In this document: positions 1 to 64,000 of the stretch, in pieces
How the letters are laid out: every line of letters starts with the position of its first letter
How positions within the stretch are numbered: position 1 is the stretch's first letter
Source of the DNA: Guillardia theta CCMP2712
Taxonomy: Eukaryota > Protista > Cryptophyta
Direction: 5' to 3'
DNA length: 64,000 nt
NCBI RefSeq assembly: GCF_000315625.1
Contig: NW_005434670.1
Coordinates: 1,070,258 to 1,134,257, forward strand
Translations under genes and position numbers: made by a program
Notes under the pieces: generated by a model
What the model was told of the DNA's origin: nothing
Database searches by the model: none
Seen by the model: the letters and a program-made list of their open reading frames with translations, nothing else

Positions 1-691
1 ACGAGTCCTTCGAGTCTCAGGGAAGCCTGAGATCCACCGCGAGAGTGAGGCAGGAAGAGGAGACGGCGGGGGAGGAGAGGGGAGGCGAGGAGCCGTCAAG
101 TAGTCCCATGGACAGCTTGAACCATGTTGGGGAGGGAGGAGAGGAGAATGGAACGGATGTGGGCGGGGTGGCGGTGGAGGAATCGAGCGGCGCGCGTGAC
201 AGTCAAGTGGGTCGCTTCTTAGTTAACGGCTTCAAGGTGAAGGAGGACGATCAGTTGAAGCCTGTTGTGGAGATCCTCCGCTCCGTACCGAAGCGAGGAT
301 GCCTGTGGAAAGGAGTGCGAAAGAGTTCCAAGCTGAATTTCAGCGAAGGAGAGTCAAATTGCGTGTATCTGCTACCAGAGCAGGAAGAAGATGAAGGAAC
401 TTGTGCTCCCGTCAGCAGCTGGCGGACTTCCCTCGATGTAGAGGTAACGAACTTGATTCTTACGGCAGTTTTCCCTTCTCTCACTCCCCGCTCCCTTCCC
501 TCTGCTTCTCACTATCACCCCCCCTCCTCACCTCTGCGCTTGCTCGAGTACTGGCGCCTGCCTTGTCCTTGATTTCTACTGCCCATGAATACTTGAGGCA
601 GGAAGAGCTGGAAGTGGCCGAGGAGGAGCTTGACCAGCTTGTCCGAGAAAACACTCGCGTGAATGCAGGCTCTTCCTACAGCTTCTGCTGA
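1..691 (+). CDS. 3' part of a hypothetical spliced gene that runs in from the window edge
   Basis: Open frame 45-443 (acidic, then KPVVEILRSVPKRGCLWKG), gtaacg donor at ~444 followed by a pyrimidine-rich intron-like tract, last exon ...EEELDQLVRENTRVNAGSSYSFC* ending at 691. No family recognised. Confidence 0.45.
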
Positions 692-734
692 GTCTTTTGC
701 GCCTCCTCCATGTTTGTCCTACCGGCATACTAAC

Positions 735-3700
735 AAGAAAGAATAGTCTATTAACAATCTCTACTTCTCAACACTGCTTCTCACTGTACAACTGTGTTGC
801 GAAACTGTACATAAGACTTGTGCAGCCCCGACTTGAGGCTGTACATGTCGTGCAAGATCACCTTGACAGCCGCGCGTTAGAGGAGCAGACGGGCGAGAAA
901 AAGACAAGGAAGAAACAAGTAGCCACGACGATCAGCGAGCCAGACGGCAGGAGCAGGACGGGGGAGACAGCTTACCTGCATCTCACAGATATGACGATGG
1001 AGACCTTCGGTTGTCTCCCACTCGCTCAGAGGAACCAGCATGCAGCTGTTCATGATCGAGCTCTTGATGTACCCCACCTGCTCAACCTCAGATCGTAGGA
1101 CAGCTCAGGCGACAATGTCCTACCTCCACACAAACGCACACATCGCGATACCCGACCGTCTCATGCTTGTTGTATGCGGGATCATACCTGCGGTGAAGAT
1201 GAGGAGGAGAGGAGAGGAGGTGCGTGTCGTCAGCTCACCTGTTCTTGATGCATGTGATGCTCATGAACTTCTTGCTCAGCTCCACTCCCTCTCCCTCCGA
1301 CTCCTGCGGACACGAGACTCTCAGACGACTGTCGGTCGGCCCCCAAGACCAGCACAAGCTCACCTCAGCCCCATCAGGCTGCACTTTCCCCCTGTGCGGG
1401 AACCGCTTCTCGTACCCGAACGCAACCTCCGACGTCCTCATCAGATGCTCCACCCACCGCGTCAGCTCCGTCAGGTCCTTCACCACAATGCTGCACCGCA
1501 CGAGGTCCGTGAGCTTGGAGCAGTCTCGCTCGTAGGACCGCACGACTTTCTGCAGAGCGCGCGAGCATGTCTTGATGTTTCCCTGCTTCACCACTCCGTG
1601 CGCGTTCCACCGAGCCACGAAGTCCTGGAAAGGACCGCTCAGCTGCTGCGCTTCTTTGTACAAGAGCTCGATGTCGTTAGATCTTTGCCCCATCTTGAGA
1701 CGTTTGGAGATGCGGGGTTTGTACAGACCCATCAGGATCATCGCCTTCCGACCGAGGCCTCGTCGTTCTGTCTGCCGCGCAACGAGTAGGAGGGAGTTGA
1801 CTTGTCTGGTGAGCTGATACAAACGTTGTAGCATGTCGGCTTCGTTGCGTCTCATCCTGTTCCACGCCTCGCTGAACGCATTTGATTTTTCCTCCAGCTC
1901 CTCGTAGATCGCACGAAGCTTCAAGTAATACATCACAGGCATGGAAATGGCAAGACCAAGCAACACGGTGCCGTACACGTAGAACAAGTAAATGGCCCAC
2001 TGAGCGTTCTGCGCGAAGGTGGTGAAATAGAAGCAGTATGCTCCCTGGAGGAAAAAGACAACGACATAGAAGTACTGCTGTCTGACATGGGCAAAGAAAA
2101 GCCCTACCCAGATAAAGGCCGAAGTAGAAAGACTCCAATACCCATGACAAACAGAGCCGATGCCATTGCCTTGGAATTCACATTGTATGAAGTCCAACAT
2201 GGCGCAGATGACGTACATGAAGGAAACCAGCCAAGCCGTTGAGATCAGAATACGCCCTCCATTCAACGGCGTATTCCTGCGTGCCGCCATGATTCCCATG
2301 ACGTAACACATGGCCCAGAAGATGGAGATGGCTGGATCAGCCAACACTGACCATCGCAACACTTTGGGCTCGACAGGAACGTTGTTATCTGCTTGAAATA
2401 GCCAACGCCGTGTTCCAGTCAAGCCTTGTATCTCGTATGATGCAAAGATCAGGTAAATCATGCTCAAGCAACTGATGATGATCTGAGTAGGGGACTTGAG
2501 TAAACCAGTCTCAATGGCGTTGGAAGTCATCATGGCGAGCCACTGGTTGGCTTCGATGTCTCGATATCGCTCAAGCCGAGACTTGAGGCTTTGAAAGCGC
2601 ATCTCTGACCTCGCCAGGGTCACCGACTGCTTCAGCGCATCCATCGTCTGCTTGTTAAGCACAATGCTGTTGAAGTCTGGTAGCTCATACTCCACGCAGC
2701 TGTGCAGGCGTACGAAATCGTGCAGGTCCAAGTCAATCGCGCTGCGCAGCTGCTGTAGCGAGCTGATCCCCATGAGCGCGAGGATCTGCCTCAGGTCCTC
2801 CAGCAGACCCACAGACCTCAGCCACTCAATCATCTCCGAGGACCTCGGTCGATGCATGGTGAAGTCACTTTGAATCTTGAGGCTTTTCTTGTCCCAGACA
2901 ACCTTTACCGTCTCCATCAGAAAGGTCGCAGCATGCCAGGCAAACGATGAGTCTGACCCTTTGAGCACCAAGAACGAGGTCCTCAGATCCATCATCGGGA
3001 GGGTGAAGGCGTACTCTGACTGGCAAGACTCTCGTTCTTGTGGAGGCAGCAGGATTACAATCGCATCCTTGACTGAGATGTCAGCGATGACCTGGAAGTG
3101 CTTGTCGTTGTATATGCCCATCTTCTGGATGATTACCTTGGCTCGTTCGATGGTCTTCGTGGATGGTGCATGGCTCAAGGCGTTGATCATAGAGAAGGGA
3201 AAGTCGTCCGACCCAGCAGATCTGTCATCGACGAAGATGGGAGCGATCGCACGAATCCACCCAATGTTGTTGTACAGGAAGTAGATGGCTAGGATGATGT
3301 GTAAAAGGATCTCGCTCGACTCATCTTTTCCTTCCTCGGGGCGGATCGAAAGCAGTTTGTTCAAGGTACCTGTGCCCGTGTCATCAAGACTAACGAAAGG
3401 TGCGAAGAGGAGGCTGTTGGTGGAGCACAAGCAGTTGTCCAAGTAATGCGCCTTGCTGACAGCCGGGAGACATTCGAAGTCCAGGTACGTCTTCTCATTC
3501 GAAAACCTGTCGAACTCAAAATCTTCACACGTCTGTGTGGGCTTGTGCAGGAGGAAGGAGAAGGGCAACTGGCTGGAGAGCATGTGGAAGTTCTTGTGTA
3601 TCTCCTTCTGCCTCTGGACGCCCTGCCATTGAGTATCTCCCTGATCTGAGCCTGCCGACGGGGAGGCATTCTGGCTGACATGACTGTACAGCTCAGAGTG

Positions 3701-3850
3701 CGACCTGAACAAGAGAAAATAATCTGTGAAGAGACCGAAGTCCGAGCCAAACACAGTATGCTCCTCCATGGCAAGGATGAAAGCTTTAGGGGCTCCGATG
3801 TAACGGGCGAATCAAGAAATGAAGTATCATGGCGGGGTATGGTCAGGTAT
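735..3850. repeat. Left arm of a ~3.1-kb inverted segmental duplication (partner 6534-9649)
   Basis: Reverse complement of 6534-9649 with constant register (positions sum to 10384 at both ends and at the ATGs). Gapped similarity continues to ~682/9710. Confidence 0.97.
781..3769 (-). CDS. TIR-like/SAM-like/~6TM/RelA-SpoT-like nucleotidyltransferase protein, copy A (5 exons)
   Basis: Long first exon from 3769 plus four 3' introns mirroring copy B (coordinate = 10384 - x); stop at 783-781. Motifs: NIKTCSRALQKVVRSY, DLVRCSIV, KNRYDP..GYRDV, ICEMQV, HKSY; six hydrophobic segments. Confidence 0.85.
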
Positions 3851-5576
3851 CGTGAATTCTTTCACCGTGAAGAGTGGAGGGGTTCGAAGAAGTAGCCTAA
3901 GGTTACGTGATGGACTCTTGCGCACTGCTGATTGCCTTGCACATTGTTACTGCCAGTCCCGACCGACATGGAAATCAGATTTCTGCATCAAGCCGTATCC
4001 AGAAAAAGCACCAAATCTGAGTTTGTATGAGAAGGGGTACACATGCAGTTTCTTGCTGAAAACATTGCCACTGCCTCTGAGGTCGTTTGACCTACGGATG
4101 GCCACAAGGATTCGCAATTTGAGATAGAGATGGGGCAGTAAGTTAAGTCTGTCTTGATATCGACCGTTTTATGATCCACAGAACTAAATCTTCTCTCCAA
4201 ATGGATCTTGTTGAACTTGGATCGCTCAGGGGTACAGGGTGGGGTTTGCACAGCACGAATATAGCTACCCGGATACACAGAACTGGTTAGATAGAGCCAA
4301 GGAAATGAGGAATAGGAAACACAGACGATGATATGAAGCCACTATGGTCAGAGAGGAGGGGCGAGAAAGGCTCCGTCATGATGTTGTTCCGGCCGCTCCA
4401 TCATGCGGAGCATAGCTGGTGATGAACTGACCGCTGTATGGGGGTAGGGTACAATCATCTTTTTTTGTACCTAGGTGGGTGGTGATGCACGAAACGATGT
4501 ACCGGTGCTTATCTATGATATTTTACAGAAATTATTACGGTAGGGTACTCTTGAAAAATCAACCATCACACGTTGTTTCGATAGTAAAAGGGGTAGGGTG
4601 GACTACCCTACCTCTTCTCTGTCTCCTGCGGGAAGCCTCATTCGGTTTACTTTACCACTGAGTTTAACCCCACCCCACCCATCGAAATAACGCACTACTA
4701 CCCCAATGAACTAAGTACCCCTTAAAACACACTACCCCACTAGATTACATGTTGACAATCCACCCCTCCAAGACTTGCGACCTTACCCTACCCCCTAGTC
4801 GACACTGTGTAGTCATCTTGTTGCTAAATGGACCCCTTTTAAATCCCACTTCTACCCACCCTTTTCCCAACTTTTTCATCCCTTTGGTACGCCTATGGAT
4901 TTTGTGGAAGGAGTCATCAAGAGATCACCCATGTCAAGGTACCCACCCCTTCTGCATACCACCTACCCAAGTCTCACGTCGGTACAAATTGGATTGTCTC
5001 TTCCAACCTACAGGGATATCTTGTATCTGGGGTACCCTATAAACCTCCGCCACCACCCCCACCCGCCGTTACACCCCACCCCACCACATCGAAATTTCAT
5101 GCGCAGTTTGTGGCTCGACTCAGGCCGCCAGTAGTAGGAGTCATATTGAAGGAATCGAACACCAAGGTGGGACGTGACCGCAGGTCAAGGGTGTTGGACA
5201 GGGGTGGGGTACTAATATTGGTGGTGGTACGGGCTCGAGAGCCAGAGGCCGATGCCACCAAAACAACACAGGATGGGGTGGGTTATAAAGGCATGCATCG
5301 CGCCGTGATAGGAGGATTATTTTAAAATTATTTACAATTAAAAAATGATTTATTCAAGATCTGAGGCTCCAAAAAGCACCTTTTCCCATCAAGGAGTCAA
5401 CGGGTGGATGGTGTAATTTTGCTGTTTTGATACCGGTGGCCCAAAGTTAATTGTCAGGAGGGAAACAATTCAGGTGGTTTCGTGGAGGACCCCGAAATCA
5501 TCTTCAATTTTCATACGAACTTTACAATTGTCAGCACACCGTCACAACAATACAATAATGGGCCTCCTAAAACATA

Positions 5577-6140
5577 GCCGCCGGCCCGGCGCCGGGGCTC
5601 CGACTCCGGCCGCCCGCGCGGCCGGCCCAGGGGGTCCGACGGCGATCGGGCCGATCATCCGATCGGCGGACTCGATCGGACCGGGCGGCCACGCCGCCGC
5701 CCGGGATGCCGCAGTGACTCTCAGCCGGCCCGGTGCCCCCCCAGGCTTCCGATGATCGGCTCAGCGGCTCCGAGTCAGTCCACTGGGTGGCCAGGCTCAG
5801 GCTCAGGCCACTCAGTGAGTGGCAGCCGGGGCAAGGTGACCGGGGCCGGGCCGGCCGGGCGGCGGGCGACTGCGTCACCCGGCGGGCCGAACGCCGGGTG
5901 CAGTCACGGTGACGGCGGGCCGGGTGCCGGTGCCGCTGAGTGGCCGCGTGGCCCTGCGGCGGACCGTTCCGAGTCCGGCCGAACTTCATCAGTCCGATCC
6001 TGGCACGGTGGCCCATCACCGTGGCACCGTGAGGCCCGGCCGAGTCGGTAACTAAGTTGAAACCTTTCGAGTCTCAAAATGCAAAAGACTAATCAGCCCG
6101 GCCCCCCCCCCGGCCCGGGCCCACGGTGGTTCGGAGGGCC
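5577..6140. promoter_or_regulatory. GC-rich, palindrome-dense intergenic island between the divergent duplicated genes
   Basis: Very dense CCGG, GGCC, CCGATC/GATCGG, GAGTC/GACTC and CACGGT words; only low-complexity ORFs. Regulatory role is inferred from position only. Confidence 0.4.
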
Positions 6141-6533
6141 GTAAACTACTCTTGGACCCGGGTCGTATCACTCCGAATTTTCCACCCCCTAATGTCCATG
6201 ATACTACCCCACCTTTCTGCTATGAAAACTATATATAATAATTGTCCTGTTCGCCACCCCCATTCATAGCCAGACAGCCACCCACCCGGGAGTACACCTG
6301 CTGGCATACAACCGACTCCTCGAACACCTCGTACCCTATGGCGAGCATATGTGGTTTGCCTTCCCACTGCTCTACACACGCACATCCTTGTACCGAGTCC
6401 CCTATGCTTGCAACTGCTCGTGCTTGATATCATCGCCTGCCTCTGACGTCCATCCATGCTAACATCTGACCACAAACAGATTGAGATACATCTCCACATT
6501 AATCCTCAAAGCCTCTTATGAGAGAGATATACA

Positions 6534-9500
6534 ATACCTGACCATACCCCGCCATGATACTTCATTTCTTGATTCGCCCGTTACATTGGAGCCCCTAAAG
6601 CTTTCATCCTTGCCATGGAGGAGCATACTGTGTTTGGCTCGGACTTCGGTCTCTTCACAGATTATTTTCTCTTGTTCAGGTCGCACTCTGAGCTGTACAG
6701 TCATGTCAGCCAGAATGCCTCCCCGTCGGCAGGCTCAGATCAGGGAGATACTCAATGGCAGGGCGTCCAGAGGCAGAAGGAGATACACAAGAACTTCCAC
6801 ATGCTCTCCAGCCAGTTGCCCTTCTCCTTCCTCCTGCACAAGCCCACACAGACGTGTGAAGATTTTGAGTTCGACAGGTTTTCGAATGAGAAGACGTACC
6901 TGGACTTCGAATGTCTCCCGGCTGTCAGCAAGGCGCATTACTTGGACAACTGCTTGTGCTCCACCAACAGCCTCCTCTTCGCACCTTTCGTTAGTCTTGA
7001 TGACACGGGCACAGGTACCTTGAACAAACTGCTTTCGATCCGCCCCGAGGAAGGAAAAGATGAGTCGAGCGAGATCCTTTTACACATCATCCTAGCCATC
7101 TACTTCCTGTACAACAACATTGGGTGGATTCGTGCGATCGCTCCCATCTTCGTCGATGACAGATCTGCTGGGTCGGACGACTTTCCCTTCTCTATGATCA
7201 ACGCCTTGAGCCAAACGCCATCCACGAAGACCATCGAACGAGCCAAGGTAATCATCCAGAAGATGGGCATATACAACGACAAGCACTTCCAGGTCATCGC
7301 TGACATCTCAGTCAAGGATGCGATTGTAATCCTGCTGCCTCCTCAAGAACGAGAGTCTTGCCAGTCAGAGTACGCCTTCACCCTCCCGATGATGGATCTG
7401 AGGACCTCGTTCTTGGTGCTCAAAGGGTCAGACTCATCGTTTGCCTGGCATGCTGCGACCTTTCTGATGGAGACGGTAAAGGTTGTCTGGGACAAGAAAA
7501 GCCTCAAGATTCAAAGTGACTTCACCATGCATCGTCCGAGGTCCTCGGAGATGATTGAGTGGCTGAGGTCTGTGGGTCTGCTGGAGGACCTGAGGCAGAT
7601 CCTCGCGCTCATGGGGATCAGCTCGCTACAGCAGCTGCGCAGCGCGATTGACTTGGACCTGCACGATTTCGTACGCCTGCACAGCTGCGTGGAGTATGAG
7701 CTACCAGACTCCAACAGTGTACAGCTCATAAAGCAGTCGATGGATGCGCTGAAGCAGTCGGTGACCCTGGCGAGGTCAGAGATGCGCTTTCAAAGCCTCA
7801 AGTCTCGGCTTGAGCGATATCGAGACATCGAAGCCAACCAGTGGCTCGCCATGATGACTTCCAACGCCATTGAGACTGGTTTACTCCAGTCCCCTACTCA
7901 GATCATCATCTCAGGTGTTAGCATGATTTACCTGATCTTTGCATCATACGAGATACAAGGCTTGACTGGAACACGGCGTTGGCTATATCAAGCAGATAAC
8001 AACGTTCCTGTCGAGCCCAAAGTGTTACGATGGTCAGTGTTGGCTGATCCAGCCATCTCCATCTTCTGGGCAATTGGATACATTGTTGGGATCATGGCGG
8101 CACGCAGGAATACGCCGTTGAATGGAGGGCGTATTCTGATCTCAACGGCTTGGCTGGTTTCCTTCATGTACGTCGTCTGCGCCATGTTGGACTTCATACA
8201 ATGTGAATTCCAAGGCAATGGCATCGGCTCTGTTTGTCATGGGTATTGGAGTCTTTCTACTTCGGCCTTTATCTGGGTAGGGCTTTTCTTTGCCCATGTC
8301 AGACAGCAGTACTTCTATGTTGTGCTGTGTTTCCTCCAGGGAGCATACTGCTTGTACTTCACTACCTTCGCGCAGAACGCTCAGTGGGCCATTTACTTGT
8401 TCTACGTGTTCGGCACCATGTTACTTGTCTTTACCATTTCCATGCCTGTGATGTATTACTTGAAGCTTCGTGCGATCTACGAGGAGCTGGAGGAAAAATC
8501 AAATGCGTTCAGCGAGGCGTGGAACAGGATGAGACGCAACGAAGCCGACATGCTACAACGTTTGTATCAGCTCACCAGACAAGTCAACTCCCTCCTACTC
8601 GTTGCGCGGCAGACAGAACGACGAGGCCTGGGTCGGAAGGCGATGATCCTGATGGGTCTGTACAAACCCCGCATCTCCAAACGTCTCAAGATGGGGCAAA
8701 GATCTAACGACATCGAGCTCTTGTACAAAGAAGCGCAGCAGCTGAGCGGTCCTTTCCAGGACTTCGTGGCTCGGTGGAACGCGCACGGAGTGGTGAAGCA
8801 GGGAAACATCAAGACATGCTCGCGCGCTCTGCAGAAAGTCGTGCGGTCCTACGAGCGAGACTGCTCCAAGCTCACGGACCTCGTGCGGTGCAGCATTGTG
8901 GTGAAGGACCTGACGGAGCTGACGCGGTGGGTGGAGCATCTGATGAGGACGTCGGAGGTTGCGTTCGGGTACGAGAAGCGGTTCCCGCACAGGGGGAAAG
9001 TGCAGCCTGATGGGGCTGAGGTGAGCTTGTGCTGGTCTTGGGGGCCGACCGACAGTCGTCTGAGAGTCTCGTGACCGCAGGAGTCCGAGGGGGAGGGAGT
9101 GGAGCTGAGCAAGAAGTTCATGAGCATCACATGCATCAAGAACAGGTGAGCTGACGACACGCACCTCCTCTCCTCTCCTCCTCATCTTCACCGCAGGTAT
9201 GATCCCGCATACAACAAGCATGAGACGGTCGGGTATCGCGATGTGTGCGTTTGTGTGGAGGTAGGACATTGTCGCCTGAGCTGTCCTACGATCTGAGGTT
9301 GAGCAGGTGGGGTACATCAAGAGCTCGATCATGAACAGCTGCATGCTGGTTCCTCTGAGCGAGTGGGAGACAACCGAAGGTCTCCATCGTCATATCTGTG
9401 AGATGCAGGTAAGCTGTCTCCCCTGTCCTGCTCCTGCCGTCTGGCTCGCTGATCGTCGTGGCTACTTGTTTCTTCCTTGTCTTTTTCTCGCCCGTCTGCT

Positions 9501-9649
9501 CCTCTGACGCGCGGCTGTCAAGGTGATCTTGCACGACATGTACAGCCTCAAGTCGGGGCTGCATAAGTCTTACGTACAGTTTCGCAACACAGTTGTACAG
9601 TGAGAAGCAGTGTTGAGAAGTAGAGATTGTTAATAGACTATTCTTTCTT
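6534..9649. repeat. Right arm of the inverted segmental duplication (partner 735-3850); 2683-bp unique spacer
   Basis: atacctgaccatacccc at 6534 is the reverse complement of ggggtatggtcaggtat ending at 3850; taatagactattctttctt ending at 9649 matches 735 onward. Confidence 0.97.
6615..9603 (+). CDS. TIR-like/SAM-like/~6TM/RelA-SpoT-like nucleotidyltransferase protein, copy B (5 exons)
   Basis: Exons 6615-9020, 9081-9145, 9197-9260, 9307-9408, 9523-9603; GT-AG introns of 60, 51, 46 and 114 nt splice in frame to ...IKNRYDPAYNKHETVGYRDVCVCVEVGYIK...HICEMQVILHDMYSLKSGLHKSYVQFRNTVVQ*. The 5' end could extend upstream. Confidence 0.85.
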
Positions 9650-10405
9650 TACGGTTGGTATCAGTGCCGGTAGGCCCAGGTGACAAACGGCGCAAAAGGC
9701 TCAGCAGAAGATTTGTTAAATTACGTAGTAAGACTCTTCAATTGACATGTCTTGTAGGGAGATCGTGTATGCCTCTTAACTCCCCAAAAGCCTACTGGGA
9801 ATCATCATGACCGTCGCTATCGGAGGATTGGCCGGGCCTGGGCAGCTGGCCCGGGCCCGACCGCCTGGGCGGTGCCTTCAAAATCAGATCCGCCTCAGCA
9901 AAGCTGCGCGGCACCAAGAGCCATGCTGGCGTCGTTGCTTACCATGCTGAACGAGACAGCAACGGAGGCGCCGGAAGGGTTCTATGCATCAGACGGGCAG
10001 ACCAGCGTCAATGCTGTAAGTGAATGTACTGCTTGTGGCTGTGAGAATATTTGTCCTGTTTCTCCTCAAATGCATTTTTTGTGCCCCTGCGCAAATTTGG
10101 CAATGTGTTGATTCGTGCGCTTCCATGGCTCAAAACCTCTGTCGCTATGGATTACAGTCTAGCTTTGAAACAACACTGTGTTGTCTTGTTAAATTGAAGG
10201 AGAATTGCTGTTGACGATTTCTTCTTTTTTCTCTTTTTACAGTACAGCGCGAATTGTGGAGTAGTTTACGTCTACGGCCCCCCAGGGTTTCAGCCAAAGA
10301 CATGGGGACAGGGAAGTTGTTTTGATCCGACCATGGTATCATTGCCCGCCGATTATGTAGAAGTGTTTCAATAGATATTCAAAGAGAGAAGCATCTGGAC
10401 TCATG

Positions 10406-11634
10406 TCAATCCAGCAGCTCTAGGTCATAACCAACTGCAAAGTGGCAACTTCCTGTCACGATCCTCTTCTCCTGCAGTGTATCAAGCGGATCACGGTTAT
10501 CCTTACGGCAGTCAGATACGTTCTTCCGCTCCCTCCCCTGGTTGGATCTCATGCTCGATAAACCCAGTCCAGCAGCGAACTCGTCGAAGGTCATCCTAGC
10601 GGGGGCTAGCTTGAAGATGACGATCATCTCTTTCCTGAAGACCTCATTGAGCTTGTGATTCTTCGATCTGTTGATGATGGATCAGATCTCATATCTCCCA
10701 CAGCTGAGGGGGGAAAGCTGATCCCACCTGATCTCCTCGCAACTGAACCAGGGCTTGATGCCCTGCATGAACAGTCCCTCGATCCTTTCCGAGCGATGAG
10801 AAGCGGAGATGTAGATCTGGGGGAGCTCCTCCTATAACGATGGGGAGAGGATGTCACTGACTTCATCCTCCTCGTTGCTTCCACTAGACAAGCACCTCAC
10901 TCATGTTCTTCAAGGGTTTCCTCCTCCTGGCGTGCAAGCAGCAGAGGGTACGGAGGGTTCGGATCAGCGGCTCAACAATCTCCTCCTGCCGCAAGTGTGA
11001 GAAGGTAAGAGGAGAATGGTAATATCGGAATGTCACCTCATAGAAGACATCTGACATGATGATGAAGTCGAACGACTCATCCTTCATGAGCGCGATCGCC
11101 TCCTCGCCATGGTTCCAGTCCAGGGTAATCGCCTCGATCGGCCGCGCGTCAAGCTCGAGGGAGTCCGAGTTCAACAGGATGTTGCCGTGCAGCAGAGATA
11201 TCATGCACTCCTTGTCGCTCATGACCACTCTCGCCGCCCCTTTGACGGACAGCGTCAACCCCAAGTATCCTGTGCCCGCCGCTAGCTCCAGCACTCTGCT
11301 CTCCGCGAGTACCTCGGAGAACTCTGCAAGCATGAATCGCCCCAGCGCAATGGCTCCTTTCCAGACGTCTCCTCCTGTGTCTGTCAGCCTGTCAGTCCTG
11401 CATGCGGCATCGAGAGCGAGGCAGCGACTTCACCTTCGAGCAGGAGCTTTGTGTTGGTCATAATCTTTATGCCACCAGGGAATGAGCGGACCCCCAAGTT
11501 GCGAGGAGGGATCTTGAGCGCGCCCTCCATGTCCGCGTCTTCCCATGCTGAGCTCATGCCTTGCTACCAGCCATGCTCTCCTCCTCTTCTCCCATGCAGT
11601 CGCGCCATTCCTGGAGGTACCTGACAGGCACCAT
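10406..11634 (-). CDS. Seven-beta-strand protein methyltransferase, METTL21/Methyltransf_16 family (multi-exon; ends approximate)
   Basis: Spliced EGGDVWKGAIALGRFM, motif I VLELAAGTGYLGL, VVMSD, LDWNH and FDFIIMSDVFY (DxxY motif typical of this family). Confidence 0.85.
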
Positions 11635-11933
11635 GGCGCCCAGGGGCAGCGGCGTCAGTTAATTCCCTGTCCTGCTATTAAAGCTGCTGTCCCGGCCATG
11701 GAGAATCTTGGAGCGATCCTCAGACGAGAGGGAGGGAGGGGAGGGGAGGGACAAGAGGCTAGGGGAGAGCAGGGGAGAGACGAGGGAAGGTAGAAGATGC
11801 ATGCAGAGGAGGGAGCGGAAGGCAGAGGAGGCAGAGGAAGGCAGAGGAAGGCAGAGGAGGTTGAGAGCACGAGAGTGGTTGGGTCGCATGAAAGCATGCA
11901 GTTGTGGACGAGCCTAGAAGATGCGATGGACTG

Positions 11934-13447
11934 ATGGACTCGGGAGGAGGGACCTTTGAGTGGAGGAGCAACGACGCCCTGCCGCGGTCCTCCCGATGCC
12001 AACACGACATGTCACTCGGGCAGTCGGGTACTCAGAGTCTGTATGAATGTCCCAAGTTCGTTCCGTTCCAGCTCTTGGCCCAGGTACAGCAGTTGTTGTT
12101 GGACAACGTGGATGGACGGAGAGGATTTCAACATGAAGCCTTCAAGTTGTGTCTGCGGAGATCGGAGCTGATGAGCGTGTTGAAGGACATGCGACGGGAA
12201 GGAAGCAGATCGAGGCAGGACAGGGACAGCAGGGACTTGGCCAACTCATGGCCGAACGTTGTGGATGTGAAGCATGTGTTTGCTGCTGCTCTTCCTTTCC
12301 TGGAGAGCGATGTGGTGATGGCGAGATTGAACATCACTAGCAGCAAAGAATCATTGGAAGAAAGAGCGTTGATATGCCTTCAAACTCGAGTCAAGGCTCT
12401 TTTCCTGCTGCACTGCGTGTTTTATTCGCAGACTGCAGTCAAGAAAGAGCCCATCCTCCTCACCCCTGCTTCCTGGCGGCATGTTCTCGACCTCTGTCAA
12501 CTAGCCCATCAGCTTCAAGAGAGGAGATCAGCTGCGCTACAAGTCAAGAGCTGCCATACTGGCGACTGGTCGTCGGTTATCTTGCGCGGGGAGGATGCAG
12601 ACATGAGCGATTTCTGCTCTGCATTTCGCATGCTGTACATGGCTGGGGCGATGCGCTTTGCTGCAGTGCCTGCCGCCATGAACGCGAGCAACTACAGGAG
12701 ATGGGTGAATCAGGTAGACGGCAACTTGTTGCATGCGTTAGGAATACGACTTGAGTACAAGCGCGAGCAAGCCTCCTCTTCCTCCCTCCCTCCCTTCCTC
12801 CCTCCCCCTCCTTCTCCGTGGTTTTGCCCTCCTTCCTGCTTTCTCCTTGTGCCGTTAATCTTGTCTTCTCGGGTATTGATTGCAATGATGAAACAGGAGG
12901 CAGAACAAGACCAAGTTCCTGAGAGAGAGCAGAACAACGCTGAAACAATCTCGAAAGGATTCAAAATGGCCGAGCAAGTTCTTGAGGGTTATGTCATCAT
13001 CTTTCAACTTCCTGCTCGACCTGTCTGATCTCTTTCCAGATCTTCACGCAGGACGCGATCTAGAGACCTCGAGGCTGTAAGATTGCGTTCTGATGTTGAT
13101 CGTGCCATCACCATCTCTCTTGTTGCCATGCTGCCCTCCCCCATGCTGACGTCACCGCTGTCACATTTGACGAGGCTGACAACAGCTTGCAATGGCAGGG
13201 AGGAGGCAGTAAACAAGTACTGTGAAGCCAAGAACCAGGTTGATCCAAAATCTTGTGAGGGCGAGGTGATGACTTTTACCTCCAGCTGAAGGAGGAAGGC
13301 GAACTCGTTCCCTTCTATCTTGAGTCGAAGATAGCAGACTATCTGCAGGTCAACTGTTCTCAACCCCATCCATCATCTATTCCGTTTCTTCTCTCCTGTT
13401 CATGTTCTTCTCTCCTGTTCACGTTTCTTCTCTCCTCCTCCTCCTCC

Positions 13448-13483
<36 letters not shown>

Positions 13484-14486
13484 CCACCACCACCACCACC
13501 ACCACCACCACCACCACCACCACCACCACGTTTCTGACTGATCGAGATAGGACACTCTCAAGAGGTCAGAGGTTGAGGCTCCAAGGAGGAAAGGGACAAA
13601 GAGGAAGGAGGCAGAGGAGCCTGAAGAAAGGAATCTTGACCTGCTCGACTTGTCTCTACCCGATCAACAAGATTCATCGCGATGGGAAGAGCTTTTGAGG
13701 ACGGTGAAGCAGCGAATGGAAGCTTACAGGGAGGAGGAGAACCAGGGGGGGGGTATCTCTTCTGCCCCCGCACCTCCCCTTGCTCCTCCTCCTCCTCCTC
13801 CTCCTGCCTCCGATCTCTCGCTCCCTACCTTCTCCCATCAAGACCAGCAGGCTCATCTTCCGCTCCCAGTGCCCCTGGAGGCTGTGAACTTGCCCGAGGA
13901 GGAGAGGATGAGCAGGGAGCTGGAGGCAGAGCTGGAAGAAGCGCTGGCTGAGGAGGAAGCGGAGGAGGAGGGGAGCAGGAGGAGAAGGGAAGAAGCGAAC
14001 AAACGACGGGTGCACGCCAGCACGCATCAAGGAGCAGGAAGCAGAAGGAGGAGGCAAGAGGAGGCGGTGGAGGTCGCGAGGACAAAGAAAGTGGAGAGCA
14101 GAAGGAAAGGAGGAGAAGAGACGAGAAAGGCGGAGGCGGGGAAGAGGAAGAGACCGGAGCAGGAAGCAAAAGGAAGGAAGAAGCCTCAACGGATTGCAAG
14201 CAGCAGGGGAACGCGAACGAGGAGGAGACGAGGAGACGAGTGGGAAGAGGAGAGGTGAGTTGATCCTCCTTGCTGTGCCGGTCGCTCATGCAAGTACAGG
14301 TTGTCGGAGGAGGAGCAAGAGAAGGAGCAGGCGAGCCAGAGCGAGAGGTTCAGGACGGGAGAGACTGTGTGGACGGAGGAAGCAGTGAAAAGCTTCTTGG
14401 AGCTGACTAGGAGGATGGACTTGACCAGGAAGTGCTTCCTTGCTGCTCTGCCCACCCCTGCTGCCCTGCTGCGGGAAGACGGTTGA
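11934..14486 (+). CDS. SNAPC1: snRNA-activating protein complex subunit 1-like (SNAP43 domain) with a long low-complexity, charged C-terminus (3' end approximate)
   Basis: LQTRVKALFLLHCVFYSQ..KKEPILLTPASWRHVLDL...DFCSAFRMLYMAGAMRFAAVP resembles the recalled SNAPC1 core (FQIRVGALYLLYGLYNTQ..KIRVALKDW...DAAYIFRKLRLDRAFHFTAMP). Downstream exons include 13650-14253 and 14300-14486. Confidence 0.7.
13433..13529. repeat. Compound (CTC)n(ATC)n(ACC)n microsatellite, probably intronic
   Basis: Directly visible trinucleotide runs. Confidence 0.95.
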
Positions 14487-14646
14487 CAGCAGGAGAAGAG
14501 TTGAGACGGAGGAGACTGACGGAGAGCAGAGGGACAGAAGCTTGTAAAGGAGGAGGGAGGAGGGAGGAGAGAGGGAGGGAGGATGGTGGTGGTGGATGAG
14601 GGAGGAGAAGGATGAGGACATGGATTCATTAAACGAGTAGGAGGCG

Positions 14647-15983
14647 TCATGAGCGGTCCAGCTCCTCGGAACCCGCGAAGACGGACGGGAGGATCTGTAT
14701 GTGACGAGCGTAACGATGAACGAAGAGCGCGAGCCTGCCGCAGCAATGAGGAGGAGGAGACAGACAGCAGAGGAGGAGGGAGGGAGGGAGGAGGGAGAAC
14801 AAGACAACTGGAGGATGGACAAAGCTATCACCTTCCCTTGACCAGAGACAACTCGTCCTCTCCTTGCAGTGAAAGTCAGGGTGTCGGAGGGGAGACCCAG
14901 GAGGAAGAGGAAAGTAGCGGACAAGGAGCGGGAAAGGGTGACAGTGGAAAGAGGGGGAAGAATATCATGGGAGGAGAGGAGAATAAAGAGTCGGCACAGG
15001 CGATGGTGCGAGGATGAGCAAAAACAGGAGCAGAAGCAGAAGCAGGAACGAGGAACGAGGAATGGAGGAGGATAGGAAGCGGAGAGAGTTTTACCCTCAA
15101 TGAAGTTTTCAAAGGTGATGAGATCCTGGCGGAGAGGAAGCGAGAGCGAGAGGTGAGCGTTGGCAACCTGTAGGAAGGGAGGAGAACAGGGGAAGGAGCA
15201 AGGAAAAGTCAGCAGATGATGGAGTTGATACTCGGCTGAGATGGAGAAGAAAGGAAGGAGAAGAGAAGGGAGAGGAGAGGAGAGGAGAGGAGAGGAGAGG
15301 AGAGGAGAGGAGAGGAGATCAAACGAAGAAACACTTACAACTTGAAGAATCTGAGCGTCGGTGAAGGACACTTGCTAGAGAGCACAAGTCAAGAATCAAA
15401 CCAATTTACAAATAGAAAAGTCTACTATAAAGCCCTTCCCACCCTCCTCATCATCATCCTATCACCCCCTCCACACCATTCTCCTCCTCCTCCTCCTCCT
15501 CCACCACGGACACGCGCGCCCAATAACGACCTGAAGGTGACTGAGCTGCTGGAGCATTTGAAGACGTCGCTAAACAGCTTCGAGGCGTCGCTTGCCGAAA
15601 AGGATGAGCGCGACAAGGCAGCGACGTCGAGCTTCGAGGCCGAGCTGTCAGCGGCAAAGAAGGGAGCTCATCGCCTCTTGCCTGTCGCCCAGCCCNNNNN
15701 NNNNNNNNNNNNNNNNNNNNNNNNNNNNNNNNNNNNNNNNNNNNNNNNNNNNNNNNNNNNNNNNNNNNNNNNNNNNNNNNNNNNNNNNNNNNNNNTGCTC
15801 TCCTCCTCTTATCTTCTCCCTCCTCACCTGTAGCTGACACTCCATTCCATCTCTCGTGCAGGACGTAAGGAGCTTATTGAAGACCTGAATCACTCCATTC
15901 AGGAGTAGAGCATAAGAACTGGAGCAGGACGATAGAGTTGCATTATCAGCAGGAGGAAGAAGAACAAGACGAAGACAAGGTCC

Positions 15984-16022
<39 letters not shown>

Positions 16023-18194
16023 TCGAGGTCGAGGTCGAGGTCGAGGAAGAGGAAGAGGACGAGGACGAGGTCGAGGACGAGGTCGAGGACGAGGAGTAGC
16101 AAGAGGAGCAAGGAGGAGAAGCAGCGCCAACCTTATTCGCTCCAACTCTGGCGACCTCATAGCAGAGATGAGGATACAACTCCTCGCCGGGCAGGAGAGT
16201 GAGGCCGAAGACAACGAGGAAGCTGATCAACTGAGCAGCCTGCAGAAGAAGTAGGGAGGGAGGAGAGCCCCAGGAAGAGGGAGAGGGAGAGGGAGAGGGA
16301 GGAAGGGAAAGGAGGGTCACTTGAAACTCAAGGATCACAGCTGACAGACTTGGATCAGGAGTGAGTTGGCAGTTTGCGGGCCCATGGCTTCTTGTACTGC
16401 TTCTCGTGACAAGTATGTCAACAGACGAAGGCAAACCTAGAAAGATTTCTCAGCTCGAGTGCGAGAAGCTTGTCAAAGATGTCAAACTTGAATGAGTAGC
16501 TTGACGTCGATGATGTCATGTATGCTGGAACTTCCCCCATAATTCTTGACGTAGCACAGAAGTCTGTGCAAGATCTGTAGACAGAGGATGTGTAAGGTGG
16601 AATAGATGAAGACGATGGTGATAAAAGTGTTGAATATTAGATGGAAGAGAAGGGAAGAAAGAGGAGAAGGGAAGGAGGGAAGATAAGGCTATCAGATTGA
16701 GGATGAATGGCGATGCAAGTCTTTGCTCCGGAACATGTGTTTGCCCTTCTCTCAAAGATAACAGTGGTAGAAGTTTTGTCAGACCTTGAGACAGGAGTCG
16801 TAAAGTTTGGTCTGGTTGCTCCATCAGTGCCGAAATCATCCATCCTCAATCAACTCACATCAAGAGCAAGCTTCATGTTGTTTGACATGAACTTCAAAAC
16901 AATCTGCGACATGACCCCCATGGCTGTCAAGTTGTTGACCTGATGCAAACATCGTCATCGGCACTATCAAATCTGCTCTACATGATCACACCTCCTTGTA
17001 ACCTTTAGATGGATCAAGATCCTTGTCGGTGCTGAACATTCTGGACCAGAGTCATCAATCCTCTGCTGATTGCACATCGCAAGAGCATGTACCTGTGCGT
17101 CGACTTGGCGCTTCTTGACCAGCACGCGACGAACTCTGCTTCCTCGCAGAGGACAACGAGCGAGCGGAGGAGGACGTGGCACTGAGGTTAGAGCAAGATA
17201 AGGAACTTCGATAAATAGGCACAAACATGATCGCACATGAAGACTTGCTTCCCCTTCCGGGGAGTGCAGCAGCAGGGAAAGATACGTCAAGCATGTCCCT
17301 ACGACCAGCGGCAACCCATCTTCGTCTGGTTGATTCGAGCAGAGGTAGAGATGTCAGGAGTGGAACGAAAGAAAGCAATGCAGGAGCAAACATGTAGATC
17401 ATGAACATGAGCAGCACTTGGAGCATTCAAGATTCATAGCGTTGAAAATGCACAAAGATAACTTTCATCTCCATCACGTTACAACATCCGCAACTGTCGT
17501 CCTCTCCATCATCACCTCTGATGCTTCCTTCAGCCGCTCCTCCCCTTTGCTCCGCAGCTGCGTCAGATTTCATCGCTTCGACCATGACAAGCCGATGGCG
17601 GGTGGAGATGTAGTAGAACAACAGGGTGAAGGCAGAAGAGTAGCAAAGCTGAACATGTCATGAGGTGCATTTTTGCCACATGCAGAATAAACTCTCACTT
17701 GCCCTCCATTCAGGACTCCCTTGTCAGACAACAAGTCTCCGACTTCTCTGCAAAAAACAGATGACATGATATTCAACATGATCAAATCTATCAAGTTTAC
17801 TTGGCATCCGTGTGTACCACAGAGCTCCAAAGAAGAATTCCTTCCACCAAGTTTGTCTTCCACAAGCATCAGAACCAGAAGCAATCGCGCGCGCGTACCT
17901 TTCTGTAACGAGACATCAGCATGTTGTGCGATGAAATGTCGCCGATGACCGACATCGTCTCCATCCATGCCCTGACACACCGTCATCATCGGATCGAACT
18001 CGACCTGCTCCGCCCTCACATCACGGATGGGGAGTCGTCGATTCCATCTCCGACAAGCTTGCCACCCGCCTGAGTAAGAATTTGTTTCAGCTGCATCATG
18101 GGGACCTACCATTGTTGACATGGACCAGCGTCATACAAAAAAGAATCGATGTCAACAACGTCGTGGTCGTCGTCGTCATCATCGTCATCATCGT

Positions 18195-18242
<48 letters not shown>

Positions 18243-19450
18243 GATCATCAACTCACAGTGATTGAGGTGTTGTACGACAAGTTGTGGAGGCCAGTCGAGA
18301 TTAAGAGGGCAGTTGCGTCCAACGACACACAATGTCTGAATCTCTTGAACCGAGTGAGGAACTTCGACAGGACTGTAGAGACCCCTCCCTCCCACAGCCA
18401 CTGATTGATAATTGCATCCTGCCATCCGTCACGCTCGACATCTCCCGACCTCCAACAGAAACCTCTTTGTTTGCTCCCATGCACACGAAGACGTTGAGCA
18501 GTTTGAGGCACAGGATGGCCTCAAAGTTCTTGTCAGAGTGAGAGTCTAACTTTCGACAGGCCTGCGATATGATCGTTCGGACAAACTGTTCCCCTTCGTG
18601 GTCTCCTCCCATACAACCCATCATCTCGCTCAACCTGATCTGTTTCACCCGGACCTCTGAAAGAGCACAACACAGTAACTGCATTGCTCGGCAAGGCGGC
18701 AGCACCTGCGCAATAAAACGTGAGAGGAGACGAGATAGTTGGAGGGGATGATCGAAAGCAGGAAGTAGAAGTAATTGCAGAGGTGGAGGAGAAATGAGCG
18801 AGGCAGAGACTGAGGATGAGGATGAGGATGATGAGGATGAGGATGATGAGGATGAGGATGACAGGGATAGAGCAGAGGGCCCGAGGTGATCGGACAAGGG
18901 AGGGGACAGAGAACGAGTTACCCTTGAATCGCGTAGGACGAGCAGGCATTCTGTCAGGAGGTCCTTGATTCGAACAAGAAAGGAAAGGAATGTCTCTCTC
19001 GACAGATCCTTCATGAGCTTGTCGATGAAGGAGATAGGAACAGGCTCTCCGAAAAGGTCTTCCCTCATGCTCATCCAATCCACTGGGGGAGGTGGTTGTC
19101 AATGAAAAAGGTCCTCAACATCCAGCAGTTCACCATTCTTCTCTTCGTGATCTCGAACTTCACCGAGCAGCACGAGCAGCTTGCCATCGCCTGTTCATTA
19201 CATCACGATCTCACCACATGTTTGGAATCGCCTTCTTGCTTACTTTTTTCCTGCAGCAACTCCAGAAACGCCTCATCCTGCCTCCAGATTTCAAACCCAC
19301 ATAGGCCAACTCGCTCAAGCGCTACCGTTGCAAGGGAAGCATGGAAAGAGCTCAGGATACCGTTGTGCTCCGTTGCTCCGGGAACAGGCGACAACTCCAG
19401 CTTTGCCATCCTCTGCGGACACCTCAATAGTTACAATGGAATGACTGACA
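14647..19450 (-). CDS. ARMH3: ARMH3/C10orf76-like armadillo-like helical protein (DUF1741 C-terminus); many exons, 5' end uncertain, spans the N gap
   Basis: Exon peptides resemble recalled ARMH3 segments: AILCLKLLNVFVCM (SLCLKLLLCLV); LISFLVVFGLTLLPGEELYPHLCYEVAR ([27 protein letters not shown]); SFTDAQILQVVANAHLSLSLPLRQDLITFENFIE ([33 protein letters not shown]). Last exon ...FAGSEELDRS* with stop at 14649-14647. Confidence 0.72.
15268..15316. repeat. (AGAGG)n microsatellite in an intron of the ARMH3-like gene
   Basis: Visible pentamer run next to the minus-strand gtaagt donor at 15338. Confidence 0.9.
15696..15795. other. Assembly gap (100 N)
   Basis: Run of N characters. Confidence 1.
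15984..16095. repeat. (GAGGAC/GAGGTC)n hexamer microsatellite, intronic
   Basis: Visible tandem hexamers between minus-strand exons. Confidence 0.9.
18161..18240. repeat. (CGT/CAT)n followed by (CAG)~15 microsatellite, intronic on the minus-strand gene
   Basis: Visible trinucleotide runs. Confidence 0.9.
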
Positions 19451-20287
19451 ACCAAGATACTCGAATGACTGACATCTCATCGGACTGTTGGGAGTATCTC
19501 TTTCATTCTCATTTCAATTCACGGAACTTCCCTAATCGGTCTGCGAAGCCTTTTGACCGGTTTGTATTCAGCACTATCGTAACCCCAGTCGTTGAGTGCA
19601 TATTCTCGACCTGAGAAGCTGCCTCATACTGTACGACTACCGAAAACTGGATCTTGTCTCATTCGCTGTTCTCTTCCTTTCCCTTCTACTCACTCGTTCT
19701 TCTCTCCTCCGACCTTCTCCCTCCGCTTCTCCCTCCTCTCGCCTCCTCTCGCCCTGCTGGTGTTCACATTTCCTTTACCCGTCTGCCCTCATCCCCTCAC
19801 AGCCCCACTGTGCCCTCATCCCCTCAGCACCCCCTTCCTTCTTTCTTTCCCTCGTCCCCACATAGCCCAGTACATTAACCAGGCCAGCCTCAGATCACAC
19901 TACCTCTCGCCGCGTGACCGCATCTGACTTCTTCAATGGATAAAATTTTATTAGTATTTTCATTTTTATATATACACTATATAACGTCATATATGATTAT
20001 AAACGACTCTTTACTACACGACCAGTGACCCCTTGGCACACGGATACACCGCAGTAAACACGAAAGTCCCATGATACAGCCGTGCATGTGCCATGCTGAC
20101 AGAGGGGTTGCTGACAAATTAACACCAATAGAAGGCTATGTCACGCGGTCTAGCAACACAACGCCCGTCATCAAACCATGGAAAGCCTACTTTTTCGAAT
20201 TATTTGAAGAGTAGTCATGTATTGATCATGGTATTTGTTTCGAAAAGATATCTTTTCAACTGCAGTTAGCTCCAGGAGGCCAACGAG

Positions 20288-20952
20288 GTGACACGTTCCA
20301 CCCCCTCCGCACCTATAAAACAGGAACAAGCAACACAAGCAGAAGCGCGAAGGCAAAACCAACACACAAGCGAAAGCCGTAGGCAGAAGGAGCGGACAAG
20401 GACAAGGACAAGGACAAGGACAAGGACAAGGACAAGGACAAGGACAAGGAAGAAGTCAAAGAGGTATAGAGAAGGTCAAAGAGAATTCGGGTGAGAGGAA
20501 AGTTCAAGAACAGAACAAAGAGCACAACAACGATGACGACTTGTCACTCGCCGATGGCTCGAAACGACGATAGCTACGAATCGTGCAAAAATGCTCCAGG
20601 TGGTTTAGCAGGTCCAGTGCCATGCACATGTGGGCATGGAACATGTGCTATACTGGGATTTTGCATTAGAGAAAAGAGCCGGTCACTACCACGAGAAGGG
20701 CCCGCTAGCCCTGTAGAGCGAGACAGGTTAAAGTTGCTGTGTGAGTCACAGTCAAGCTTCAAGGTCCTACATGTCAGTGAAACTGAGGAGCTGCACGAAG
20801 TAGAGGAAATCATCCAGGACAAGTTTAAAATCAGCAGGACGATTATTGACGAGCAATCGAACCTCGCGCACCAGGACGTTGCGATGAATGTTTCTAGGAA
20901 ATCTTGCAATCCTCGGAGCTCTGAAAAGGTTCACCAAGAGAAGCATCGATGA
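20288..20952 (+). CDS. Hypothetical spliced protein (boundaries approximate); contains a (GACAAG)n run at ~20395-20448
   Basis: Exon-like frame to 20952 (CTCGHGTCAILGFC...LKLLCESQSSFKVLHVSE...EIIQDKFKI). No family assigned. Confidence 0.4.
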
Positions 20953-21026
20953 TCTCGGATTGTACAAAAGTGTAATTTAGTGTTTGATTGTTATAAACAG
21001 AGAAGCCCCATGAAACATGGCCTTGA

Positions 21027-23835
21027 TCAAAGTTTCAACTCCATGATCTTCACTGCAGGCCTTCTCGTCGTATCATATACATGCAGGGAATAGCCCTCGC
21101 TCCCGTCAGGAGGGAAGCGAGATGCCGCGCAACCAGCCCTCGGGTAGCGGATCGAGGCCTTCTGTCTTCGCCAAGATGTAGACCCTCCTGCATTGAACGT
21201 GTCATCCTGTCTGAATAGAAGCAGCACAACAAAGGTGAACTTGTAGTGACCTCGGAGAGTCCGACATAACGGCAGCAAGGTTGTATTGCGTTAGAACCTC
21301 TCGGAATTGAGCTGCGCGAGAAGAAATGCGTCAGTGAGAAGGAGATCACGGGGGCTCCTATCACCGAGAGATCGTGTGCTTTGACTTGGGGAGGTCAGCG
21401 ATGTGCGCATGTACCCGTCAAGCGATTGGAGATTGAATTGCGACATGGACGAAAATTTCTGGAGAATGTCCTGCCCGCACTCTTGACAATGCGCTTCCAA
21501 GAGAGCAAGAACAGACCTTGAGCGCTTCAGTGAAGGGCATGAGGCGAATGGCTGTGATCGATTCCTCCCACTCCAGCATGTGCGACTGGCCGAGCCGTCA
21601 GAGTAGAAATGGGAGAGGGAGAATCTACTGTGTTGATGCAGTCTGGAGATGACGTGGCAACGGCACTGAAGGCAAGGACCTGTCAAGTGTTCAACAACAG
21701 ATCTTCATGATATTCTGAGCTAACCTGTCGCCACCAAGTCTTGCTGACTTCAATTTTGTAAAGTGACAGGAGTTCTTCACAGATAGAGGTGGTGAAGGCA
21801 CAGATGACTTGTCCTTGCCAAAGGGTGATGCCGGACGAGTTCTGCTGCTGTTGGACGAAACCTGAGTGCAAGGGATTGAGTTCAACTTCTTCTTTTGGGC
21901 AGCAAGAACCTTCAAAACTTCGTGTCTGTGAATCCGCAACCTCCATCTCTATATCCCCGACTGTGCTTGAATTTTCAACTTTGGCTTTCAGCGTCCCGAG
22001 CAAGGAGCATTCCTTCTGGAACAACTGCCGCTGTGTGCCTTCAGTCACCCTTCTCTCTTGCCTTTGAAGGTATCGAAGGAGATTCACTTCAGCAAATTGC
22101 TTCAGCTGCAGCCTCCGAACTTGTATGCATGTTTCGTACAGGGCATCCTGCTTAGTGACGTTGGTAGGATGTGAGAGCATCTCTGCGTCAAGACAAGCGG
22201 AGCTCATTGCTGTCTTGAAGTTGGAATACACGTAGGGCTCGACCCGGATGGGACGGGAAGAGGAAGAAAGCAGAAAAAGCTCTTCGCCCATGATCGCTAG
22301 CACTTGGCTGGCGGTCGAGTGCCTGGAAAATTGGACGATCCCGTAGCCGAGAGATCGCCCGTTGTGGTCACAGGCGATTCTTGCCCGGCAGACTTCACCG
22401 AATTGAGAGAAACAATCTTTTAGTTGCTTCGAGTTGATGCCTCTGTCCAGCTCCCCAACCCAGAGAAGCCCATCCTTGACGAATCGCCTCACCACCAGAG
22501 TTCCTATCGGGACTTCAGGCGCCTCGTTGAGTAGCCGAAGAGCTCGGTAGCAGCTGGCCAGGTCACTGAACCTGATTGCAGCGAACGTGTGGCCCTTCCT
22601 TGACATGTGTAGGTCCACCCGCTCTACCGTCCCCTCCCCACAGGCCTCCAGCACGTCTTTGAGAGTCTCTTCCGACACATTCGGGCGGAATCCTGTCACA
22701 TAAATCGTCCTCACAATCTCGTTCGCCCTCCCCACAACCGAGCTTGGCTCTAGTCCGAGGAGGGAGTCCCTGCGTCCATCACTTCGCACACTCTTCAGGA
22801 GTAGAAGTCTTTCCTTGAAGTGCTTTAGGGCCAGTCTCCGGCGTTGCTCACAGTGCATGCATGTAAGTTCCTCCCACCTGGTCCCAAGGTCCGATTCTAG
22901 CGACCCCTTGAGTGCAAAGTGATCCGACTTCGCGTGCTCTGCCTTGGGTGAGAGGACGAAGCGCGGCTCTGCCTGCTCTGCTGGGGCAAACGGCTGCAGC
23001 AGGATCGGCCAGAAGCTGCCCAAACAGACAAACTGACACTTCGACAGGTACAAGACCTCTCGCGCGACCTCATCGCTGTCGTAGGATGCCACCGCCCAGC
23101 CCTTCCGCTCTCCTCCTCCGACATCATCGGGCAGCCAAACGTCACGAGGCTCAACATAGAGCATGCTCAGCGCTCTCTTAACGTCCTCCTTCGCCGCTTC
23201 CCTGGTGATCTCGCCTACCCAGACAAGTCCTTGATAGACTGCTGGACGGACTGTCAGCTGAATCCTCACGACTCCGTCGTTGCCCTGGCCATCGTGGAAG
23301 ACCAGCAGCTCGGAGTTATCGAGCTGGAAGCAAGACTGGGGAGAAACGAATCAGATCCGACCAAAATGCCAAGATGAGCAAACCTCGTACGCGATCTGAT
23401 ACGCATTCAGCTCTTCATTCGATGAGACCTGAAAGTTTCAGGGATCAGCTCTGCCATGCTCTGCTGTTTTCAGGAGAATATGATTGACCTGGGAGGATTT
23501 GAACCGGACATACACCAAGACAGAAGAGCATCTCGTGACTTCGCAATGCCTGCGTCAAGAGGATCATGGAACCGCAGGAGCAACCGACGTGAAGATACTC
23601 GATGACGTCATCGCCGTACAATGAAGAAATCTTGGACGCCAAGTACGACACATGCCCCTCCGCCCTGATGGTGCGGGAAGTTACGATTGGTTGTGGAGTT
23701 TGATGTGACCCACGTGATTCCGCTCACCACGATGGTTCTTGAGAGGTCATGGAAGGAGTTGGAGAGGAACCAGGAAGGGTAGACTTGCTCCGCACCCTTC
23801 CCCTGCTCCGCCATCTGCGACAGAGAGGTAGCCAT
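21027..23835 (-). CDS. Multi-RRM RNA-binding protein with two tandem DBHS-like (RRM-RRM-NOPS-coiled coil) modules (3' end approximate)
   Basis: RNP motifs IYVTGF/TFAAIRF and LWVGEL/LGYGIVQF; DBHS-type RRM2 tail FLLSSSSRPIRVEP; NOPS-like HFALKGSLESDLGTRWEEL; internal duplication SRTIVVSGI/VRTIYVTGF and GLVWVGEI/GLLWVGEL. Confidence 0.8.
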
Positions 23836-23882
23836 CTGCGACAGCACCTCTCCCCTCTACCTACCCGCTGACGAGAGTCACG

Positions 23883-24335
23883 GCATTGCCGGCCTGGGAA
23901 CTTTCAAAAGTTTCTGGGGACTCAACTCAGTTGAAAAATCAGCCTCTGAAGTTCCGGGGCCCCGGCGGGCGCCGGGCCGGGCCGAAGTTCCGAACTTCGG
24001 AAGCCAACCGTGAACTTCAAGTCACGAGTCCCCCGCTGCCGGCGGCCGCGCAAGCCAGTGGCCCGGGCGAAGGCAGACGGTAAGACCGTACGGTACAGTC
24101 ACGGTAGCCAAGTTTTTTCACAAGGCTGACTCCGCGCGGAAGTTGATCACGGTTCTCAGGTTGTACTGTGTACGGTAGTATCAGCCGGGCCGCCGGCAGA
24201 ACTCGGAAGCTTTAGTAAGCCAAGTTAAAAATCATGGCACGGTACCGTGGACAATCATGGCGATCACTGGGCTCTCAGGACTCGGAGCCAGTGGCCTCGG
24301 ACCTGCGCGGCGGCGGCCCGGTAACGCCGGGTCAA
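23883..24335. promoter_or_regulatory. GC/CCGG-rich island immediately upstream of the DBHS-like gene
   Basis: CCGG, GGCCG, GAACTTC/GAAGTTC, CACGGT and CGTACG words; begins ~50 bp from the ATG at 23835. Function inferred. Confidence 0.35.
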
Positions 24336-25170
24336 CCGCAAAAAGCAAATCGAGCGCTACAAGTGTCGGATCTGAGATTCGAACTCAGGTTGCCACGGCC
24401 ACAACGTGGAGTACTGACCGCTATACGAATCCGACATTGTATGTGATATAGTGCCTTACGCCTCATGGCCGAAGATGCTGAATGCAGAGATGATGCGCCT
24501 CTTGCTCAGCTTCTACTTGCTCTTCCTCTATGCTCCCTCCATGCTCCCTCCTCCTCCTCCTCCTCCCCTCCTCCTCCTCTCTTGCTTCATGTCATTACTT
24601 CCATCCTAGCTTACTGCCGATGCCCAACCCTGATTCTCCCTTCCGCATCCTCCAAACCGCTGGCCCATACCTTGTTCCTGCCATCCCTTAACCTTCTTGT
24701 GCTGATTTCCTCCCTCCTCCTGCTGTCGTTGCTTTTTTTCAGCTTGTTCTTTACCCTTACCTTGAGACAGGATCGACTAGGTGCAGAGAGGGCACGACTG
24801 CGTCGCTTCACTTGTTTGCTTTCCTCGACTTCCGACATTCATGGATAACATTAGGATTCGTCGTTATCATGTTCATTCTTGTGGGAAAGTCTCTACAGTT
24901 ACAATGTCGCTGCAATGATCAACGCAACGTGGCATTAGACGTTCGTTGCATGTTCCTTTCCTCCATACTGATGGAATAGCTTGGTGTTGGTCTTCAATTT
25001 CACCCAGCTCGACGTTGTGGCCGATTAACAGAATTCTTCTTGTTTCCTCCTTCCTAACTAGCTCTTGTCCAGCCTTTCCTTTCTGAACATCTTTGACTAG
25101 TCCTCCCTCTCTCTCGCTACCTCCTTCCTCTGCCGTGTTAATCTCTTTCTTGTCTCGCCTCATCCCATCC

Positions 25171-25528
25171 CGTCTCATCTACTCTCATCTCATCTACTCT
25201 CATCTCATCCCGTCTCATCTCGTCTACTCTCATCCCTTCTACTCTCATCTCGTCTACTCTCATCTCATCCCGTCTCATCTAATCTACTCACATCTCATCT
25301 ACCCCCATCTCATCTACCCTCATCTCATCTACCCCCATCTCATCTACCCTCATCTCATCTACCCTCATCTCATCTACCCTCATCTCATCTACCCTCATCT
25401 CATCTACCCTCATCTCATCTACCCTCATCTCATCTACCCCCATCTCATCTACTCTCATCTCGTCTACTCACATCTCATCTACCCCCATCTCATCTACTCT
25501 CATCTCATCTACTCTCATCTCATCTACT
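25171..25528. repeat. 15-bp minisatellite (CATCTCATCTACYCN), ~24 copies
   Basis: Visible tandem array with a homogeneous core and degenerate left edge; no unique spacers. Confidence 0.95.
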
Positions 25529-26230
25529 TGAACTTTCATCTCGTCTCGTCTCGTCCTCAAGGCTGCTCTTGGCTTGAGCACCCCCTGATGCGGGGAGGCG
25601 GGCTTGAAATTTAGGTTCTCGCATACCCCTACTAACGATAAATAAAAGAGGGGTAGGGGTACACATCACCAAGAGCCACCATGCGTTTCGCTATCGTTCC
25701 AATCATCTTCGCCCGCAACAGCAACGGAGGTAGATCGAATGAACACCATACTTCCATGCTAGCATCATTCTTGCTGTCTTGCTCTGCCTGCTTGCTCTGT
25801 GTTACCTTCTAAGCCTATTGTTCAGTGCCCTCACCATCTACTTTGTCTGTCTGCTGAATTTTGTTTGCGTTGGTTTGGCATAGTTTCATCTGTCTCTTCA
25901 CTGACTTATCAGTCTTTTTGCGTTTTTACTCCTCTTCTTACATTGTTTATCTTTTCTAATCCGAAAATGTTTTCTTTTTGCTGTCGCCATGTATCTGAGG
26001 CTACTATAAGACTTTTCTGTGATTTTAGTATTTCGAGAACTAGGGGCCCGATGCAAGTATGAATGTACAATCATGAATATCTGAGGGTGTGTATGCATGT
26101 TAGTGTGGGGGCATCAGTAGACGCTCAGGTTGGCAGGTTAGTTCGAGTGTTGAAAGTTCGAGTGTTGAAAGCAAACAAGAGGGGAGGTCGATCGTAAAAC
26201 AAACTTCACTGCTCCGCTAACAAGAGCGCA

Positions 26231-29200
26231 TCAGCCCCCATGCTCGGATTCCTTGGAGGAGCCGGCATCAACGGAGGTCAGGGAAACTCTGACTCTATCT
26301 ACGGGTCCTCCGATGACCACGACATGTGAGAACCGGAACAGACTTGCTACGTCTTGTCTCACGTTCGCACTATGGCAGGTTTGGAGTTTCCGGCCCTGGA
26401 TGGTATGGTCCAGGAAACGGAGAAGAGCCTGGCGATCTTTGGGTGAGAGAGAGGGGGAAAGAAGTTCACGGTGACTGACAGTCGGTACAGAATCCCGCGG
26501 TCGCGAGAAGGTACAACTTGTACTAGAGTCGAGGGTTTTCCTGTATAGCATGACAATAAAGTGAAGGGGGTTGACATATGTCGGTCACACGGACAATGAT
26601 GTTGGAGCCTGTTCTCTTCAATGGTTCGATAGACCAGCGCGTAAATTACATGAAAGTAGGGGGTGTGGCAAAGAGCTTATGGACAGCGAGAGAACAGCCA
26701 ATTTCCGAGTGAGAGGGGGTGAGGAAGAATAAGGGAGAGGGCAGGAGGATAATCGGAAGCCTCCGACTAGTTGTTGTGCCCAGCCAGGGCAAGCAAGCGG
26801 AGGCATCGCAGAGAAGTCCTTCGTCTTGATCACTGGAAAGAATGATGAGTCACCCCTTAAGACAACAGCGCATCGTCACTCACTCCTTCCTCGTGGTCGG
26901 ATCCGGCAATGGCCTCGTCCGAGGCCTGTCGCTACCAGTCAGCTCACAGGAAGTTGAAACAGCTGCATTTCTCTCACCGAGTCAGAAATCTGTTCATCGT
27001 TCTCAAAGCGAACAAGCCTGTTCCCGCTGTTCAGCAGGTCCATGTCGTCTAGAGGCGGGTAATCCGAGGAATTGTTCTCCACGTTGCCGAAGTCGATGTT
27101 GCGCCTCGAGAGGTCCATGCCATCTCGCCATTGGGCCATCACGTCAACGTCCACACTAACCACGGAGCCATCCGGCAAAAGCTTCTGCCATGTTGCAATC
27201 GGCGGCGGGAAACGAGAGCCGTTGGAATTTCTCGGTAGAGTTCTGTACAAAGTTGTCGTGGTATCCGGCGTTCCACGACTGATCCGATTCAATTCCCAAA
27301 CATCCTGTTCTCTGGCATCTGAATTGACGACTTTCTGTGAATAAGAGGTCAGTCATAACAATGCAAAAGATCAGTAAACTTCATACCTTGACTATCTCAT
27401 AACACGCATTCTGTTCGGGTTTGCGATAGTTCAGTTGAGATTGATCAACATAGCGCATTGGAACGGCAGAGTCCATCACGAACACTTCACGTGGACCATC
27501 CCCAGCCATGCAAGGCGTGACGTACAAATCCGTCGGGAGATGCAGGTTTTGCACATTGATCAGCGCCTCAAGAACGGCATTGAGCAAGGTCTCGAAGTCA
27601 TATGTGTCTGGAACGAGCATTGTCAACTGCGCGTTGGTAGTCGGATTCTCTGTTGACAAACTGATTGCAAGTTGTTTTAGACGAGCTTGGTGCTCTTCCA
27701 ACAAGCCTCGAAATTCTGGTCTCTTTGCAGCAAGTATAAAGACCTGCGAAAGTCGATTCTGAAAATGATTGCTTCGCTTGGATTGGATGGAGTCGAAGAT
27801 AATATTCAACAAACGATCCCTGTTCCTCTTCATTTCAAGTACTAGGCTTTCAACACCTAGCTTCTGACAATCGTACACCAACAATTCCTTCAATACCAAA
27901 CAGCTCTGAGACTGCAAACATCTGGAGTTCATGTCTGCACCATCCTTCTCAATGATCTCCAAGAGCTTATTTGTCATGTCGTACAGAATCGCTGCGTTAC
28001 TGTCTTTCTTCATCATCTCTATGCATAAAACAAGCAGCAAGGAAGAGTGGTTTCCAATAGCACCAGCCATAGGATCCGATGTGCACAACTTGATCAGAAG
28101 AGGCTGCAAGGAGACAGCCATCATCTGTTTCGTAAGACTAGGCAGACTATTGACTGTGTGCCGCGTGAGCAAGTTATTCACGCTTCGGAGTAACGAATCT
28201 GATAGCAACCGCAACGGTATCCATTGCACAGATGGTCCTAAGCAGATCGAGTTCTTGTGCTACAACAGAGTCAGCAAATAGAAAGAAATCAGATTCATCC
28301 ATACCTGCACAGATTTGGAGGTCGGGGTATGCAATAAGAATACATTTAGGAAGTAAGCGATGAAGTCCCTATGAACCATCAAGTCGATCAGATCTTGATT
28401 TTCCGACGTCAGGGTGAGCAATACTGTTCCGAACTGTGGCAGCACCTGCCAATTATGTGCAATCATTGGCAGTATGTCCTTGATCGAAGCCAGTAGCTCT
28501 TCAATTATGCCAAAGTTTTTCTTGTCTGTAGTCAAAACGGATACGGCCGTAGCTAACAATTGACAGTAGCTCAGTCTCACGTCTTCTATTGGGCACGAGA
28601 TACATGCACTTTCAAGCCAACATGGCAATTTGTCTGGACCTTCATCTTTTTCAATGGAAGCTCTTAATAAGAAGATGCAGGCTTCCACATGCTTCTGAAG
28701 CAGCCGTTTCAGCGTGGTGCTCCAATCTTGCTGTCCAGGTTGGCACCGCGAAAGAGACATGCGATTATGCACTTCTGAATGCAGCACAGACTTATAAAAT
28801 ACGTTGATCGCCATTTCCAGAATCTTAGGGAATATCTTGCCCATTTTGTCGAGAGCTAGGATAAAATTCAAGACAAAACTGTTAAATTCATCATCAAAGA
28901 ACAACGATCTCCTGAGCATCTGTTCGTTTGTATCCAAAATCTCGTCTATACCTGCAAGTGCAGTCTCGCTACCACTGGAGCTTATGGAATCCAGGTTGAG
29001 ATCCTCCATTCCAGCATCAGAAACAGAATCAGGGGTGGCGACGTCAACGTCATTCATGAAATCAGTACTGCCCTTTTCCTTCACCGGCGTTTCAAGACAG
29101 GTGCCTTCAATTCTTTGGTAGAACAGCATATAGGCACTAGCGCTTTTCTCTGTCTTGTATACACAATTCGTCCATTTGTTCACTGTGGTCTGTATGCCTC

Positions 29201-32200
29201 CAAAGCATTCACTTTCAAGCTCGGCAAGATCAAATTCTGATACTTGGTCGTCATCCAATTTGAGCCATTTGCCAGACACAGGATCCTTTGCAAACGAATA
29301 ATAATGTCCGAAACTAAATTGTCCACTATGTACTACGATTCCTTTCAGCTCATAGAGCAGATGCTCTCCGCTATTTGTACTCTTGCTCGAATTCTGATCA
29401 ACCTTCCCTTCGTCAACTTCACTTGTATTGTCCATGCAGATGTCTTCATCTCCCTCGACATCCTGAGCTTTGGGAGGTTGAGTATATGGGGCCAAATCAA
29501 GAGTTAAGGGAAAGGCTAGTCTATCATTCAACTTCACAAACCCATTTCCTTGAAATTGAAATCTGTTTAGCTGCACACACAGAGTCTCTGGCATATTTTC
29601 GCCATCCAAAAAGAGGGTTCGTCGCATCGCTCGTTTGATGGCTCCTTCATGCGTAGTTCCATTTCTGAATGCTTCAGCTTGCGCTGCAATGGTACATTTC
29701 TCACAATCTACCCTGCTGTCGCCTGTCATTAATTCACCAGCCAAAGCATCTTCGATAGCCCTTTCCAAGGTACCCATTCGTTCAACATTCACCTTGAACG
29801 ATTTCTCGAAAACTCCAGGATTTATAGGCTTGGTATGAGGACACTCGACAGAAACTAATTGACTGCAAACCCGCACGCGGAAGCATGACTTCAGACACTC
29901 AGAGTGTTCCTTGCCCCCGACCTGTTCGATCACTTCAGAAAAAGATTGTAATCAAGAAAAAATTCTAACCTCTCGTTCGAGCCTTTCGAGGAGTTTATCC
30001 AAAAACTCAGACGAGTCATTCTGTGATGTAACACGAAAGTGAAGTCCAAGGTCTCTGCATGCTTCAACAAGCTGGATAGGATCGAAAGACTGCAATTCAC
30101 TGTCCACCATAAAGCGGAACGTTCTTTGAAGCTGCCTGAGCAATTCTCCATGAGGAACAGGATCAACCTTCTCAGGACGCTCGCCCTGTTCGCAAATGAC
30201 GCAGATTCTGTTATTCCAGTCATTCTCCAATGTACAAATCTGGCACTTCCAAAGTTCTTCAGCTTTCTCGGGAGGGGCGGGCGCAAGGGGAGCGGTAAGT
30301 ATACATTTTCTCAAATCATCATCGAGAAATAATTGTTGTATCATCGCATTCATGTAGCAGGTTGCTCCCTGATTCTTAAGGCCCACACATGCCAGCTTTC
30401 TCCTTTCCACTGTTGCCCTGTGTTCCCAGTCCTCCTTCAAGACAGAATTTAATCGATTCCAATATATCTTGACTGGGATTCTTGTGCTTGAAGCGAAGTC
30501 ATTGATCATGTCTGCAAGCCCAGTGATGTAGTTCGGAGCATACTTTGTAACACAAATAAGAAGCAATTGCCATGCTGCTTCTCTCGTTTCTGTTGTTTCA
30601 CACAAAGGTGCAACTTGTAACCAAGAATTTTGACCAAGAGTTGCTTTTCTTGTCATCATTTTCATCGCATTACCCACTCTTTTTGAGCAGGGGACTCTCA
30701 TCAAAAAATCATTGTAGAGCTTGGGAACTAATTTTTCTGCAAGACTTTTGAGTTCTACATTAGTTGTCATTTCTGGCCTTTGCATCACGTTATGAAGGAG
30801 ATTCATCAGTTCATCCATCATTTGGTTACAAATAGACAGTCGATCCGCCACTAAAAGCATGTTGGTTGCAAGTTGACAGGCAGTCTGCATCCTCTTGACT
30901 GGCTCGTTCAAGGTGTCTTGGGCCAAAAAAAACTTAGTCAACAGGGCAAAAAATTGCTTGCAGGTCCCACTGTCCCGATTAGCAGCATTGACACATTCAG
31001 TCATCAAATCAACTAATTGGCTTGCCCACTCCTTGGATGTCTTAGCACTTGAAAGCAGGAAACTAGAATAAGCTGCTCGTATAGAAGAATCAGAGTGGTG
31101 CATGACAATCTTGTTCACAATTATGCCCGCATTGGAAGACATCTTACTGCCTTCTTGCAATCCTGAGTCAGTTAAAGACAAATGAGATAGCTCTGCTGAA
31201 GATTTAGGTTCAAAGAACTTCAAGGCATGATCCTTTGCTTCCTTTTGAAGACTAGAGCTAAATATCAGCGCCTCAAGGATTGTTGCACCATCTAGCAGAG
31301 CATCTAGAATCTTTTGTGTCATCTCAAGACGGTTGATAAGAATAATCATATCGCAGGTCAGACTGGTTACACGATTTAGAATTGGGAGGACAGACCCGTT
31401 GCTCAATACACTCTTTCCACTGCAACATAGGCGTAGCACACGAAGAATGATAGGAATTCCAATCAAGCGAAGCATTTTTGCTTGATTTTCTCCATGATCC
31501 TGAGCTTTCTGCAACTTTAGCACAGTTTCCATCAGATCGACCAATGCACTGAAACCTCCAGCATTGAGAAATTCAGAACACCAAGCAGGATCTTCCAACT
31601 CGGATTCAATTATTTGTAAAACGTAAAGAGATCGCCACATGTTACCATGCGAAGATAATACTTCACCCCAGTGCCCTTTATATTTGATAACTTTCTGTTC
31701 TTCTTCTCTCTGGGAGGGCAAAATCTGCAAAACTTCCCAAAGTATCATGTGCAGTTTTTGCAAGTGTGCATCACCCATGATTTCAAACAATAAATTGAAA
31801 AAAGAAACGTTCTCCGCAAGAGTAACTCCAATGTTTCCAAACAATATTTCTGGCAAACAATAAACTTGATTTTCAATTTTGAGGTCTGCTCCATCAGTTA
31901 TATTCAACTCTTCGAATGTTGTTTGCGGCCCTCGAACAATACTTTGGCCGTTATGAATAACCAATACTTGTGGGTTGTTTGGTGCAATTTTCGAGTTGAT
32001 CACCTTGAAAACGATCTCATCAAAATTTTCTCTACTCCCCACTTGAATTGTCCTACTTGTATAGGTAACAGATGATTTGTACATTTCCTCTCGATTGCTT
32101 CGCACATGAAAACAGATAGAGATCGGTTTCCCTTTGCCGCGATATCCGTGAGAGCGTTGTGTAGCGTATTGAATATAGGAGAAAACATTGTCACATATGC

Positions 32201-35200
32201 GTAGGTGGCCGCGGAGAAAGTTTCGAATAAGCTGTAAGCAACGCTTGACTCTGAGTTCCCTGTATGTGGAATCAATGTCCATTGCGTTGACTGCTTGCTG
32301 TAACATATGGATAATCTTTGCCAGCACAACTTTCTGAAAAGAATGTGGCATATACCGCGAGATATCTACAATCATATCATGAGCTTTCTTTGCAACAACA
32401 TCATCCAAACTCAAGAAACATACATCCCACAAGAAGTCAAGGCCCTCTAGATGTTCATCAGTAATGCAGACTATCTCGTATGCCAGGATGTTCACAGAAA
32501 GCTCGTCTTCTAACAAATGCCAGTCATGCAAGTCCGTCCAGTCATGAGTATCTTCCTTTCCGGTGTCATCCCATCGTACTGTATGCCGTTGAGCCCTATC
32601 TCTATTGCTCGACGGCGGTGAATAGTGGCAAATCGTGCCATTATGCATCTTTTCATCCTTCCATAGAACACGTACACGGCGACCAACAAAAGCTGGACCG
32701 TTAATCTTGCAACCAGACTTCTGACCACTTCTCCCAACTGTCTCCCACCTTGAACAAGCGTCGTTTACATCAGCGAAAAGGGCTTGAAACGAGTTAAATC
32801 CATGGGGCTTCAAGTTCGATGGATCCATCTTACAGATGTAAGTTTGAAATAGATAAAGTTGTACATCTTTGCAGAAGATGCCACCAGAGTCTGCTGCAAG
32901 CCTGATCCACCTCAAACACACCTCTGTTGGGCCTCCAAGGGCTTCCCACAACTGGTCAACTTGACGAACTTCTAACATAATGTTATAGTCCTGATGTTCT
33001 GCCGAAGTATTTTCTAACAAATATCTCAATTGTGAAAGTCTAGTCCATAATTCAGTGTTGAGAACATCATCACTCTCCATGACCTTGACATCTAAACCTT
33101 GACTGAGAGTTTTTAGATTGGCCATGCAAGCACCAATAACATCGAACATACTCTGCAAACCATGAATGCAAGCCTCCCTGGTTTTGTCTCCACGCTGGGC
33201 GAAATTGAACCTTGGAAATAGCCTTATAACTTCTACAAGAACAGCGAAAGCCCCTTTCATTGCCAATGGAGATGTATTCGGATCTTTCACAATGTTACAA
33301 CAGAGCTCGGCGACGTATCCTTTACAAAATTTGCCTTGTCCATTTGCTCCAACACCGTCACTTTCTCCCCACGACGATTGCAAACAATGGAAAAGAGAAT
33401 CTTGCACTAGCTTGGAAAATACTTCTTGGTCTTCACAGAATGGAGTCAAGAGTGCAGCAACAAGAACATCCATCGCTCTTTTTGCCACAGCGCGACCTTT
33501 CATCATCACATCAACTGTCGCATACAATCCATGTAACTTCGAGGTGTCAAAAATGGCAGTTGCAAGCTCAAATGCAGCCTGCAGGCAATCTGAACCTCCC
33601 CTCTTGAGCGAACCCAGCGCTGAGAATGTAGAGGATGGCTCGCTTGCCACGGTGTCGATTTTGACTTCGCCATCACTTTGCTTCAACACAGCTGGAACAT
33701 CAAATACGTCCATGATTCTGTTCAAAACAATCATGGTTTGCTTTTTCCCCCATTTTGGTAACATAGCAAGAATGACCTAGCATTGCGAATGCAATCAGCA
33801 AATCAAAAAAATTAAAGAAAAAGTTTCAACAACCTTGTGCACTTCAGCTCTGACGCTGCCAACGTGCATGAAAGCGGCATCGACCACAATGTTCATGCGA
33901 TACTCATTCATGTCGATTATCGAGAGCAAACTGCATGTTTCCGACACAATCGTGGCGTGCGCCCTTTCTCCAAATAGATCCTCAAGTACTTCATGCTCTT
34001 CTAACCAAGCACATAACGCTTGGCCATTCGAGGATTTGAATTCTTTGTCGTTGCGAATCACCTGCTCAAGAGACACCAACGCTGATCTTCGTTGTGCCCA
34101 AACGCCTGATTTGGTGCCTTTCAAGGCAAGCTGCTTCAACGCCTCTTTGAAACGATACTTGTATTTTTTCCTAGCACGAAAGTTACATTCATCTGGCAGT
34201 GTATGTCAACAGGAAAAATCACCTTATGTCCGAATTCTGAATGACTGTCGCAAGCCCTGTTCCGTGTAAAGGAGCAGTTTTCTTGAATAGTGGGATTAAA
34301 TTAATGCACACTTGCCCTGCTTCTGAGCTTTCCTTGGCCGGTGCATCTTCAATACGTTTTGCGATTCTGTCCAATATCTCTTCTGCAGGCAACCCCGACT
34401 CTCCGCTATTATCGATCGATTTCGCAACCGAGATGAGCGACTTCCAAGGAGCTTTCTCTAAAAGCTGTACGCGCTTTTGGGGGCCTCCTCCTTCCTTCCA
34501 AAGTCTCATGCATTCCGCATGTAGTTCCAAAGCAACGCGATGTGAGGCTTTGTTAACATCCCTCTCAAAGCTGAATATGGGCGAGTTCATGTCAAGGACG
34601 CAATCAAGCGCATCTATCAAGTCAGCAGATCCCCTGTCCAAGCTGGCCAACACAAGTTTTACTGCACAGGTTAGCGCAGTCTGGAAATACTTGGATTGGT
34701 CCTCTGCAAAGAGCTCATCAAAAGATGACGGAGGCTTCAGGTATATTACCTGCCGGATGATTACCCTTTCTTCTGTACTCCCCGCACCAGTCATCCCAAG
34801 CAGAGCCAGGCACAGCAGGGCCATGGCCGTAAGGAGTTGCAGGGGCGTCTCCTTCACCGCAGAATAAAGGCAAGGCTCTTGGGATGTATTTCGTCGCAAA
34901 ATCTTGTGACTGCTTTGTGTTGACACATTCCAAAGCTGCTTGAAAGGCGGCTGCATAGTCACACCAAATAATGCGCCTCTTTTCCATGACCTTTGCAACC
35001 AAATTTAAATCATGTTTCACCTCCACACTCCAGCATTCAAGTTGGAGTCACTCTTACCTTTTTGAATGCCGCTGCATGATCTTTTGTCATAATATATGTT
35101 GAGTCAGGAGGAACATCATTGATCATATCAACGCAATCGTTTCCCTCCATGCCTGATATGACAGAGGACAAAAAAGGTTAACAAAGGAGATTCTGCACAT

Positions 35201-35287
35201 ACAACCCAGACCTGATCGCGGGCTATTCGCCTCAGTATCTGGATTCACGCTTCCGGACAAGGCACGCGGTGGTGCGTCTTGGTCCAT
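26231..35287 (-). CDS. Large ubiquitin-specific protease, USP9X/USP24/USP34-like (peptidase C19), multi-exon
   Basis: Cys box GLKNQGATCYMNAMIQQLF, QNDSSEF, LCVQLNRF, His box YELKGIVVHSGQFSFGHYYSF, WLKLDD, SAYMLFY; long helical N-terminal scaffold. ATG at 35287 followed by GT-AG introns. Confidence 0.92.
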
Positions 35288-36794
35288 TGTTGCTATCACC
35301 AGAAATGAAGCCCTTCCGGGGCGTATGAAAGCCTCGAACCGCTAAGAAACCAATCAATCACATAATCTGTTCACAATCACTGTACAGATTTTAGGTCTTT
35401 CAAACTGATCTATTCAACCACAATCATGAAGTAGCCTCTAGATCATAGTGTGCGGCAATCAGTTAATCATGAACACGGCTAATGAATAGATCAACAAATT
35501 TAAGGGCTGCAACCGTCACGCACGAAAGATGATCCTAGCACAAACTCAACTTCAGACCATTGGAAAAACTTCAAACATATCTCAACTGGTCTATATCAAA
35601 GATGTGTTTTCATCAACAATGCAAAACCGCCTTCTATTCGCTGTGCAAAGTACTACTATCTCCAAAAATAGAATAAACAATGCAAGTCACATTCTACAAG
35701 GGATCCTTTCGATTTCAGCAGCAAATTTCACAACCCACGAGCACAGAATGAAGATATACAAATTCAATCAAGTTGAAGTTCTGGATGAAATGTGATGGCA
35801 GTGGTATACGAACTTTTTAACATAGTGTAGCATTATCAAAGAAAGTTGTGTCCCAAGTTCACTATGACCAAATCGTGACAATAAACATCCTACTACAAGC
35901 GCAGCGTTCACATCATGTAACGGATACTTCATCAGGACAAAAGTAATGGAAGAATTGAGAGGGGAACATGCAAACGAGGTCAGTCATTGTCAAGGTTGTT
36001 GTCGTTTCATCCCCTTCGCTGCGTCTGCATATGCAGCGCTGCTTCGGTGCCCTGCCACTTGTCCTCGGCTAATTTCGAGCCCTTTCCCCAATTTCTCCAT
36101 TCAATTTTCAAAAATGTTATTGTGATTCTTTTGTTTTATTCAAATTAAGAGAGATGAGTTCAAATCATAAATGAAATTACACCCTGAGGATCACCCCCCT
36201 TCTCAATCCACAGTACCCCACCCTCTTAGTGAATCAAACACCACCCTGTTTTGTTCTACCAAATATTCATGACTCTGACTACCCTACCTGGAGTACTTTC
36301 CACCCACCTGGTTGACTGGTCAATCGAACCGAGTCAAGAATCGACAGTCACTATGATACCACCTTATGAAAACTATATATGTTGCTCTAAGTAAAATAGT
36401 AATAGGTCGCTATTCTTGGTTTTGCAGATACTACGCCTTGACTTCTACCACCGTCATCAGCTACCCCACCCTGTCGAAAAAGCTTATCTACAATTTCACT
36501 ACCGAGTTCATGAATCACCGTGGGACTCAACAGTAGTACCCATCTGACCACCTCCCACCCCGAAAAATCTACCCCTACCTACCATTCTTCAATGCTCTAC
36601 AGCAGAAGATATCATAGAGGGTAGGAGTCTTGCATCTATTAAATGAAGTACTAGCACCAGAAGCCTCACATTCACTATCTACTTCCACAACTTGCTTTTG
36701 AGGAATTGAGGTGGTGGGGTAGTCACTAAACCATTGCTAAAACGAGCATCACCGGTACTTCAAAGCCCCACCCTACCATCATCATACCCTGACC

Positions 36795-37410
36795 TCCGGT
36801 CGCAACCCTGCAGGCCGCATCCCCGCTAGGACCCATCTGAGGCGCCTTGGCCGCACCTGAGCGGAGGCGGCTTGGCAGCAGCTTCAATCCGGCAGTCCCG
36901 CGGCCCGGGCTCCGTCGGCTCTAGCACCACGGTGACCGGCGTGCCGGGCAGAGCCGGGCGCAGCCTGGCATGCGGGCGGGCCCGGCCGCGGTCACGGTAG
37001 CAGTGCCGGGCCACCCCGGCGGCCGCGCGGCCCTGCGACGGGTAACTGCACCACCGCCGGGTGACTCTGTGACTGAGGCACACCGTCGTACGGTCACCCC
37101 GCGTCCGATCACCGCACCTCACTGAGTCGGAGCCGAGTCACCCTCGGACCGTCCGATCGTGGGCCCGCCGCCACGTGGTACGGTCACTTACTAGCGGCTA
37201 TCCGATGATCATAGTATCATTCCTGGCATCCGAGGGGATCGGCCGCTCGGCCCCCGATCACAGCAGTGTGACACCGCGCCGTGACTCGGGGGCCGGGCCC
37301 ACGGGCCCGGGCCCACGGGCCCGGCGGGGGCCGCTATTGTATCCAGGTCCTCACTCGGCGTCAGTAGCCCCGGACCGACTCACTGGCCATACGGAGGCTA
37401 CCCGGCTGGA
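36795..37410. promoter_or_regulatory. GC-rich, palindrome-dense island between the divergent USP and 37670 genes
   Basis: Same word set as 5577-6140 (CCGG, GGGCCC, CCGATC, GAGTC, GTACGGTCAC twice). Function inferred. Confidence 0.4.
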
Positions 37411-37669
37411 GGCTACCATCCTCGTACTGATCTCAACTGGCAGCTAAGCGGCTTGATCATTGGTATGATCGCTGTCACGACATGGCCGAACAGGCGGCAA
37501 CGAGTGCAGCACTACTGATTATCGCCGAGGTGACAGTGCTAGGAATGCTGGAAGACCACTGTCAGTGCCTGCCTGTTCAAGTCAAGCAGAAGAGGCTGAC
37601 TAAGGCAAGAAACTTTGAATAACCGACACGGAACAAGTAGAAGTGTTGAAGTGTTCGTCGACAGTAAAG

Positions 37670-39500
37670 ATGAAAGCAAGCAAGAGGATACAACTCTGGT
37701 CGTTGTTTCTCTGGAGCATGTTGGCTCTCGCCTCATCTCAAACGCGACAAGTTGATTATCAAAACATGCATGGCATCTTCTTTCCTCAAACAGGGCAATT
37801 CTGGCCTGGCTCGACTGGTGAGATGGATGGAGCAGGTCATGGCAGAAATGACCTGGTCATGCAGGGAGCGATTGGAGCACTCCAGAGCAAGAAGATCTCA
37901 CAAGAGTCAAAAACCAAGGCAGCCAGATAACTGATTGGGCCCTGACCTCTTGGCGGGACGTCAACTGTTGTTTTCAGCTGAAAGATGACTCTGTATGGGA
38001 AGATGCACAGACTGGAATGGAAGATTGTTTCTGTAGGTAATTCACCACTGTGATCATTTTGAGAATCAAAAGCATGGCCTTGACAAGACTTCAGGGAGTT
38101 TCTCCAAGAAGTTCAATACAAGACTGTATCATTCTGCTCCCTCAAGGTGAACTATCTCGCTGAGAATGAGATGCTTCTCTTTACATTTGATTCTTTGGGA
38201 CAGCAATCATGTCTGAATGCTCTCAGAGATTGGAATAGAGTATTTGGAGAGGCGAGCAATGCTGCTGTCAGCGAAGATGCATGAAATCTGAAGCTCAATC
38301 AGGGATACATGGTTCCAGGTCAGGCACCGGTCTGGAATACAGAATCTCCAGTCAGGACATGGTCTGTTTCAAAATCCGAAGTGGCTGAAGAGTTCCTGAT
38401 GCGGAAATCACATTTTGCAGCACTATAGGAAATCCTGACGGATCAGCTGTCAATCGTCCTTGCGGAGAACAAAACAACAATGTAATATCCTCAAAGCAGA
38501 TGTATTGAAATCTGAACTTTGACCTGTCAGCCCTTGCAAACATGGACAGATCCGTACGGTCGGCTGTCGACTTCTTTCGCGAATTACAAGCCAAATCCGG
38601 TACGAGTGACAGCTGTGTTTGCTTCAGGCTTCTCAATCATCTTAGAACTATGGAAAAATCACGACTCCGTACAACCCTAGTGCAAGCCACAAGTAATGTA
38701 TGCGAGGATTTATTGACAGGTTGATCACGAGTATTCGAACACTTCAGATGGCGATGGGTTCCTGGCGATGCACCAGCATCCTTGAAGCCATGGCTGGGAG
38801 GCACAGCCGGAGACGGCAAAGTACAGGTATGGAATCAAATGCAACACATGTAAGGGGTGAGCTGGTGATGTATTTGTTGCACAGGCAGGGATCATGAAGG
38901 GTACGCCCGTTTATCCGGCAAGCAACTCAACGGATTGCTGTGATACGAGTGTGAACGCTTCATGCTGCTCGTGAGGCCCGCAGGAGGAATTGACGACGCT
39001 GAACCTGAGACAGAGGCTCATCGCTCATGAGTTGGGTTGGACCACAGGATGCACCTCAAGCAGACTGCATGTTTGCTGTGAAACGTGAGCTCCTTTGTAT
39101 GGTTTCCTCGTGAGATGTTTGTCAGGGGCCATATGTGCATACCACTTCTGGGAATGTGATAAGTCATATTCGGATTTGATCTTCAACGGCATCTGCTTGA
39201 ACACCTGCACTGACATCGAGGTACAGCACGATTGCCACGGCTAACTTGTAACATTGAGCAGAGGCTTTGTGGTATTGTACCTTCTACAGGAAGACAGCTG
39301 CAAGTTTCGACGTTCACGTGAGATCTTTACGTTCTGTCTACACAACTGATCGATCACAGACTAGGCAAATTCTATCACTTAGGTTGTACAACAAAATCCC
39401 GCCAGAAAGTCAAAGATTGCACTGCAGCAGGTGAAGTGCCTTCGCTCCCTTCTTGCAGGATCTCCTCACGGGCTCCATCAACAGCTGGCCGATACCAGAT
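37670..39500 (+). CDS. Hypothetical secreted multi-exon protein (boundaries approximate)
   Basis: Signal-peptide-like MKASKRIQLWSLFLWSMLALASS followed by many short exons bounded by gt/ag with scattered Cys. No family recognised. Confidence 0.4.
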
Positions 39501-39936
39501 AGACATGTTTTGTTCTGCTCTCAGCTTTCTTGTTTCTTTCGCTGTAATCTCTAGGATTCTAGATTTCTAATGTCCCTCGAATCTCTTGTGTCAGAACGTA
39601 CAATTTTGACCCCACTGATGCGGACTCTTGTGATGACACAGAGATGCTATACCAGTGAAAGCAACTTGGTAGGGATCAAATGAGGAGACGAGAGAGCATG
39701 CTGCTGCTTGCTTCTTCGTCAGATCGCGAGTCTGTTGCCTGACTCAGTGGAACTAGACACGGCGACATTTCGTAGCGCTGAAGAATTGGTGGAGGAAATC
39801 CTAGGGGTAGGGTCACTGACCATGTTTGAACTATTAAAAATATGTGGGGTGAAAACATCGAGTGGAGGGGGTAGGGGTGTATTTGCACATTACCATGGGG
39901 GGAGGTGGGTCACTCGAAAGGCGAAGGCGGTTGAAG

Positions 39937-40626
39937 ATGGCGACGATGGACAGGAACGTGCTGGACGCACAGGTGATGAGAGGGCAAGAGCTGGGAGGGG
40001 AGGAGAAGAAAGCTGCTGAGAGGGTGAGATTGCGTGAGAAGAGAGGACAAGCGGAAGGGGAGGGAGGTGGAATTGCCGCAGGGGTTGGCAAGAAGGAACA
40101 AGGGGAGGATGTAAGGCAAGGATGGTCAACTTGCACTTGGCGGTAACTGATAGTCGGGATGCTTGAGCGTAGCATTTTGAGAAGAATGTTTGATCAAGGA
40201 TATGGTGGAATGAAGACAAGGATGCTCGCATCGGGATTTTAACATGTTGCTGTCAGGTGCGTGCCAGTGTGAACCAGAAGTTGGAGGACAGTGGAGAGAA
40301 GGAGAGGTGGGTCGCGATGCCGCGTACTGCAAGCCTCATTGCAATTGACACGCTTTCTTCAAGGCTGAAAGAATTCCTGCGACAACGTCTAGTTGAAAGC
40401 GGCTGGCGTGATGATTTGAAGGAATATTGCAAAGGTCCCTTGGACAACTCTGGTTGCCCGGCACTGATGCTTTGATGCCGCAGAAGTGATCAAGGACAAG
40501 TACAGAGAGGATCTGAGTGTTGATGAATTGGTATCAGAGATAACTCCGAGGGGATATGCGACCATTCCTGATGAGGTCAAAGCTGAGCTGCTGGAGCGAA
40601 TCCGCAAATTTCTGGCATCGAATTGA
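39937..40626 (+). CDS. ENY2: Transcription and mRNA export factor ENY2/Sus1 (SAGA DUB module and TREX-2), 4 exons
   Basis: Spliced [12 protein letters not shown]|[17 protein letters not shown]|[23 protein letters not shown]|[39 protein letters not shown] matches the recalled ENY2 sequence; first intron 39973-40256. Confidence 0.93.
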
Positions 40627-40699
40627 AGAATGCCATCAGACAATGTACAGCAAAAGTTTAGTAGTTGATAACATCCATTTGCTTTATTACACAACAATT

Positions 40700-43600
40700 T
40701 CAGGCATATAAATTTACAAGGGTAGGAGACCCGTCGGCATCCTCGGTTTGGTACAAGCGTGAGCTTGCGATGGGCTGGAAGCTGCCGTCTTGTGAACCTG
40801 CTCTCACACCTTCAGGCGTGATGATCAACGAGGCACGACTCACCAGTATCCTCGAGCGAGACGGTAGAAGCAGCATAGTAGTCTCGTGGCCTGTAGTACC
40901 TGCAGTAGATGTCACTCTCCTCGCTAGAACCACCAACAAACTTACTCGGCAAAGATATCAAACTTGACTCCTGCTCCCTGGAATGTGGCTGAACCAGTTG
41001 GCTGAGGTACCTGCAAGGCTTGTGAGATTGCTGGACCAGGTCAGCAATCACGCACAGCGAGGGAGGTCCATTGGTCGATGATCAGTTGGTTGTCGACCCA
41101 CAGCTTGACTCGTTCGTTCGGGTTGATGTTCCATCGGAACTGCCTCTGCGGAGCGTAATCAAGACGAGCAAGGAGCAAACCAACACATCAAACCGTGTAA
41201 TCAGGAGACCCTTGACAGGATGCGACGGCCTCACATGCGGAGATCACACCCGACCATCGGATGACCAGATCGCACAACTGTACCCCGCACACGCTTTGAA
41301 ATCCAGTCACTTACTTCCGGGAGTCCTTTCATACAAGTACCTGCCGGCGCCAACGAGAGCAGGATCGAGCTGCGGTGGGTACGTGGAGGTGGTCCCAGTG
41401 GAGATGCTGCTTGGATACTTGGCCTCGAGGCTGCACAGGTCACAGGGTGCAGGGAGAGATGTGGTGATGGAAGAAGCCGAGTAGTACGTTGCTTGCACTC
41501 CACAGCGTCGAGCCATGACGCGTACAAGTAGTGAACCTGTTGGAGCTGGTCAGCACTTGCCGTCTCTCACAACTGGCAGCAGCCACCTGCCCAGCTGGGG
41601 ATGGGATGGCCGGGATGATGTAGGAAGCGAGGATGAGGCCTGTTGCTTCAACAGCAGCGAGGGAGGCCGTAACGGTTGGGATATCCCCTGGCTCATTGAT
41701 CGCCGTCGAGCCATAGTAGGGAGGTAGGTAGGGGGTGCCCTGTATGTTAGAGCCAGACGTCCGCACGACTCGTACGAAGTAACTGCTCGCTGTCGCAGCC
41801 GAGGCGTTGAGCGTGTTTCCGAAGGAATCTCTCAGCTGGATTTGAAACTGAGTCACTGAGGGCTCCACGGTCGTTGCAGTCAACCCAGAGCCACTCAGCG
41901 TTGACTTTGACCCGCAACTCACTCCAGGGAGCACAACAAGCCGGAATGGGCTCCCCGAAATATCGTTTCCTGTCTGCTTCACATATGAAGAATAATCCTG
42001 AGCGACGTAGAGTATGTAAGATGCCAGAAAATAACCCGGAGATCCAGGGATGGACGTGACTGTTCCCGTGCTGTACAGACTTTGGACAAGGCCGACTGTC
42101 TGCGTTGAGAACGAGACGTCAGTAAACATCGGGACATTCCCAAAAGAATCTTTCGCAACGATTGTGAACGAAGCGTATTGTCCAGCAAATGCCAAAGTTA
42201 ATCCATCACCGTACGCAATGGATTTCCCCGAGCAAACCTGACCACCGAAAACTTTCAGAGCACCGAAGGCGTTTGGAACATCAAAGCGTTGATGCAGTCT
42301 GTTGGACGGGATTGGATTCTTGGAAACAGAATCTCCTGCTGAATAATACTGACTCTCCCATGTCAGAGAGTGAGCGCAGGACGAGACGTTGGGGCACTTG
42401 TACAAGGCGCTGATGTCATAGAGCAACTCAGCCGTCTCGAACGCTCTGAGTGCTTGAGGACTTGTGCTCGTGAGAGAAGTCCACTGATCAATGATCAGAA
42501 GGTTGTCGACCCAGAGTTTCACTCTCTCATCTGCGTTTGGACCCAAGGAGAACTCAAACGTATAAGTCTGTGCTAGACTTGGTCTTACAAATCCTGTCCA
42601 TCGCACCCCGAAGCCGCTTGCGGTTGACACGGATGGCAGCGGCGGCGAGCTCGCGCTAGACCAGTCGATGTTGTAGACTGACCGCGAAGAGATCGGGTCA
42701 CCGGCTCCTAAGTCGTAGGAGGTTCCCGTTTGAGATGAGTTGTCGTAGTAAGTTGCTGTCAGACCGTTTTCAGGGGATAGAGATGTCATGACGGTGAATT
42801 CACCGCGCAGGAATGCGACATAACTTACAGACAATGTCCCGTCAAGATTGTCCAGGAGGCTTGCTGGTTGAGAGACGGGGCAACCCGCGCACACCAGGGG
42901 AGGGAAGTATCGAGTAGCGCCGACGGTGGGCATAGTAAGAAAGAAGAGGTCGTTGAGGGCGGGAGTGCAAGGCGACGATCCATCGATCCACAGCTGATCA
43001 ATGGAAGACAAGTTGGCACATCGAGCACTGGTATCATAACCTGAGATCACCGTCCACCGACCCGCGCAAGCCCCGGTGTTGAAATCGATGTAAAAGCCTT
43101 GAAGGTCTCCCGCAAGGTCGATTTGTATTTTTCCTTCACTCAAGGCACAAGAAGCAGATTGTGAGACTACCTGGATGCCGTATGTGAAGTACATCCCCGC
43201 ATAGGCACCTTTGATTTGTGGTCCATAAGACTGACATGACTGTAGCGTGTTGAATGGATCCTGACAAGCGTCACTGAATATCCGAACGACAAACTGATCG
43301 CCGCCCTCTGATCGAAAGTTGGAGAAAGCATCCACGCTCTGAATGACAAAGTACGTGCTCGCTCCCGCCGTTGATATCGATAACCCGTCACCCGTCACCA
43401 TGCTCAAGGTTGCGCAGGCCTGATTGGGCACCACCCGCACTGCAAGAGGAGAATTGCTCAGAGCTGAAGAGCTGAAGAGATGAAACCTTGGGATGGGAGT
43501 CAGGTATTGGTTCAGACTACTGATCCAGAACAAGGACAAGCCCGTGTTCATCTTTGGCAGGCTGCTCGGGTCCTTCTTGTACTCTACTAGGATGTCCCAG

Positions 43601-46600
43601 AACTGATATGCTCTCTGAGTGATAGACGCCGACGTCTGTAGACTGTCAAGTGAAGTCCATTGATCGATGATAAGGGACTGTGCGACCCACAACCTGACTC
43701 GTTCATCCGACGCGTACAGTCTCGCTCCGATCTTACTCCACCTGACAGAAGGGACCTGAAGTAGTCCACTCCACCTGACAGAGAAGGCCTGGTCCTTGCC
43801 AAGGCTGAAAGGAACCTCATAGTTCGTCACGCTAAAGTCGATTGGAGAGTTTGACTGTGAGCGAGCTGGAAGCGTCAGGTCTGCGTCGTCATAGTAAGTT
43901 GCCGTCAGACCACCTCCGAAGGCAAAGGAGGTGTTCTGAGAAGAGATCGTCAGGTTGAGCACCAGCCCGCTGCCGTTGCCAGCGCAGGAGATTGAAGGGG
44001 GAAAGTCGACGGTATAGCCCGAACCTCCGGATAAGATTTCAATCCAATTCACACTACCAGATTCAGCGTGACACCGCCCAAGAAACCCTGAGCCAACACA
44101 AGGAGGTTCGCAAAGAGCGACACTATCACTCTCGTCTGAGTAGTTGGACCCACCGCTCACTATTCCCAGGTCCCAAATCGATCCGTTTGAAGTCGAAAGC
44201 TGGAAAATATCCACCTTGAGTTCGCTCAGGCCAGATTGAGTGGGAACGTAGGAGAATTGATGTTTGTTTCCTCGGGGATCTGAAGCTGTCTGCACGAAGG
44301 GGACTGTGTCAAGTTCATGGATGGTTGCACCACTGTCGACCATGCCCGAAAATTGTTGATACAAAGACGCTTGAGGGTCAGGAGCATACAACCGGGCGTA
44401 CATCGGGTCTGTCAAAGTGTCTCGCATGTTTCCATAAGCATCGCGGCTTATGACATAGAACGAGCTTTGAGACCCTGCAGTCGCGATAGTGATGAAGGAA
44501 CCCTCAATCGAGCTTGAAGATCCGCAAACTTGTCCTGGGTTAACTGTCAACCTTGACATTCCAGCCCCCAGCGTCTGCGACGAGGGAAACAAAGATGCGG
44601 AGGGAATGATTTGGAAATTCGTCTCGGGAGACTGCCATTGAAGGTTAAAGAATGCATATCCCGAGCGATGAATATATTCGATGAGAATCTTGTAGGTCAG
44701 ACCATACTCGAGCTTCGTCTGCTTAATCCACGTGGTTGACGCGATATTGTTCAGCTCGTCTAACAGGATTTGGCCATCAATCTCAATATGAAGCCCTCCG
44801 TCAGTGGTTGCCATGAAGAAATGATCTCCAGTCGAATTCGGCTGAATGTATCCCGTCCAGATAACGGAGAATGGTTTCCCGCCACCAGCAAAGTAGAGGG
44901 CAGGAGGGTCGTTACCCCACTCGAAGTTGATATTTGGATCAACTCGAGTGCTCCTGTACCCTTGGAAGGGGTTACTCCCATCAAAATAGACAGCAAACAG
45001 TCCATTGCCTTCAGATGACAGACACGATGTGTACAAGTTGTAGTATCCAGAGATCGTTGCAGTGAACTCGGCTTCGTAGAAGCTGCTATAAACATTGCTG
45101 CTGTCTACTACCATCTGTCGATTCTGATTGGCTGAGACAGGGGTTGTGCTTGCTGTGACTGTGTAGTTGTACTTGTCATTTGTGAAAGAGGAGTCAAATA
45201 CAACCCGAAGGTTGAAAGTATCATCAAGCGTATCTCTCTGATTTGAGTATGCATCCAAAGCGAAGATGGAGAAGTAACTTGGGATTCCAGCGCTTGCAAT
45301 CACAAGGCCTGCACCAGATATGATGCTATTTGTTGCGCAGATAGCACCAGGTTGAATCTGTACGAGGAGAGGAGAATTCAATCTCACACCTTGACCTCTA
45401 CATCTGCAAGCAACATCCGTGAGAACATGTTTATCATCAGACAACCTCTCACCTATCATGTGCAGTCGTTCCTGGTTGGAGGGGGCAATCAGTCGTAACT
45501 GCCCACACGTCTCTTCTGCTCGGAATCTGACGGTTCTCGTTGAAAGGTGAGGAAGCATCGTAGTAATCTGAATTCCAAATCTGAAAATCGTTCCTCTTAA
45601 TTTCAGATTCTGTCATGGCGATGAACAATCTGTTACACGGAAGTATCGGGATTGGCGCAGAGTTAACAATCAAGCTCGACGAGTTCATCTCCGGCGTTTG
45701 ACCTTGGTACATCCAGAAGAGACGTGGAGGCGTCGGAAGGGTGGTAGAGCAGGCATGCTTGTAACTCACTTCAATCCGGTAGAATTCGTCATCACCGAAA
45801 CGATGAAAAGTGCCGGATGGAGTAGCAGTTTGTAGAGAACTCCACTGAGCAATCACCTCTTCGCTGTCGATCCAAAGGGACAAACGATCATTTGTGGTGT
45901 AGTCTCCGTTCAAGCTTTCTCCGAATGATGCCCAGAAAGTGTAGTCCCGCGCAGTTGCCATTTGCAGCAACCCTGCCCATCTGACCTCGAAAGAAAAATT
46001 TGAAACCTGCAGGACGTTCTGAGAATACGTCCAGGAGGACCAGGAAAATTCCTTCTCTTGCCCCGTATAACCAGCAGCTGCTGAAAGTCAGTAAATCACT
46101 GAAATCAGAACAAGCGAACTCACTTCCATTGAAAGCCCCGTCGCAGTCCAGCGTGTAATACGTTGCTTGCAACCCAGAAACACCTGCGGTGACGAAGAAA
46201 AGATCGAAACTCTGAAACAGTCTGCTGCTTGATATCGAGTCCCTTGGCAAGCTCTGATACTCATAGTAGAAAGACAGAGAACCATTCGAGGCGTTGAATG
46301 GAACCTTCTTGTAGTCTATAGACAAGGAATAAAGCATATCACCATCGCTGATGTAGAACGTTCCTGTAGGTTGGAGGGTCGAGATCGATTGCCACTGATC
46401 GATGACCATTACATTGTCAATCCAAAGTCGAACTCTTTCATCGGATCCCCCGAGATCAGTTGAGAACGTATACCTCTGCTGTCCGGGAGGCCTTATGAAG
46501 CCACTGTAGCGAATTGAGTATGTCTGCTTGTCAGTCCCATAAGGATTCCAGGGATGAGAAGCATTGGAGTCAAACGTGACTGTTGGTGAGATGATTGTCC

Positions 46601-49600
46601 GTGCTGGGTTTGTGAAGTTTGACTCTTCATAATAAGTTGCCATCAACCCTCCTGGAATGGCCATCTGAACGAACAACTCTTGTCCCTCACGATTCTTTGT
46701 GGTTGGGATGTAACCTGCTTTGTACAAGCCATTTCCAAGAGAGCTGACACTTCCCCTGATATCTTGTTGGCCCGGCATCCGTGCGTGTATCACAAAGAGG
46801 TCATCATTACTAGACGCGTTGTTGCCAAGATGATCTCTCGCTTGAATGGTCACGTAGCTTGCAAGCCCAGCTGTGGCCAGAGACACGGCTGTGCCATAGG
46901 CTGTCGAGAGGGACCCACAAGTGTTAGCTGGATAAACGGCAAGACTGAAAGGACTCCCATGAATGTGCTCCAACGCGTAGAACAGTCGCGAGGTAGGAAC
47001 TGAACTCTGAGGTTGAGAGAGAGAATTCCATGACAGATCTATGCTTCCAGAGTTTGCGAGAGTTTTGTATTCGATCTTGATCTCTACCATGACATCTCGG
47101 ACCATCCAGACACTGGCCTGCAAGTTTGTCGTGTGTAAGCTTGTCCATTGATCAATGATCCAAGCATCATCTATCCAAAGTTTCAGCCTCTCTGTGAATG
47201 ATCCGATGTTTGCGATGAAAGTGTGCTCTTCAGCGTACTGTGAAGAAATGAAGCCACTCCACTTTGCAAATTTCGAGACAAGAGTTCCTGATTGTGACTG
47301 GCAGATACCATCGGACGACCATTGGACATTTGGTGCAGCTACTGCGATGTAGAAGGGCGAAGGAAAGGTTTCATCTTCATGACAAGCGACATTCAATCCC
47401 CCAATTCCATCAGAGGCGCTTTGAACATTCAGAGTGTAGTTTCCGCTCGTTGAGATTCTGTAAGACACAGTTGATTGTCCAAGCAAAGTGTTGGGCAACA
47501 ATGATGCATATTCAGCTCTTGCATTGTAGACTTGGTTATCTGTTCCCTGAATGAAGATTCTGTAAGTATCATCACTGTTTGTACGAATGTTTTGAAAGGC
47601 ATCCTTTGACTGAATTGAGAAAGTTGCTCCAAACCCCGCGGTAGCTATTGTCAAGGAAATCCCATCAGCTTGACATGAAGCACTCGATGTGGATCCAGGA
47701 TTCACGTTTATGACAAATTGTTTTATGCCCTTTCCAAGCGAGATCTTCAGAAAATATGTTCCTGCGACTGTCGCAAAGTAGTTGCCCACATTTCCAGTAA
47801 ACACACTGGTATAAAGTTGGATCGTTTGTGCCTGATCTGTGATCTGCAGAGCAAACTGCTCTGCGCAGACATCCTGAGGATTGGCATACACATCTCGACA
47901 TGCAATAGAGAACGAGACCGTCACGCCTGCTGTGGCGACCGAAAGTCCTTCCCCATAAAACATTGAATCTAAGAGACTTGTGTATGTGGGTGAGACCTGA
48001 ACCAGTGCAGGAGAATCACCTTCAAAAGTGATCAAACAAGGAAGAAACATGTCAGATGCAAGTAGCAAAGTTGAACTCAAAGATGCTCCAGACAGAAAGA
48101 GTCTTGGCTGCGTTGGAAATGCAAACTTGTAATCGATCATAATCTCGTAGAGTTCATACGCCTGTAAAGCTTCAAAAGTGCCTGATAGGCTTGAGACGCT
48201 TAAAGCAAGAGAATTCCATTGATCTATAAAACAAAGTCAATTCATGTTGGCACGGATTTGAAACACTACCTATTATAAGTTCACCATCAAACCATATTTT
48301 CATTCTGTCATTTGATGATTGATAAGAATTTTCCAATTGCAAGAACGTGTTGCTAGAAGTGTTCGAACGCAAGAATCCATGTATATGTACAAGATATTGA
48401 TCTTCATGCATCCCAGAAACTGTCATTGCTGCATCATCTAACAACAAGGTCTCACTGACCAAGAATGGAGAATATGCGGAATCGTTCAATATGGAATAGA
48501 AAGTTGCAAAAAGTCCCCCACCATCGACAAGATAAGCTTCAAGAGTGTGGTTGCCGGAAACATAAGGAGTGTATGTGAGATCATAAAGTCCTTTCGTCAC
48601 ATCCAGAGCAGAGACGACATGCAAATTCTTTCCCGGAGGTTGTGAAAGAAAGGCGACGATGTCTTTGTCTGAATCAGATCTCCTGTTGCCGAACGAGTCT
48701 CGAAGCAGCAGTGAGAGACTGGAGGCGAGACCGACGGTAGCCAGAGAGAGCCCTGTTCCAAACAGACTTGAGTTCGCACAAGAAGCTGTCGAGCTGATCA
48801 CTGTGAGTGGAAACGGCGACATCAAGACATGTTGTGCTGAATTGAAGAGGTTTGTAGATGGGATGACGGTCTGCAATAGACAAGTTATTGGTGTGAGTCT
48901 CAGTTTCAAGTTCTTGTACCTTCTCTTGTGACGAGGATGCATATTTCAATGACAAGTGCGCCTCACCAATTCGATGCTTGTATTCGATTCTGATGGAATG
49001 AATGGAATGCTTACTCATCCAAAGGTTTCCAACGAAAGGATCCTGCACATCGCTTTGACTGCAGACAGTTTGCATGACTTTGCATCCCATCCAATGGTAG
49101 TCTTTTTGATCAATGGTCAAAGTTACCTGATCACTGTTTCCTGCATATATGTAGAAATAATACATGTCATCGATGTCCAGCGTAAGAAAGCCTTCCCATA
49201 CGGCTGAAACATAGTCTGACATGTATGTTCTATGTTTCAGCATATCTGAACTCCAATCGTTGATATGAACGGGCCCATCATTCCATTGAAAGTCCACGAT
49301 TGACACGTTGACGTCAACAGGCTGACCCAAGAAAGCTTCGTTGTCGTAAATCATCCCCATCAATCCACCAGCCCTCAACTTTTGAACCGACAAATCAAAA
49401 GTTCCTGCTAGAGATGTCTGATAGCTTGCTACATATTCACCACAAGAAGACTCTTGTTTCTCTATAAAAACTCGATTCGCGAGGTTCAGTATCTAGGAGA
49501 TCTTTGTCAGCATATCAACAACACGCAGAAGAGTGCAATCGAACCTCATTTGTAGTGCTGGTTGACAAGGTGACTGCCCATGGATCCTCCCAGCGATCGA

Positions 49601-52600
49601 CGAGGTTCCCATAGCTGTCAACTCCTTTGATGCTGAAAGTGGATTCCACACCAGCGGTTGCGATGGTCAGCGCTGAGCCGAAGCATCGGCTCAAAGATGC
49701 GTTTGTTGCCCCCGCAATGATGTTGAGCAATCCTCCAGTGTCTGCATCAACCCATGAATCAGTCCCTTGAAAGACATCGTAAGACGAGAACGCCAAGACA
49801 CTCTCGTTTCCGAGGTGATCTTTGATCGCAAAAGACAAGGAAGGTGCCGTTGTGCTGTTCCCAATGTACCGATACTCCAGCTGGATAGGATGGAAGTCCA
49901 TCGTAGAGCCGAAGTAAACAGTTGCGGAAGGGTCAGTCATAGATAGAGAACTCCATTCATCGATAAGAATTGCTCCATCGACCCACAACTTCAGTCGCTC
50001 CACTTCCTGAGTCTTGTTGGATAGCAACAAGCTGAAGGTGTACTCGTCGATCTGTAAGCTCTTCACGAAGCCTCTCCACATAACTCCGAACGGGTCAGTT
50101 CCTGTCCCAGTGCCTTGGGTGCAATTTATATCGCTCGCAATGCAGATGGTTGCCGGGAGACTTGTAAAATCACCTATCGACTGGATCGATTCTCTGCTTT
50201 TGCTGGACAAAATTGTGGAATAATCATACTGTTCTAGAGTATAAAAAGTAGCAGACAATCCTTCCTGCGATGACATTTCAGAAGAACAAATAAAACTACT
50301 CAAAAGAAAGGATCAACCTGAACAAGATTTTGCACCATCAACTTGTATACTCCAGTCTTATTTGTGACAACATTGAAAGAATAAGTTCCATCGCCGTCAT
50401 CTTTGACCACACCGTAATTGATCTGACAACCTGGACAGGAATAGGATGTTGAGTTTTTGATTGGTTTCATGCTGTCCCAGACATCTGCAGGAAGCAACCA
50501 ACCAAGCCACTGATCTCCGCCCTGAGACTTCCTGTTTCCAAATTCATCTCGTGTGATCAAAGCGAAGGAAACATTTTGCCCTGCAGATGCATATTGCATC
50601 TCAGGCAGTTGTACAAAACTCGTTGAAGCACAAAGAATTCCTGGATAAAATTCTACACTATCATGGCTGCTGACCATCCAATCCCCAAACACACTATTGT
50701 CAATGTCGACAAAAGATTCGTCACAAAAGGATTGTGAACACTGCTTCCATGATATCTCCCAGTCATCCGTCAAGCTTGATCTATAGAAATACTCAATTGT
50801 AAAATCGAAATATGACGCAGCCTGACGACTTTCAACTTGTTCTTCAAGATCAGTCAGATCCTCTTGCTCCGTAGAATCAATCACAATCTGATTGTCGAAC
50901 CAAAAGCGAAGTTTTGGAACAATTCCCGTCGATGCGAGCTTGAATGTAAAAACTTGTACCTCAACATCATATATTTTCGGTCTTAATAAGCCTTGCCACC
51001 GAATAAAATTCCATAGCGAAGGAAGTTGGTCAGTCATGATAGCATTTGTCTTGTAACTGTTCACCATCCTAGATTCTATTGGAGTCGGAATCGCGTCATC
51101 GCTGTAAAACGTTGCGTACAATGTCTGCGCTATTGCCAACGAGACAGAAGTCTTGTAAGAACCGGCAAGGGTAACAACACCGTAGGCGAGGTGGTTGCCC
51201 GACCATGGATAAAAGAAAGATGAGGGAGTGTTTTGAAAGACTTGACTTGACGCAGCGCTGCTCCATTTCAAAGGCATCACCCTGCATGGATGAAAAATTC
51301 AGGATGGTTGAAGTGTAACAACATAACAAAAGTTTTACCTGTTTGTACTATTAGAGAAGCTCGAAAGAACAATCTTGATCGGATGGAGTACAGGGTATGA
51401 ATCAGTCACATTGACAGTGCATGTCAGATTCATGGACTGTAAAGAAGTCCATTGATCAATCAGAAGGATGTCGTCAATCCACAACTTTAGGCGTTCAATG
51501 ACGTTAGGATCTGAAGGCTCGAAGTCTATCGAGAAGTTGTAGACCCCTTGATCAGGAAATGAAATCGACCCTTGGAAGTCCACTCGGTATGTATCCGTCA
51601 AATAACTTGCAAGAGACCGTCGGGCTGATTGAATTAACGGTGTGTTTTCAAAGGGAACTTCTTGACATGGAGACTCTGCGAGGCAAGAAGAGCTCCAGAT
51701 AGGAAAGGCAACATCTTGAGAGCTTGAGTAGTACGTAGCTGACAACCCTCCGTCAGAGGAAAGAGAACTCATGGAGTTGAGATAGAGCTTTGATGCCGGA
51801 TTGTCAGGGAGGTTTGGTATATAGCGAGCGAAGAATTCAGGTTCTCCGTAAGACAAGTCCTGTAATCTTGTGGCGTCTTTCACTGAAGGGTTGTAAATGA
51901 CATATCTTGAACCCACTGGTGGAATAGAAGTAGGAGTCTCCAGGAAGACTGTGTTATCATTTGAATTGTCGATGATTCTGCGGTTGTCTCCAGTCTCATG
52001 GAAATGTATGTACATGTCAACTAAGATCCTTCCATGAATTGCCGATACGTTGTCGAGCTTAATTTCCGTTGCCGAGACAACTTGTAGGATGGTTCCAGAA
52101 CGAACGAGGTCGCACAAAGACCATTCGAAAGGAAGGACTCCATTGTCAGGCCCTTTCCTCTCGTTTCCATAGGCATCTCGACTCTGTATGGTAAAACTTA
52201 CCAACACTCCTGCTGTTGCAATCGAGATGGACGTCCCTGACGCTCTTGATTGACTCGCACAAGATTTTCCAGCCTCCACCCTCAGCAAGCTGCTCCTCAG
52301 GCCCCCCGAGCTACTCCAGTAAGCCAGGTATGCCTTTGAGACTACTTGCTCAGCTTGTTGTTGGCTCCTCCAGAGAAGGCGGATGGGCCCATCGGACGTG
52401 AACCTTTGGTACTCAATGCGGATTGGATACATGAGTTGCGACATCAGAGCTATGGTTCCTTCGACAAAACTCGCCAACTGACCCAAGAAATCATGGCGGA
52501 TCGAAAGAATCAGAAGATCGTCGATGAATAACTTGGCACCACTCGCAGCAGGCAGCTCCATCTACGGTAGAGGTCAACACAACTGTTAGACGGACATCGC

Positions 52601-55600
52601 ACTGCAAGCAATACCTTGAATGTCCAAACAGCGCTTGCAGGTGGAATGATCAAACCAGCCCACCTGACGCTGAAGAAATCTGGCCCGATATCCTTGAAGG
52701 TCACCTGTGGCCCGGGGACTGGACGTTCTGTTTTCTTCCAGTTGAAATCGATGACTTCATCCACCCTTGAGTAACTTGGGCCTGCGACCGAGCCGTTGGG
52801 AGACAAGCCATGGTCGGTGAAGTCTGTGTTTTCATAGTAAATCCCTTGCAGACCTCCTGTCTTGAGCAAACGTCCGAGCAGCTTAAGCATAAAAGATGTC
52901 ATAAAAACAAACAGAGTTGTCGTAGACCTTACCTCATAGATTCCTGATTCGTTGAGTACATAGTCAAAAGTTGCATTCATTGTCAACGTCAGGTTTTGCA
53001 CAATGCGGAGCTTGGTTGCAGTCAAGGTAGAATTCCAGTCATCTTGCAAATGAGTCGAAGCTTGCAGATATTGGTTGGATGAAAGGTTGGACACGAAGAA
53101 TTCCATTTGACAGAGACCGTCACATAAGCTTTCGCAGTCGTTCCCGAACCTATCTTTAGCATGCACATGAAACGACGAAGCTACGCCAGCCGTGGTTAAT
53201 GATATCCCAGTGCCCGCTATGAAAGAATGATTCGTTGCAATTTCAGATGGTTTGACTGCTAAGTCATAAGGACTGCCACGGACCTGAAAAAGCCATTAGA
53301 AATTTCTTTGTGCGACGCATGAAATTTTGACTTCACCTCATGTGCCTGGTACATTCTCGCGGTCGATATGGACGAGAAGTTGCTAGAATTTGCCGCCCAT
53401 TTCAAAACATATCGCGACATAGTCAAGTTGCAACCGAAACAAGTCAATCTGGCCTCTAGTCTTGCAAAGGAGTTTTGCAACTCAATTGAAGTTTGTGTAA
53501 ATGAAGCGGTTTTGTTACACGATGCGTCATATACTTCGGTGACAAGAATGTTGTTCAACCAAATCTCATAGCAAAACTCTATCAGGTGTAATCAGGTATG
53601 CTTCATGTTCTTCAAGAAAACAAGCTTACCTTGAAGAGAAGAATTGTCGCTGATGGCAAAAAAGAAACTTCCGTTCTGCGGTGGCAAAATGATGCCTTCA
53701 ATAGAGATAATGTAAAATGACAAGCCCGAGTTAACTGCTTCGTCGATATTCTGAGTGACCAAAGAGCTCGTCTGTGTATCCTCAAAAGCCATCGACGACA
53801 AGTAGTAGGTCGTCGTCAGCCCACCATGATCTAACAACATGGATAAAACTAGATTGACTGTCGACCTGTATGGAAACGAGGTGAATTCCACGCATGAGGG
53901 ATCGCTGGTATATGTTGCAGAAAGAATCGCATCTGGAACAGCCCATGACAAACTGCTGTCATGTGGAACTCTCAGAGCTGCGAAAATGTAATTCGTATTT
54001 GCAAGCACTTCGTTGCCATATTGATCTCTAATGTAAATCTGGAATGATTGACTCATGCCTGCCGTCGCTATAGAGAGCGAAGCAGATTGCATATACGAAC
54101 TTGTCGCGCATTGTGAAGCAGGCTCAACGTGTATGGAGAAAGGAAGTCCTCCTACAACTCCATCGTACATGCTCGAAGTTCCAGCAATGCTCAGCAGATA
54201 TTCTCCAGCTCGTGTCATCTGATATTGGACAATCAAGTAAGAACCTTGAGCTGGATCAAAAGGGGGGGAAGACGTCCGTGACTGAACAATCAAACCAGTC
54301 CCCCTCTCAACAAATGTGCACAAGAAGCTCTCTGTCCACTTTGGATTCCAAGACTTGAGGTTGCCGAATGTATCTCGAGCAACAAGAGTAACTTTTGATA
54401 GATCTCCAGCTGTTGCAAGAGTCAGCCCAACCCCCAAAGCTGAGCTGCTTCTTATGCTTCTGTGCGATGGTTGAACATTCAGCCGAAAAGGTGAGTTGTA
54501 CACCAAAGAAGTTCCAATTGCAACTCTGACGTCGTAAGTGCCTGCTTTCGTAGCTGCAAACGAAATCTGACGTGATTCGTTCGATTGAGAAATCACGTTT
54601 CCTGCAAGCGTGTCTGCTCCTACCAGCCTGACATTGACAGGATCAGAGAATTGTGAGAAAGATGTCGGATTTCCATATTGATCCCGTGCATTCACGAGGA
54701 ATGAAAATTGTTTGCCTGCAGTACCATTGGGAAAATTTGTCCCATCCAGAGGAAGCATGGAAAATTCATTCAGTGACACATAACTACGGCTTGAGCAAAC
54801 TTGGGATGGCCGCACGTTCAACAAGTATGGTCTATCTTGCCAGCTACCCTTTCCAAAAATGTCACAAGACTGCATGAATGTAGGTTGCATTTGAGCAGAT
54901 TCCCATAATAAGCTGAATGAGCGAGGGGTGTTGGTGATGGTGTCAAAAATTCGAACTTGTAAGGAGAAATCGTAAAAGTTGGTGGCATCCATACGGACTT
55001 CAGAGCTCGTCAACACATTTGCCGTAGAGACCGATTCATTGTGCAGGATTACACTCTCGTCCAGCAGGACTGTGATGCTGAAATTTGACATCCCCTGGAC
55101 CTGGTCCACTGAGAACCTGTAGTTGTCCGAGAGTGCAGGTTTTACAGCTCCGCCTACTTTCACCTTGAGACATGGTACATGAGAACGGTTAGAGAATACA
55201 AATCGACCAGAGCTCAGGAGCTCTTGACTTTCAGTCAGCACAGGCAAGTCTGAGGTATCGTAATACGTTGCAGTAAGCTGACAGCTTGATAGCAAATCAA
55301 GGTTCAGCAGTGACTGCCGTTCAGCCTCAAGAAGAACATATTGAAACTCATAGCTGCCATCGAGATTGTCTTGCACAGATGGTTTCGTGATTTTGTTTTC
55401 ATTGCAGCTGGCAAAAGGAATCCAGGAACCTGGATAAATGCATTCATTCGTAACAATCTGGATGAAGAAAGTGTCTCCTCCTTGCGTCTTCAGATTTCCA
55501 AAATCATCTCTTGCTATGATTGTGAGGCGACTGAGACTTCCTGCCGTCGCCAGAGTCAAGCTATCTCCTGTCACAGAGCACAAAGATGCAGACGTTCTCC

Positions 55601-56387
55601 CTGGCATGACATCAACTTCTATAGGAGAGCCCAACACAGTCTGGGCATAAAACAGATGATCCGGCGGCACAACCTCTTTGGGCACGGACTTGCTCTTCCA
55701 TAGCAAGCGCACGTGCGCATCTGCTTCTAACTCCTTGTACTCCATTCGAAAACTGTAGAAACGAGTTGCTGACATTGACATGGTGGCACCTACCCCTGCA
55801 CATCTTACATCCCAACAATCTACCAAGACCACGTCATTAATCCACAACTTGGCTGAATCATCCGCCTCCACGAAGAATGTGAAGACCTCTGAGAAAGCAG
55901 ACTTGATCCTTCCTGTCCAACGAACGCTGAAGAAATCTGGACCAACAGTCAGCACCTTGCTCTTGCCCCACTCATGGGAGATTTGTTTCTCTATCAAGAC
56001 TTCAGATGGCGTGTAGAACAGCCAAACATTCTCGAAATATTCGGCTCGCAACCCTCCGACTGAGAGCAGGTGCACATGTAAATTGTACTTTCCACTTGTT
56101 GAAAGAGTGTATTCCACCTCGTAAGATCCGTCCAAGAGATCAAGAACTGACCCAGCTGAACTTGTTTGGTCCGAAGTAGCAACTACCTCGAAAATGTCTC
56201 CTCCACTTGTCTTACGAATTGATAGACTGTCATGGGCGAAGACTGAGAACTTTACAACAACACCAGCTGTCTGGAGGGGTAAGATCCCTTCCCCCGACAG
56301 GGAAGATTTTGAGGCATCGGTGATTTCACTCGCAGAGATCAACAGGCCAAGGTGGCATATTTGCAGGAGAGTTTCCAAGAGTCTCAT
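40700..56387 (-). CDS. Giant (~5000 aa) secreted protein of alternating filamin/ABP280-type Ig repeats and ~16 PA14 domains
   Basis: Signal-like MRLLETLLQICHLGLLISA; recurring PA14 motif GGLxATYY...FSVRWxG...ERxKLWxD..IIDQW and filamin motif GxGLSxATAG..F.I.xRDxFGN..GGD...GSPF. ORF pieces are joined by short introns; ends ...DGSPTLVNLYA*. Confidence 0.88.
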
Positions 56388-56831
56388 CGCAACATCAAGT
56401 GCAAAAGGATGATGCAACAAGAAGGGGTTAAATCAACTTTCTATCGTTAGAAGAGAATTTCAAACAAACAGCTTTCACATGCAAGAACGAGATCACTTCA
56501 CTTTGTGACTGAGATGCGCTCAGTGAGCTAGAGGGCAGGTCGTTCATGTCTTCGCTTCCCCTTCCTGGTATCGATCTGCGTGCTTCCAGGCAGCCTCGCG
56601 TCTTCCTCCTCGCTCCCTCCTCTTCCTCCTCTTCGTTGATGCTGCCATGGATCCTCGACTGGTCGTCTATCCGGCAGTTTTTTTAAAACTTTTTGACAGA
56701 CGGTCAAATTTTGATAGATAGATGAGGAAATGCACGAAACAAGAAAGGATCTTGTTGATGAGAACAGGTCGCATACGCTTGTATGTTACGCTATGGCTAC
56801 ACCTCTGACACTCTTATTTACACTTCTAGTT

Positions 56832-59800
56832 CTACAGCAATCTCCCGACTCCTTTAGCGTTCAAGTTAGTTGACGCCAAGGAAAATTCTGCTGTTTGAGC
56901 CGCTCCCGTTGAATCGCGTGCTTGCAAGGCATACCGAGGGACGCTGCCGCGGATCAGATATTTGAATCGCTTCATGCTTTCGAGCGACTGATCGGCCGAT
57001 GCTTCATGCTCCTTGAAGTCTCGGTTGGCCTTGAAAGATAAGGCCTGGGTTCCCAGCTCATCTTGACTCTTCCTTCGATAGGCATCGTGCATACAGTCCG
57101 AGGCTTCATCGGATGAATCAGAACCCTGGAGCTGATGCTCTTGTTCCAGGTCATCGGCATCGGAGCAAAAAGTTTGAGATTGTTCCACATCGTCATCAGA
57201 ACAAACAGTGTTAGAATCTGCGTTTGACGGTTGATCCAGACTGGGTTCGTTCGACTCCTCGTCCACATCAGAACCCGTGGCCTTCACAAGAGACTCCAAC
57301 GCTTCGCCTTCAGAGCCGAATTCAGATTTGTCCTCACTGTATGAATCGGCTGAAGTGTCTGTAACCGGGCTATCGAGCGACTGCCGCGAGCTATCTTTAC
57401 CTGCCTCTGGTTCCTCCGAATCAAAATAAGGTGGGTTTTGAAAAAGGATTACTCTTTCAGCGAATAGATCTTTTTGACCTGTCTCATGTAAAACACAATC
57501 TTCTGCGGTGATAGATTCATCATCCACGATGACAATCTGAGATTTCAATTCTTCGTAAGGAATTCCTTCACCAGTGTGATTATCTCTCTTGGTGGCTTGA
57601 ATGGGTCTTGAACCATCTGTTTCCTTTTCCGCTTTTACTTCCCCTATGGTCTTGCACCTGTTTCTTGCAAGAAACGTACAGAGTGATAGTAATACCAGCA
57701 GACCAGCAAGCCCAGCGTAGAGGACAAAGAATGGAAACCCTGCAGACTGAGAAGCAAATGGAGTATGTGTTGTTCTGTCTTCAACGTTGGCAACTGAAAC
57801 AAAAAAGCTCCCTGTAACATTTGAATCTGCGATTGAAATATTGGTGATCGAAAGCATATTTTGAAACGTTGATGAAATACTCTGATTGTCCCAACTATCA
57901 AACGTGGATACATTTACACAAGCTTCTGTCATTGTCGTCGATTTGACTTGTCCTGTTGGACAACTCGAGCATGTCGTCAAGCCTGGTGCTGGTGCAATCT
58001 GATTTTGAGGACAGAAGTAGCAGCGGGTGCTTGCTGTCTTTGACGCATACTTCCCTATCTGACATTGCACGCAATGAGTTGCCATGTGGCCTGGGTGGCT
58101 GCCGTTGCTGAAGGATCCTGGTTCACAAGAGACGCAACTAGAAGATCCGTCCATGGGAGCAACCCATCCTGGTTGACAGTACAAGCAAGTGCTGGCAGAT
58201 TGCGACGAGTAAGTGCCTCTCGTACAGTTGTCACACCTTGAGTTGTTCACTTCGTACTTGCCAGCCGCGCATGCCAAGCACAAAACAGATCCAGTCGCAG
58301 CAGAAATCTTTCCTGGCGGACAACTTGGGCCTGATGCATACTCAGTTGAGAATCAAAGTATGGAAGGAATTGCAGAAACTTACAGAATGTTGAAGCTGGA
58401 GACGGTTGAAATGTTCCAGCTGGACAGTAGTGACAGAGTACAGTGTCATTGGTATTTGAATATTTTCCAGCGGTACAAGCCTGACACGTGGAGCTGCCTG
58501 ACATCATAGCAAAATATCCGGGCAAGCATCCTGAGCAGAACGTGCTCCCGTATGATTGCGAGTACTTGCCCTGTTAGATGAGGTCAAATGTGGAGAATCA
58601 AAAGGATTAAGTATTGTTGGAATACCTGCACACACTCTTTGCAATAAGTAAGACCACGTTGATCTCCATAATATCCTGGTGTACACTTTTCGCAATTCTT
58701 TGTAGAAGTTTGTTTATACCCCATGGCACAGCCCTGAAGGTACACCATGTATAAAGTCGGAGAACTTTGCTTTACCATCCAAGCAAGCACTAGATTTTCG
58801 ACTGCCGCTATTCCATAACCATTCGACTCAACTTGAAAGGGGATCAAGGACGCAACAGGAGGCGGCGAGCCATCAAACAGCGACAAAGGATAAATCTTCT
58901 GTCCCAGAAAAAAGCTATCGGACGGATTCCAATTCAATGATAGCAAACCCCATATCCCCTTCACAAAGCTCGACGATGCAAGCACAATAGAAGAATATTG
59001 TCCACTCCCGTCCACCCCAATATCTATTCTGCCAAATTCAGTTTGGAAGAAATTGCCTGCAATAGTTATTGATCCAATCCCATTCGAGTACCCAGGCTTT
59101 ATGCTTCCGTTGTTGAAGATTGTGATGTATTGACCTTGTCCAAAAATCTGGCATAGTAGTCAGTCGATAGAGAGGGAGAAATCATGAGAGATGGATTACC
59201 GTTGCTTCACCTTCCAAGGAACCATCAAAGATGTTGATACAATTTCCTCTGGATACAGAGCATCTCAGCGTCGTTGTCGAATCTGTTTGGATTATGCTGC
59301 TACTCTTGCGTTGTATGATAGAGCTCCAAACCAGTTGAACTACAACGCCCTGTAAAGAAAGAGTTCCTTCGTTGATGAGATCAATGCCATAGAACACGAT
59401 TGTAGGGGGAGGACTGCCTCCACCACCAGGTAGAAATATACCAGAGATTGCTATTGCACTTTGATTATTGTTGTCAAAGAAACCAGGGCCACCTATCAAT
59501 GATACCTGGCCCTGACACTCTGCATACAATGGGCCCTTGAAATAAACATTCCCATACACAATCAAATTTCCAGGAATTACAAAATTTGCTCTTTCAAAAG
59601 TGACATTGAGCTGTAAGATCAATTCAGTATTCTTCCCCAAGATCATGTCTTTCTGATCCTTCTTTTGTTCATATGTTGATCCTTTTGCTGGACCTCGTAT
59701 CACGATGCTGCACAGAGAAAGTCTACCCCCGACCATCTCCAGTTGCCCACTTTCCAAGTCCAGCAAGTTGACGGCATTGGACAAGCACAAGCTGCTAATC

Positions 59801-60714
59801 AAGCCATACTGCCGAAATATCCCAGAAGCTGAAACTCTCCCCTGTATGATCTGAATGTCTAGTACGCTCGTGCCAGAAAGCACATGAACAGAAGGTGTGC
59901 AAGGAGAGCATTGAGAAATTCTCGTAAAGCTCACTAGTCCAGTCCCTCCTCTCAAACTTGAGCTCGAATGCATCGAAAACTTTGAAGGATTGGAATCATG
60001 AATGACCAAGTCGCTCTGGTTTTGCAAGGTGAGAACTCCGCTAACATCAAGTCTCCCCAACGAGTACAGCGCTACTCCTTGTGACAGAATCAATTCACCC
60101 TGTTCGTCTACCGACATGTTCCCGTACAGTGTCGAAGATCTTGCATACAATGAAAGGCTTCCGCAGAGCAGGGAGATCGTGCCATTGCACAGCACCTGAG
60201 AGTAGATGTTCGCACTGACTGTACATACCGAGAGGATGCCGTCCAGTAGCAAAGCATCTCCTTGCAGCCCTGCTTTATCCCCCACGCTGATTGAGCTGAC
60301 GTTTAGGGAGGTTATAGAGCTTTCGGACAAGGACATGAAGTTTATGATTTCAAACTGATCTCCTCTTATGACCAGGTTGACCATGTCTCCGACGAACATC
60401 GACCCAGCTTTGAGCAAGACATTCCTTGAAATAATCAAAGTGATGCTCACAGGCGGGAGACTGAATTTGTCTGAAACATTAACAAAGAAGTGAAGAGAGC
60501 TGACAGAGACATTCAAGTCTATGATTATGACGAGAGAATCGTGGACAGCAAATATTGCTGAAGTGTTCTGCCCCGGGATTCCATTGCTCCAATTGTTCTG
60601 ATCAGTCCAAGACCTGATCGAATTCCCTCTATCTATCCAGAAACTTTCCGTGGAGAGAGCTTGAACGTAGAACATCATAAACAATACACACCTTGCAGCC
60701 AAGAAGAAATTCAT
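56832..60714 (-). CDS. Type I membrane protein: signal peptide, beta-strand-rich ectodomain, GCC2/GCC3 (ephrin-receptor-like/TNFR-like) Cys repeats, one TM helix and an acidic tail
   Basis: MNFFLAARCVLFMMFYVQALS; SWTDQNNWSNGIP; repeated CxxCxxGxY/F; TM FPFFVLYAGLAGLLVLLSLCTFLA followed by RNRCK and a D/E/S-rich region. Confidence 0.82.
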
Positions 60715-61339
60715 TGTGTAGAATGGCTCCGATTCCTCTTTGAGCAAGAGATGATCCGACTCTGGAGAAGGGAGCAGGGCAGATGCGGAGGAAGGATTGA
60801 TGAAACAAGGATCTCAAGGAAGCAACATTTGAACTGGCCGACATTCAAAGATACATCAACAGCATTCACGACGATGAATCATGACTTGCTCAACTTCATC
60901 TCAATCTCTTCCCAGCCCTGTCTTCGTCCGACCCTCACCAGGCAACCTAATGGTCAAACCGGACGCCCTGCATAATTTGCACACCCCCTACCCCATGGTT
61001 GCCCCTGGGAATCACCCCTTCCGTCCTTTCTACTGGCAATCATGACCCCCCCCACCCACCCCTTTCAGGCTGGTTTTTGTTCAGCCTGGCACTGTTGCTA
61101 CTGTTTGCATCTGGCCGGGGCCAACGCCCGGTGGCCCGCCAACTTCGGACCCCGGGCAGGCTCAGCTCCCCCCGCCGGGGGCCGCGTGCGATCACTCGGA
61201 CAGCGTTGGAGTTGAAGAGTCCGATCGGATGATTGCCGCCACTAAACTGTGTTAATTTTTTGTTATGATTGAGTATATCTTCCACTGTATTCTTTAGGCT
61301 GCCGAAATCGAAAAGCAATTCAATCAGGAGAGTCGCAAC

Positions 61340-63205
61340 ATGGGCGATGAAGACGACGTCGAAATGGACGAATCTGACTGCGAAGATGAAGATTCGATGA
61401 GCGAAGAGAGCTTCGATTCCGACTACTACCCTGGAAAGGTGGGCTGTGGCTTCTTCAAGCGGGACCGTCCGGCGATGACCAGGCGGGCCGTACCGTACGG
61501 CGCCGGTACGGTCACCATAGAATATCTGAGGCGGACTAGACTGTATTACAATGAGTAAAAGATTGGCTAGAAGACAGGCGACATGCAGACGTCATCTGGC
61601 GTTGTAGTGCTCAGCTTGTCGAACGATCTCTTCTCTCCGTGTGCTTGAGGTCTTGAAAGAGTTCTTGTCTTAGATTGCACTGCGATCATTCCATACTCTT
61701 CTTCCATCTTCTCATTCGCTCATGTTTTGACCGAGAATATCGGATTTCTCGCGAAAACCTTGCATGACGAAGTTTGTGCTCTTCAATCTCTTCTTCATTG
61801 TCGCTCTCTTGAACGGTATTGCCTTACTCCCATGTTCGTGCATCAGACTTTGTTGATCAGGGACGAGCGGCAATGACAGCCACGATGACCCCTTTGCGGG
61901 AGAGGGAAGCGCAACCAGACAAGGGGTAGATGACTGGAGCACGCAGCAGGTTTGACTTCACCGTCTTCCTCTCCATCATGTGAGCTCATCAAACAATTTG
62001 GAGGTGTCGCACTGGCTAAGGAAAGAGGGAATCGAACCCTGGAACGAACAGGAATACTTCTTGCACCTGAAAGAGCATGAGATCGATGGTTACATGCTGT
62101 TGTCGCTGAAAGAAGAAGATATGCTACATGTCCTTGATCCTAGAATGAAGCAGGAAAGACCAGGTAGACTCTTCACGACTGACTTTACTCCTGTGATGTT
62201 TCTTCGCTCATCCCGAGCAGATGAGTTCGATCGGAATCTCTTACGGCTCAAGACTAGTCTCGGGGAGTTGAAGGAGGCGATTGCATATAACCCGATCAGT
62301 TTCTGGGAGTATCGCATCGCTCACAGGAGAAACTCTGCCTTCTTTTTGGTGACTGCCGTGCCTCTCAGATTGTTCCTACAGGTGGACTGTACGATCTGAC
62401 GACGTGGAAACAGATCGGCCTGTGCATAGGTCCTCGAGTAACGCTGTTGTACCTGATGTTCTTTGAGAAGCGCGTTTTCCTTCTTCTGTTGGGCAATCAG
62501 GGGTGAGCCTGTTGATTTTCAGTCTCTTGTTAGAATTGATTTCATGCGTCCAGTCTTTCTGTTCTCTCTCTGCTCCTGATCCTTATCTTCCCGAATCTTG
62601 CCATTGGTCTACATCTCAGGTTAGTTTGATTGCTTAGAATTCTACCAAACATGATCAAGTTCTCAGTCAAGTCTGGAGGCATTTTCCTTTCGTCATCGTG
62701 CTTCTCAGCGTCTCTCACTTGCTCGTCTTCCTTGGAAACTTGTATAACGATGCCTCCATGGGATTCTCAAGTGTGTCATGACAACTTTTCAGAGGTCTGT
62801 TAATAATTGGGCGCAGGCAATGTAGTCAAAGAAGCTTTGAAAGCTGATCTACTTCGCTGTGGCATTCTTCTCGCTCTCTACGTAACTCTCATGAACTCTG
62901 TGTGGTGGCTCATCGATCTGTATGTGTGCATTGCTATCATCTACCAGGAAAGATGGTTTGCTTGCTTCTGCTAGGGTTGACTGTCTGTCCATCAGGTCAT
63001 ACAGGGTATAATTATGGCGCAATTTCTCCGACGAACAGTAGACCTTTCACAGTTTTATCATGAGCTCAGGGTGTTGGTAATAGCTTTCTCATTCAAGTGT
63101 TCGCCCCTGACTCTGTTTATAGAAGGGTATTCTCCTGTCAGCCAACACCAGGCTGTCACGAAAGATTCTGTCGAAGAAGAAGTGAAGGGTCATCTGACAT
63201 GTTAA
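61340..63205 (+). CDS. SAM-domain multi-pass membrane protein, BFAR (bifunctional apoptosis regulator)-like; exon structure approximate
   Basis: Spliced VDDWSTQQ|VSHWLRKEGIEPW..EYFLHLKEHEIDGYMLLSLKEEDM (SAM), then NPISFWEYRIAHRRNSAFFL|IGLCIGPRVTLLYLMFF resembling recalled BFAR PQNLWEYKAVNPGRSLFLLYALKSSPRLSLLYLYLF; further hydrophobic exons follow. Confidence 0.65.
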
Positions 63206-63230
63206 TTCTGAATACATGCGTTAAGAACAG

Positions 63231-64000
63231 CTAGCTAGAAGGGGCTTCATCGGGCTTCCAAGGCGTCCCGTCAGACGTTTGCAGGTCCGACAAGTCCAGC
63301 TGGACTGAGACGAATTCCTCGTCCTTGGCCAGCCTCTTGAGTGCCTGTTCCTGGTACGCAGGGCTCGTAGCAGCAAGCACGAGGTTGGATGCAATGTGTT
63401 GCGAGTCGACTTTGAGGGACCAGGAGCCTGGAAACATCTCCTCCATGCCTTCACGGATGTCGTCCTCCATCACCTGCCCTCGGTCACTCTCGCTCGCGCA
63501 CTCCACCCTCAACCTGACACAGCGTCCAAAAGAAGTTGGCTCCCAGCGCGTGATCGCGGGCGATCATGTCTTGCACAGCAAGCGGCGGAAGCTCCAGGAT
63601 CACAGCTTTCTCTGTGGCTGTGGCGACGAATCGACCGGAAACCTGAAAGTCGTCAGGTCGAAAGCTCGAACGCGCGACTGACCGTCTGCTCCACGAATTC
63701 AGTCGAGCCAAAACACCAGCCATCAAGGATTCTCCTGAAGACGCTCCCATCCCTTGTGAGCTTGATGCTCCCAGTCCGGACGACAAAGAGAGAGTCTGTT
63801 GTGGACCCTTCCTTCAAGACCTGCCCTTTCCTTAGCTGGTGGACTCTTGCACACTTCTCGAAGATTCTTGTCATGTGCGGCCTATCGAAAGGCCTTTCCC
63901 TCTGCCTCTCCCGCAGTTCTTTTCCTCTCTTGCAAAGATTCAGGAGGAGGGAGTAGATTTGCTGCAGGCGATGCTCGCCATGGAAAGTCAAGTCCATCTC
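63231..64000 (-). CDS. Cyclic-nucleotide-binding (CAP_ED/cNMP) domain protein, 3' part only
   Basis: LRKGQVLKEGSTTDSLFVVRTGSIKL...ILDGWCFGSTEF|...FVATATEKAVILEL is a typical cNMP beta-roll; the gene continues beyond the window. Confidence 0.8.

Follow-up and report, generated by a model that had tools for sequence, protein, structure and literature searches.

The nuclear genome of Guillardia theta CCMP2712 encodes a protein of 905 amino acids that joins, in order along the chain, a TIR-like domain, one SAM domain, approximately six hydrophobic helices and a synthetase domain of the RelA/SpoT type. Its gene, ‘copy A’, occupies positions 6615-9603 of the forward strand of the DNA analyzed here (‘the window’, 64 000 nucleotides), and comprises five exons joined in frame. 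We regard the identities of the domains as close to secure, and we consider the protein best explained, as a whole, as a multi-pass membrane TIR-SAM synthetase resembling the bacterial toxin Tas1, a reading to which we assign a probability of roughly 0.6. The domain order was proposed earlier from the letters of the DNA alone (the ‘sequence-only reading’), and proved right on each point. That reading also supposed the architecture to be new; we found no description of a TIR-SAM-6TM-RSH protein in the literature searched, and every named member of the family found in public records is a ‘hypothetical protein’.

Copy A is a genuine, expressed nuclear gene. Its exons (6615-9020, 9081-9145, 9197-9260, 9307-9408 and 9523-9603; forward strand, as are all features below unless stated otherwise) are separated by introns of 60, 51, 46 and 114 nt (9021-9080, 9146-9196, 9261-9306 and 9409-9522), all of the GT-AG kind. 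The protein specified by the joined exons is identical to the transcript-derived protein, P0001, encoded by an intron-free JGI transcript contig. The four splice joints are present in raw RNA reads of run X24 (1, 5, 11 and 15 spliced reads), and identical joints are present in contigs from three other runs (X3, X7 and X9). Each of the introns predicted from the DNA is thus confirmed by RNA.

The gene has an inverted twin. Paralogue B (781-3769, reverse strand; exons 1364-3769, 1239-1303, 1124-1187, 976-1077 and 781-861) also specifies 905 amino acids, has the same five-exon structure, and differs from copy A at 24 residues. The two lie head to head within an inverted duplication (735-9649), the arms of which (735-3853 and 6531-9649; 3119 nt, 98% alike) flank a spacer of 2677 nt. 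The gene adjoining copy A codes for a Methyltransf_16 protein. Contigs of X7 and X9 contain B-type variants, and so paralogue B is expressed, too. Synonymous divergence (pS) between the copies is 0.11 in the membrane module versus 0.01-0.06 elsewhere. Positive selection on this module was considered and rejected, since synonymous divergence is raised there as well and pN/pS is 0.4; a mosaic history (e.g. gene conversion of the flanks) fits these values better. A census of the genome found 14 loci with TIR-SAM, membrane module and RSH domain in that order, and many more with the enzyme domain. Outside Guillardia, an orthologue with 77% identity and the same start methionine occurs in Hanusia phi, and relatives occur in Baffinella and Proteomonas. 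Annotation based on Pfam does not see the family, which at present leaves the 14 genes of full architecture, and the many other carriers of the domain in Guillardia, Hanusia, Baffinella and Proteomonas, without a classification.

The TIR-like domain (6657-7514; residues ~15-300, including an insert at ~65-100 that modelled poorly) is followed by the SAM domain (7533-7799; residues ~307-395). Both had been discerned in the sequence-only reading, and on both of them family-level Pfam matches, profile searches of solved structures and fold searches agree. The former has the flavodoxin-like fold of TIR domains, and homology to accepted TIRs; the latter is a five-helix bundle with profile similarity to SAM families. 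Searches of Pfam with the full spliced protein, and with its unspliced exon pieces, returned chance-level rows only. Foldseek comparison of the 415-residue N-terminal model with the PDB gave nothing below E 0.17, and an exhaustive fold search was needed.

A TIR of Guillardia theta, that of L1IYH1, is reported to make cADPR and deplete NAD+, and its catalytic glutamate is residue 1141 according to the supplement of the preprint (10.64898/2026.04.20.719644). The family profile matches this tested TIR with an hhalign probability of 97.3, and a ‘D-x-V-L-L/M-E’ helix is common to both. At the position of the catalytic glutamate, identified by alignment column, copy A has His157 (codon CAC, 7083-7085), which aligns with the Glu of ‘VLMEW’ in L1IYH1. 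Of 36 homologues, 28 have Glu in this column; the subclade of copy A has His. As aligned, then, the TIR of copy A is without the catalytic glutamate of NADases, and any contribution it makes would therefore be that of a scaffold rather than of an NADase. L1IYH1 is of the same TIR subfamily, but it keeps the glutamate where copy A has histidine, and carries its TIR at the C-terminal end of 1337 amino acids. We infer that TIR and SAM serve in copy A as modules for assembly or scaffolding. Two copies of the SAM domain modelled together gave an ipSAE of 0.37 (median of three runs, one of which gave 0.00; pLDDT low, 39-61), and the best control 0.02. The median exceeds the mark set for such pairs, which in the calibration for microbes was reached by 21 of 30 solved homo-pairs and by 0 of 23 solved single chains; for eukaryotes the calibration is weaker. 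The pair model lends weak support to oligomerization via SAM.

The membrane module (7890-8462; residues ~426-616) was placed by Kyte-Doolittle windows. Five segments exceed 1.5, with a sixth, weaker one in between (residues ~429-614, ~7900-8460), in keeping with the earlier estimate of about six hydrophobic helices at ~7880-8460. The module has no Pfam match, and an Atlas feature search gave no usable match either. It is kept as a unit in the 14 loci of the genome, and occurs also in proteins that match this part alone. Because the number of helices is even, both of the large soluble ends most likely face the cytosol. The sequence-only reading had called the protein a sensor or receptor; we do not retain this, as the outside loops are just ~20-30 residues long and no ligand-binding domain was seen. 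A helical linker (8463-8696; residues ~617-694), read from the sequence, connects the last membrane helix to the enzyme domain; it has weak, chance-level Pfam rows only and may act as a signalling helix.

The enzyme domain (8697-9603; residues 695-905) is of the RelA/SpoT type, specifically Tas1/SAS-like, and all four introns fall inside it. Every motif quoted for it in the sequence-only reading is present, in order, in the spliced protein: K733..R737..K741, D755-L-V-R758, K822-N-R..G836-Y-R-D, E877-M-Q879 and H893..Y896. Among 34 homologues with 28-47% identity to the domain of copy A, K733, R737, K741, R744, Y746, D755, R758, G836, R838, E877 and Q879 are invariant. The roles of these residues are those that we take to follow from the published structures of RelSeq and SAS enzymes: lysines and arginines for the donor ATP, an aspartate for Mg, and a glutamate for catalysis. 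On this assignment, the donor-ATP basic residues, the Mg-binding aspartate and the catalytic glutamate (ExQ) are all present, with the motifs in register. Asp755 of the DLVR motif (codon GAC, 8877-8879), presumed to bind Mg, aligns with DLAR of Tas1 and with DLVR of a Shewanella protein. The presumed catalytic ExQ, Glu877-Met-Gln879 (GAG ATG CAG, 9400-9408), aligns with AEIQ of the Shewanella protein; its alignment with IEVQIRT of the canonical RSH of Guillardia theta is weak. The fold is that of a Pol-beta-like alpha/beta nucleotidyltransferase. Between copies A and B, the domain has 0 amino-acid replacements and 5 silent changes.

Homology becomes evident at the level of the family profile. 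Aligned by this profile, the enzyme domain matches Tas1 at E 1.3e-9, over the first half of the domain, and the Shewanella protein, which carries PF04607, at E 2.8e-14 (hhalign probability 99.4, E 4e-21). Neither the full protein nor its C-terminal 211 amino acids match PF04607 in Pfam, even at E 10, and the model is touched weakly by just 8 of the 34 domains aligned, with E 1.6e-4 at best, and by 2 of 66 further full-length homologues. By phmmer, the C-terminal domain alone, searched against solved structures, gave a weak Tas1 row, E 0.16, and the family profile was needed. A homologue search with residues 690-900 retrieved only the protein itself and its orthologue. Compared by hhalign with individual exon pieces of the canonical RSH that the alga itself encodes, the profile placed the motifs in register at E 0.03 and 0.085, values that are not significant.

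The acceptor-side motifs of (p)ppGpp-type synthetases (G-loop GYxSxH and EIQIRT) are absent; copy A reads GYRDV and EMQVIL in their place. The sequence-only reading had singled these motifs out as deviant. KNRF, GYRD and ExQ without RT are indeed present, but they are not unique, for the Shewanella RelA/SpoT protein has them. This sharing, together with the alignment of the first half of the domain with Tas1, marks a subfamily rather than a decayed enzyme. Since the acceptor side is unlike that of (p)ppGpp synthetases, the substrate is not readable from the sequence: the kinship of the enzyme domain is of the Tas1 type, as judged by profile alignment, and this kinship does not extend to a reading of adenine as the acceptor or of (p)ppApp as the product. 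On these comparisons, we consider the domain probably to be a pyrophosphokinase of the RelA/SpoT superfamily, of the Tas1/small-alarmone-synthetase branch, and predict that it is active.

Several known systems resemble parts of copy A. Tas1 is a (p)ppApp synthetase toxin of the type VI secretion system of Pseudomonas aeruginosa (PDB 6ox6). It is a secreted bacterial protein that has a domain for delivery and is paired with a cognate immunity protein, whereas copy A is eukaryotic, spliced and membrane-embedded, its enzyme fused to TIR, SAM and membrane helices; it is not, in this sense, a secreted toxin. The small alarmone synthetases SAS1/RelQ and SAS2/RelP (PDB 5ded, 6fgk and 6ex0) have a single domain, form soluble tetramers and make (p)ppGpp. 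Their identity to copy A is just 13-17%, and they have GYxSxH and EIQIRT where copy A has GYRD and EMQV. The Shewanella protein, P0197, is homologous over the full length of the domain and has KNRF, GYRD and ExQ in common with it, but is a soluble bacterial protein of 260 amino acids, functionally uncharacterized, without the beta-hairpin insert and variable loop of the algal domain. Proteins of the P0197 type are conserved across the genus (45 genome records), and a related-loci search with this protein found Shewanella genomes only. SARM1 and TIR-1 have the order ARM-SAM-SAM-TIR with a catalytic TIR; copy A has the reverse order (TIR then SAM), one SAM and no ARM. The enzyme of SARM1 is its TIR; copy A has six membrane helices, a TIR without the glutamate, and RSH as its enzyme, and is thus not a member of that family. 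Some NLRs of fungi carry RelA_SpoT as their N-terminal effector domain (Dyrka et al. 2014, PMC4986451). Like copy A, these are eukaryotic, non-plastid proteins in which an RSH synthetase domain is joined to immune-type modules. They are soluble and biochemically uncharacterized, however, with NACHT/NB-ARC and repeats, and their RSH domain is N-terminal where that of copy A is C-terminal.

That copy A might be an ordinary (p)ppGpp synthetase of the plastid stringent response, merely divergent in sequence, is suggested by its membership in the RSH superfamily, but we judge this very improbable. Two separate canonical HD+RelA_SpoT genes exist elsewhere in the genome (contigs C47 and C24), so the TIR-SAM-6TM-RSH family is not the plastid enzyme; these two long genes were the sole carriers of HD_4 in the search that revealed them. 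The plastid enzymes of plants and algae (RSH1-4) possess a plastid-targeting presequence, TGS/ACT or EF-hand regions, and an HD hydrolase domain, whether whole or as a remnant. Copy A has none of HD (HD_4), TGS or ACT by Pfam match anywhere in its 905 amino acids; its first TIR strand begins at residue ~15, leaving no room for a presequence, and the Hanusia orthologue has the same start methionine. The TIR itself is the N-terminus. The sequence-only reading, which had seen neither HD domain nor targeting presequence and had set the protein apart from plastid RSH enzymes, holds on both counts. The six membrane helices and TIR/SAM partners also speak against a plastid enzyme, as does the nature of the nearest solved relative, a (p)ppApp toxin. 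An artefactual locus, whether contaminating bacterial DNA, a pseudogene or an ORF arising by chance, might be entertained because the enzyme domain is bacterial in type and receives no name from standard annotation. The likelihood of this is negligible: RNA shows the precise removal of four spliceosomal introns, the frame is intact, dN/dS is low, and the 77% identical orthologue of Hanusia phi is joined by the Baffinella and Proteomonas relatives and the 14 paralogues of the genome. Contamination and pseudogene are ruled out by the RNA splicing and by the named relatives in the records of cryptophytes.

Two other alternatives concern what the enzyme domain does. It might be a tRNA pyrophosphokinase, like CapRel or FaRel2, that pyrophosphorylates 3' CCA ends and stops translation in the style of abortive infection, releasing no free nucleotide; we think this unlikely. 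Or it might be a pseudo-enzyme or a nucleotide-binding module, in a membrane protein that serves as scaffold or channel under the control of nucleotides. In favor of this, the TIR of copy A no longer has its catalytic residue, the enzyme domain has no Pfam match, and its G-loop is deviant. Yet all positions that should bind ATP or Mg or carry out catalysis are without variation among the 34 diverged homologues, and constraint between the paralogues is strong (no replacements against the five silent changes), and we consider a pseudo-enzyme quite unlikely.

Under the preferred reading, that of an active, membrane-embedded Tas1-like synthetase, the protein would be switched on when its TIR/SAM ends self-associate, or when a change in the membrane module is relayed by the helical linker. 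The enzyme would then move pyrophosphate from ATP onto a purine nucleotide, at its 3'-OH. Our leading guess for the acceptor is an adenine nucleotide, yielding (p)ppApp as Tas1 does, and the outcome might be a signal carried by the nucleotide or else a depletion of ATP. The TIR/SAM partners, the expansion of the family within this lineage, and the resemblance to fungal NLRs and to bacterial toxSAS/CapRel enzymes favor a role in stress, defence or cell death over one in the plastid stringent response. By this analogy, defence or death is a tentative suggestion, at somewhat less than even odds. The most specific form of the proposal is speculative, and rather unlikely as it stands: an oligomerization-switched Tas1-like enzyme, embedded in the membrane, would make (p)ppApp or another 3'-pyrophosphorylated nucleotide in the eukaryote's own cytosol; this nucleotide would act either as a second messenger of immunity or as a suicide effector that drains ATP, and the 14-member family, with dozens of other Guillardia proteins bearing the domain, would form a repertoire of receptors and effectors. 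If true, this would constitute a nucleotide-based arm of defence parallel to the cleavage of NAD+ by TIR/SARM1.

TIR and SAM are hallmark modules of cell-death signalling in animals, plants and bacteria. Alarmone-type pyrophosphokinases are seen, to our knowledge, as enzymes of bacteria and plastids, and almost nothing is known of what they do in eukaryotes outside plastids. In the present case an enzyme of the toxin-like Tas1/SAS branch, predicted to be intact, sits in an expressed family of nuclear algal genes, joined to TIR, SAM and a membrane anchor. If the domain is active, this eukaryote would make (p)ppApp-like or related nucleotides in its cytosol, and the family would offer a testable model for the recruitment of bacterial conflict enzymes into protist immunity or stress signalling. 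The architecture may mark an unstudied, nucleotide-based system of signalling or cell death in a eukaryote.

Copy A, the gene at 6615-9603 on the forward strand, encodes a 905-residue protein in which a TIR-like region, a SAM domain and a membrane module precede a C-terminal RelA/SpoT-type (RSH) domain. The longest single reading frame in the ORF track, 6615-9074, accounts for 819 amino acids; joining five exons on the + strand (6615-9020, 9081-9145, 9197-9260, 9307-9408 and 9523-9603) gives an unbroken frame of 905 codons. The four introns, of 60, 51, 46 and 114 nt, all follow the GT..AG rule. The ATG at 6615 is the first start codon downstream of an in-frame stop, and P0002, a 77% orthologue, has its start methionine at the same position. 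Transcripts bear out the sequence-only reading that the ORF track misses four short introns: raw reads of RNA-seq run X24 (2026) span the four exon joints (1, 5, 11 and 15 reads, respectively), and all four joints are present in contigs of runs X3, X7 and X9, from three studies. The X3 contig does not differ from copy A across the coding region. P0001, a 900-residue protein from a JGI record, equals our model without difference from residue 6 to the C-terminus; its 4965-nt transcript contig has an intron-free coding sequence, and its alignment blocks with the window (99.96-100% identity) stop precisely at the predicted exon borders. This contig (L001) is an apparent assembly chimera, with its coding part from copy A. 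The sole match of its nucleotides 1-570 is the region upstream of a second gene, copy B (window 4423-3853, - strand), and nucleotides 3290-4965 read into the convergent neighbouring Methyltransf_16 gene (window ~9900-11650, -), whose introns are spliced out.

Copy B (781-3769, -) has the same five-exon structure and 905 codons, and lies head-to-head with copy A in an inverted duplication (735-3853 and 6531-9649) with arms of 3119 nt, 98% alike, and a spacer of 2677 nt. Upstream of the ATG the two copies have only 84 nt in common. Variants of copy B occur in contigs of X7 and X9; both copies are therefore transcribed. The proteins differ at 24 positions (2 in the TIR, 5 just past the SAM domain and 17 in the membrane module), and are identical over the final 298 residues. 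Divergence between the copies is uneven (window 7710-8435 versus 1949-2674, -): the membrane module has a pS of 0.11 and a pN/pS of 0.4, whereas pS in the other parts is 0.01-0.06. Such a pattern suggests a mosaic history, such as gene conversion that acted on the flanks but bypassed the module, or import of the module from a third paralogue; with pS raised and pN/pS at 0.4, positive selection on the module is the poorer fit. Several other family members are also paired, inverted or tandem (contigs C117, C37, C100, C49 and C206). A palindromic decamer, GGCCCGGGCC, has three sites in the window (6112-6121, 9848-9857 and 37304-37313), against a chance expectation of none. G+C-rich stretches just beyond both ends of copy A hold two of them, and the decamer may be a small repeated element.

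The RSH domain (residues 695-905) reaches no Pfam family, either alone or within the whole protein. An exhaustive HMMER search across 1.84 billion representatives returned 130 relatives, nine of them with E <1e-30. We aligned 34 C-terminal domains, 28-47% identical to that of copy A, and found 11 invariant columns: K733, R737, K741, R744, Y746, D755, R758, G836, R838, E877 and Q879. The profile of this alignment matches Tas1, a (p)ppApp toxin (PDB 6ox6; E 1.3e-9), and a Shewanella gelidimarina protein in which Pfam recognises a RelA/SpoT domain (E 2.8e-14). Hhalign covers the whole domain of the latter (probability 99.4%, E 4e-21), with the DLVR, KNRF, GYRD, ExQ and HxxY motifs in register. 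These matches settle fold and superfamily as RelA/SpoT-type. Among characterised proteins, Tas1 is the closest relative. The Shewanella protein (250-260 aa; L026-L070), the closest bacterial relative with a Pfam match, occurs in 45 genome records of the genus, with identities of 47-100%; it looks like a genus-wide conserved gene rather than a mobile toxin, and we know of no studies of its function.

For the N-terminal end, residues 1-420 were aligned with their homologues, 42 sequences in all. Its SAM-like stretch holds up: the alignment matches solved SAM domains (best E 9e-6), and Pfam finds SAM_2 in 14 members and SAM_1 in 13. The TIR-like assignment is likewise upheld, by TIR_2 matches in four members and by likeness to a characterised G. 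theta TIR, although Foldseek found no match with the N-terminal model. A 2026 preprint (10.64898/2026.04.20.719644) reports both cADPR production and NAD+ depletion by this TIR (UniProt L1IYH1, residues 1049-1273, with Glu 1141 as the catalytic residue). A 52-residue L1IYH1 peptide matches contig C63 of the assembly at 100% (G000:C63:189539-189694), and a 68% identical paralogue lies at C33:44406-44555; both belong to the TIR subfamily of copy A and keep the catalytic Glu. The family profile aligns with the L1IYH1 domain over 151 columns (probability 97.3%, E 1.7e-11), placing the catalytic Glu ('VLMEW') on the conserved 'NVLLE' of the family. That column holds Glu in 28 of 36 homologues, and His in copy A (His157, codon 7083-7085, +) and its closest relatives. 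To our knowledge, every characterised catalytic TIR needs this Glu for NADase activity. The N-terminus of copy A is a TIR fold that has lost the NADase glutamate from its catalytic column, and we read it as a scaffold for that reason. A two-copy SAM model had an ipSAE of 0.37 versus 0.02 for the best control (pLDDT 39-61), with one of three runs scoring 0; on microbial calibration, 21 of 30 solved homo-pairs and none of 23 single chains reach the ipSAE mark.

Five segments between residues ~429 and ~614 exceed a Kyte-Doolittle score of 1.5 (19-residue windows), and a weaker one (~545-562) follows the third, in agreement with the six or so helices proposed earlier. Six helices would put both large ends on one side, presumably the cytosol because the enzyme uses ATP. 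Loops predicted to face outward are short, one of some 25-30 residues and another of some 20 that contains two Cys. Other proteins conserve the module by itself; Pfam and Atlas searches with it gave no match. Nothing indicates that it binds a ligand, and so the label 'receptor' is unsupported.

Six-frame searches of the assembly (87,145,349 bases, 669 contigs) supplied the paralogue count called for by the sequence-only reading. There are 86 matches to the enzyme domain, which probably represent some 40 genes or more, 28 to the TIR-SAM profile and 14 to the membrane module. All 14 module matches are directly flanked, in one long open frame, by TIR-SAM and enzyme-domain matches; exactly this layout is thus found in 14 G. 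theta genes, several of them paired (C4, C117 and C37). Other genes join the enzyme domain to TIR-SAM without the module, or to SAM alone; partners in homologues from other sources include discoidin, WW, kinase, GHKL and HEPN. Wherever a source organism is named, it is a cryptophyte (Guillardia, Hanusia, Baffinella or Proteomonas); the remainder are environmental sequences, and P0002 clusters with a Hanusia phi protein. The expansion is lineage-specific. All named members found in databases are filed as hypothetical or uncharacterised, the G. theta paralogues in NCBI/UniProt as hypothetical proteins GUITHDRAFT_*. Separately, the microbial rhodopsin family has at least 44 six-frame matches in the genome (contigs C135, C100, C53, C38, C3, C26, C84 and others); one ORF on C135 is closely related to the anion channelrhodopsin GtACR1 (270 bits over 209 aa).

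We propose that the SAM domain and TIR scaffold would drive assembly, and that the RSH pyrophosphokinase would be activated by assembly or through a helical linker. The acceptor would be a purine nucleotide, with (p)ppApp the leading guess for the product, given that no characterised relative is nearer than Tas1. A tRNA pyrophosphokinase is an unlikely alternative; CapRel and FaRel2 are also among the structural matches. Somewhat less probable still is a pseudo-enzyme. Motif deviations are indeed present, as first noted, but they are shared with the Shewanella protein and mark a subfamily, not a decayed enzyme. From work on RelSeq, SAS and Tas1 we presume that the basic residues bind donor ATP, Asp755 Mg, and that Glu877 is the catalytic base; these roles are predicted for copy A, where the catalytic set, as read from the alignment, is intact. 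That copy A is a plastid (p)ppGpp enzyme is very improbable: its architecture contradicts this, and two canonical long RSH genes, each with HD_4 and RelA_SpoT, already lie elsewhere in the genome (contigs C47 and C24); the family is distinct from them.

Each single module of copy A is already known, as are the TIR-SAM combination, in SARM1, and an RSH domain in a eukaryotic immune-type protein, in fungal NLRs. The literature searched holds no description of the TIR-SAM-6TM-RSH combination, nor of a eukaryotic clade of the Tas1/SAS-like branch. By analogy with SARM1, with bacterial toxSAS and CapRel, and with fungal NLRs that carry RelA_SpoT as effector domains (PMC4986451), the copy A family may serve in defence, stress or death.

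Follow-up and report, generated by a model that had tools for sequence, protein, structure and literature searches.

An inverted gene pair in the Guillardia theta nuclear genome

The window analysed is a stretch of 64,000 nt from the nuclear genome of Guillardia theta (contig NW_005434670.1), in which a repeat search detected a single inverted repeat with arms of 3119 nt each (735-3853 and 6531-9649) and 2677 nt between them. Base-by-base comparison of the arms revealed 60 substitutions in 3119 bases and no indels (identity of ~98%). The two gene copies are arranged head-to-head, and the spliced gene model comprises 905 codons. The main features are as follows.

735..3853, minus strand: arm 1 with copy 1; exons 3769-1364, 1303-1239, 1187-1124, 1077-976 and 861-781; membrane block of the ancestral type
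3854..6530, no strand: spacer of 2677 nt separating the two gene starts
6531..9649, plus strand: arm 2 with copy 2; exons 6615-9020, 9081-9145, 9197-9260, 9307-9408 and 9523-9603; carries most derived states
9021..9080, plus strand: intron 1 of copy 2, 60 nt, GTGAGC...CCGCAG in both copies, with a TGT/TGA difference at 9074
8682..9603, plus strand: C-terminal RelA/SpoT-like domain (small-alarmone-synthetase fold) of copy 2, ~codons 690-905, with four introns; same protein in both copies

Reading frames are intact in both copies, and their canonical splice sites are identical. The TGA at 9074 cuts the unspliced copy-2 ORF to 819 amino acids; it lies inside intron 1 and is therefore not a nonsense mutation. 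The public models GUITHDRAFT_150189 and GUITHDRAFT_150190 span just the identical C-terminal 296 residues, which makes the difference between the paralogues invisible in the annotation. Beyond the repeat, comparison of the arm flanks detected no common sequence, and all four flanks are unique; since they lack mutual homology, the duplication cannot be dated from them. The two ends of the spacer showed no homology to each other. There are no runs of N in positions 1-12000, and an Rfam search of this interval gave no matches.

The copy-2 arm matches a transcript contig (L016) at all discriminating sites from 6587 on. The copy-1 side of the spacer (3854-4423) appears as a 5' UTR in L016, and it also matches the 5' flank of an environmental contig from a relative (L014). 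Both contigs join the upstream flank of copy 1 to the downstream flank of copy 2; a crossover between the arms would give such a joining, as could a chimeric assembly. None of the assembled transcripts searched contained the copy-1 membrane block. In the MMETSP protein P0007, a copy-2 background contains the copy-1 residue F458, which implies that copy-1 reads were present, and it is only indirectly that expression of the copy-1 type is indicated. The inference in the preliminary description that both copies are functional is upheld for frames and splice sites. Exact-protein look-ups with both unspliced ORFs and P0007 returned no match.

The encoded protein consists of an N-terminal domain, a SAM-like bundle, a linker helix, six membrane helices and an alarmone-synthetase-like enzyme. 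When the full 905-aa model was searched against the PDB with Foldseek, the first 21 matches, and 29 of the top 30, belonged to the small alarmone synthetases or the GTP pyrophosphokinase family, at a probability of 1.00 and TM-scores by target of 0.45-0.58; the uppermost matches, small alarmone synthetases without exception, reached 0.5-0.58. Use of the full-length model explains why the best E-value, 1.7e-3, slightly exceeds the 0.001 threshold. In the structural model, the C-terminal 220 residues adopt the small-alarmone-synthetase fold. Pfam RelA_SpoT gave no match for the ORF, the C-terminal piece or P0007, and a phmmer search of the PDB returned Tas1 only (E = 0.17). For the membrane module, we obtained generic helical-bundle matches only (best Foldseek E-value of 0.78 in the PDB; TM-score by query of ≤0.45 in the ESM Atlas), and a wide VIA search gave a best Z of 8.7, to designed bundles, which is also generic. 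The family is uncharacterised and cryptophyte-centred, and its six-helix membrane module is of no recognisable fold. We infer that this module is a sensor.

Divergent patches in the membrane module

The copies differ at exactly 24 amino acids, as the preliminary description had counted. It had placed 22 of these between the end of the SAM-like region and the last TM helix, and all except H200Q and A201T indeed fall within codons 366-607. The motif pairs that it quoted are all present (FNSIVLNKQT/SNSVQLIKQS, SCL/SGV, AMCYVM/AIGYIV, VVFF/VLCF and YGTVLLGLA/FGTMLLVFT), and the identity that it reported for the first ~200 residues holds for residues 1-199. The last 298 codons (608-905) contain the five synonymous changes that it had listed and no others: CTC/CTG at codon 672, TCG/TCC and GGA/GGG in exon 2, and CAC/CAT and TAT/TAC in exon 5. 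Its description of a conserved output is accurate, the C-terminal domain protein being identical between the copies. The divergent features are listed below.

7214..7217, plus strand: mini-patch in the N-terminal domain, codons 200-201, CAT GCA / CAA ACG
7710..8435, plus strand: divergent block of copy 2, codons 366-607, covering the linker helix (368-385), TM1-TM6 and loops; 45 of the 60 differences
2674-1949, minus strand: divergent block of copy 1, counterpart of 7710..8435
7711..7737, plus strand: patch 1, linker helix just before the membrane domain, codons 366-375; 10 bases changed in 27 nt
7911..7919, plus strand: patch 2, TM1, codons 433-435; 8 of 9 bases differ, AGT TGC TTG / TCA GGT GTT
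8072..8090, plus strand: patch 3, TM2, codons 486-492; 10 bases changed in 19 nt, third positions differing in 6 of 7
8321..8363, plus strand: patches 4 and 5, TM5, codons 569-572 and 580-583
8410..8433, plus strand: patch 6, TM6, codons 599-607, with Y599F, V602M, G605V, L606F and A607T

The patches are 4-27 nt wide, with 25-150 nt of perfect identity between them. At patch 2 the relative reads TCT TGC TTG, which implies that both copies changed there. The replacements are mostly conservative, and every helix keeps its hydrophobicity. Judged by helix position, 13 of the 15 substitutions in helices share one depth, 0-6 residues cytosolic of the midplane, in TM1, TM2, TM5 and TM6.

This distribution departs strongly from chance. 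The block takes up 726 of the 3119 nt (binomial P = 4e-17 for its share of the differences), and 29 neighbouring differences are ≤3 nt apart, compared to 3.3 expected and a maximum of 11 in 20,000 permutations. Silent and replacement sites are both affected. Pairwise dS and dN in the TM block are 0.122 and 0.049 (dN/dS of 0.40), and dN/dS on the copy-2 branch is 0.47 in the block; these values are 2-5 times the background of 0.07-0.2. The N-terminal part has a dS of 0.013 and the C-terminal part a dS of 0.026 with a dN of 0; silent divergence of the membrane block is 5-10 times that of the rest (Fisher P = 6e-6 for silent sites). Moreover, 8 of the 15 codons changed at the first position are also changed at the third (P = 5e-6), and silent changes in the same codons as replacements are not predicted by selection on point mutations. 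Third positions within the patches differ at 21 of 37 between the copies; for the same codons, copy 1 differs from Hanusia to an equal degree, at 20 of 36, and from the environmental relative at only 6 of 37.

Copy-2-side changes number 14, 6 and 22 at codon positions 1, 2 and 3, and their ratio of transitions to transversions is 14:22, compared to 57:32 for the relative. Read from the sequences, this profile is that of an old divergence under purifying selection. A base-specific spectrum, whether DGR-like (A-specific) or deaminase-like (C-specific), was absent from the copy-2 block, where the ancestral bases at changed sites are T 12, C 9, G 8 and A 7; this spectrum ruled against targeted hypermutation.

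The polarity of the changes was set from L014 and Hanusia phi, a thin sample of one contig and one transcriptome; the lineage behind ENA run ERR2281808 and Hanusia phi count as the closest relatives. Copy 2 has 43 derived states and copy 1 has 13, and silent changes are divided 14.5 to 4 between the two branches. The few derived changes of copy 1 sit in the same patches as those of copy 2: 8 of the 13 are ≤6 nt from a copy-2 change, where 1.15 would be expected, and inside the block the fraction is 6 of 7 (P = 0.001). By contrast, only 5 of 89 changes in the L014 lineage co-localise with copy-2 changes. Because the changes of the two copies co-localise and those of the relative do not, the patches are shared divergence spots and not general hotspots.

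At 89 sites the copies agree with each other and differ from L014. These sites include a run of 28 consecutive variable sites, compared to a permuted mean of 8.5 in a Sawyer-type run test (P < 5e-5). In the block, copy-to-copy differences and relative-specific changes stand at 45:20, versus 15:69 elsewhere (P = 2e-10). Outside the block, dS is 0.013-0.026 between the copies versus 0.098 to the relative; there the paralogues are closer to each other. The copy-2 patch type was not found in L014 or in four Hanusia phi transcripts, all of which carry the copy-1 type. L014 continues through both arm ends without a break, and its sequence suggests that the environmental relative is single-copy at the locus. 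Only ~5-6 of 36 copy-2 changes match the Hanusia base, about chance at its saturated silent divergence, and Hanusia was dropped as an outgroup for the patches. The Hanusia 5' UTR showed no detectable similarity to either upstream flank, and metagenome scans of public collections gave no match.

Two further young paralogue sets of the family, on contigs C37 and C117, show the same concentration of divergence in the membrane block. In the C37 tandem set, pS and pN in the TM block are 0.123 and 0.070, compared to 0-0.045 and 0-0.008 outside; a C37 pair has a dN/dS of 0.57, and each of the three tandem copies has its own variant in the outer loops. The C117 inverted pair is essentially identical save for codons 501-520 and 541-560, where 50-62% of bases differ, and a search of the genome for a donor of this block found none. 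Variable positions are not shared between the three sets (overlaps of 3, 1 and 5; P = 0.31, 0.88 and 0.19), and the recurrence is at block level only. These positions show no excess variability across the family (entropy of 2.68 versus 2.60 for other positions; P = 0.46), and a helical-wheel comparison with the variable faces of the family was inconsistent.

Origin and maintenance of the patches

The 'peak of divergence' framework describes duplicates under gene conversion (PMC3924837, section 3.2); its cases include human red/green opsin exon 5 and RHD/RHCE, and the model of Teshima and Innan for it is reviewed in the same paper. Our best explanation, in which we place middling confidence, is that arm-to-arm gene conversion homogenises the Guillardia genes while short tracts of the membrane domain stay copy-specific as such peaks of functional differentiation. 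We infer that conversion is the homogenising force and that selection holds the patches. Arm-to-arm conversion, i.e., concerted evolution, would keep the two paralogues nearly identical, and homogenisation would have reset the N-terminal domain, the SAM-like region, the introns, the catalytic domain and the inter-patch stretches to 1-2.6% silent divergence. About seven tracts of 4-27 nt, six of them in the linker helix and 6-TM module, would have escaped, keeping copy-specific sequence in which both silent and replacement changes have built up, chiefly in copy 2. Selection for a functional difference between the duplicates would hold these peaks against conversion pressure, and clustered mismatches may themselves block conversion, sharpening the patch edges. 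The pair would then probably encode proteins whose membrane (input) modules have become distinct and whose output enzyme is the same. This reading is weakened by the lack of copy-2-type patches in the relatives sampled, by the uneven split of silent changes between the two branches, and by patch edges more abrupt than expected from simple models of tract length. Were the patches of the age that their silent divergence indicates, a copy-2 type should be present in relatives or have been lost there.

The patches could instead have arisen in situ, by clustered (multi-nucleotide) mutation after a recent duplication and fixation in copy 2 under relaxed or positive selection, for example when attempted conversion triggers error-prone repair synthesis at mismatches already present, in copies as young as the flanks suggest. 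This origin, which we consider unlikely, would account for a relative that appears single-copy with the copy-1 type and for an assembly in which no donor exists. It is also consistent with the transversion-rich changes (14:22), with ~11 merged copy-2 events in the block versus 4-6 expected if the block were neutral, with multi-base codon changes in the relative's lineage (TGG to TAT, GTT to AGC and GCG to AAG), and with the clustering of the changes of both copies, as mismatch-nucleated repair errors would produce. However, second codon positions are spared (6 of 42), the replacements are mostly conservative, complex events are ~6 of 11 in the block versus 1 of 13 elsewhere in the arms, and 8-10 changed bases in 9-27 nt far exceed known spontaneous multi-nucleotide mutations. 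Furthermore, three independent paralogue sets all concentrate their divergence at the level of this block, a sign of domain-specific selection. It is very unlikely that the patches are neither old nor imported and were made in place by a local mutagenic process acting where neighbouring copies already differ, such as error-prone short-patch repair of heteroduplexes during attempted conversion, which would amount to a conversion-coupled diversity generator. If true, such a process would repeatedly rewrite short membrane-module stretches while conversion keeps the enzyme identical, in receptor-like genes of a eukaryote. For template switching, no nearby direct or inverted template was found for any patch, the best matches (7-11 nt) being those of chance.

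Micro-conversion of copy 2 by short tracts from a third, diverged paralogue, since lost or missing from the assembly, would explain why the patches resemble diverged homologous coding sequence, with positions 1 and 3 changed and position 2 kept, and why C434G, M487I and C488G give copy 2 the residues of a related subfamily (WAIG or WAVG in TM2). We judge it quite unlikely, and the possibility of such a source for the block, which the preliminary description had raised, finds no support in the assembly. In the 87-Mb assembly, the next closest paralogue shares 32-38% protein identity, a DNA search using the block matches just the two copies, and three patch sequences have no match at ≤3 mismatches beyond chance; the WAVG paralogues of G. 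theta differ at most bases of the TM2 patch. Nor would a donor predict the co-localised copy-1 changes (7 observed versus ~1-2 expected). The preliminary description had favoured a sensor diversifying as in immune receptors, and diversifying (positive) selection on point mutations in the module agrees with the confinement of replacements to the membrane module beside an identical output domain, with the 2- to 5-fold elevation of block dN/dS (0.40-0.47) over background, and with the separate outer-loop variants of the three C37 copies. That interpretation now seems highly improbable: dN/dS in the TM block, the check that had been proposed, stays below 1, silent sites show as strong a rise in divergence as replacement sites, the two kinds of change fall in common codons (P = 5e-6), and the variable positions neither overlap between sets (P = 0.19-0.88) nor vary more family-wide (P = 0.46). 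Patchy arm-to-arm conversion, which had been offered as the alternative, fits better. The least probable explanation is an assembly artefact or strain mixture, in which one arm sequence would be absent from the genome as drawn. The joining of the copy-1 upstream flank to a copy-2 body in L016 and the lack of the copy-1 membrane block among assembled transcripts would fit it. Against it stand the lack of N runs in 1-12000, the four unique flanks, the base-for-base confirmation of copy-2 states by the RNA-derived L016, the confirmation of copy-1 states as real evolutionary sequence by the relative and Hanusia, and the copy-1 reads implied by F458 in P0007.

On the conversion reading, the Guillardia pair would be a clean, fine-scale natural case in which one module of two duplicates diverges and conversion holds the remainder identical. 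The ~22 residues on four or five membrane helices are candidates for what distinguishes the two proteins, and they provide a first pointer to the input side of this six-helix membrane/alarmone-synthetase-like family. The locus also carries a warning about method, in that amino-acid counts alone would suggest positive selection and the silent sites show otherwise.

Comparison with known systems

The C-terminal 220 residues share their fold with the SAS and toxSAS proteins of the RelA/SpoT superfamily (RelQ/SAS1, RelP/SAS2 and Tas1), and Tas1 aligns with the Guillardia motif IK..RA.QK...Y..D..K..DL.R. Unlike these proteins, the Guillardia domain has no Pfam RelA_SpoT match, has an N-terminal domain, a SAM-like bundle and six TM helices as fusion partners, and belongs to a eukaryotic, nuclear-encoded putative synthetase. 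Membrane adenylyl cyclases with 6-TM anchors that have been proposed as receptors (for example Rv1625c, PDB 7yzi) likewise combine a six-helix module, a long exit helix and a cytosolic nucleotide-converting domain; however, the similarity of the membrane parts is generic (Z of 6.0, within helical-bundle noise), and the catalytic fold is different. In clusters of plant NLRs and other immune receptors, a homogenised signalling domain is paired with a hypervariable recognition domain. As in these clusters, the Guillardia genes have a conserved output, a variable input module, local duplicates and recurrence across paralogue sets. They differ from those clusters in a dN/dS below 1, in having two or three variants per cluster and variable positions that are not common to the sets, and in that variation lies in a membrane bundle instead of on a solvent-exposed repeat surface.

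Like the opsin and RHD/RHCE genes, the Guillardia paralogues are, along most of their length, closer to each other than to orthologues, and local silent and replacement peaks coincide with a functional module. The Guillardia pair differs in having ~seven peaks only 4-27 nt wide with identical stretches between them, in being strongly one-sided (copy 2), and in that the relatives sampled yielded no copy-2 type. Arm-to-arm gene conversion occurs in human Y-chromosome palindromes and in plastid inverted repeats with flip-flop isomers. The Guillardia locus resembles these in its head-to-head arms, unique spacer and arm identity of ~98%, and the flank joins in the transcript contig and the relative hint at a possible spacer inversion. 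By contrast, its arms are small (3.1 kb, one gene), and their identity is broken by selected or conversion-resistant patches.

Gene models, transcripts and predicted protein architecture

The window is nuclear DNA of the cryptophyte Guillardia theta CCMP2712 and contains an inverted repeat with arms of 3119 nt each and a spacer of 2677 nt. Each arm carries one gene, and both gene starts are directed toward the spacer. The database protein P0007 (MMETSP), threaded through both arms, gave a gene of 905 codons with four short GT-AG introns, whose ends are the same in the two copies.

735-3853, minus strand: arm with copy 1; exons are the mirror image of those of copy 2
6531-9649, plus strand: arm with copy 2
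6615-9020, plus strand: copy 2 exon
9081-9145, plus strand: copy 2 exon
9197-9260, plus strand: copy 2 exon
9307-9408, plus strand: copy 2 exon
9523-9603, plus strand: copy 2 exon

Searches and folding were run with the database proteins P0001 and P0007, and the spliced exons were used solely for codon counting. For the two genes (window 781-3769 and 6615-9603), the NCBI models GUITHDRAFT_150189 and GUITHDRAFT_150190 (EKX54216.1 and EKX54217.1) comprise only the C-terminal 296 residues (M610-Q905), a stretch that is the same protein in both copies, and leave the N-terminal domain, SAM-like region and membrane module without annotation. Further large ORFs in the window (29952-33764, 41440-48140 and 53592-56420) code for a ubiquitin hydrolase of the USP type with an ARM repeat, and for three proteins in which PA14, filamin and GEX2-like Ig domains are found.

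In the G. theta transcript contig L016, all discriminating sites from 6587 through to the 3' end have the copy-2 base, and the contig runs on into the copy-2 downstream flank (arm and flank, 6531-10015). The initial 570 nt of L016, like the base at 6533, match the copy-1 upstream side (3854-4423), placing the switch from copy 1 to copy 2 between 6533 and 6587. The contig of an environmental relative (L014) joins the same flanks, copy-1 upstream and copy-2 downstream. These joins may reflect either assembly chimeras or a spacer in the opposite orientation, which an arm-to-arm crossover would yield. The 5' part of L016 and the copy-1 residue F458 in P0007 are hints that copy 1 may be expressed.

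The AlphaFold model of P0007, made with 90 homologues, is confident (pLDDT 84.9, pTM 0.82) and predicts the following order of parts.

N-terminal alpha/beta domain
~308-355: helical SAM-like bundle
368-385: linker helix
426-449, 473-498, 501-533, 543-561, 564-585 and 590 onward: six membrane helices
Long exit helix, then C-terminal alpha/beta domain

The top structural matches of the modelled C-terminal domain were all small alarmone synthetases. A Pfam search gave no family match for the protein, and the sole match in a PDB sequence search was the (p)ppApp synthetase Tas1 (E = 0.17). Modelled alone, the membrane module is very confident (pLDDT 96), and structure searches with it returned generic helical-bundle matches only. 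Ten proteins of 140-614 aa (P0079, P0080, P0091, P0093, P0097, P0100, P0104, P0106, P0133 and P0138) match the module only (query residues ~417-616) and have no Pfam family; therefore, the six-helix module also occurs alone or in other contexts. Foldseek rows of the whole model mb6197da90cca to TRPM channels hint at a likeness in overall layout, an N-terminal domain plus six helices, but are of low probability (0.08-0.11) and are not evidence.

Distribution of differences between the copies

The arms differ at 60 bases without indels. Forty-five of these differences fall within the 726 nt of codons 366-607 (P = 4e-17; copy 2 window 7710-8435), hereafter the block, which contains the linker helix and membrane module. 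Neighboring differences ≤3 nt apart form 29 pairs compared to 3.3 expected, and clustering is retained within the block (27 pairs compared to 7.7). Both the concentration and the clustering are far above chance. The 24 amino-acid differences are H200Q, A201T and 22 within the block, whereas all five differences in codons 608-905 are synonymous; a TGT/TGA difference at 9074 is inside an intron. The arm comparison bore out every motif and codon pair that the preliminary description had quoted for this contrast. Judged by helix position, 13 of the 15 substitutions in helices share a single depth on TM1, TM2, TM5 and TM6, a suggestive arrangement.

Divergence between copy 1 and copy 2 (Nei-Gojobori counts)
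Part; dS; dN; dN/dS
N-terminal part; 0.013; 0.002; 0.18
Block 366-607; 0.122; 0.049; 0.40
C-terminal part; 0.026; 0; 0

The dN/dS of the block is above the background of the gene (0.07-0.2, versus the environmental relative and versus Hanusia phi), yet well below 1, and silent divergence is itself raised 5-10 fold there (Fisher P = 6e-6). Codons with a replaced amino acid also carry silent changes (ATT/GTA, TGC/GGT, TTG/GTT, TGT/GGA, GTC/ATT, ATG/GTT and GTC/CTG), and 8 of 15 codons changed at the first position are also changed at the third, compared to 1.4 expected (P = 5e-6).

Polarity of the changes and search for a donor

Two outgroups were used: L014, a genomic contig of 3.6 kb in an ENA metagenome, which is ~3% diverged evenly along the gene, and Hanusia phi transcripts (78% protein identity). 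The derived state is in copy 2 for 43 of the 60 differences, in copy 1 for 13, and ambiguous for 4. At most sites in the patches, the short multi-base tracts of difference, copy 1, L014 and Hanusia have the residue in common. Copy-2 changes fall at 22 third, 14 first and 6 second codon positions and are transversion-rich (14 transitions to 22 transversions, compared to 57:32 for the relative). Between the copies, 21 of 37 patch third positions differ, which is the level between copy 1 and Hanusia at the same codons. By these measures, the patches resemble old, constrained divergence within young sequence.

Derived changes in copy 1 lie ≤6 nt from a copy-2 change in 8 of 13 cases, compared to 1.15 expected, and in 6 of 7 cases within the block (P = 0.001); therefore, the same small spots diverge in both copies. 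Changes of the relative show neither avoidance of nor preference for these places (5 of 89), and the spots are not general hotspots. The L014 lineage also has multi-base codon changes (W456Y TGG/TAT, V464S GTT/AGC, A620K GCG/AAG and K705R AAA/AGG; among them, changes against window 7981-8006 and 8470-8473), and its substitutions are mildly clustered (15 close pairs compared to 7.4 expected).

The nearest other paralogue in the 87-Mb assembly has 32-38% protein identity; a DNA search of the assembly with the block returned the two copies and no third, and three patch sequences had no near matches in the 87 Mb. A search for local direct or inverted templates for the patches found none, and the mutation spectrum shows no base specificity. 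Within patch 1, an 11-nt core, TGTACAGCTCA (7718-7728), recurs as its reverse complement at 6689-6699 of the same gene, ~1 kb further upstream, which we judged a coincidence (estimated chance ~4% for one patch). C434G, M487I and C488G bring copy 2 to the state of a related subfamily whose DNA is different, and look like coupled TM1-TM2 packing changes rather than an import. Cys434 and Cys488 (window 7914-7916 and 8076-8078) are both Gly in copy 2, as in the family members P0011 and P0015, suggesting that these residues form a TM1-TM2 packing contact.

Other paralogue sets and origin of the divergence

Two other young paralogue sets of this family behave like the twin genes. Three tandem paralogues (L011, L012 and L019; G000:C37:144969-160000), compared within the limits set by N runs, are near-identical except near codons 438-470 and 524-545, in outer loops and at helix ends, where every copy has a variant of its own. 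For L011 and L012, pS is 0.123 and pN 0.070 in the membrane block, and 0-0.045 and 0-0.008 outside it. An inverted pair (L006 and L017; G000:C117:81161-91500) is essentially identical over flanking stretches of >400 and 200 codons, and 50-62% of bases differ in codons 501-520 and 541-560, for which no donor was found; an internal TGA and indels in this region of one copy may mean that this copy is decaying. The exact variable positions do not coincide among the three sets, and over the longer distance to Hanusia the block is not the fastest part (dN 0.104, with 0.125 and 0.129 in the rest of the gene). The sets have the block as a whole in common, rather than particular sites.

The preliminary description preferred a diversifying sensor with a conserved output, as in immune receptors. 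Classical diversifying selection in the membrane block now seems very improbable: dN/dS does not exceed 1, silent sites are raised as well, and first and third positions changed together are not expected from point mutations under selection for amino-acid replacement. In-situ clustered mutation is a possible but unlikely source. A donor since lost or unassembled is rather improbable. An artefact is the least probable of all.

The best fit, to which we give an even chance, is concerted evolution of the neighboring copies by conversion, under which short membrane-domain tracts would remain copy-specific. Its weak points are that the copy-2 type is not found in L014 or Hanusia, that the relative is apparently single-copy (L014 passes both arm ends), that patch edges are very sharp, and that the branches of copy 2 and copy 1 are asymmetric. 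Concerted evolution by conversion would explain the raised silent divergence, the co-located changes on both copies, the derived states common to the copies elsewhere, the failure to find a donor and the similar pattern in other sets. Such a "peak of divergence" is a published signature of functional differentiation under conversion pressure (PMC3924837).

Follow-up and report, generated by a model that had tools for sequence, protein, structure and literature searches.

In this study, we show that a predicted membrane protein of the cryptophyte Guillardia theta CCMP2712 begins with a divergent TIR domain that belongs to a protist subfamily, spans residues ~14-305 and has a histidine (His157) in place of the catalytic glutamate. 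Loss of the catalytic Glu has a single origin, and the TIR-like domain is under strong purifying selection. TIR domains are now regarded as ancestral NAD+-cleaving immune enzymes. Since the catalytic residues are lost yet the domain is strongly conserved, an assembly or regulatory module is the most likely role. We consider it probable that the TIR is non-catalytic and serves in such a way the Tas1-like synthetase at the opposite terminus.

Results

Gene model and domain order

The window, i.e. the whole stretch of DNA analysed here, comprises 64,000 nucleotides. The five motif strings on which a sequence-only reading had based a TIR-like domain are found where that reading had located them, all within one ORF on the forward strand (Table 1). 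The in-frame TGA at 9072-9074 lies inside intron 1 of the predicted gene, and all four predicted introns have GT..AG borders. The transcript-derived orthologue of Hanusia phi (P0152) is 77% identical over 805 aa, has the Met start in common with the G. theta protein (the query) and makes the spliced C-terminus visible. This natural Hanusia protein and intron-free paralogues were used for the analysis of the C-terminal domain. The order of domains is TIR, SAM-like, transmembrane (TM) and RSH-like. A head-to-head twin gene encodes a TIR-like domain with only 2 aa differences and carries the same His. Standard annotation detects none of the domains of the protein: Pfam and NCBIfam searches, run with the query and with its first 230 aa, returned no relevant match. 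No description of a combination of TIR, membrane region and Tas1-like domain was found in the searchable literature.

Table 1. Coordinates of the gene, its domains and its twin, counted from the first nucleotide of the window.
Feature	Residues (aa)	Positions	Strand	Basis or remark
Whole gene	902 codons	6615..9603	+	ORF and Hanusia phi orthologue P0152; predicted splicing
ORF holding all five reported strings		6615-9074	+	translated over 6615-9071
Exons of the predicted gene		6615-9020, 9090-9145, 9197-9260, 9307-9408, 9523-9603	+
TIR-like domain	~14-305	6654..7530	+	AF2 model, VIA search, hhalign, clade-excluded HMM
betaA motif DYFLLFRS	16-23	6660..6683	+	strand FLLF = aa 18-21; Arg22 retained
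betaB YLDFECL	95-101	6897..6917	+	Asp97 retained
betaC NSLLFAPFVS	118-127	6966..6995	+	Phe122 and Pro124 family-invariant
DESSEILLHIILA	149-161	7059-7097	+	string of the sequence-only reading
alphaC DESSEILLHIILAIYFLY		7059..7112	+	pLDDT >90; His157 = 7083-7085, Glu153 = 7071-7073
betaD IRAIAPIFV	172-180	7128..7154	+	Pro177 invariant
Helical insertion betaD/betaE	~185-262	7167..7400	+	family motif LPxxPSxxT...A...L...GV...SVK
betaE and alphaE, completing the TIR fold	267-270 and 276-305	7413..7529	+	AF2 model
SAM-like helical module	~309-350	7539..7664	+	sub-threshold Pfam and hhalign
Membrane region, 5-6 predicted TM helices		7896..8450	+	Kyte-Doolittle peaks, loop charges
RSH-like, Tas1-like domain, split by four introns		8682..9603	+	profile A6
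Head-to-head twin gene, 97% identical		1235..3769	-

The N-terminal domain belongs to a protist TIR subfamily

Homology to TIR domains is supported by sequence profiles. An HMM was made from 73 family members that keep the Glu, the whole clade of the query being left out. It gave aa 1-310 of the query 81.1 bits (E = 3.9e-27); 1,000 shuffles reached 5.7 bits at most. The family counts 385 representatives at E <= 1e-3 and is marked by the signature FISYR ... LDxxCLxDG ... VFVPxxS ... DNVLLE ... IxP and by a helical insertion ahead of betaE. Pfam TIR_2 is matched by 32 of 87 family members (E <= 0.01; best E = 1.3e-8). The query itself matches neither TIR_2 (PF13676) nor TIR (PF01582) at E < 10, and its G. 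theta paralogues L017 and L018, at 16 bits, fall short of the Pfam cutoff of 28. When the 87-member family profile (A4) was compared by hhalign with 10 bona fide G. theta TIR_2 domains, the match was 92% (E = 6.7e-7) and the register held from betaA through betaD. Among PDB sequences, A4 found the TIR domains of L6 (E = 0.005) and SARM1 (E = 0.014) as well as Roq1 (E = 0.045). The 87-sequence profile was needed for this, as a profile of 14 paralogues gave no TIR match in the PDB, just weak TAF1. The insertion before betaE bears a weak likeness to a TAF1 segment (E = 0.005-0.018, profile against PDB).

The family includes an enzyme of known activity, L1IYH1 of G. theta, the TIR of which is an experimentally shown Glu-dependent NADase (bioRxiv 10.64898/2026.04.20.719644). 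Locus L046, the gene for the L1IYH1 TIR tested in that work, is matched by the family profile at E = 2e-31. Direct BLASTP of the query domain with this TIR was not significant (E = 0.52), and hhalign of a small paralogue profile with the single L1IYH1 sequence was weak (37%, E = 3.6e-4) and in register.

Predicted structure of the domain

The AF2 model of the domain (m433bf696530e) has a pLDDT of 76 and a pTM of 0.79, with residues 24-93 poorly modelled. Its predicted elements (betaA, aa 18-21; betaB, 94-96; betaC, 125-128; alphaC, 153-166; betaD, 178-181) map onto the motif strings in the TIR order that the sequence-only reading had proposed. The domain end at 7270 given there proved too short: the TIR-like domain extends over ~6654-7530, because betaE and alphaE come after the helical insertion.

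In a wide VIA search with the AF2 model the best nine matches were all TIR domains, at Z 8.2-9.6 and an rmsd of 2.8-4.2 A, so that the flavodoxin-like TIR fold on which the sequence-only reading depended is indeed predicted. TIRAP ranked first (Z 9.6); SARM1 followed with Z 9.5 and 3.0 A over 139 of 140 residues at 16% identity. The alignments extend to model residues 278-285 and cover whole TIR domains, and an earlier structural model of the domain gave the same VIA picture. Z values of 8-9.6 are just moderately over background, and flavodoxins and GTPases are found among the lower-ranked VIA matches. Foldseek against the PDB returned nothing significant with either model; the L6 TIR was the sole sensible row (E = 0.15, probability 0.8). 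A shape search of the ESM Atlas yielded generic, non-specific flavodoxin-like matches at TM ~0.4.

One might ascribe the resemblance to a generic flavodoxin-like fold or to motifs arisen by chance, and read ILLHIILAIYFLY as a transmembrane helix. This would agree with the flavodoxins and GTPases among the Atlas and lower-ranked VIA matches, with the missing Pfam match of the query and with the Kyte-Doolittle profile, the 19-residue window of which peaks at 1.72 over aa 154-172. We hold this to be exceedingly improbable. Sequence profiles, besides the fold, link the domain to TIR. A TM helix at aa 154-172 was rejected, since this is alphaC of the TIR fold, modelled at pLDDT >90 and kept in soluble architectures (PH-MORN, kinase-LRR). 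ILLHIILAIYFLY is this helix, conserved in soluble family members, and so not a true TM helix.

Several residues of the catalytic pocket are replaced

In the column of the catalytic Glu (SARM1 E642) the query has His157; 76 of the 87 family members have Glu there. This column aligns with the Glu of TIR_2 NCRRE, of SARM1 HKE and of HVLMEW in the validated NADase, and the family motif DNVLLE reads SEILLH in alphaC of the query. Three alignments bear out the earlier claim that a His has taken the place of the NADase Glu, and the Glu noticed four residues before it is Glu153. Among the rows listed in the supplementary tables of bioRxiv 10.64898/2026.04.20.719644, L1JXD3_2 (UniProt ID) has His at the Glu position, and no RelA/SpoT-annotated TIR protein occurs.

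The replacement is not confined to the Glu. The betaA Ser (SARM1 S567), known to be conserved beside the catalytic Glu in NADase TIRs (bioRxiv 10.1101/2025.04.09.647920), is present in FISYR of 87% of the Glu-keepers and missing in the query, where the position is held by Leu20 according to strand register or by Asp16 according to MAFFT. The BB-loop Gly, found in 93% of the Glu-keepers, is Val104 in the query and S, L or P in paralogues. The Trp, Gly and Phe that follow the BB-loop Gly position are missing as well.

The position of Glu153, four residues before the former Glu, is relevant to a reading in which the query TIR is still NAD+-processing, either with the acid moved one helical turn to Glu153 or with His157 serving other chemistry. 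Asp or Glu is found there in 9 of 11 Glu-less sequences versus 1 of 76 Glu-keepers, a pattern that, together with the strong purifying selection on the domain, speaks for such a relocation; that catalytic residues can migrate is noted in a pseudoenzyme review (PMC10211241). The covariation, however, is a single event in one clade and also resembles a change from DN to S[D/E], and one paralogue has His instead of an acid at this position. Moreover, the site of the former Glu is not fixed but varies between H, Y, V and L within the Glu-less subclade, the equivalent of Ser567 and the BB-loop Gly are gone too, and all eukaryotic TIRs tested in bioRxiv 10.64898/2026.04.20.719644 depended on the catalytic Glu. 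Retained NAD+ processing, by either route, is unlikely.

Glu was lost once and the domain is maintained

On the tree, Glu loss is one change in one subclade, and the sister clade of this subclade has the same architecture with Glu retained. Compared with the Hanusia orthologue, in which the His is kept, dN/dS of the TIR-like domain is 0.067, lower than in the TM region (0.11) and in the RSH region (0.145). Core residues of the domain are invariant over about 8 paralogues. These values bear on the view that the domain is a decaying remnant without function. Several catalytic residues are gone, and residues 24-93, besides being poorly predicted, are poorly conserved among paralogues, as would be expected of decay; the low dN/dS, the invariant core and the mere 2 residues by which the twin copies differ in the domain argue against it and leave decay very improbable. 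Taken together, a dismantled pocket and a core under selection make a non-catalytic TIR the most likely reading of the domain.

SAM-like module, membrane region and RSH-like domain

Next to the TIR-like domain the sequence-only reading had placed a SAM domain. A SAM-like module is supported there by sub-threshold matches to SAM_1, SAM_2 or SAM_KSR1 in 5 of 5 relatives and by hhalign with G. theta SAM_2 domains (82%, E = 1e-5), which spans just 39 columns, covering the first helices of the five-helix bundle. The best paralogue missed the Pfam cutoffs of SAM_1 (PF00536; 20.4 versus 23 bits) and SAM_2 (PF07647; 19.8 versus 20.5 bits); the Hanusia orthologue matched SAM_2 at E = 0.016.

For the membrane region, six TM helices with N-in and C-in orientation agree with the positive-inside rule, the fourth helix being weak. 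With five helices, the membrane would separate the TIR domain from the RSH domain. Judged by the sequence, both ends of the protein may be cytosolic.

The RSH-like output domain of the sequence-only reading finds support in the match of the C-terminal profile A6 to Tas1 (6ox6_A; E = 2.7e-6). The motifs K..RA.QK, TDLVRC, GYRD and HICExQ are invariant. Pfam RelA_SpoT reached a best E of 0.033, on one relative. The RSH-like domain is a putative active enzyme.

Discussion

The catalytic pocket was taken apart in a single step on the branch of the subclade. The catalytic Glu gave way to His157 and the betaA Ser to Leu or Asp, and the BB-loop Gly with the Trp after it and the Asp-Asn pair in DNVLLE were replaced too. 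The structural core was retained and is still under strong purifying selection. NADase activity of the query TIR has presumably been lost. A pseudo-enzymatic scaffold, as envisaged in the sequence-only reading, would fit a pocket whose residues were lost in a coordinated way under continued purifying selection. TIR and SAM-like module would probably mediate self-association or regulation on the cytosolic side of a membrane protein with roughly six helices. Its enzymatic output would likely come from the C-terminal domain, a Tas1-like RSH nucleotide pyrophosphokinase.

The Glu-less TIR might instead be a ligand sensor, which retains a pocket for NAD+ or a TIR-made nucleotide signal of active paralogues and gates the Tas1-like synthetase. 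Active TIR NADases of this family exist in G. theta, the fold core is conserved and the RSH-like fusion recalls signal-to-effector logic, but the residues lost are exactly those lining the pocket (Ser, Asp-Asn, Glu and BB loop), and we judge this possibility improbable. It is quite doubtful, too, that the domain is a receptor-type pseudo-TIR by which an NAD+ or cADPR-type signal from active paralogues turns on the membrane-anchored Tas1-like synthetase. If true, a TIR signal would in a eukaryote be passed on to an alarmone-like messenger, in analogy with the signal-to-effector logic of bacterial Thoeris.

For the preferred reading of a non-catalytic assembly or regulatory module, one genome offers sister clades with the same membrane and Tas1-like architecture, one of which keeps the catalytic pocket and the other of which has dismantled it, both under selection. 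This contrast therefore makes the transition from an enzymatic TIR to a non-catalytic module testable. The contribution of a TIR to a eukaryotic membrane protein, the other end of which resembles a bacterial (p)ppApp-synthetase toxin, becomes testable as well.

Among known systems, the protist DNVLLE TIR subfamily, with L1IYH1 of G. theta and F2UB80 of Salpingoeca rosetta, has motif order, LPxxPSxxT insertion and fold in common with the query. The TIRs of L1IYH1 and F2UB80 keep the Glu (HVLMEW and DNVLLEW) and are active, cADPR-producing NADases (bioRxiv 10.64898/2026.04.20.719644). In contrast, the query has His for Glu, is devoid of the Ser, the BB-loop Gly and the Asp-Asn, and differs in the architecture of the host protein. 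SARM1 and C. elegans TIR-1, NADases of ARM-SAM-SAM-TIR type, pair a TIR with a SAM-type module as the query does, and the FISYR and D.V..E motifs of SARM1 and the family align. Unlike SARM1, the query has the reversed order, TIR then SAM-like, with a single, partial SAM-like module; no ARM domain matched in it, and the order ARM - SAM - SAM - TIR is absent. Equivalents of E642 and S567 are missing, and the protein is membrane-embedded and has an extra RSH-like enzyme.

Adaptor TIRs such as MyD88 and TIRAP/MAL use the TIR fold for assembly and not for catalysis, and TIRAP is the top structural match to the query. Sequence kinship with them is no closer than the TIR superfamily, and the animal adaptors are without TM region or enzyme fusion; in the query, catalytic residues were lost recently, and their loss can be followed inside one gene family. 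With Tas1, RSH toxins and small alarmone synthetases, the C-terminal domain of the query has K..RA.QK, D.VR, GYRD and E.Q conserved. Unlike Tas1, this putative synthetase is eukaryotic, membrane-anchored, intron-split and fused to a TIR and a SAM-like module.

TIR identity of the N-terminal domain

The sequence-only reading had recognised a degenerate TIR-like domain at the N-terminus of the protein encoded at 6615-9074 (+) of the window, a long ORF of 819 aa. All five strings on which it relied are present, in the order claimed, in the translated ORF, and a Glu (Glu153) does lie four residues before the His in question (see table). Neither the whole ORF nor its first 230 residues gave a relevant match in Pfam or NCBIfam. 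The Guillardia theta genome encodes at least a dozen full-length paralogues (28-37% identity), whose conserved blocks coincide with these strings; in the more distant ones the blocks read as textbook TIR-like motifs (FHFFLSYRV, FLDxxCLxDGK, LxFVPxLS, DNVLLEYIIA and SIxPIL).

Features of the query gene, its twin and a tRNA gene in the window
Feature	Position	Strand	Basis or remark
DYFLLFRS	aa 16-23 of query	+	translation
YLDFECL	aa 95-101 of query	+	translation
NSLLFAPFVS	aa 118-127 of query	+	translation
DESSEILLHIILA	aa 149-161 of query	+	translation
His157	nt 7083-7085	+	translation
IRAIAPIFV	aa 172-180 of query	+	translation
Exons of query gene	6615-9020, 9090-9145, 9197-9260, 9307-9408, 9523-9603	+	comparison with Hanusia protein
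Head-to-head twin gene	1235-3769	-	97% identical to query gene
tRNA-His (GTG) gene	24363-24435	-	

Four lines of evidence establish that the domain family is TIR. First, 32 of the 87 sequences in the family alignment match Pfam TIR_2 on their own (best E = 1.3e-8). Second, hhalign aligned the family with ten canonical TIR_2 domains of G. theta, a genome with at least 16 such loci elsewhere, across 101 columns that span betaA to betaD (92% probability, E = 6.7e-7). Third, the family profile retrieved from the PDB sequences the TIR domains of L6 (E = 0.005), SARM1 (many entries, E = 0.014-0.12) and Roq1, along with a nucleoside 2-deoxyribosyltransferase. Fourth, the AF2 prediction for aa 12-306, which used the 87-sequence alignment (pLDDT 76, pTM 0.79, core >90), showed the fold that the sequence-only reading had anticipated: in a Foldseek-independent search its nine best structural matches were all TIR, led by TIRAP (Z 9.6) and SARM1 (Z 9.5, rmsd 3.0 A, 139/140 residues), then RPS4, Cat1, IL-1RAcP, IL-18Rbeta, TIR-1, RPP1 and MyD88. 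An initial, shallower model agreed with this. Foldseek alone returned no significant match for the query model, and an Atlas structure search with it was non-specific. A non-circular HMM, built from 73 Glu-keeping sequences with the query's entire clade left out, scored 81.1 bits against query aa 1-310 (E = 3.9e-27); none of 1,000 shuffles exceeded 5.7 bits.

The end of the domain, placed at 7270 by the sequence-only reading, is too short: in the model the fold runs to about nt 7530, closed by betaE (aa 267-270) and alphaE (aa 276-305) after a helical insertion (aa ~185-262). This insertion (window 7167-7400) showed a recurrent weak match (E = 0.005-0.018) to a TAF1 segment, in the human and the yeast protein (near residues 999-1097 of 6mzl_A), with the common pattern 'A..LL..FGVPEE.....S...V.DVV'. 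A TM helix at aa 154-172 was considered, the segment reaching 1.72 on a 19-residue Kyte-Doolittle window, and was rejected: the segment is alphaC, has pLDDT >90 and is kept in soluble architectures.

A search of 1.84 billion proteins with a profile of the N-terminal domains gave 385 cluster representatives at E <= 1e-3, of which 98 reached E <= 1e-10, with named members in the cryptophytes Hanusia phi, Hemiselmis andersenii and Baffinella frigidus, in Picozoa, a chrysophyte, Lithocolla globosa and the choanoflagellate Salpingoeca kvevrii, in diverse architectures including PH-MORN, kinase-LRR and ARM. The G. theta genome holds at least 24 family loci, among them a tandem array of three paralogues (contig C37, 146469-157723), two further paralogues on contig C117 and a pair of 572-aa Glu-keeping members on contig C49. 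Paralogue loci L007 (contig C524) and L012 (C37) are broken by runs of N, either gaps in the assembly or withheld sequence, and both gene models are incomplete. Canonical and subfamily TIR types coexist in one protein, since the metagenomic P0045 (1175 aa) combines a canonical 29-bit Pfam TIR_2 domain at aa 133-244 with a domain of the query's subfamily (aa 482-690).

Loss of the catalytic glutamate

Three independent alignments, to the Glu of TIR_2 NCRRE, of SARM1 DCKDWVHKE and of the Glu-keeper profile, agree that His157 occupies the catalytic-Glu position, as had been proposed. Glu fills this column in 76/87 family members. Counting along SARM1, the aligned Glu is E642 and the Ser of FISYRR is S567; that Ser is reportedly 2.6 A away from the Glu and required for NADase activity (bioRxiv 10.1101/2025.04.09.647920). 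The query subclade has replaced every one of these pocket and BB-loop positions: this Ser, the BB-loop Gly (conservation among Glu-keepers 93%), the Trp, Gly and Phe that come after it, and the Asp-Asn pair in the family motif DNVLLE; the core positions L96, D97, P124, D149, L155, A161, P177, L198 and S203 are kept.

According to a 2026 preprint (bioRxiv 10.64898/2026.04.20.719644), one TIR from G. theta produces cADPR with depletion of NAD+, and TIR activity was Glu-dependent in all cases tested. In its supplement the G. theta sequence is printed as L1IYH1, and a tested Salpingoeca rosetta TIR carries a literal DNVLLEW motif. Locus L046 (C63:189344-189919) encodes exactly L1IYH1 and is matched by the family profile at E = 2e-31. 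Both proteins fall in the family, so some of its members are bona fide NADases. Direct BLASTP between the query and L1IYH1 is not significant (E = 0.52), the query being too divergent.

In the maximum-likelihood tree all 11 sequences without the Glu group together (SH-aLRT 81), which requires one change, and they nest within a clade of support 98; their sisters (L007, L008 and a Hanusia protein) share the membrane architecture and have kept the Glu. After the loss the site holds H, Y, V or L, and His has therefore not been conserved as the replacement. A minority possibility is that the catalytic acid moved one helical turn back, to Glu153 in the query: Asp or Glu occurs there in 9/11 Glu-less sequences vs 1/76 Glu-keepers. 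This acid represents, however, a single phylogenetic event and may merely be remodelling of DN to S[D/E].

The H. phi orthologue (77% identity over 805 aa, same Met start) retains the His. Nei-Gojobori dN/dS between the two was 0.067 over aa 14-306 (dS saturated), 0.11 in the TM region and 0.145 in the coiled-coil plus RSH region. Judged by these rates, the TIR-like domain is maintained, not decaying.

Gene structure and adjoining domains

The Hanusia orthologue, a transcript-derived protein, shows that the 819-aa ORF is incomplete. The predicted spliced protein has 902 codons, and all four introns have GT..AG borders. Intron 1 (9021-9089, GTGAGC...AG) is 69 nt long and in-frame, and contains the TGA (9072-9074) that ends the long ORF. 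The twin gene has TGC there, and its ORF extends 25 codons further. Gene calls based on ORFs would thus place the end of both twins wrongly. The C-terminal domain was analysed via natural proteins.

Divergence between the twins is mosaic: dS reaches 0.126 in the TM region, where 19 changes are non-synonymous, against 0.011 for the TIR-like domain and 0.008 for the coiled-coil/RSH part. This suggests gene conversion at both ends or a faster-evolving membrane module. Elsewhere in the window, strand skew is very strong at 14001-16000 (GC +0.30, AT +0.39) and 24001-26000 (GC -0.30, AT -0.24).

The SAM domain claimed next to the TIR stands as a SAM-like module, with a partial match: sub-threshold SAM_1, SAM_2 or SAM_KSR1 hits fall in the same place, directly after the TIR-like domain, in 5/5 relatives, and an hhalign comparison with nine genuine SAM_2 domains from G. 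theta reached 82% (E = 1e-5) but covered just 39 columns. Hydrophobicity in the membrane region (aa ~428-612) shows five clear peaks plus one weaker segment; six predicted TM helices with both termini inside would fit the positive-inside rule.

Discussion

The His at the catalytic position and its structural reading hold. In the literature searched we found no description of a TIR, SAM-like, TM and RSH combination. The proposed RSH-like domain is also recovered: the C-terminal profile, with invariant motifs K..RA.QK, TDLVRC, GYRD and HICExQ, matches Tas1 (6ox6; E = 2.7e-6), a (p)ppApp-synthetase toxin of RelA/SpoT fold. The best-supported inference is a non-catalytic assembly or regulatory TIR joined to a Tas1-like putative output enzyme.

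Follow-up and report, generated by a model that had tools for sequence, protein, structure and literature searches.

Proteins of the DBHS family have been described as exclusive to vertebrates and invertebrates, and as obligate dimers formed through RRM2-NOPS-coiled-coil contacts (PMC4872119). A gene of the cryptophyte alga Guillardia theta, lying in the 64,000-nucleotide stretch of DNA analysed here (the window), raised the question of whether a DBHS-like protein exists outside animals and, as two copies of an obligately dimeric module in one protein may make a natural single-chain dimer, whether its two halves pair with each other. Both had been suggested by an initial annotation made from the sequence.

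The gene occupies positions 23835-21106 on the minus strand of the window and consists of 11 exons separated by ten GT..AG introns of 43-63 nt (table 1). The exact translation of the GT..AG-refined exons is the protein P0001 (741 aa), whose only present annotation is 'RRM domain-containing protein'. All ten exon joints were found in RNA-type contigs from runs X1 and X2, and a single 2960-nt X2 contig covered 23884-21050 with the ten introns removed. Because this one contig runs across every exon, unit 1 and unit 2 belong to a single transcript, and separate transcripts for the two units were ruled out; the gene is expressed and encodes two DBHS-like units in one transcript. A fusion created by mis-assembly was likewise ruled out, since the Hanusia phi orthologue and environmental relatives share the layout. 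The peptides quoted in the initial annotation were all located in the minus-strand ORF 21683-23269, and the 5' exons that it ascribed to the tandem gene were spanned by the X2 contig. Its interval of 21990-23835 began at the true ATG (23835) but stopped short at the 3' end, where six further exons extend to 21106. A translated intron (21909-21862) accounts for the 16 residues SCCPKEEVELNPLHSG within the long ORF.

Table 1. Coordinates of the tandem DBHS-like gene and its predicted features (window positions; aa, residues of P0001)
Feature	Position	Strand	Remarks
Whole coding region	21106..23835	-	11 exons, 741 codons + stop
Exons 1-4	23835-23714, 23664-23599, 23549-23489, 23428-23384	-	
Exons 5-8	23335-21910, 21861-21725, 21679-21629, 21585-21517	-	
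Exons 9-11	21470-21365, 21311-21251, 21187-21106	-	
Unit 1 RRM1-like fold, aa 33-112	23294..23739	-	Crosses introns 1-4; degenerate
Unit 1 RRM2-like, aa 125-214	22988..23257	-	Aligns to SFPQ/NONO RRM2
Unit 1 NOPS-like motif, aa 232-262, SDHFALKGSLESDLGTRWEELTCMHCEQRRRL	22844..22936	-	Most strongly conserved part of the family
Unit 1 coiled-coil-type helix, aa 244-281	22787..22900	-	AlphaFold2, pLDDT about 76-80
Inter-unit flexible linker, aa 286-300	22730..22774	-	pLDDT <50
Unit 2 RRM1, aa 308-382	22484..22708	-	Aligns with NONO 23-95; pLDDT 75-91
Unit 2 RRM2, aa 387-466, ending in FLLSSSSRPIRVEP	22232..22471	-	NONO/SFPQ RRM2 alignment through the RPVxVEP motif
Unit 2 NOPS-like segment (decayed), aa 486-512, plus long coiled-coil helix, aa 498-561	21947..22174	-	VIA-align superposition
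C-terminal domain, aa 585-741, starting ITLWQGQV	21109..21829	-	Exons 6-11; possibly SPOC-like

The two consecutive RRM-RRM-helix units first noticed in the sequence were recovered both by Pfam RRM_1 (1.6e-21; best stretch 389-445, in unit 2 RRM2) and by an AlphaFold2 model of 575 residues, built from an alignment of 11 sequences only, in which four RRM-type folds (beta-alpha-beta-beta-alpha-beta) and two long helices (244-281 and 498-561) were predicted. The first fold of unit 1 gave no Pfam match; in the model its elements were E34-40 H45-57 E62-69 E73-79 H92-103 E107-111, with block pLDDT values of 71-88 apart from one block at 60, and the fold was conserved in the relatives P0008, P0014, and P0163. 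The second fold of unit 1 reached RRM_1 with an E value of 0.21 at best, and W137, G139, W178, W207, and P208 were invariant in the family alignment, as were H237, F238, L244, E245, W252, and H259 of the NOPS-like motif that follows it. The helix of unit 1 aligned to the beginning of the SFPQ coiled coil, and the decayed NOPS-like segment of unit 2 was collinear with the NOPS of the relatives P0062 and P0120.

The closest solved structures for both units were DBHS chains, with a similarity far beyond chance, in agreement with the proposal of a DBHS-like protein in a non-animal. In particular, unit 2 (aa 306-561) matched RRM1-RRM2 of NONO, SFPQ, and PSPC1 with E values of about 1e-12 to 2e-11, and NONO 23-174, with both RRMs and the linker, at 7e-12; the claimed resemblance to NONO RRM2 was borne out by an alignment through the RPVxVEP motif, and the NONO strings quoted in the initial annotation agreed with the PDB sequence. 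Unit 1 (aa 30-285) contains degenerate RRMs, and its 13 best PDB matches in phmmer were all DBHS chains (E 3e-4 to 1e-2), with residues 123-282 matching the RRM2-NOPS-coiled coil of SFPQ and NONO, and with an alignment to SFPQ across the inter-RRM junction (RRM1 beta4, linker, RRM2 beta1). A family profile matched DBHS chains at 1.7e-24. The NOPS-like end attributed to unit 1 was borne out: the phmmer alignment runs through NOPS, the NOPS part of the profile matched SFPQ 198-240 separately (i-E 5.6e-4), and H237, F238, L244, E245, and W252 are invariant.

Measured against the DBHS layout, the protein has two dissimilar tandem RRMs with a short linker (the unit 1 pair being degenerate), a NOPS-type segment, collinear with animal NOPS, that separates RRM2 from the coiled coil, and, in the predicted model only, a long coiled-coil helix right after NOPS. 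The non-canonical RRM2, which in DBHS proteins is without RNP aromatic residues, was not found: unit 2 RRM2 carries LGYGIVQF and LLWVGEL, with a canonical GYG..F RNP1, where animal NONO has GKGIVEF (PDB sequence), and the unit 1 RRM2-like fold carries KGWAVASY and LVWVGEI. Pfam NOPS (PF08075, gathering score 27 bits), the profile by which the motif was to be recognized, matched neither P0001 nor its parts at E values up to 5; the relatives P0014, P0057, P0154, and P0163 gave sub-threshold matches of 12.7-22.2 bits at the homologous place. As the Pfam model was not reached, we regard P0001 as homologous to, but divergent from, the animal DBHS proteins NONO, SFPQ, and PSPC1, and not as a certified member of the family. 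The observations that run against a DBHS-type reading are the Pfam NOPS miss, the canonical RNP1, the poor superposition when RRM1 is included, and the missing long low-complexity flanks.

The tandem layout was shared by Hanusia phi and by environmental relatives (about 30% identity), and the single-unit relatives P0062 and P0120 bridge P0001 to animal DBHS proteins: P0062 matched PDB DBHS chains over its full length (5e-32) and unit 1 at 3e-9, and P0120 matched unit 2 at 2e-26. No other DBHS-like gene was found in the G. theta genome, whose best Pfam NOPS match (contig C34, E 0.29) was spurious and lay inside an unrelated ORF. A word-indexed search with alignment A2 was dominated by generic RRM proteins and brought in no further relatives. 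Our searches of the literature for protist DBHS or NOPS, and for the combination of NOPS and SPOC, returned nothing relevant. Together with its marine protist relatives, the cryptophyte protein points to an origin of the RRM2-NOPS-coiled-coil module outside Metazoa or to an old transfer; a pre-metazoan origin of the DBHS-type architecture is plausible, and horizontal transfer may instead have been the source of the cryptophyte gene.

The region that follows the units is weakly SPOC-like, as the initial annotation had tentatively suggested: a language-model feature search placed SPOC clusters at the top (score 0.90), and comparisons with a bona fide G. theta SPOC by BLASTP (E 0.017) and with SPOC by hhalign (E 0.009, probability 4.5%) pointed the same way, but residues 560-741 had no Pfam match, including SPOC PF07744 (threshold 25 bits), which two other G. 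theta genes reach at 63 and 37 bits. The AlphaFold2 model of this domain, from 3 sequences, had a pLDDT of 37.7, too low for the model to be of use. A competing lead came from a PDB phmmer search with aa 560-741, in which residues 668-740 matched helix-turn-helix domains of phage TP901-1 CI (E 0.006-0.05); this match is probably due to chance, because there was no Pfam HTH match and the gene is an intron-split eukaryotic one. A search with aa 570-741 retrieved P0001 and P0002 only, and on the contig of P0005 no recognizable continuation of the C-terminal domain was seen 3' of ...CAFT. The contigs of P0156 stop just past the gene call.

Could RRMs alone account for these resemblances? A generic multi-RRM protein, with four RRMs and helical spacers arranged as PABP-like beads, would agree with the absence of a Pfam NOPS match from P0001, with yeast PABP as the top PDB match by summed score, with the PABP clusters (TM about 0.26) returned by an Atlas shape search, and with the unit 1 language-model features, which in the Atlas pointed to generic RRM families only (<0.9). 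However, the PABP sum is high only because its four RRMs are matched one by one to those of the query, whereas DBHS chains match RRM1-RRM2 collinearly together with NOPS and the start of the coiled coil, and conservation within the family is highest in the NOPS-like motif. The shape search with the 575-residue model gave low TM values (0.25-0.33) and mixed PABP and NOPS-bearing clusters. The best 50 Foldseek matches were all DBHS chains (E 4e-13 to 3e-11, about 235-280 columns). Superposition of the unit 2 RRM2-NOPS-coiled coil by VIA-align placed model residues 386-564 on SFPQ 4wik_A 370-554 (Z 12.6, rmsd 3.8 A, 169 aligned) and 387-531 on NONO 9glc_AD (rmsd 2.7 A, 129 aligned); when RRM1 was included, the fit to DBHS chains was poor (rmsd 13-20 A, TM by target 0.31-0.55). 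In addition, PABP has four canonical RRMs and a C-terminal MLLE, whereas two of the four RRM-like folds of P0001 are degenerate and no MLLE domain (Pfam PF00658) was found, and the pTM of 0.62 over 575 residues argues against independent beads. We thus consider a generic multi-RRM protein improbable. Still less credit is due to a Spen/RBM15/FPA-type protein, with several RRMs, a C-terminal SPOC, and lineage-specific helices: the SPOC leads and the order of RRMs followed by SPOC would suit that family, but the SPOC assignment is unproven, with no Pfam match in the C-terminal domain, the best PDB matches include no Spen-family RRM structure, and the RRM pairs, linker, and post-RRM2 motif are DBHS-like.

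A stronger challenge accepts the homology and concerns only the partner: unit 1 of one chain may pair with unit 2 of another, giving domain-swapped dimers or head-to-tail filaments. DBHS proteins polymerise via coiled coils, the filament structures 9gld, 9glc, and 9gni were among the matches, and the units are joined by a short, disordered linker of about 15 residues. Against this, the single-chain pTM of 0.62 suggests a compact intrachain arrangement, and the unit 1 helix, at 38 residues, suits core antiparallel pairing without a distal oligomerisation segment; we hold between-chain pairing to be an unlikely but serious alternative. A complex prediction of unit 1 (25-295) with unit 2 (300-565) scored 0.34, compared with 0.43 for the control, and is weighed on neither side. 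A reciprocal asymmetry was observed in three family members, with unit 1 rich in NOPS but poor in RRM2 and the reverse in unit 2; intramolecular pairing is plausible since the NOPS motif is preserved in unit 1 and RRM2 in unit 2. Considering this asymmetry, the pTM, and the finding of no other DBHS-like gene, we favour, with modest confidence, a divergent DBHS homologue whose two units would pair within the chain as a single-chain pseudo-heterodimer.

On this preferred reading, in which the units pair within one chain, P0001 would probably be a nuclear RNA-binding scaffold with two DBHS-type modules head to tail, followed by a conserved C-terminal domain. The two units would pair like two DBHS chains, with the well-preserved unit 1 NOPS motif gripping the equally well-kept unit 2 RRM2, and with the decayed unit 2 NOPS lying against the degenerate unit 1 RRM2; the helices of the two units would be packed in antiparallel orientation. 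Unit 2 would supply the canonical surfaces for presumed RNA binding, with unit 1 mainly structural, and the C-terminal domain, perhaps a SPOC-type phosphopeptide reader, might dock the protein on another factor. If the intrachain pairing is true, the gene would provide a natural DBHS heterodimer of the kind that structural biologists engineer, in which the partner is fixed and the ratio is 1:1; this would help to separate the roles of the two halves, to find the indispensable NOPS-RRM2 contacts, and to carry out biophysics without partner exchange; if the SPOC-like tail is real, a direct link to phosphorylated partners is suggested. A broader proposal is tentative: that the DBHS dimer architecture predates animals, and that cryptophytes and some marine protists have a single-chain, partner-fixed pseudo-heterodimer fused to a SPOC-type phospho-reader. 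Such a protein would be a monomeric DBHS scaffold without known counterpart, with two co-diverged units; the unit 1 NOPS would clasp unit 2 RRM2, and the phospho-reader could anchor it on RNA polymerase II or on some other phosphoprotein.

Compared with known systems, P0001 has in common with animal DBHS proteins (NONO, SFPQ, PSPC1, fly NonA, C. elegans NONO-1) the order RRM1-short linker-RRM2-NOPS-long helix, the RPxxVEP end of RRM2, and a NOPS-type P-x-H/R-F ... L/F-E ... W pattern. It differs from them in having two units per chain and an extra C-terminal globular domain, in a NOPS too divergent for Pfam, in degenerate unit 1 RRMs, in the canonical RNP1 kept by unit 2 RRM2, in lacking the long low-complexity flanks, and in its host, a cryptophyte alga, whereas the family is described as animal-only. 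The Spen family (SHARP, RBM15, plant FPA) likewise has N-terminal RRMs, and the C-terminus of P0001 is possibly SPOC-like as in that family; unlike those of Spen proteins, however, its RRMs are arranged in DBHS units that also contain NOPS-like and coiled-coil segments. A tandem layout is also seen in P0012 (marine metagenome contig L001), in which two RRM-RRM-NOPS-like-helix units occur in one 532-aa ORF and no C-terminal domain was seen. Its units are closest to each other, at 123 bits compared with 32 bits between units 1 and 2 of Guillardia. This suggests a separate duplication, or one that has diverged far less. Reviews describe DBHS proteins as restricted to animals and as obligate dimers that exchange freely (PMC4872119, PMC9530788, PMC13592225), and engineered or chimeric dimers have been made, such as the SFPQ-NONO-SFPQ chimera 7lru (PMC13592225), which was the single best PDB match for unit 1. 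Both these chimeras and P0001 bear on how DBHS partner choice can be fixed; the chimeras are laboratory constructs that dimerise from two chains, whereas P0001 is a natural fusion of diverged units.

The initial annotation had placed the DBHS-like gene at 21990-23835 of the window, and all of the peptides it quoted were found where it had put them, in a minus-strand ORF (21683-23269); its location was correct, and only its 3' limit had to be revised, the gene reaching further 3'. Eleven minus-strand exons, running from 23835 to 21106 with borders refined to GT..AG, gave a joined translation identical at every residue to P0001, a 741-aa Guillardia theta protein (UniRef/MMETSP) retrieved by a word-indexed protein search under the label "RRM domain-containing protein". 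The same search yielded the Hanusia phi orthologue P0002 (596 aa), and the database protein P0001 was the query in the homology searches. All ten exon joints were seen in contigs of public runs. The introns measure 43-63 nt and read CT..AC along the plus strand; one contig of run X2 (2960 nt) covered 23884 to 21050 with every intron spliced out, and run X1, from a second study, showed identical joints in two overlapping contigs. SCCPKEEVELNPLHSG, within the long ORF, is intron 5 translated in frame. Because all joints and introns were resolved in RNA-type contigs, unit 1 (aa 30-285), unit 2 (aa 306-561) and the C-terminal domain (aa 585-741) lie on one mRNA; separate transcripts for the two units, which the initial annotation had named as a refuting outcome, are contradicted by the X2 contig, which spans all exons. 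We concluded that the gene is real, expressed and conserved, and that its product is a tandem DBHS-like protein of a cryptophyte.

Around the gene, a tRNA-His gene lies approximately 530 bp upstream of the ATG on the same strand, and a dinucleotide-type simple repeat, reading (SL)n in one frame, lies just downstream of the 3' end region. The strong GC and AT skew of the 24-26 kb bin coincides with a long tandem repeat. Its plus strand translates into HLIYP/HLIYS units, its minus strand into MRVDE units, and it is probably a minisatellite, not coding sequence.

In a PDB search, unit 2 matched NONO 23-174 and SFPQ/PSPC1 (E 7e-12 to 2e-11) over RRM1, the short linker and RRM2, as far as the RPxxVEP motif; yeast PABP ranked at the top, but solely through its four RRMs all matching one and the same RRM of the query. 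The NONO strings quoted in the initial annotation agreed with the PDB NONO sequence in the HMMER alignment output. Unit 1 was far more diverged than unit 2 (Pfam RRM_1, E 0.21); its residues 123-282 were collinear with RRM2-NOPS-coiled-coil of SFPQ, PSPC1 and NONO, and its best 13 PDB matches were DBHS chains without exception (13/13; E 3e-4 to 1e-2). A profile from eleven family members reached DBHS chains at 1.7e-24 and matched SFPQ 198-240, which covers NOPS and the beginning of the coiled coil, as a domain of its own (i-E 5.6e-4). The best conserved stretch of the family alignment was the NOPS-like motif PPHFV..HTLE.EL..RW..L...H.AQR, whose invariant residues H237, F238, L244, E245 and W252 of P0001 line up with R-F, F-E and R-W in animal NOPS. 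The Pfam NOPS model had no match in P0001, and its scores at the corresponding position of relatives, 12.7-22.2 bits, stayed under the cut-off of 27. For this reason we use the label DBHS-like and regard P0001 as homologous to the DBHS region but divergent, short of a certified family member.

An AlphaFold2 model of aa 1-575 (11 sequences; mean pLDDT 74.4) predicted RRM-type folds in four places, long helices spanning 244-281 and 498-561, and disorder in the linker (286-300). In a Foldseek search of the PDB, where unit 2 occupied the match lists so that the fold results refer to that unit, the best 50 matches were all DBHS structures (E 4e-13 to 3e-11; ~235-280 columns), with TM by target of only 0.31-0.55. 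These low values arise because RRM2-NOPS-helix of unit 2 superposes on DBHS (VIA-align: SFPQ 4wik_A, Z 12.6, rmsd 3.8 A, 169 residues; NONO 9glc_AD, rmsd 2.7 A, 129 residues), but adding RRM1 raises the rmsd to 11-14 A.

An exhaustive representative search found seven proteins from metagenome or transcriptome contigs (P0005-P0008, P0011, P0014 and P0057) that match in one stretch across both units at 29-35% identity; P0005 also has the start of the C-terminal domain, W-x-G-Q-V-x-C-A-F-T. The units clustered by type, unit 1 sequences with one another and unit 2 sequences likewise, and therefore the duplication is older than the lineages of the tandem relatives. P0012, a further two-unit protein (532 aa; L001:319-1917, plus strand, a marine metagenome contig), has in each unit the nearest relative of the other, which suggests a tandem duplication that was independent, or younger and far less diverged. 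P0062 and P0120 have a single unit; P0062 matched animal DBHS chains over its full length (5e-32) and forms a link to both Guillardia units (unit 2, 7e-22; unit 1, 3e-9). Within the G. theta genome, no other locus resembled unit 1 or a DBHS protein with one unit.

Two observations concern individual relatives. Members of the P0014 cluster (L020-L022; including P0157), which carry a unit 1 relative, occur on 11-13 kb contigs from many Tara and other marine metagenomes; one member was deposited as a Promethearchaeia (Asgard) MAG protein, with neighbouring ORFs that are intronless and lack Pfam matches. This contig may be mis-binned eukaryotic, or viral. P0002 (EukProt), at residues about 545-596, contains the inserted sequence VPPLCHSTCLLSRLCQ and stops early, with VRCSTPDKDD; the two features are close to exon borders of the Guillardia gene and resemble the effect of intron retention in this transcript model.

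DBHS proteins of animals dimerise obligately, through contacts between one chain's RRM2 and its partner's NOPS and distal coiled coil (PMC4872119). From sequence, model and analogy, it is plausible that P0001 forms a single-chain pseudo-dimer in which unit 1 pairs with unit 2. The arguments for it are indirect: no possible partner gene was found elsewhere in the G. theta genome, and the pTM of 0.62 for the aa 1-575 model is above expectation for unconnected domains. Against less diverged DBHS-like sequences, unit 1 has kept its NOPS (mean BLOSUM62 1.16-1.73 per column) and not its RRM2 (0.43-0.73), and unit 2 its RRM2 (1.29-1.84) and not its NOPS (0.10-0.98). This reciprocal pattern, present in all three relatives having both units, is the one expected if NOPS1 were to clasp the RRM2 of unit 2 while the opposite interface co-diverged. 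The absent partner gene, the reciprocal conservation and the pTM are all compatible with units pairing between chains as well, as domain-swapped dimers or filaments; since no pairing argument separates the two arrangements, interchain pairing is still a serious rival to the pseudo-dimer.

The C-terminal domain had no Pfam match, the G. theta genome contained no paralogue of it, and its AlphaFold2 model reached a pLDDT of only 37.7. SPOC clusters ranked first in a language-model feature search (score 0.90; 187 shared features), a collinear 84-residue BLASTP match linked it to a genuine SPOC domain of G. theta (E 0.017, single comparison), and hhalign against SPOC gave E 0.009 with a probability of only 4.5%; phage CI helix-turn-helix domains were a rival weak PDB match (E 0.006; aa 668-740). 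A SPOC identity is a tentative reading, somewhat less likely than not. Two G. theta genes whose SPOC domains Pfam recognises (63 and 37 bits) served as comparators.

Coordinates of the comparator genes and of features flanking the DBHS-like gene
Feature	Location	Strand	Basis
SPOC-domain gene of G. theta	L017:1501-1881 = G000 C2:1003114-1003494	-	Pfam SPOC
SPOC-domain gene of G. theta	L018:1501-1782 = G000 C1:850297-850578	+	Pfam SPOC
tRNA-His gene	window 24363-24435	-	anticodon GTG
Tandem repeat	window 25093-25614 (both strands)		
Simple repeat	window about 20313-20525	-	

The existing annotation describes P0001 as an RRM protein only. Searches of open-access full text found no paper on protist DBHS/NOPS, tandem DBHS, or NOPS combined with SPOC; InterPro/Pfam may already contain non-animal NOPS entries. 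According to the main DBHS review, the family occurs exclusively in vertebrates and invertebrates (PMC4872119), and for yeast a review of nuclear condensates names no counterparts beyond generic RRM proteins (PMC9530788).
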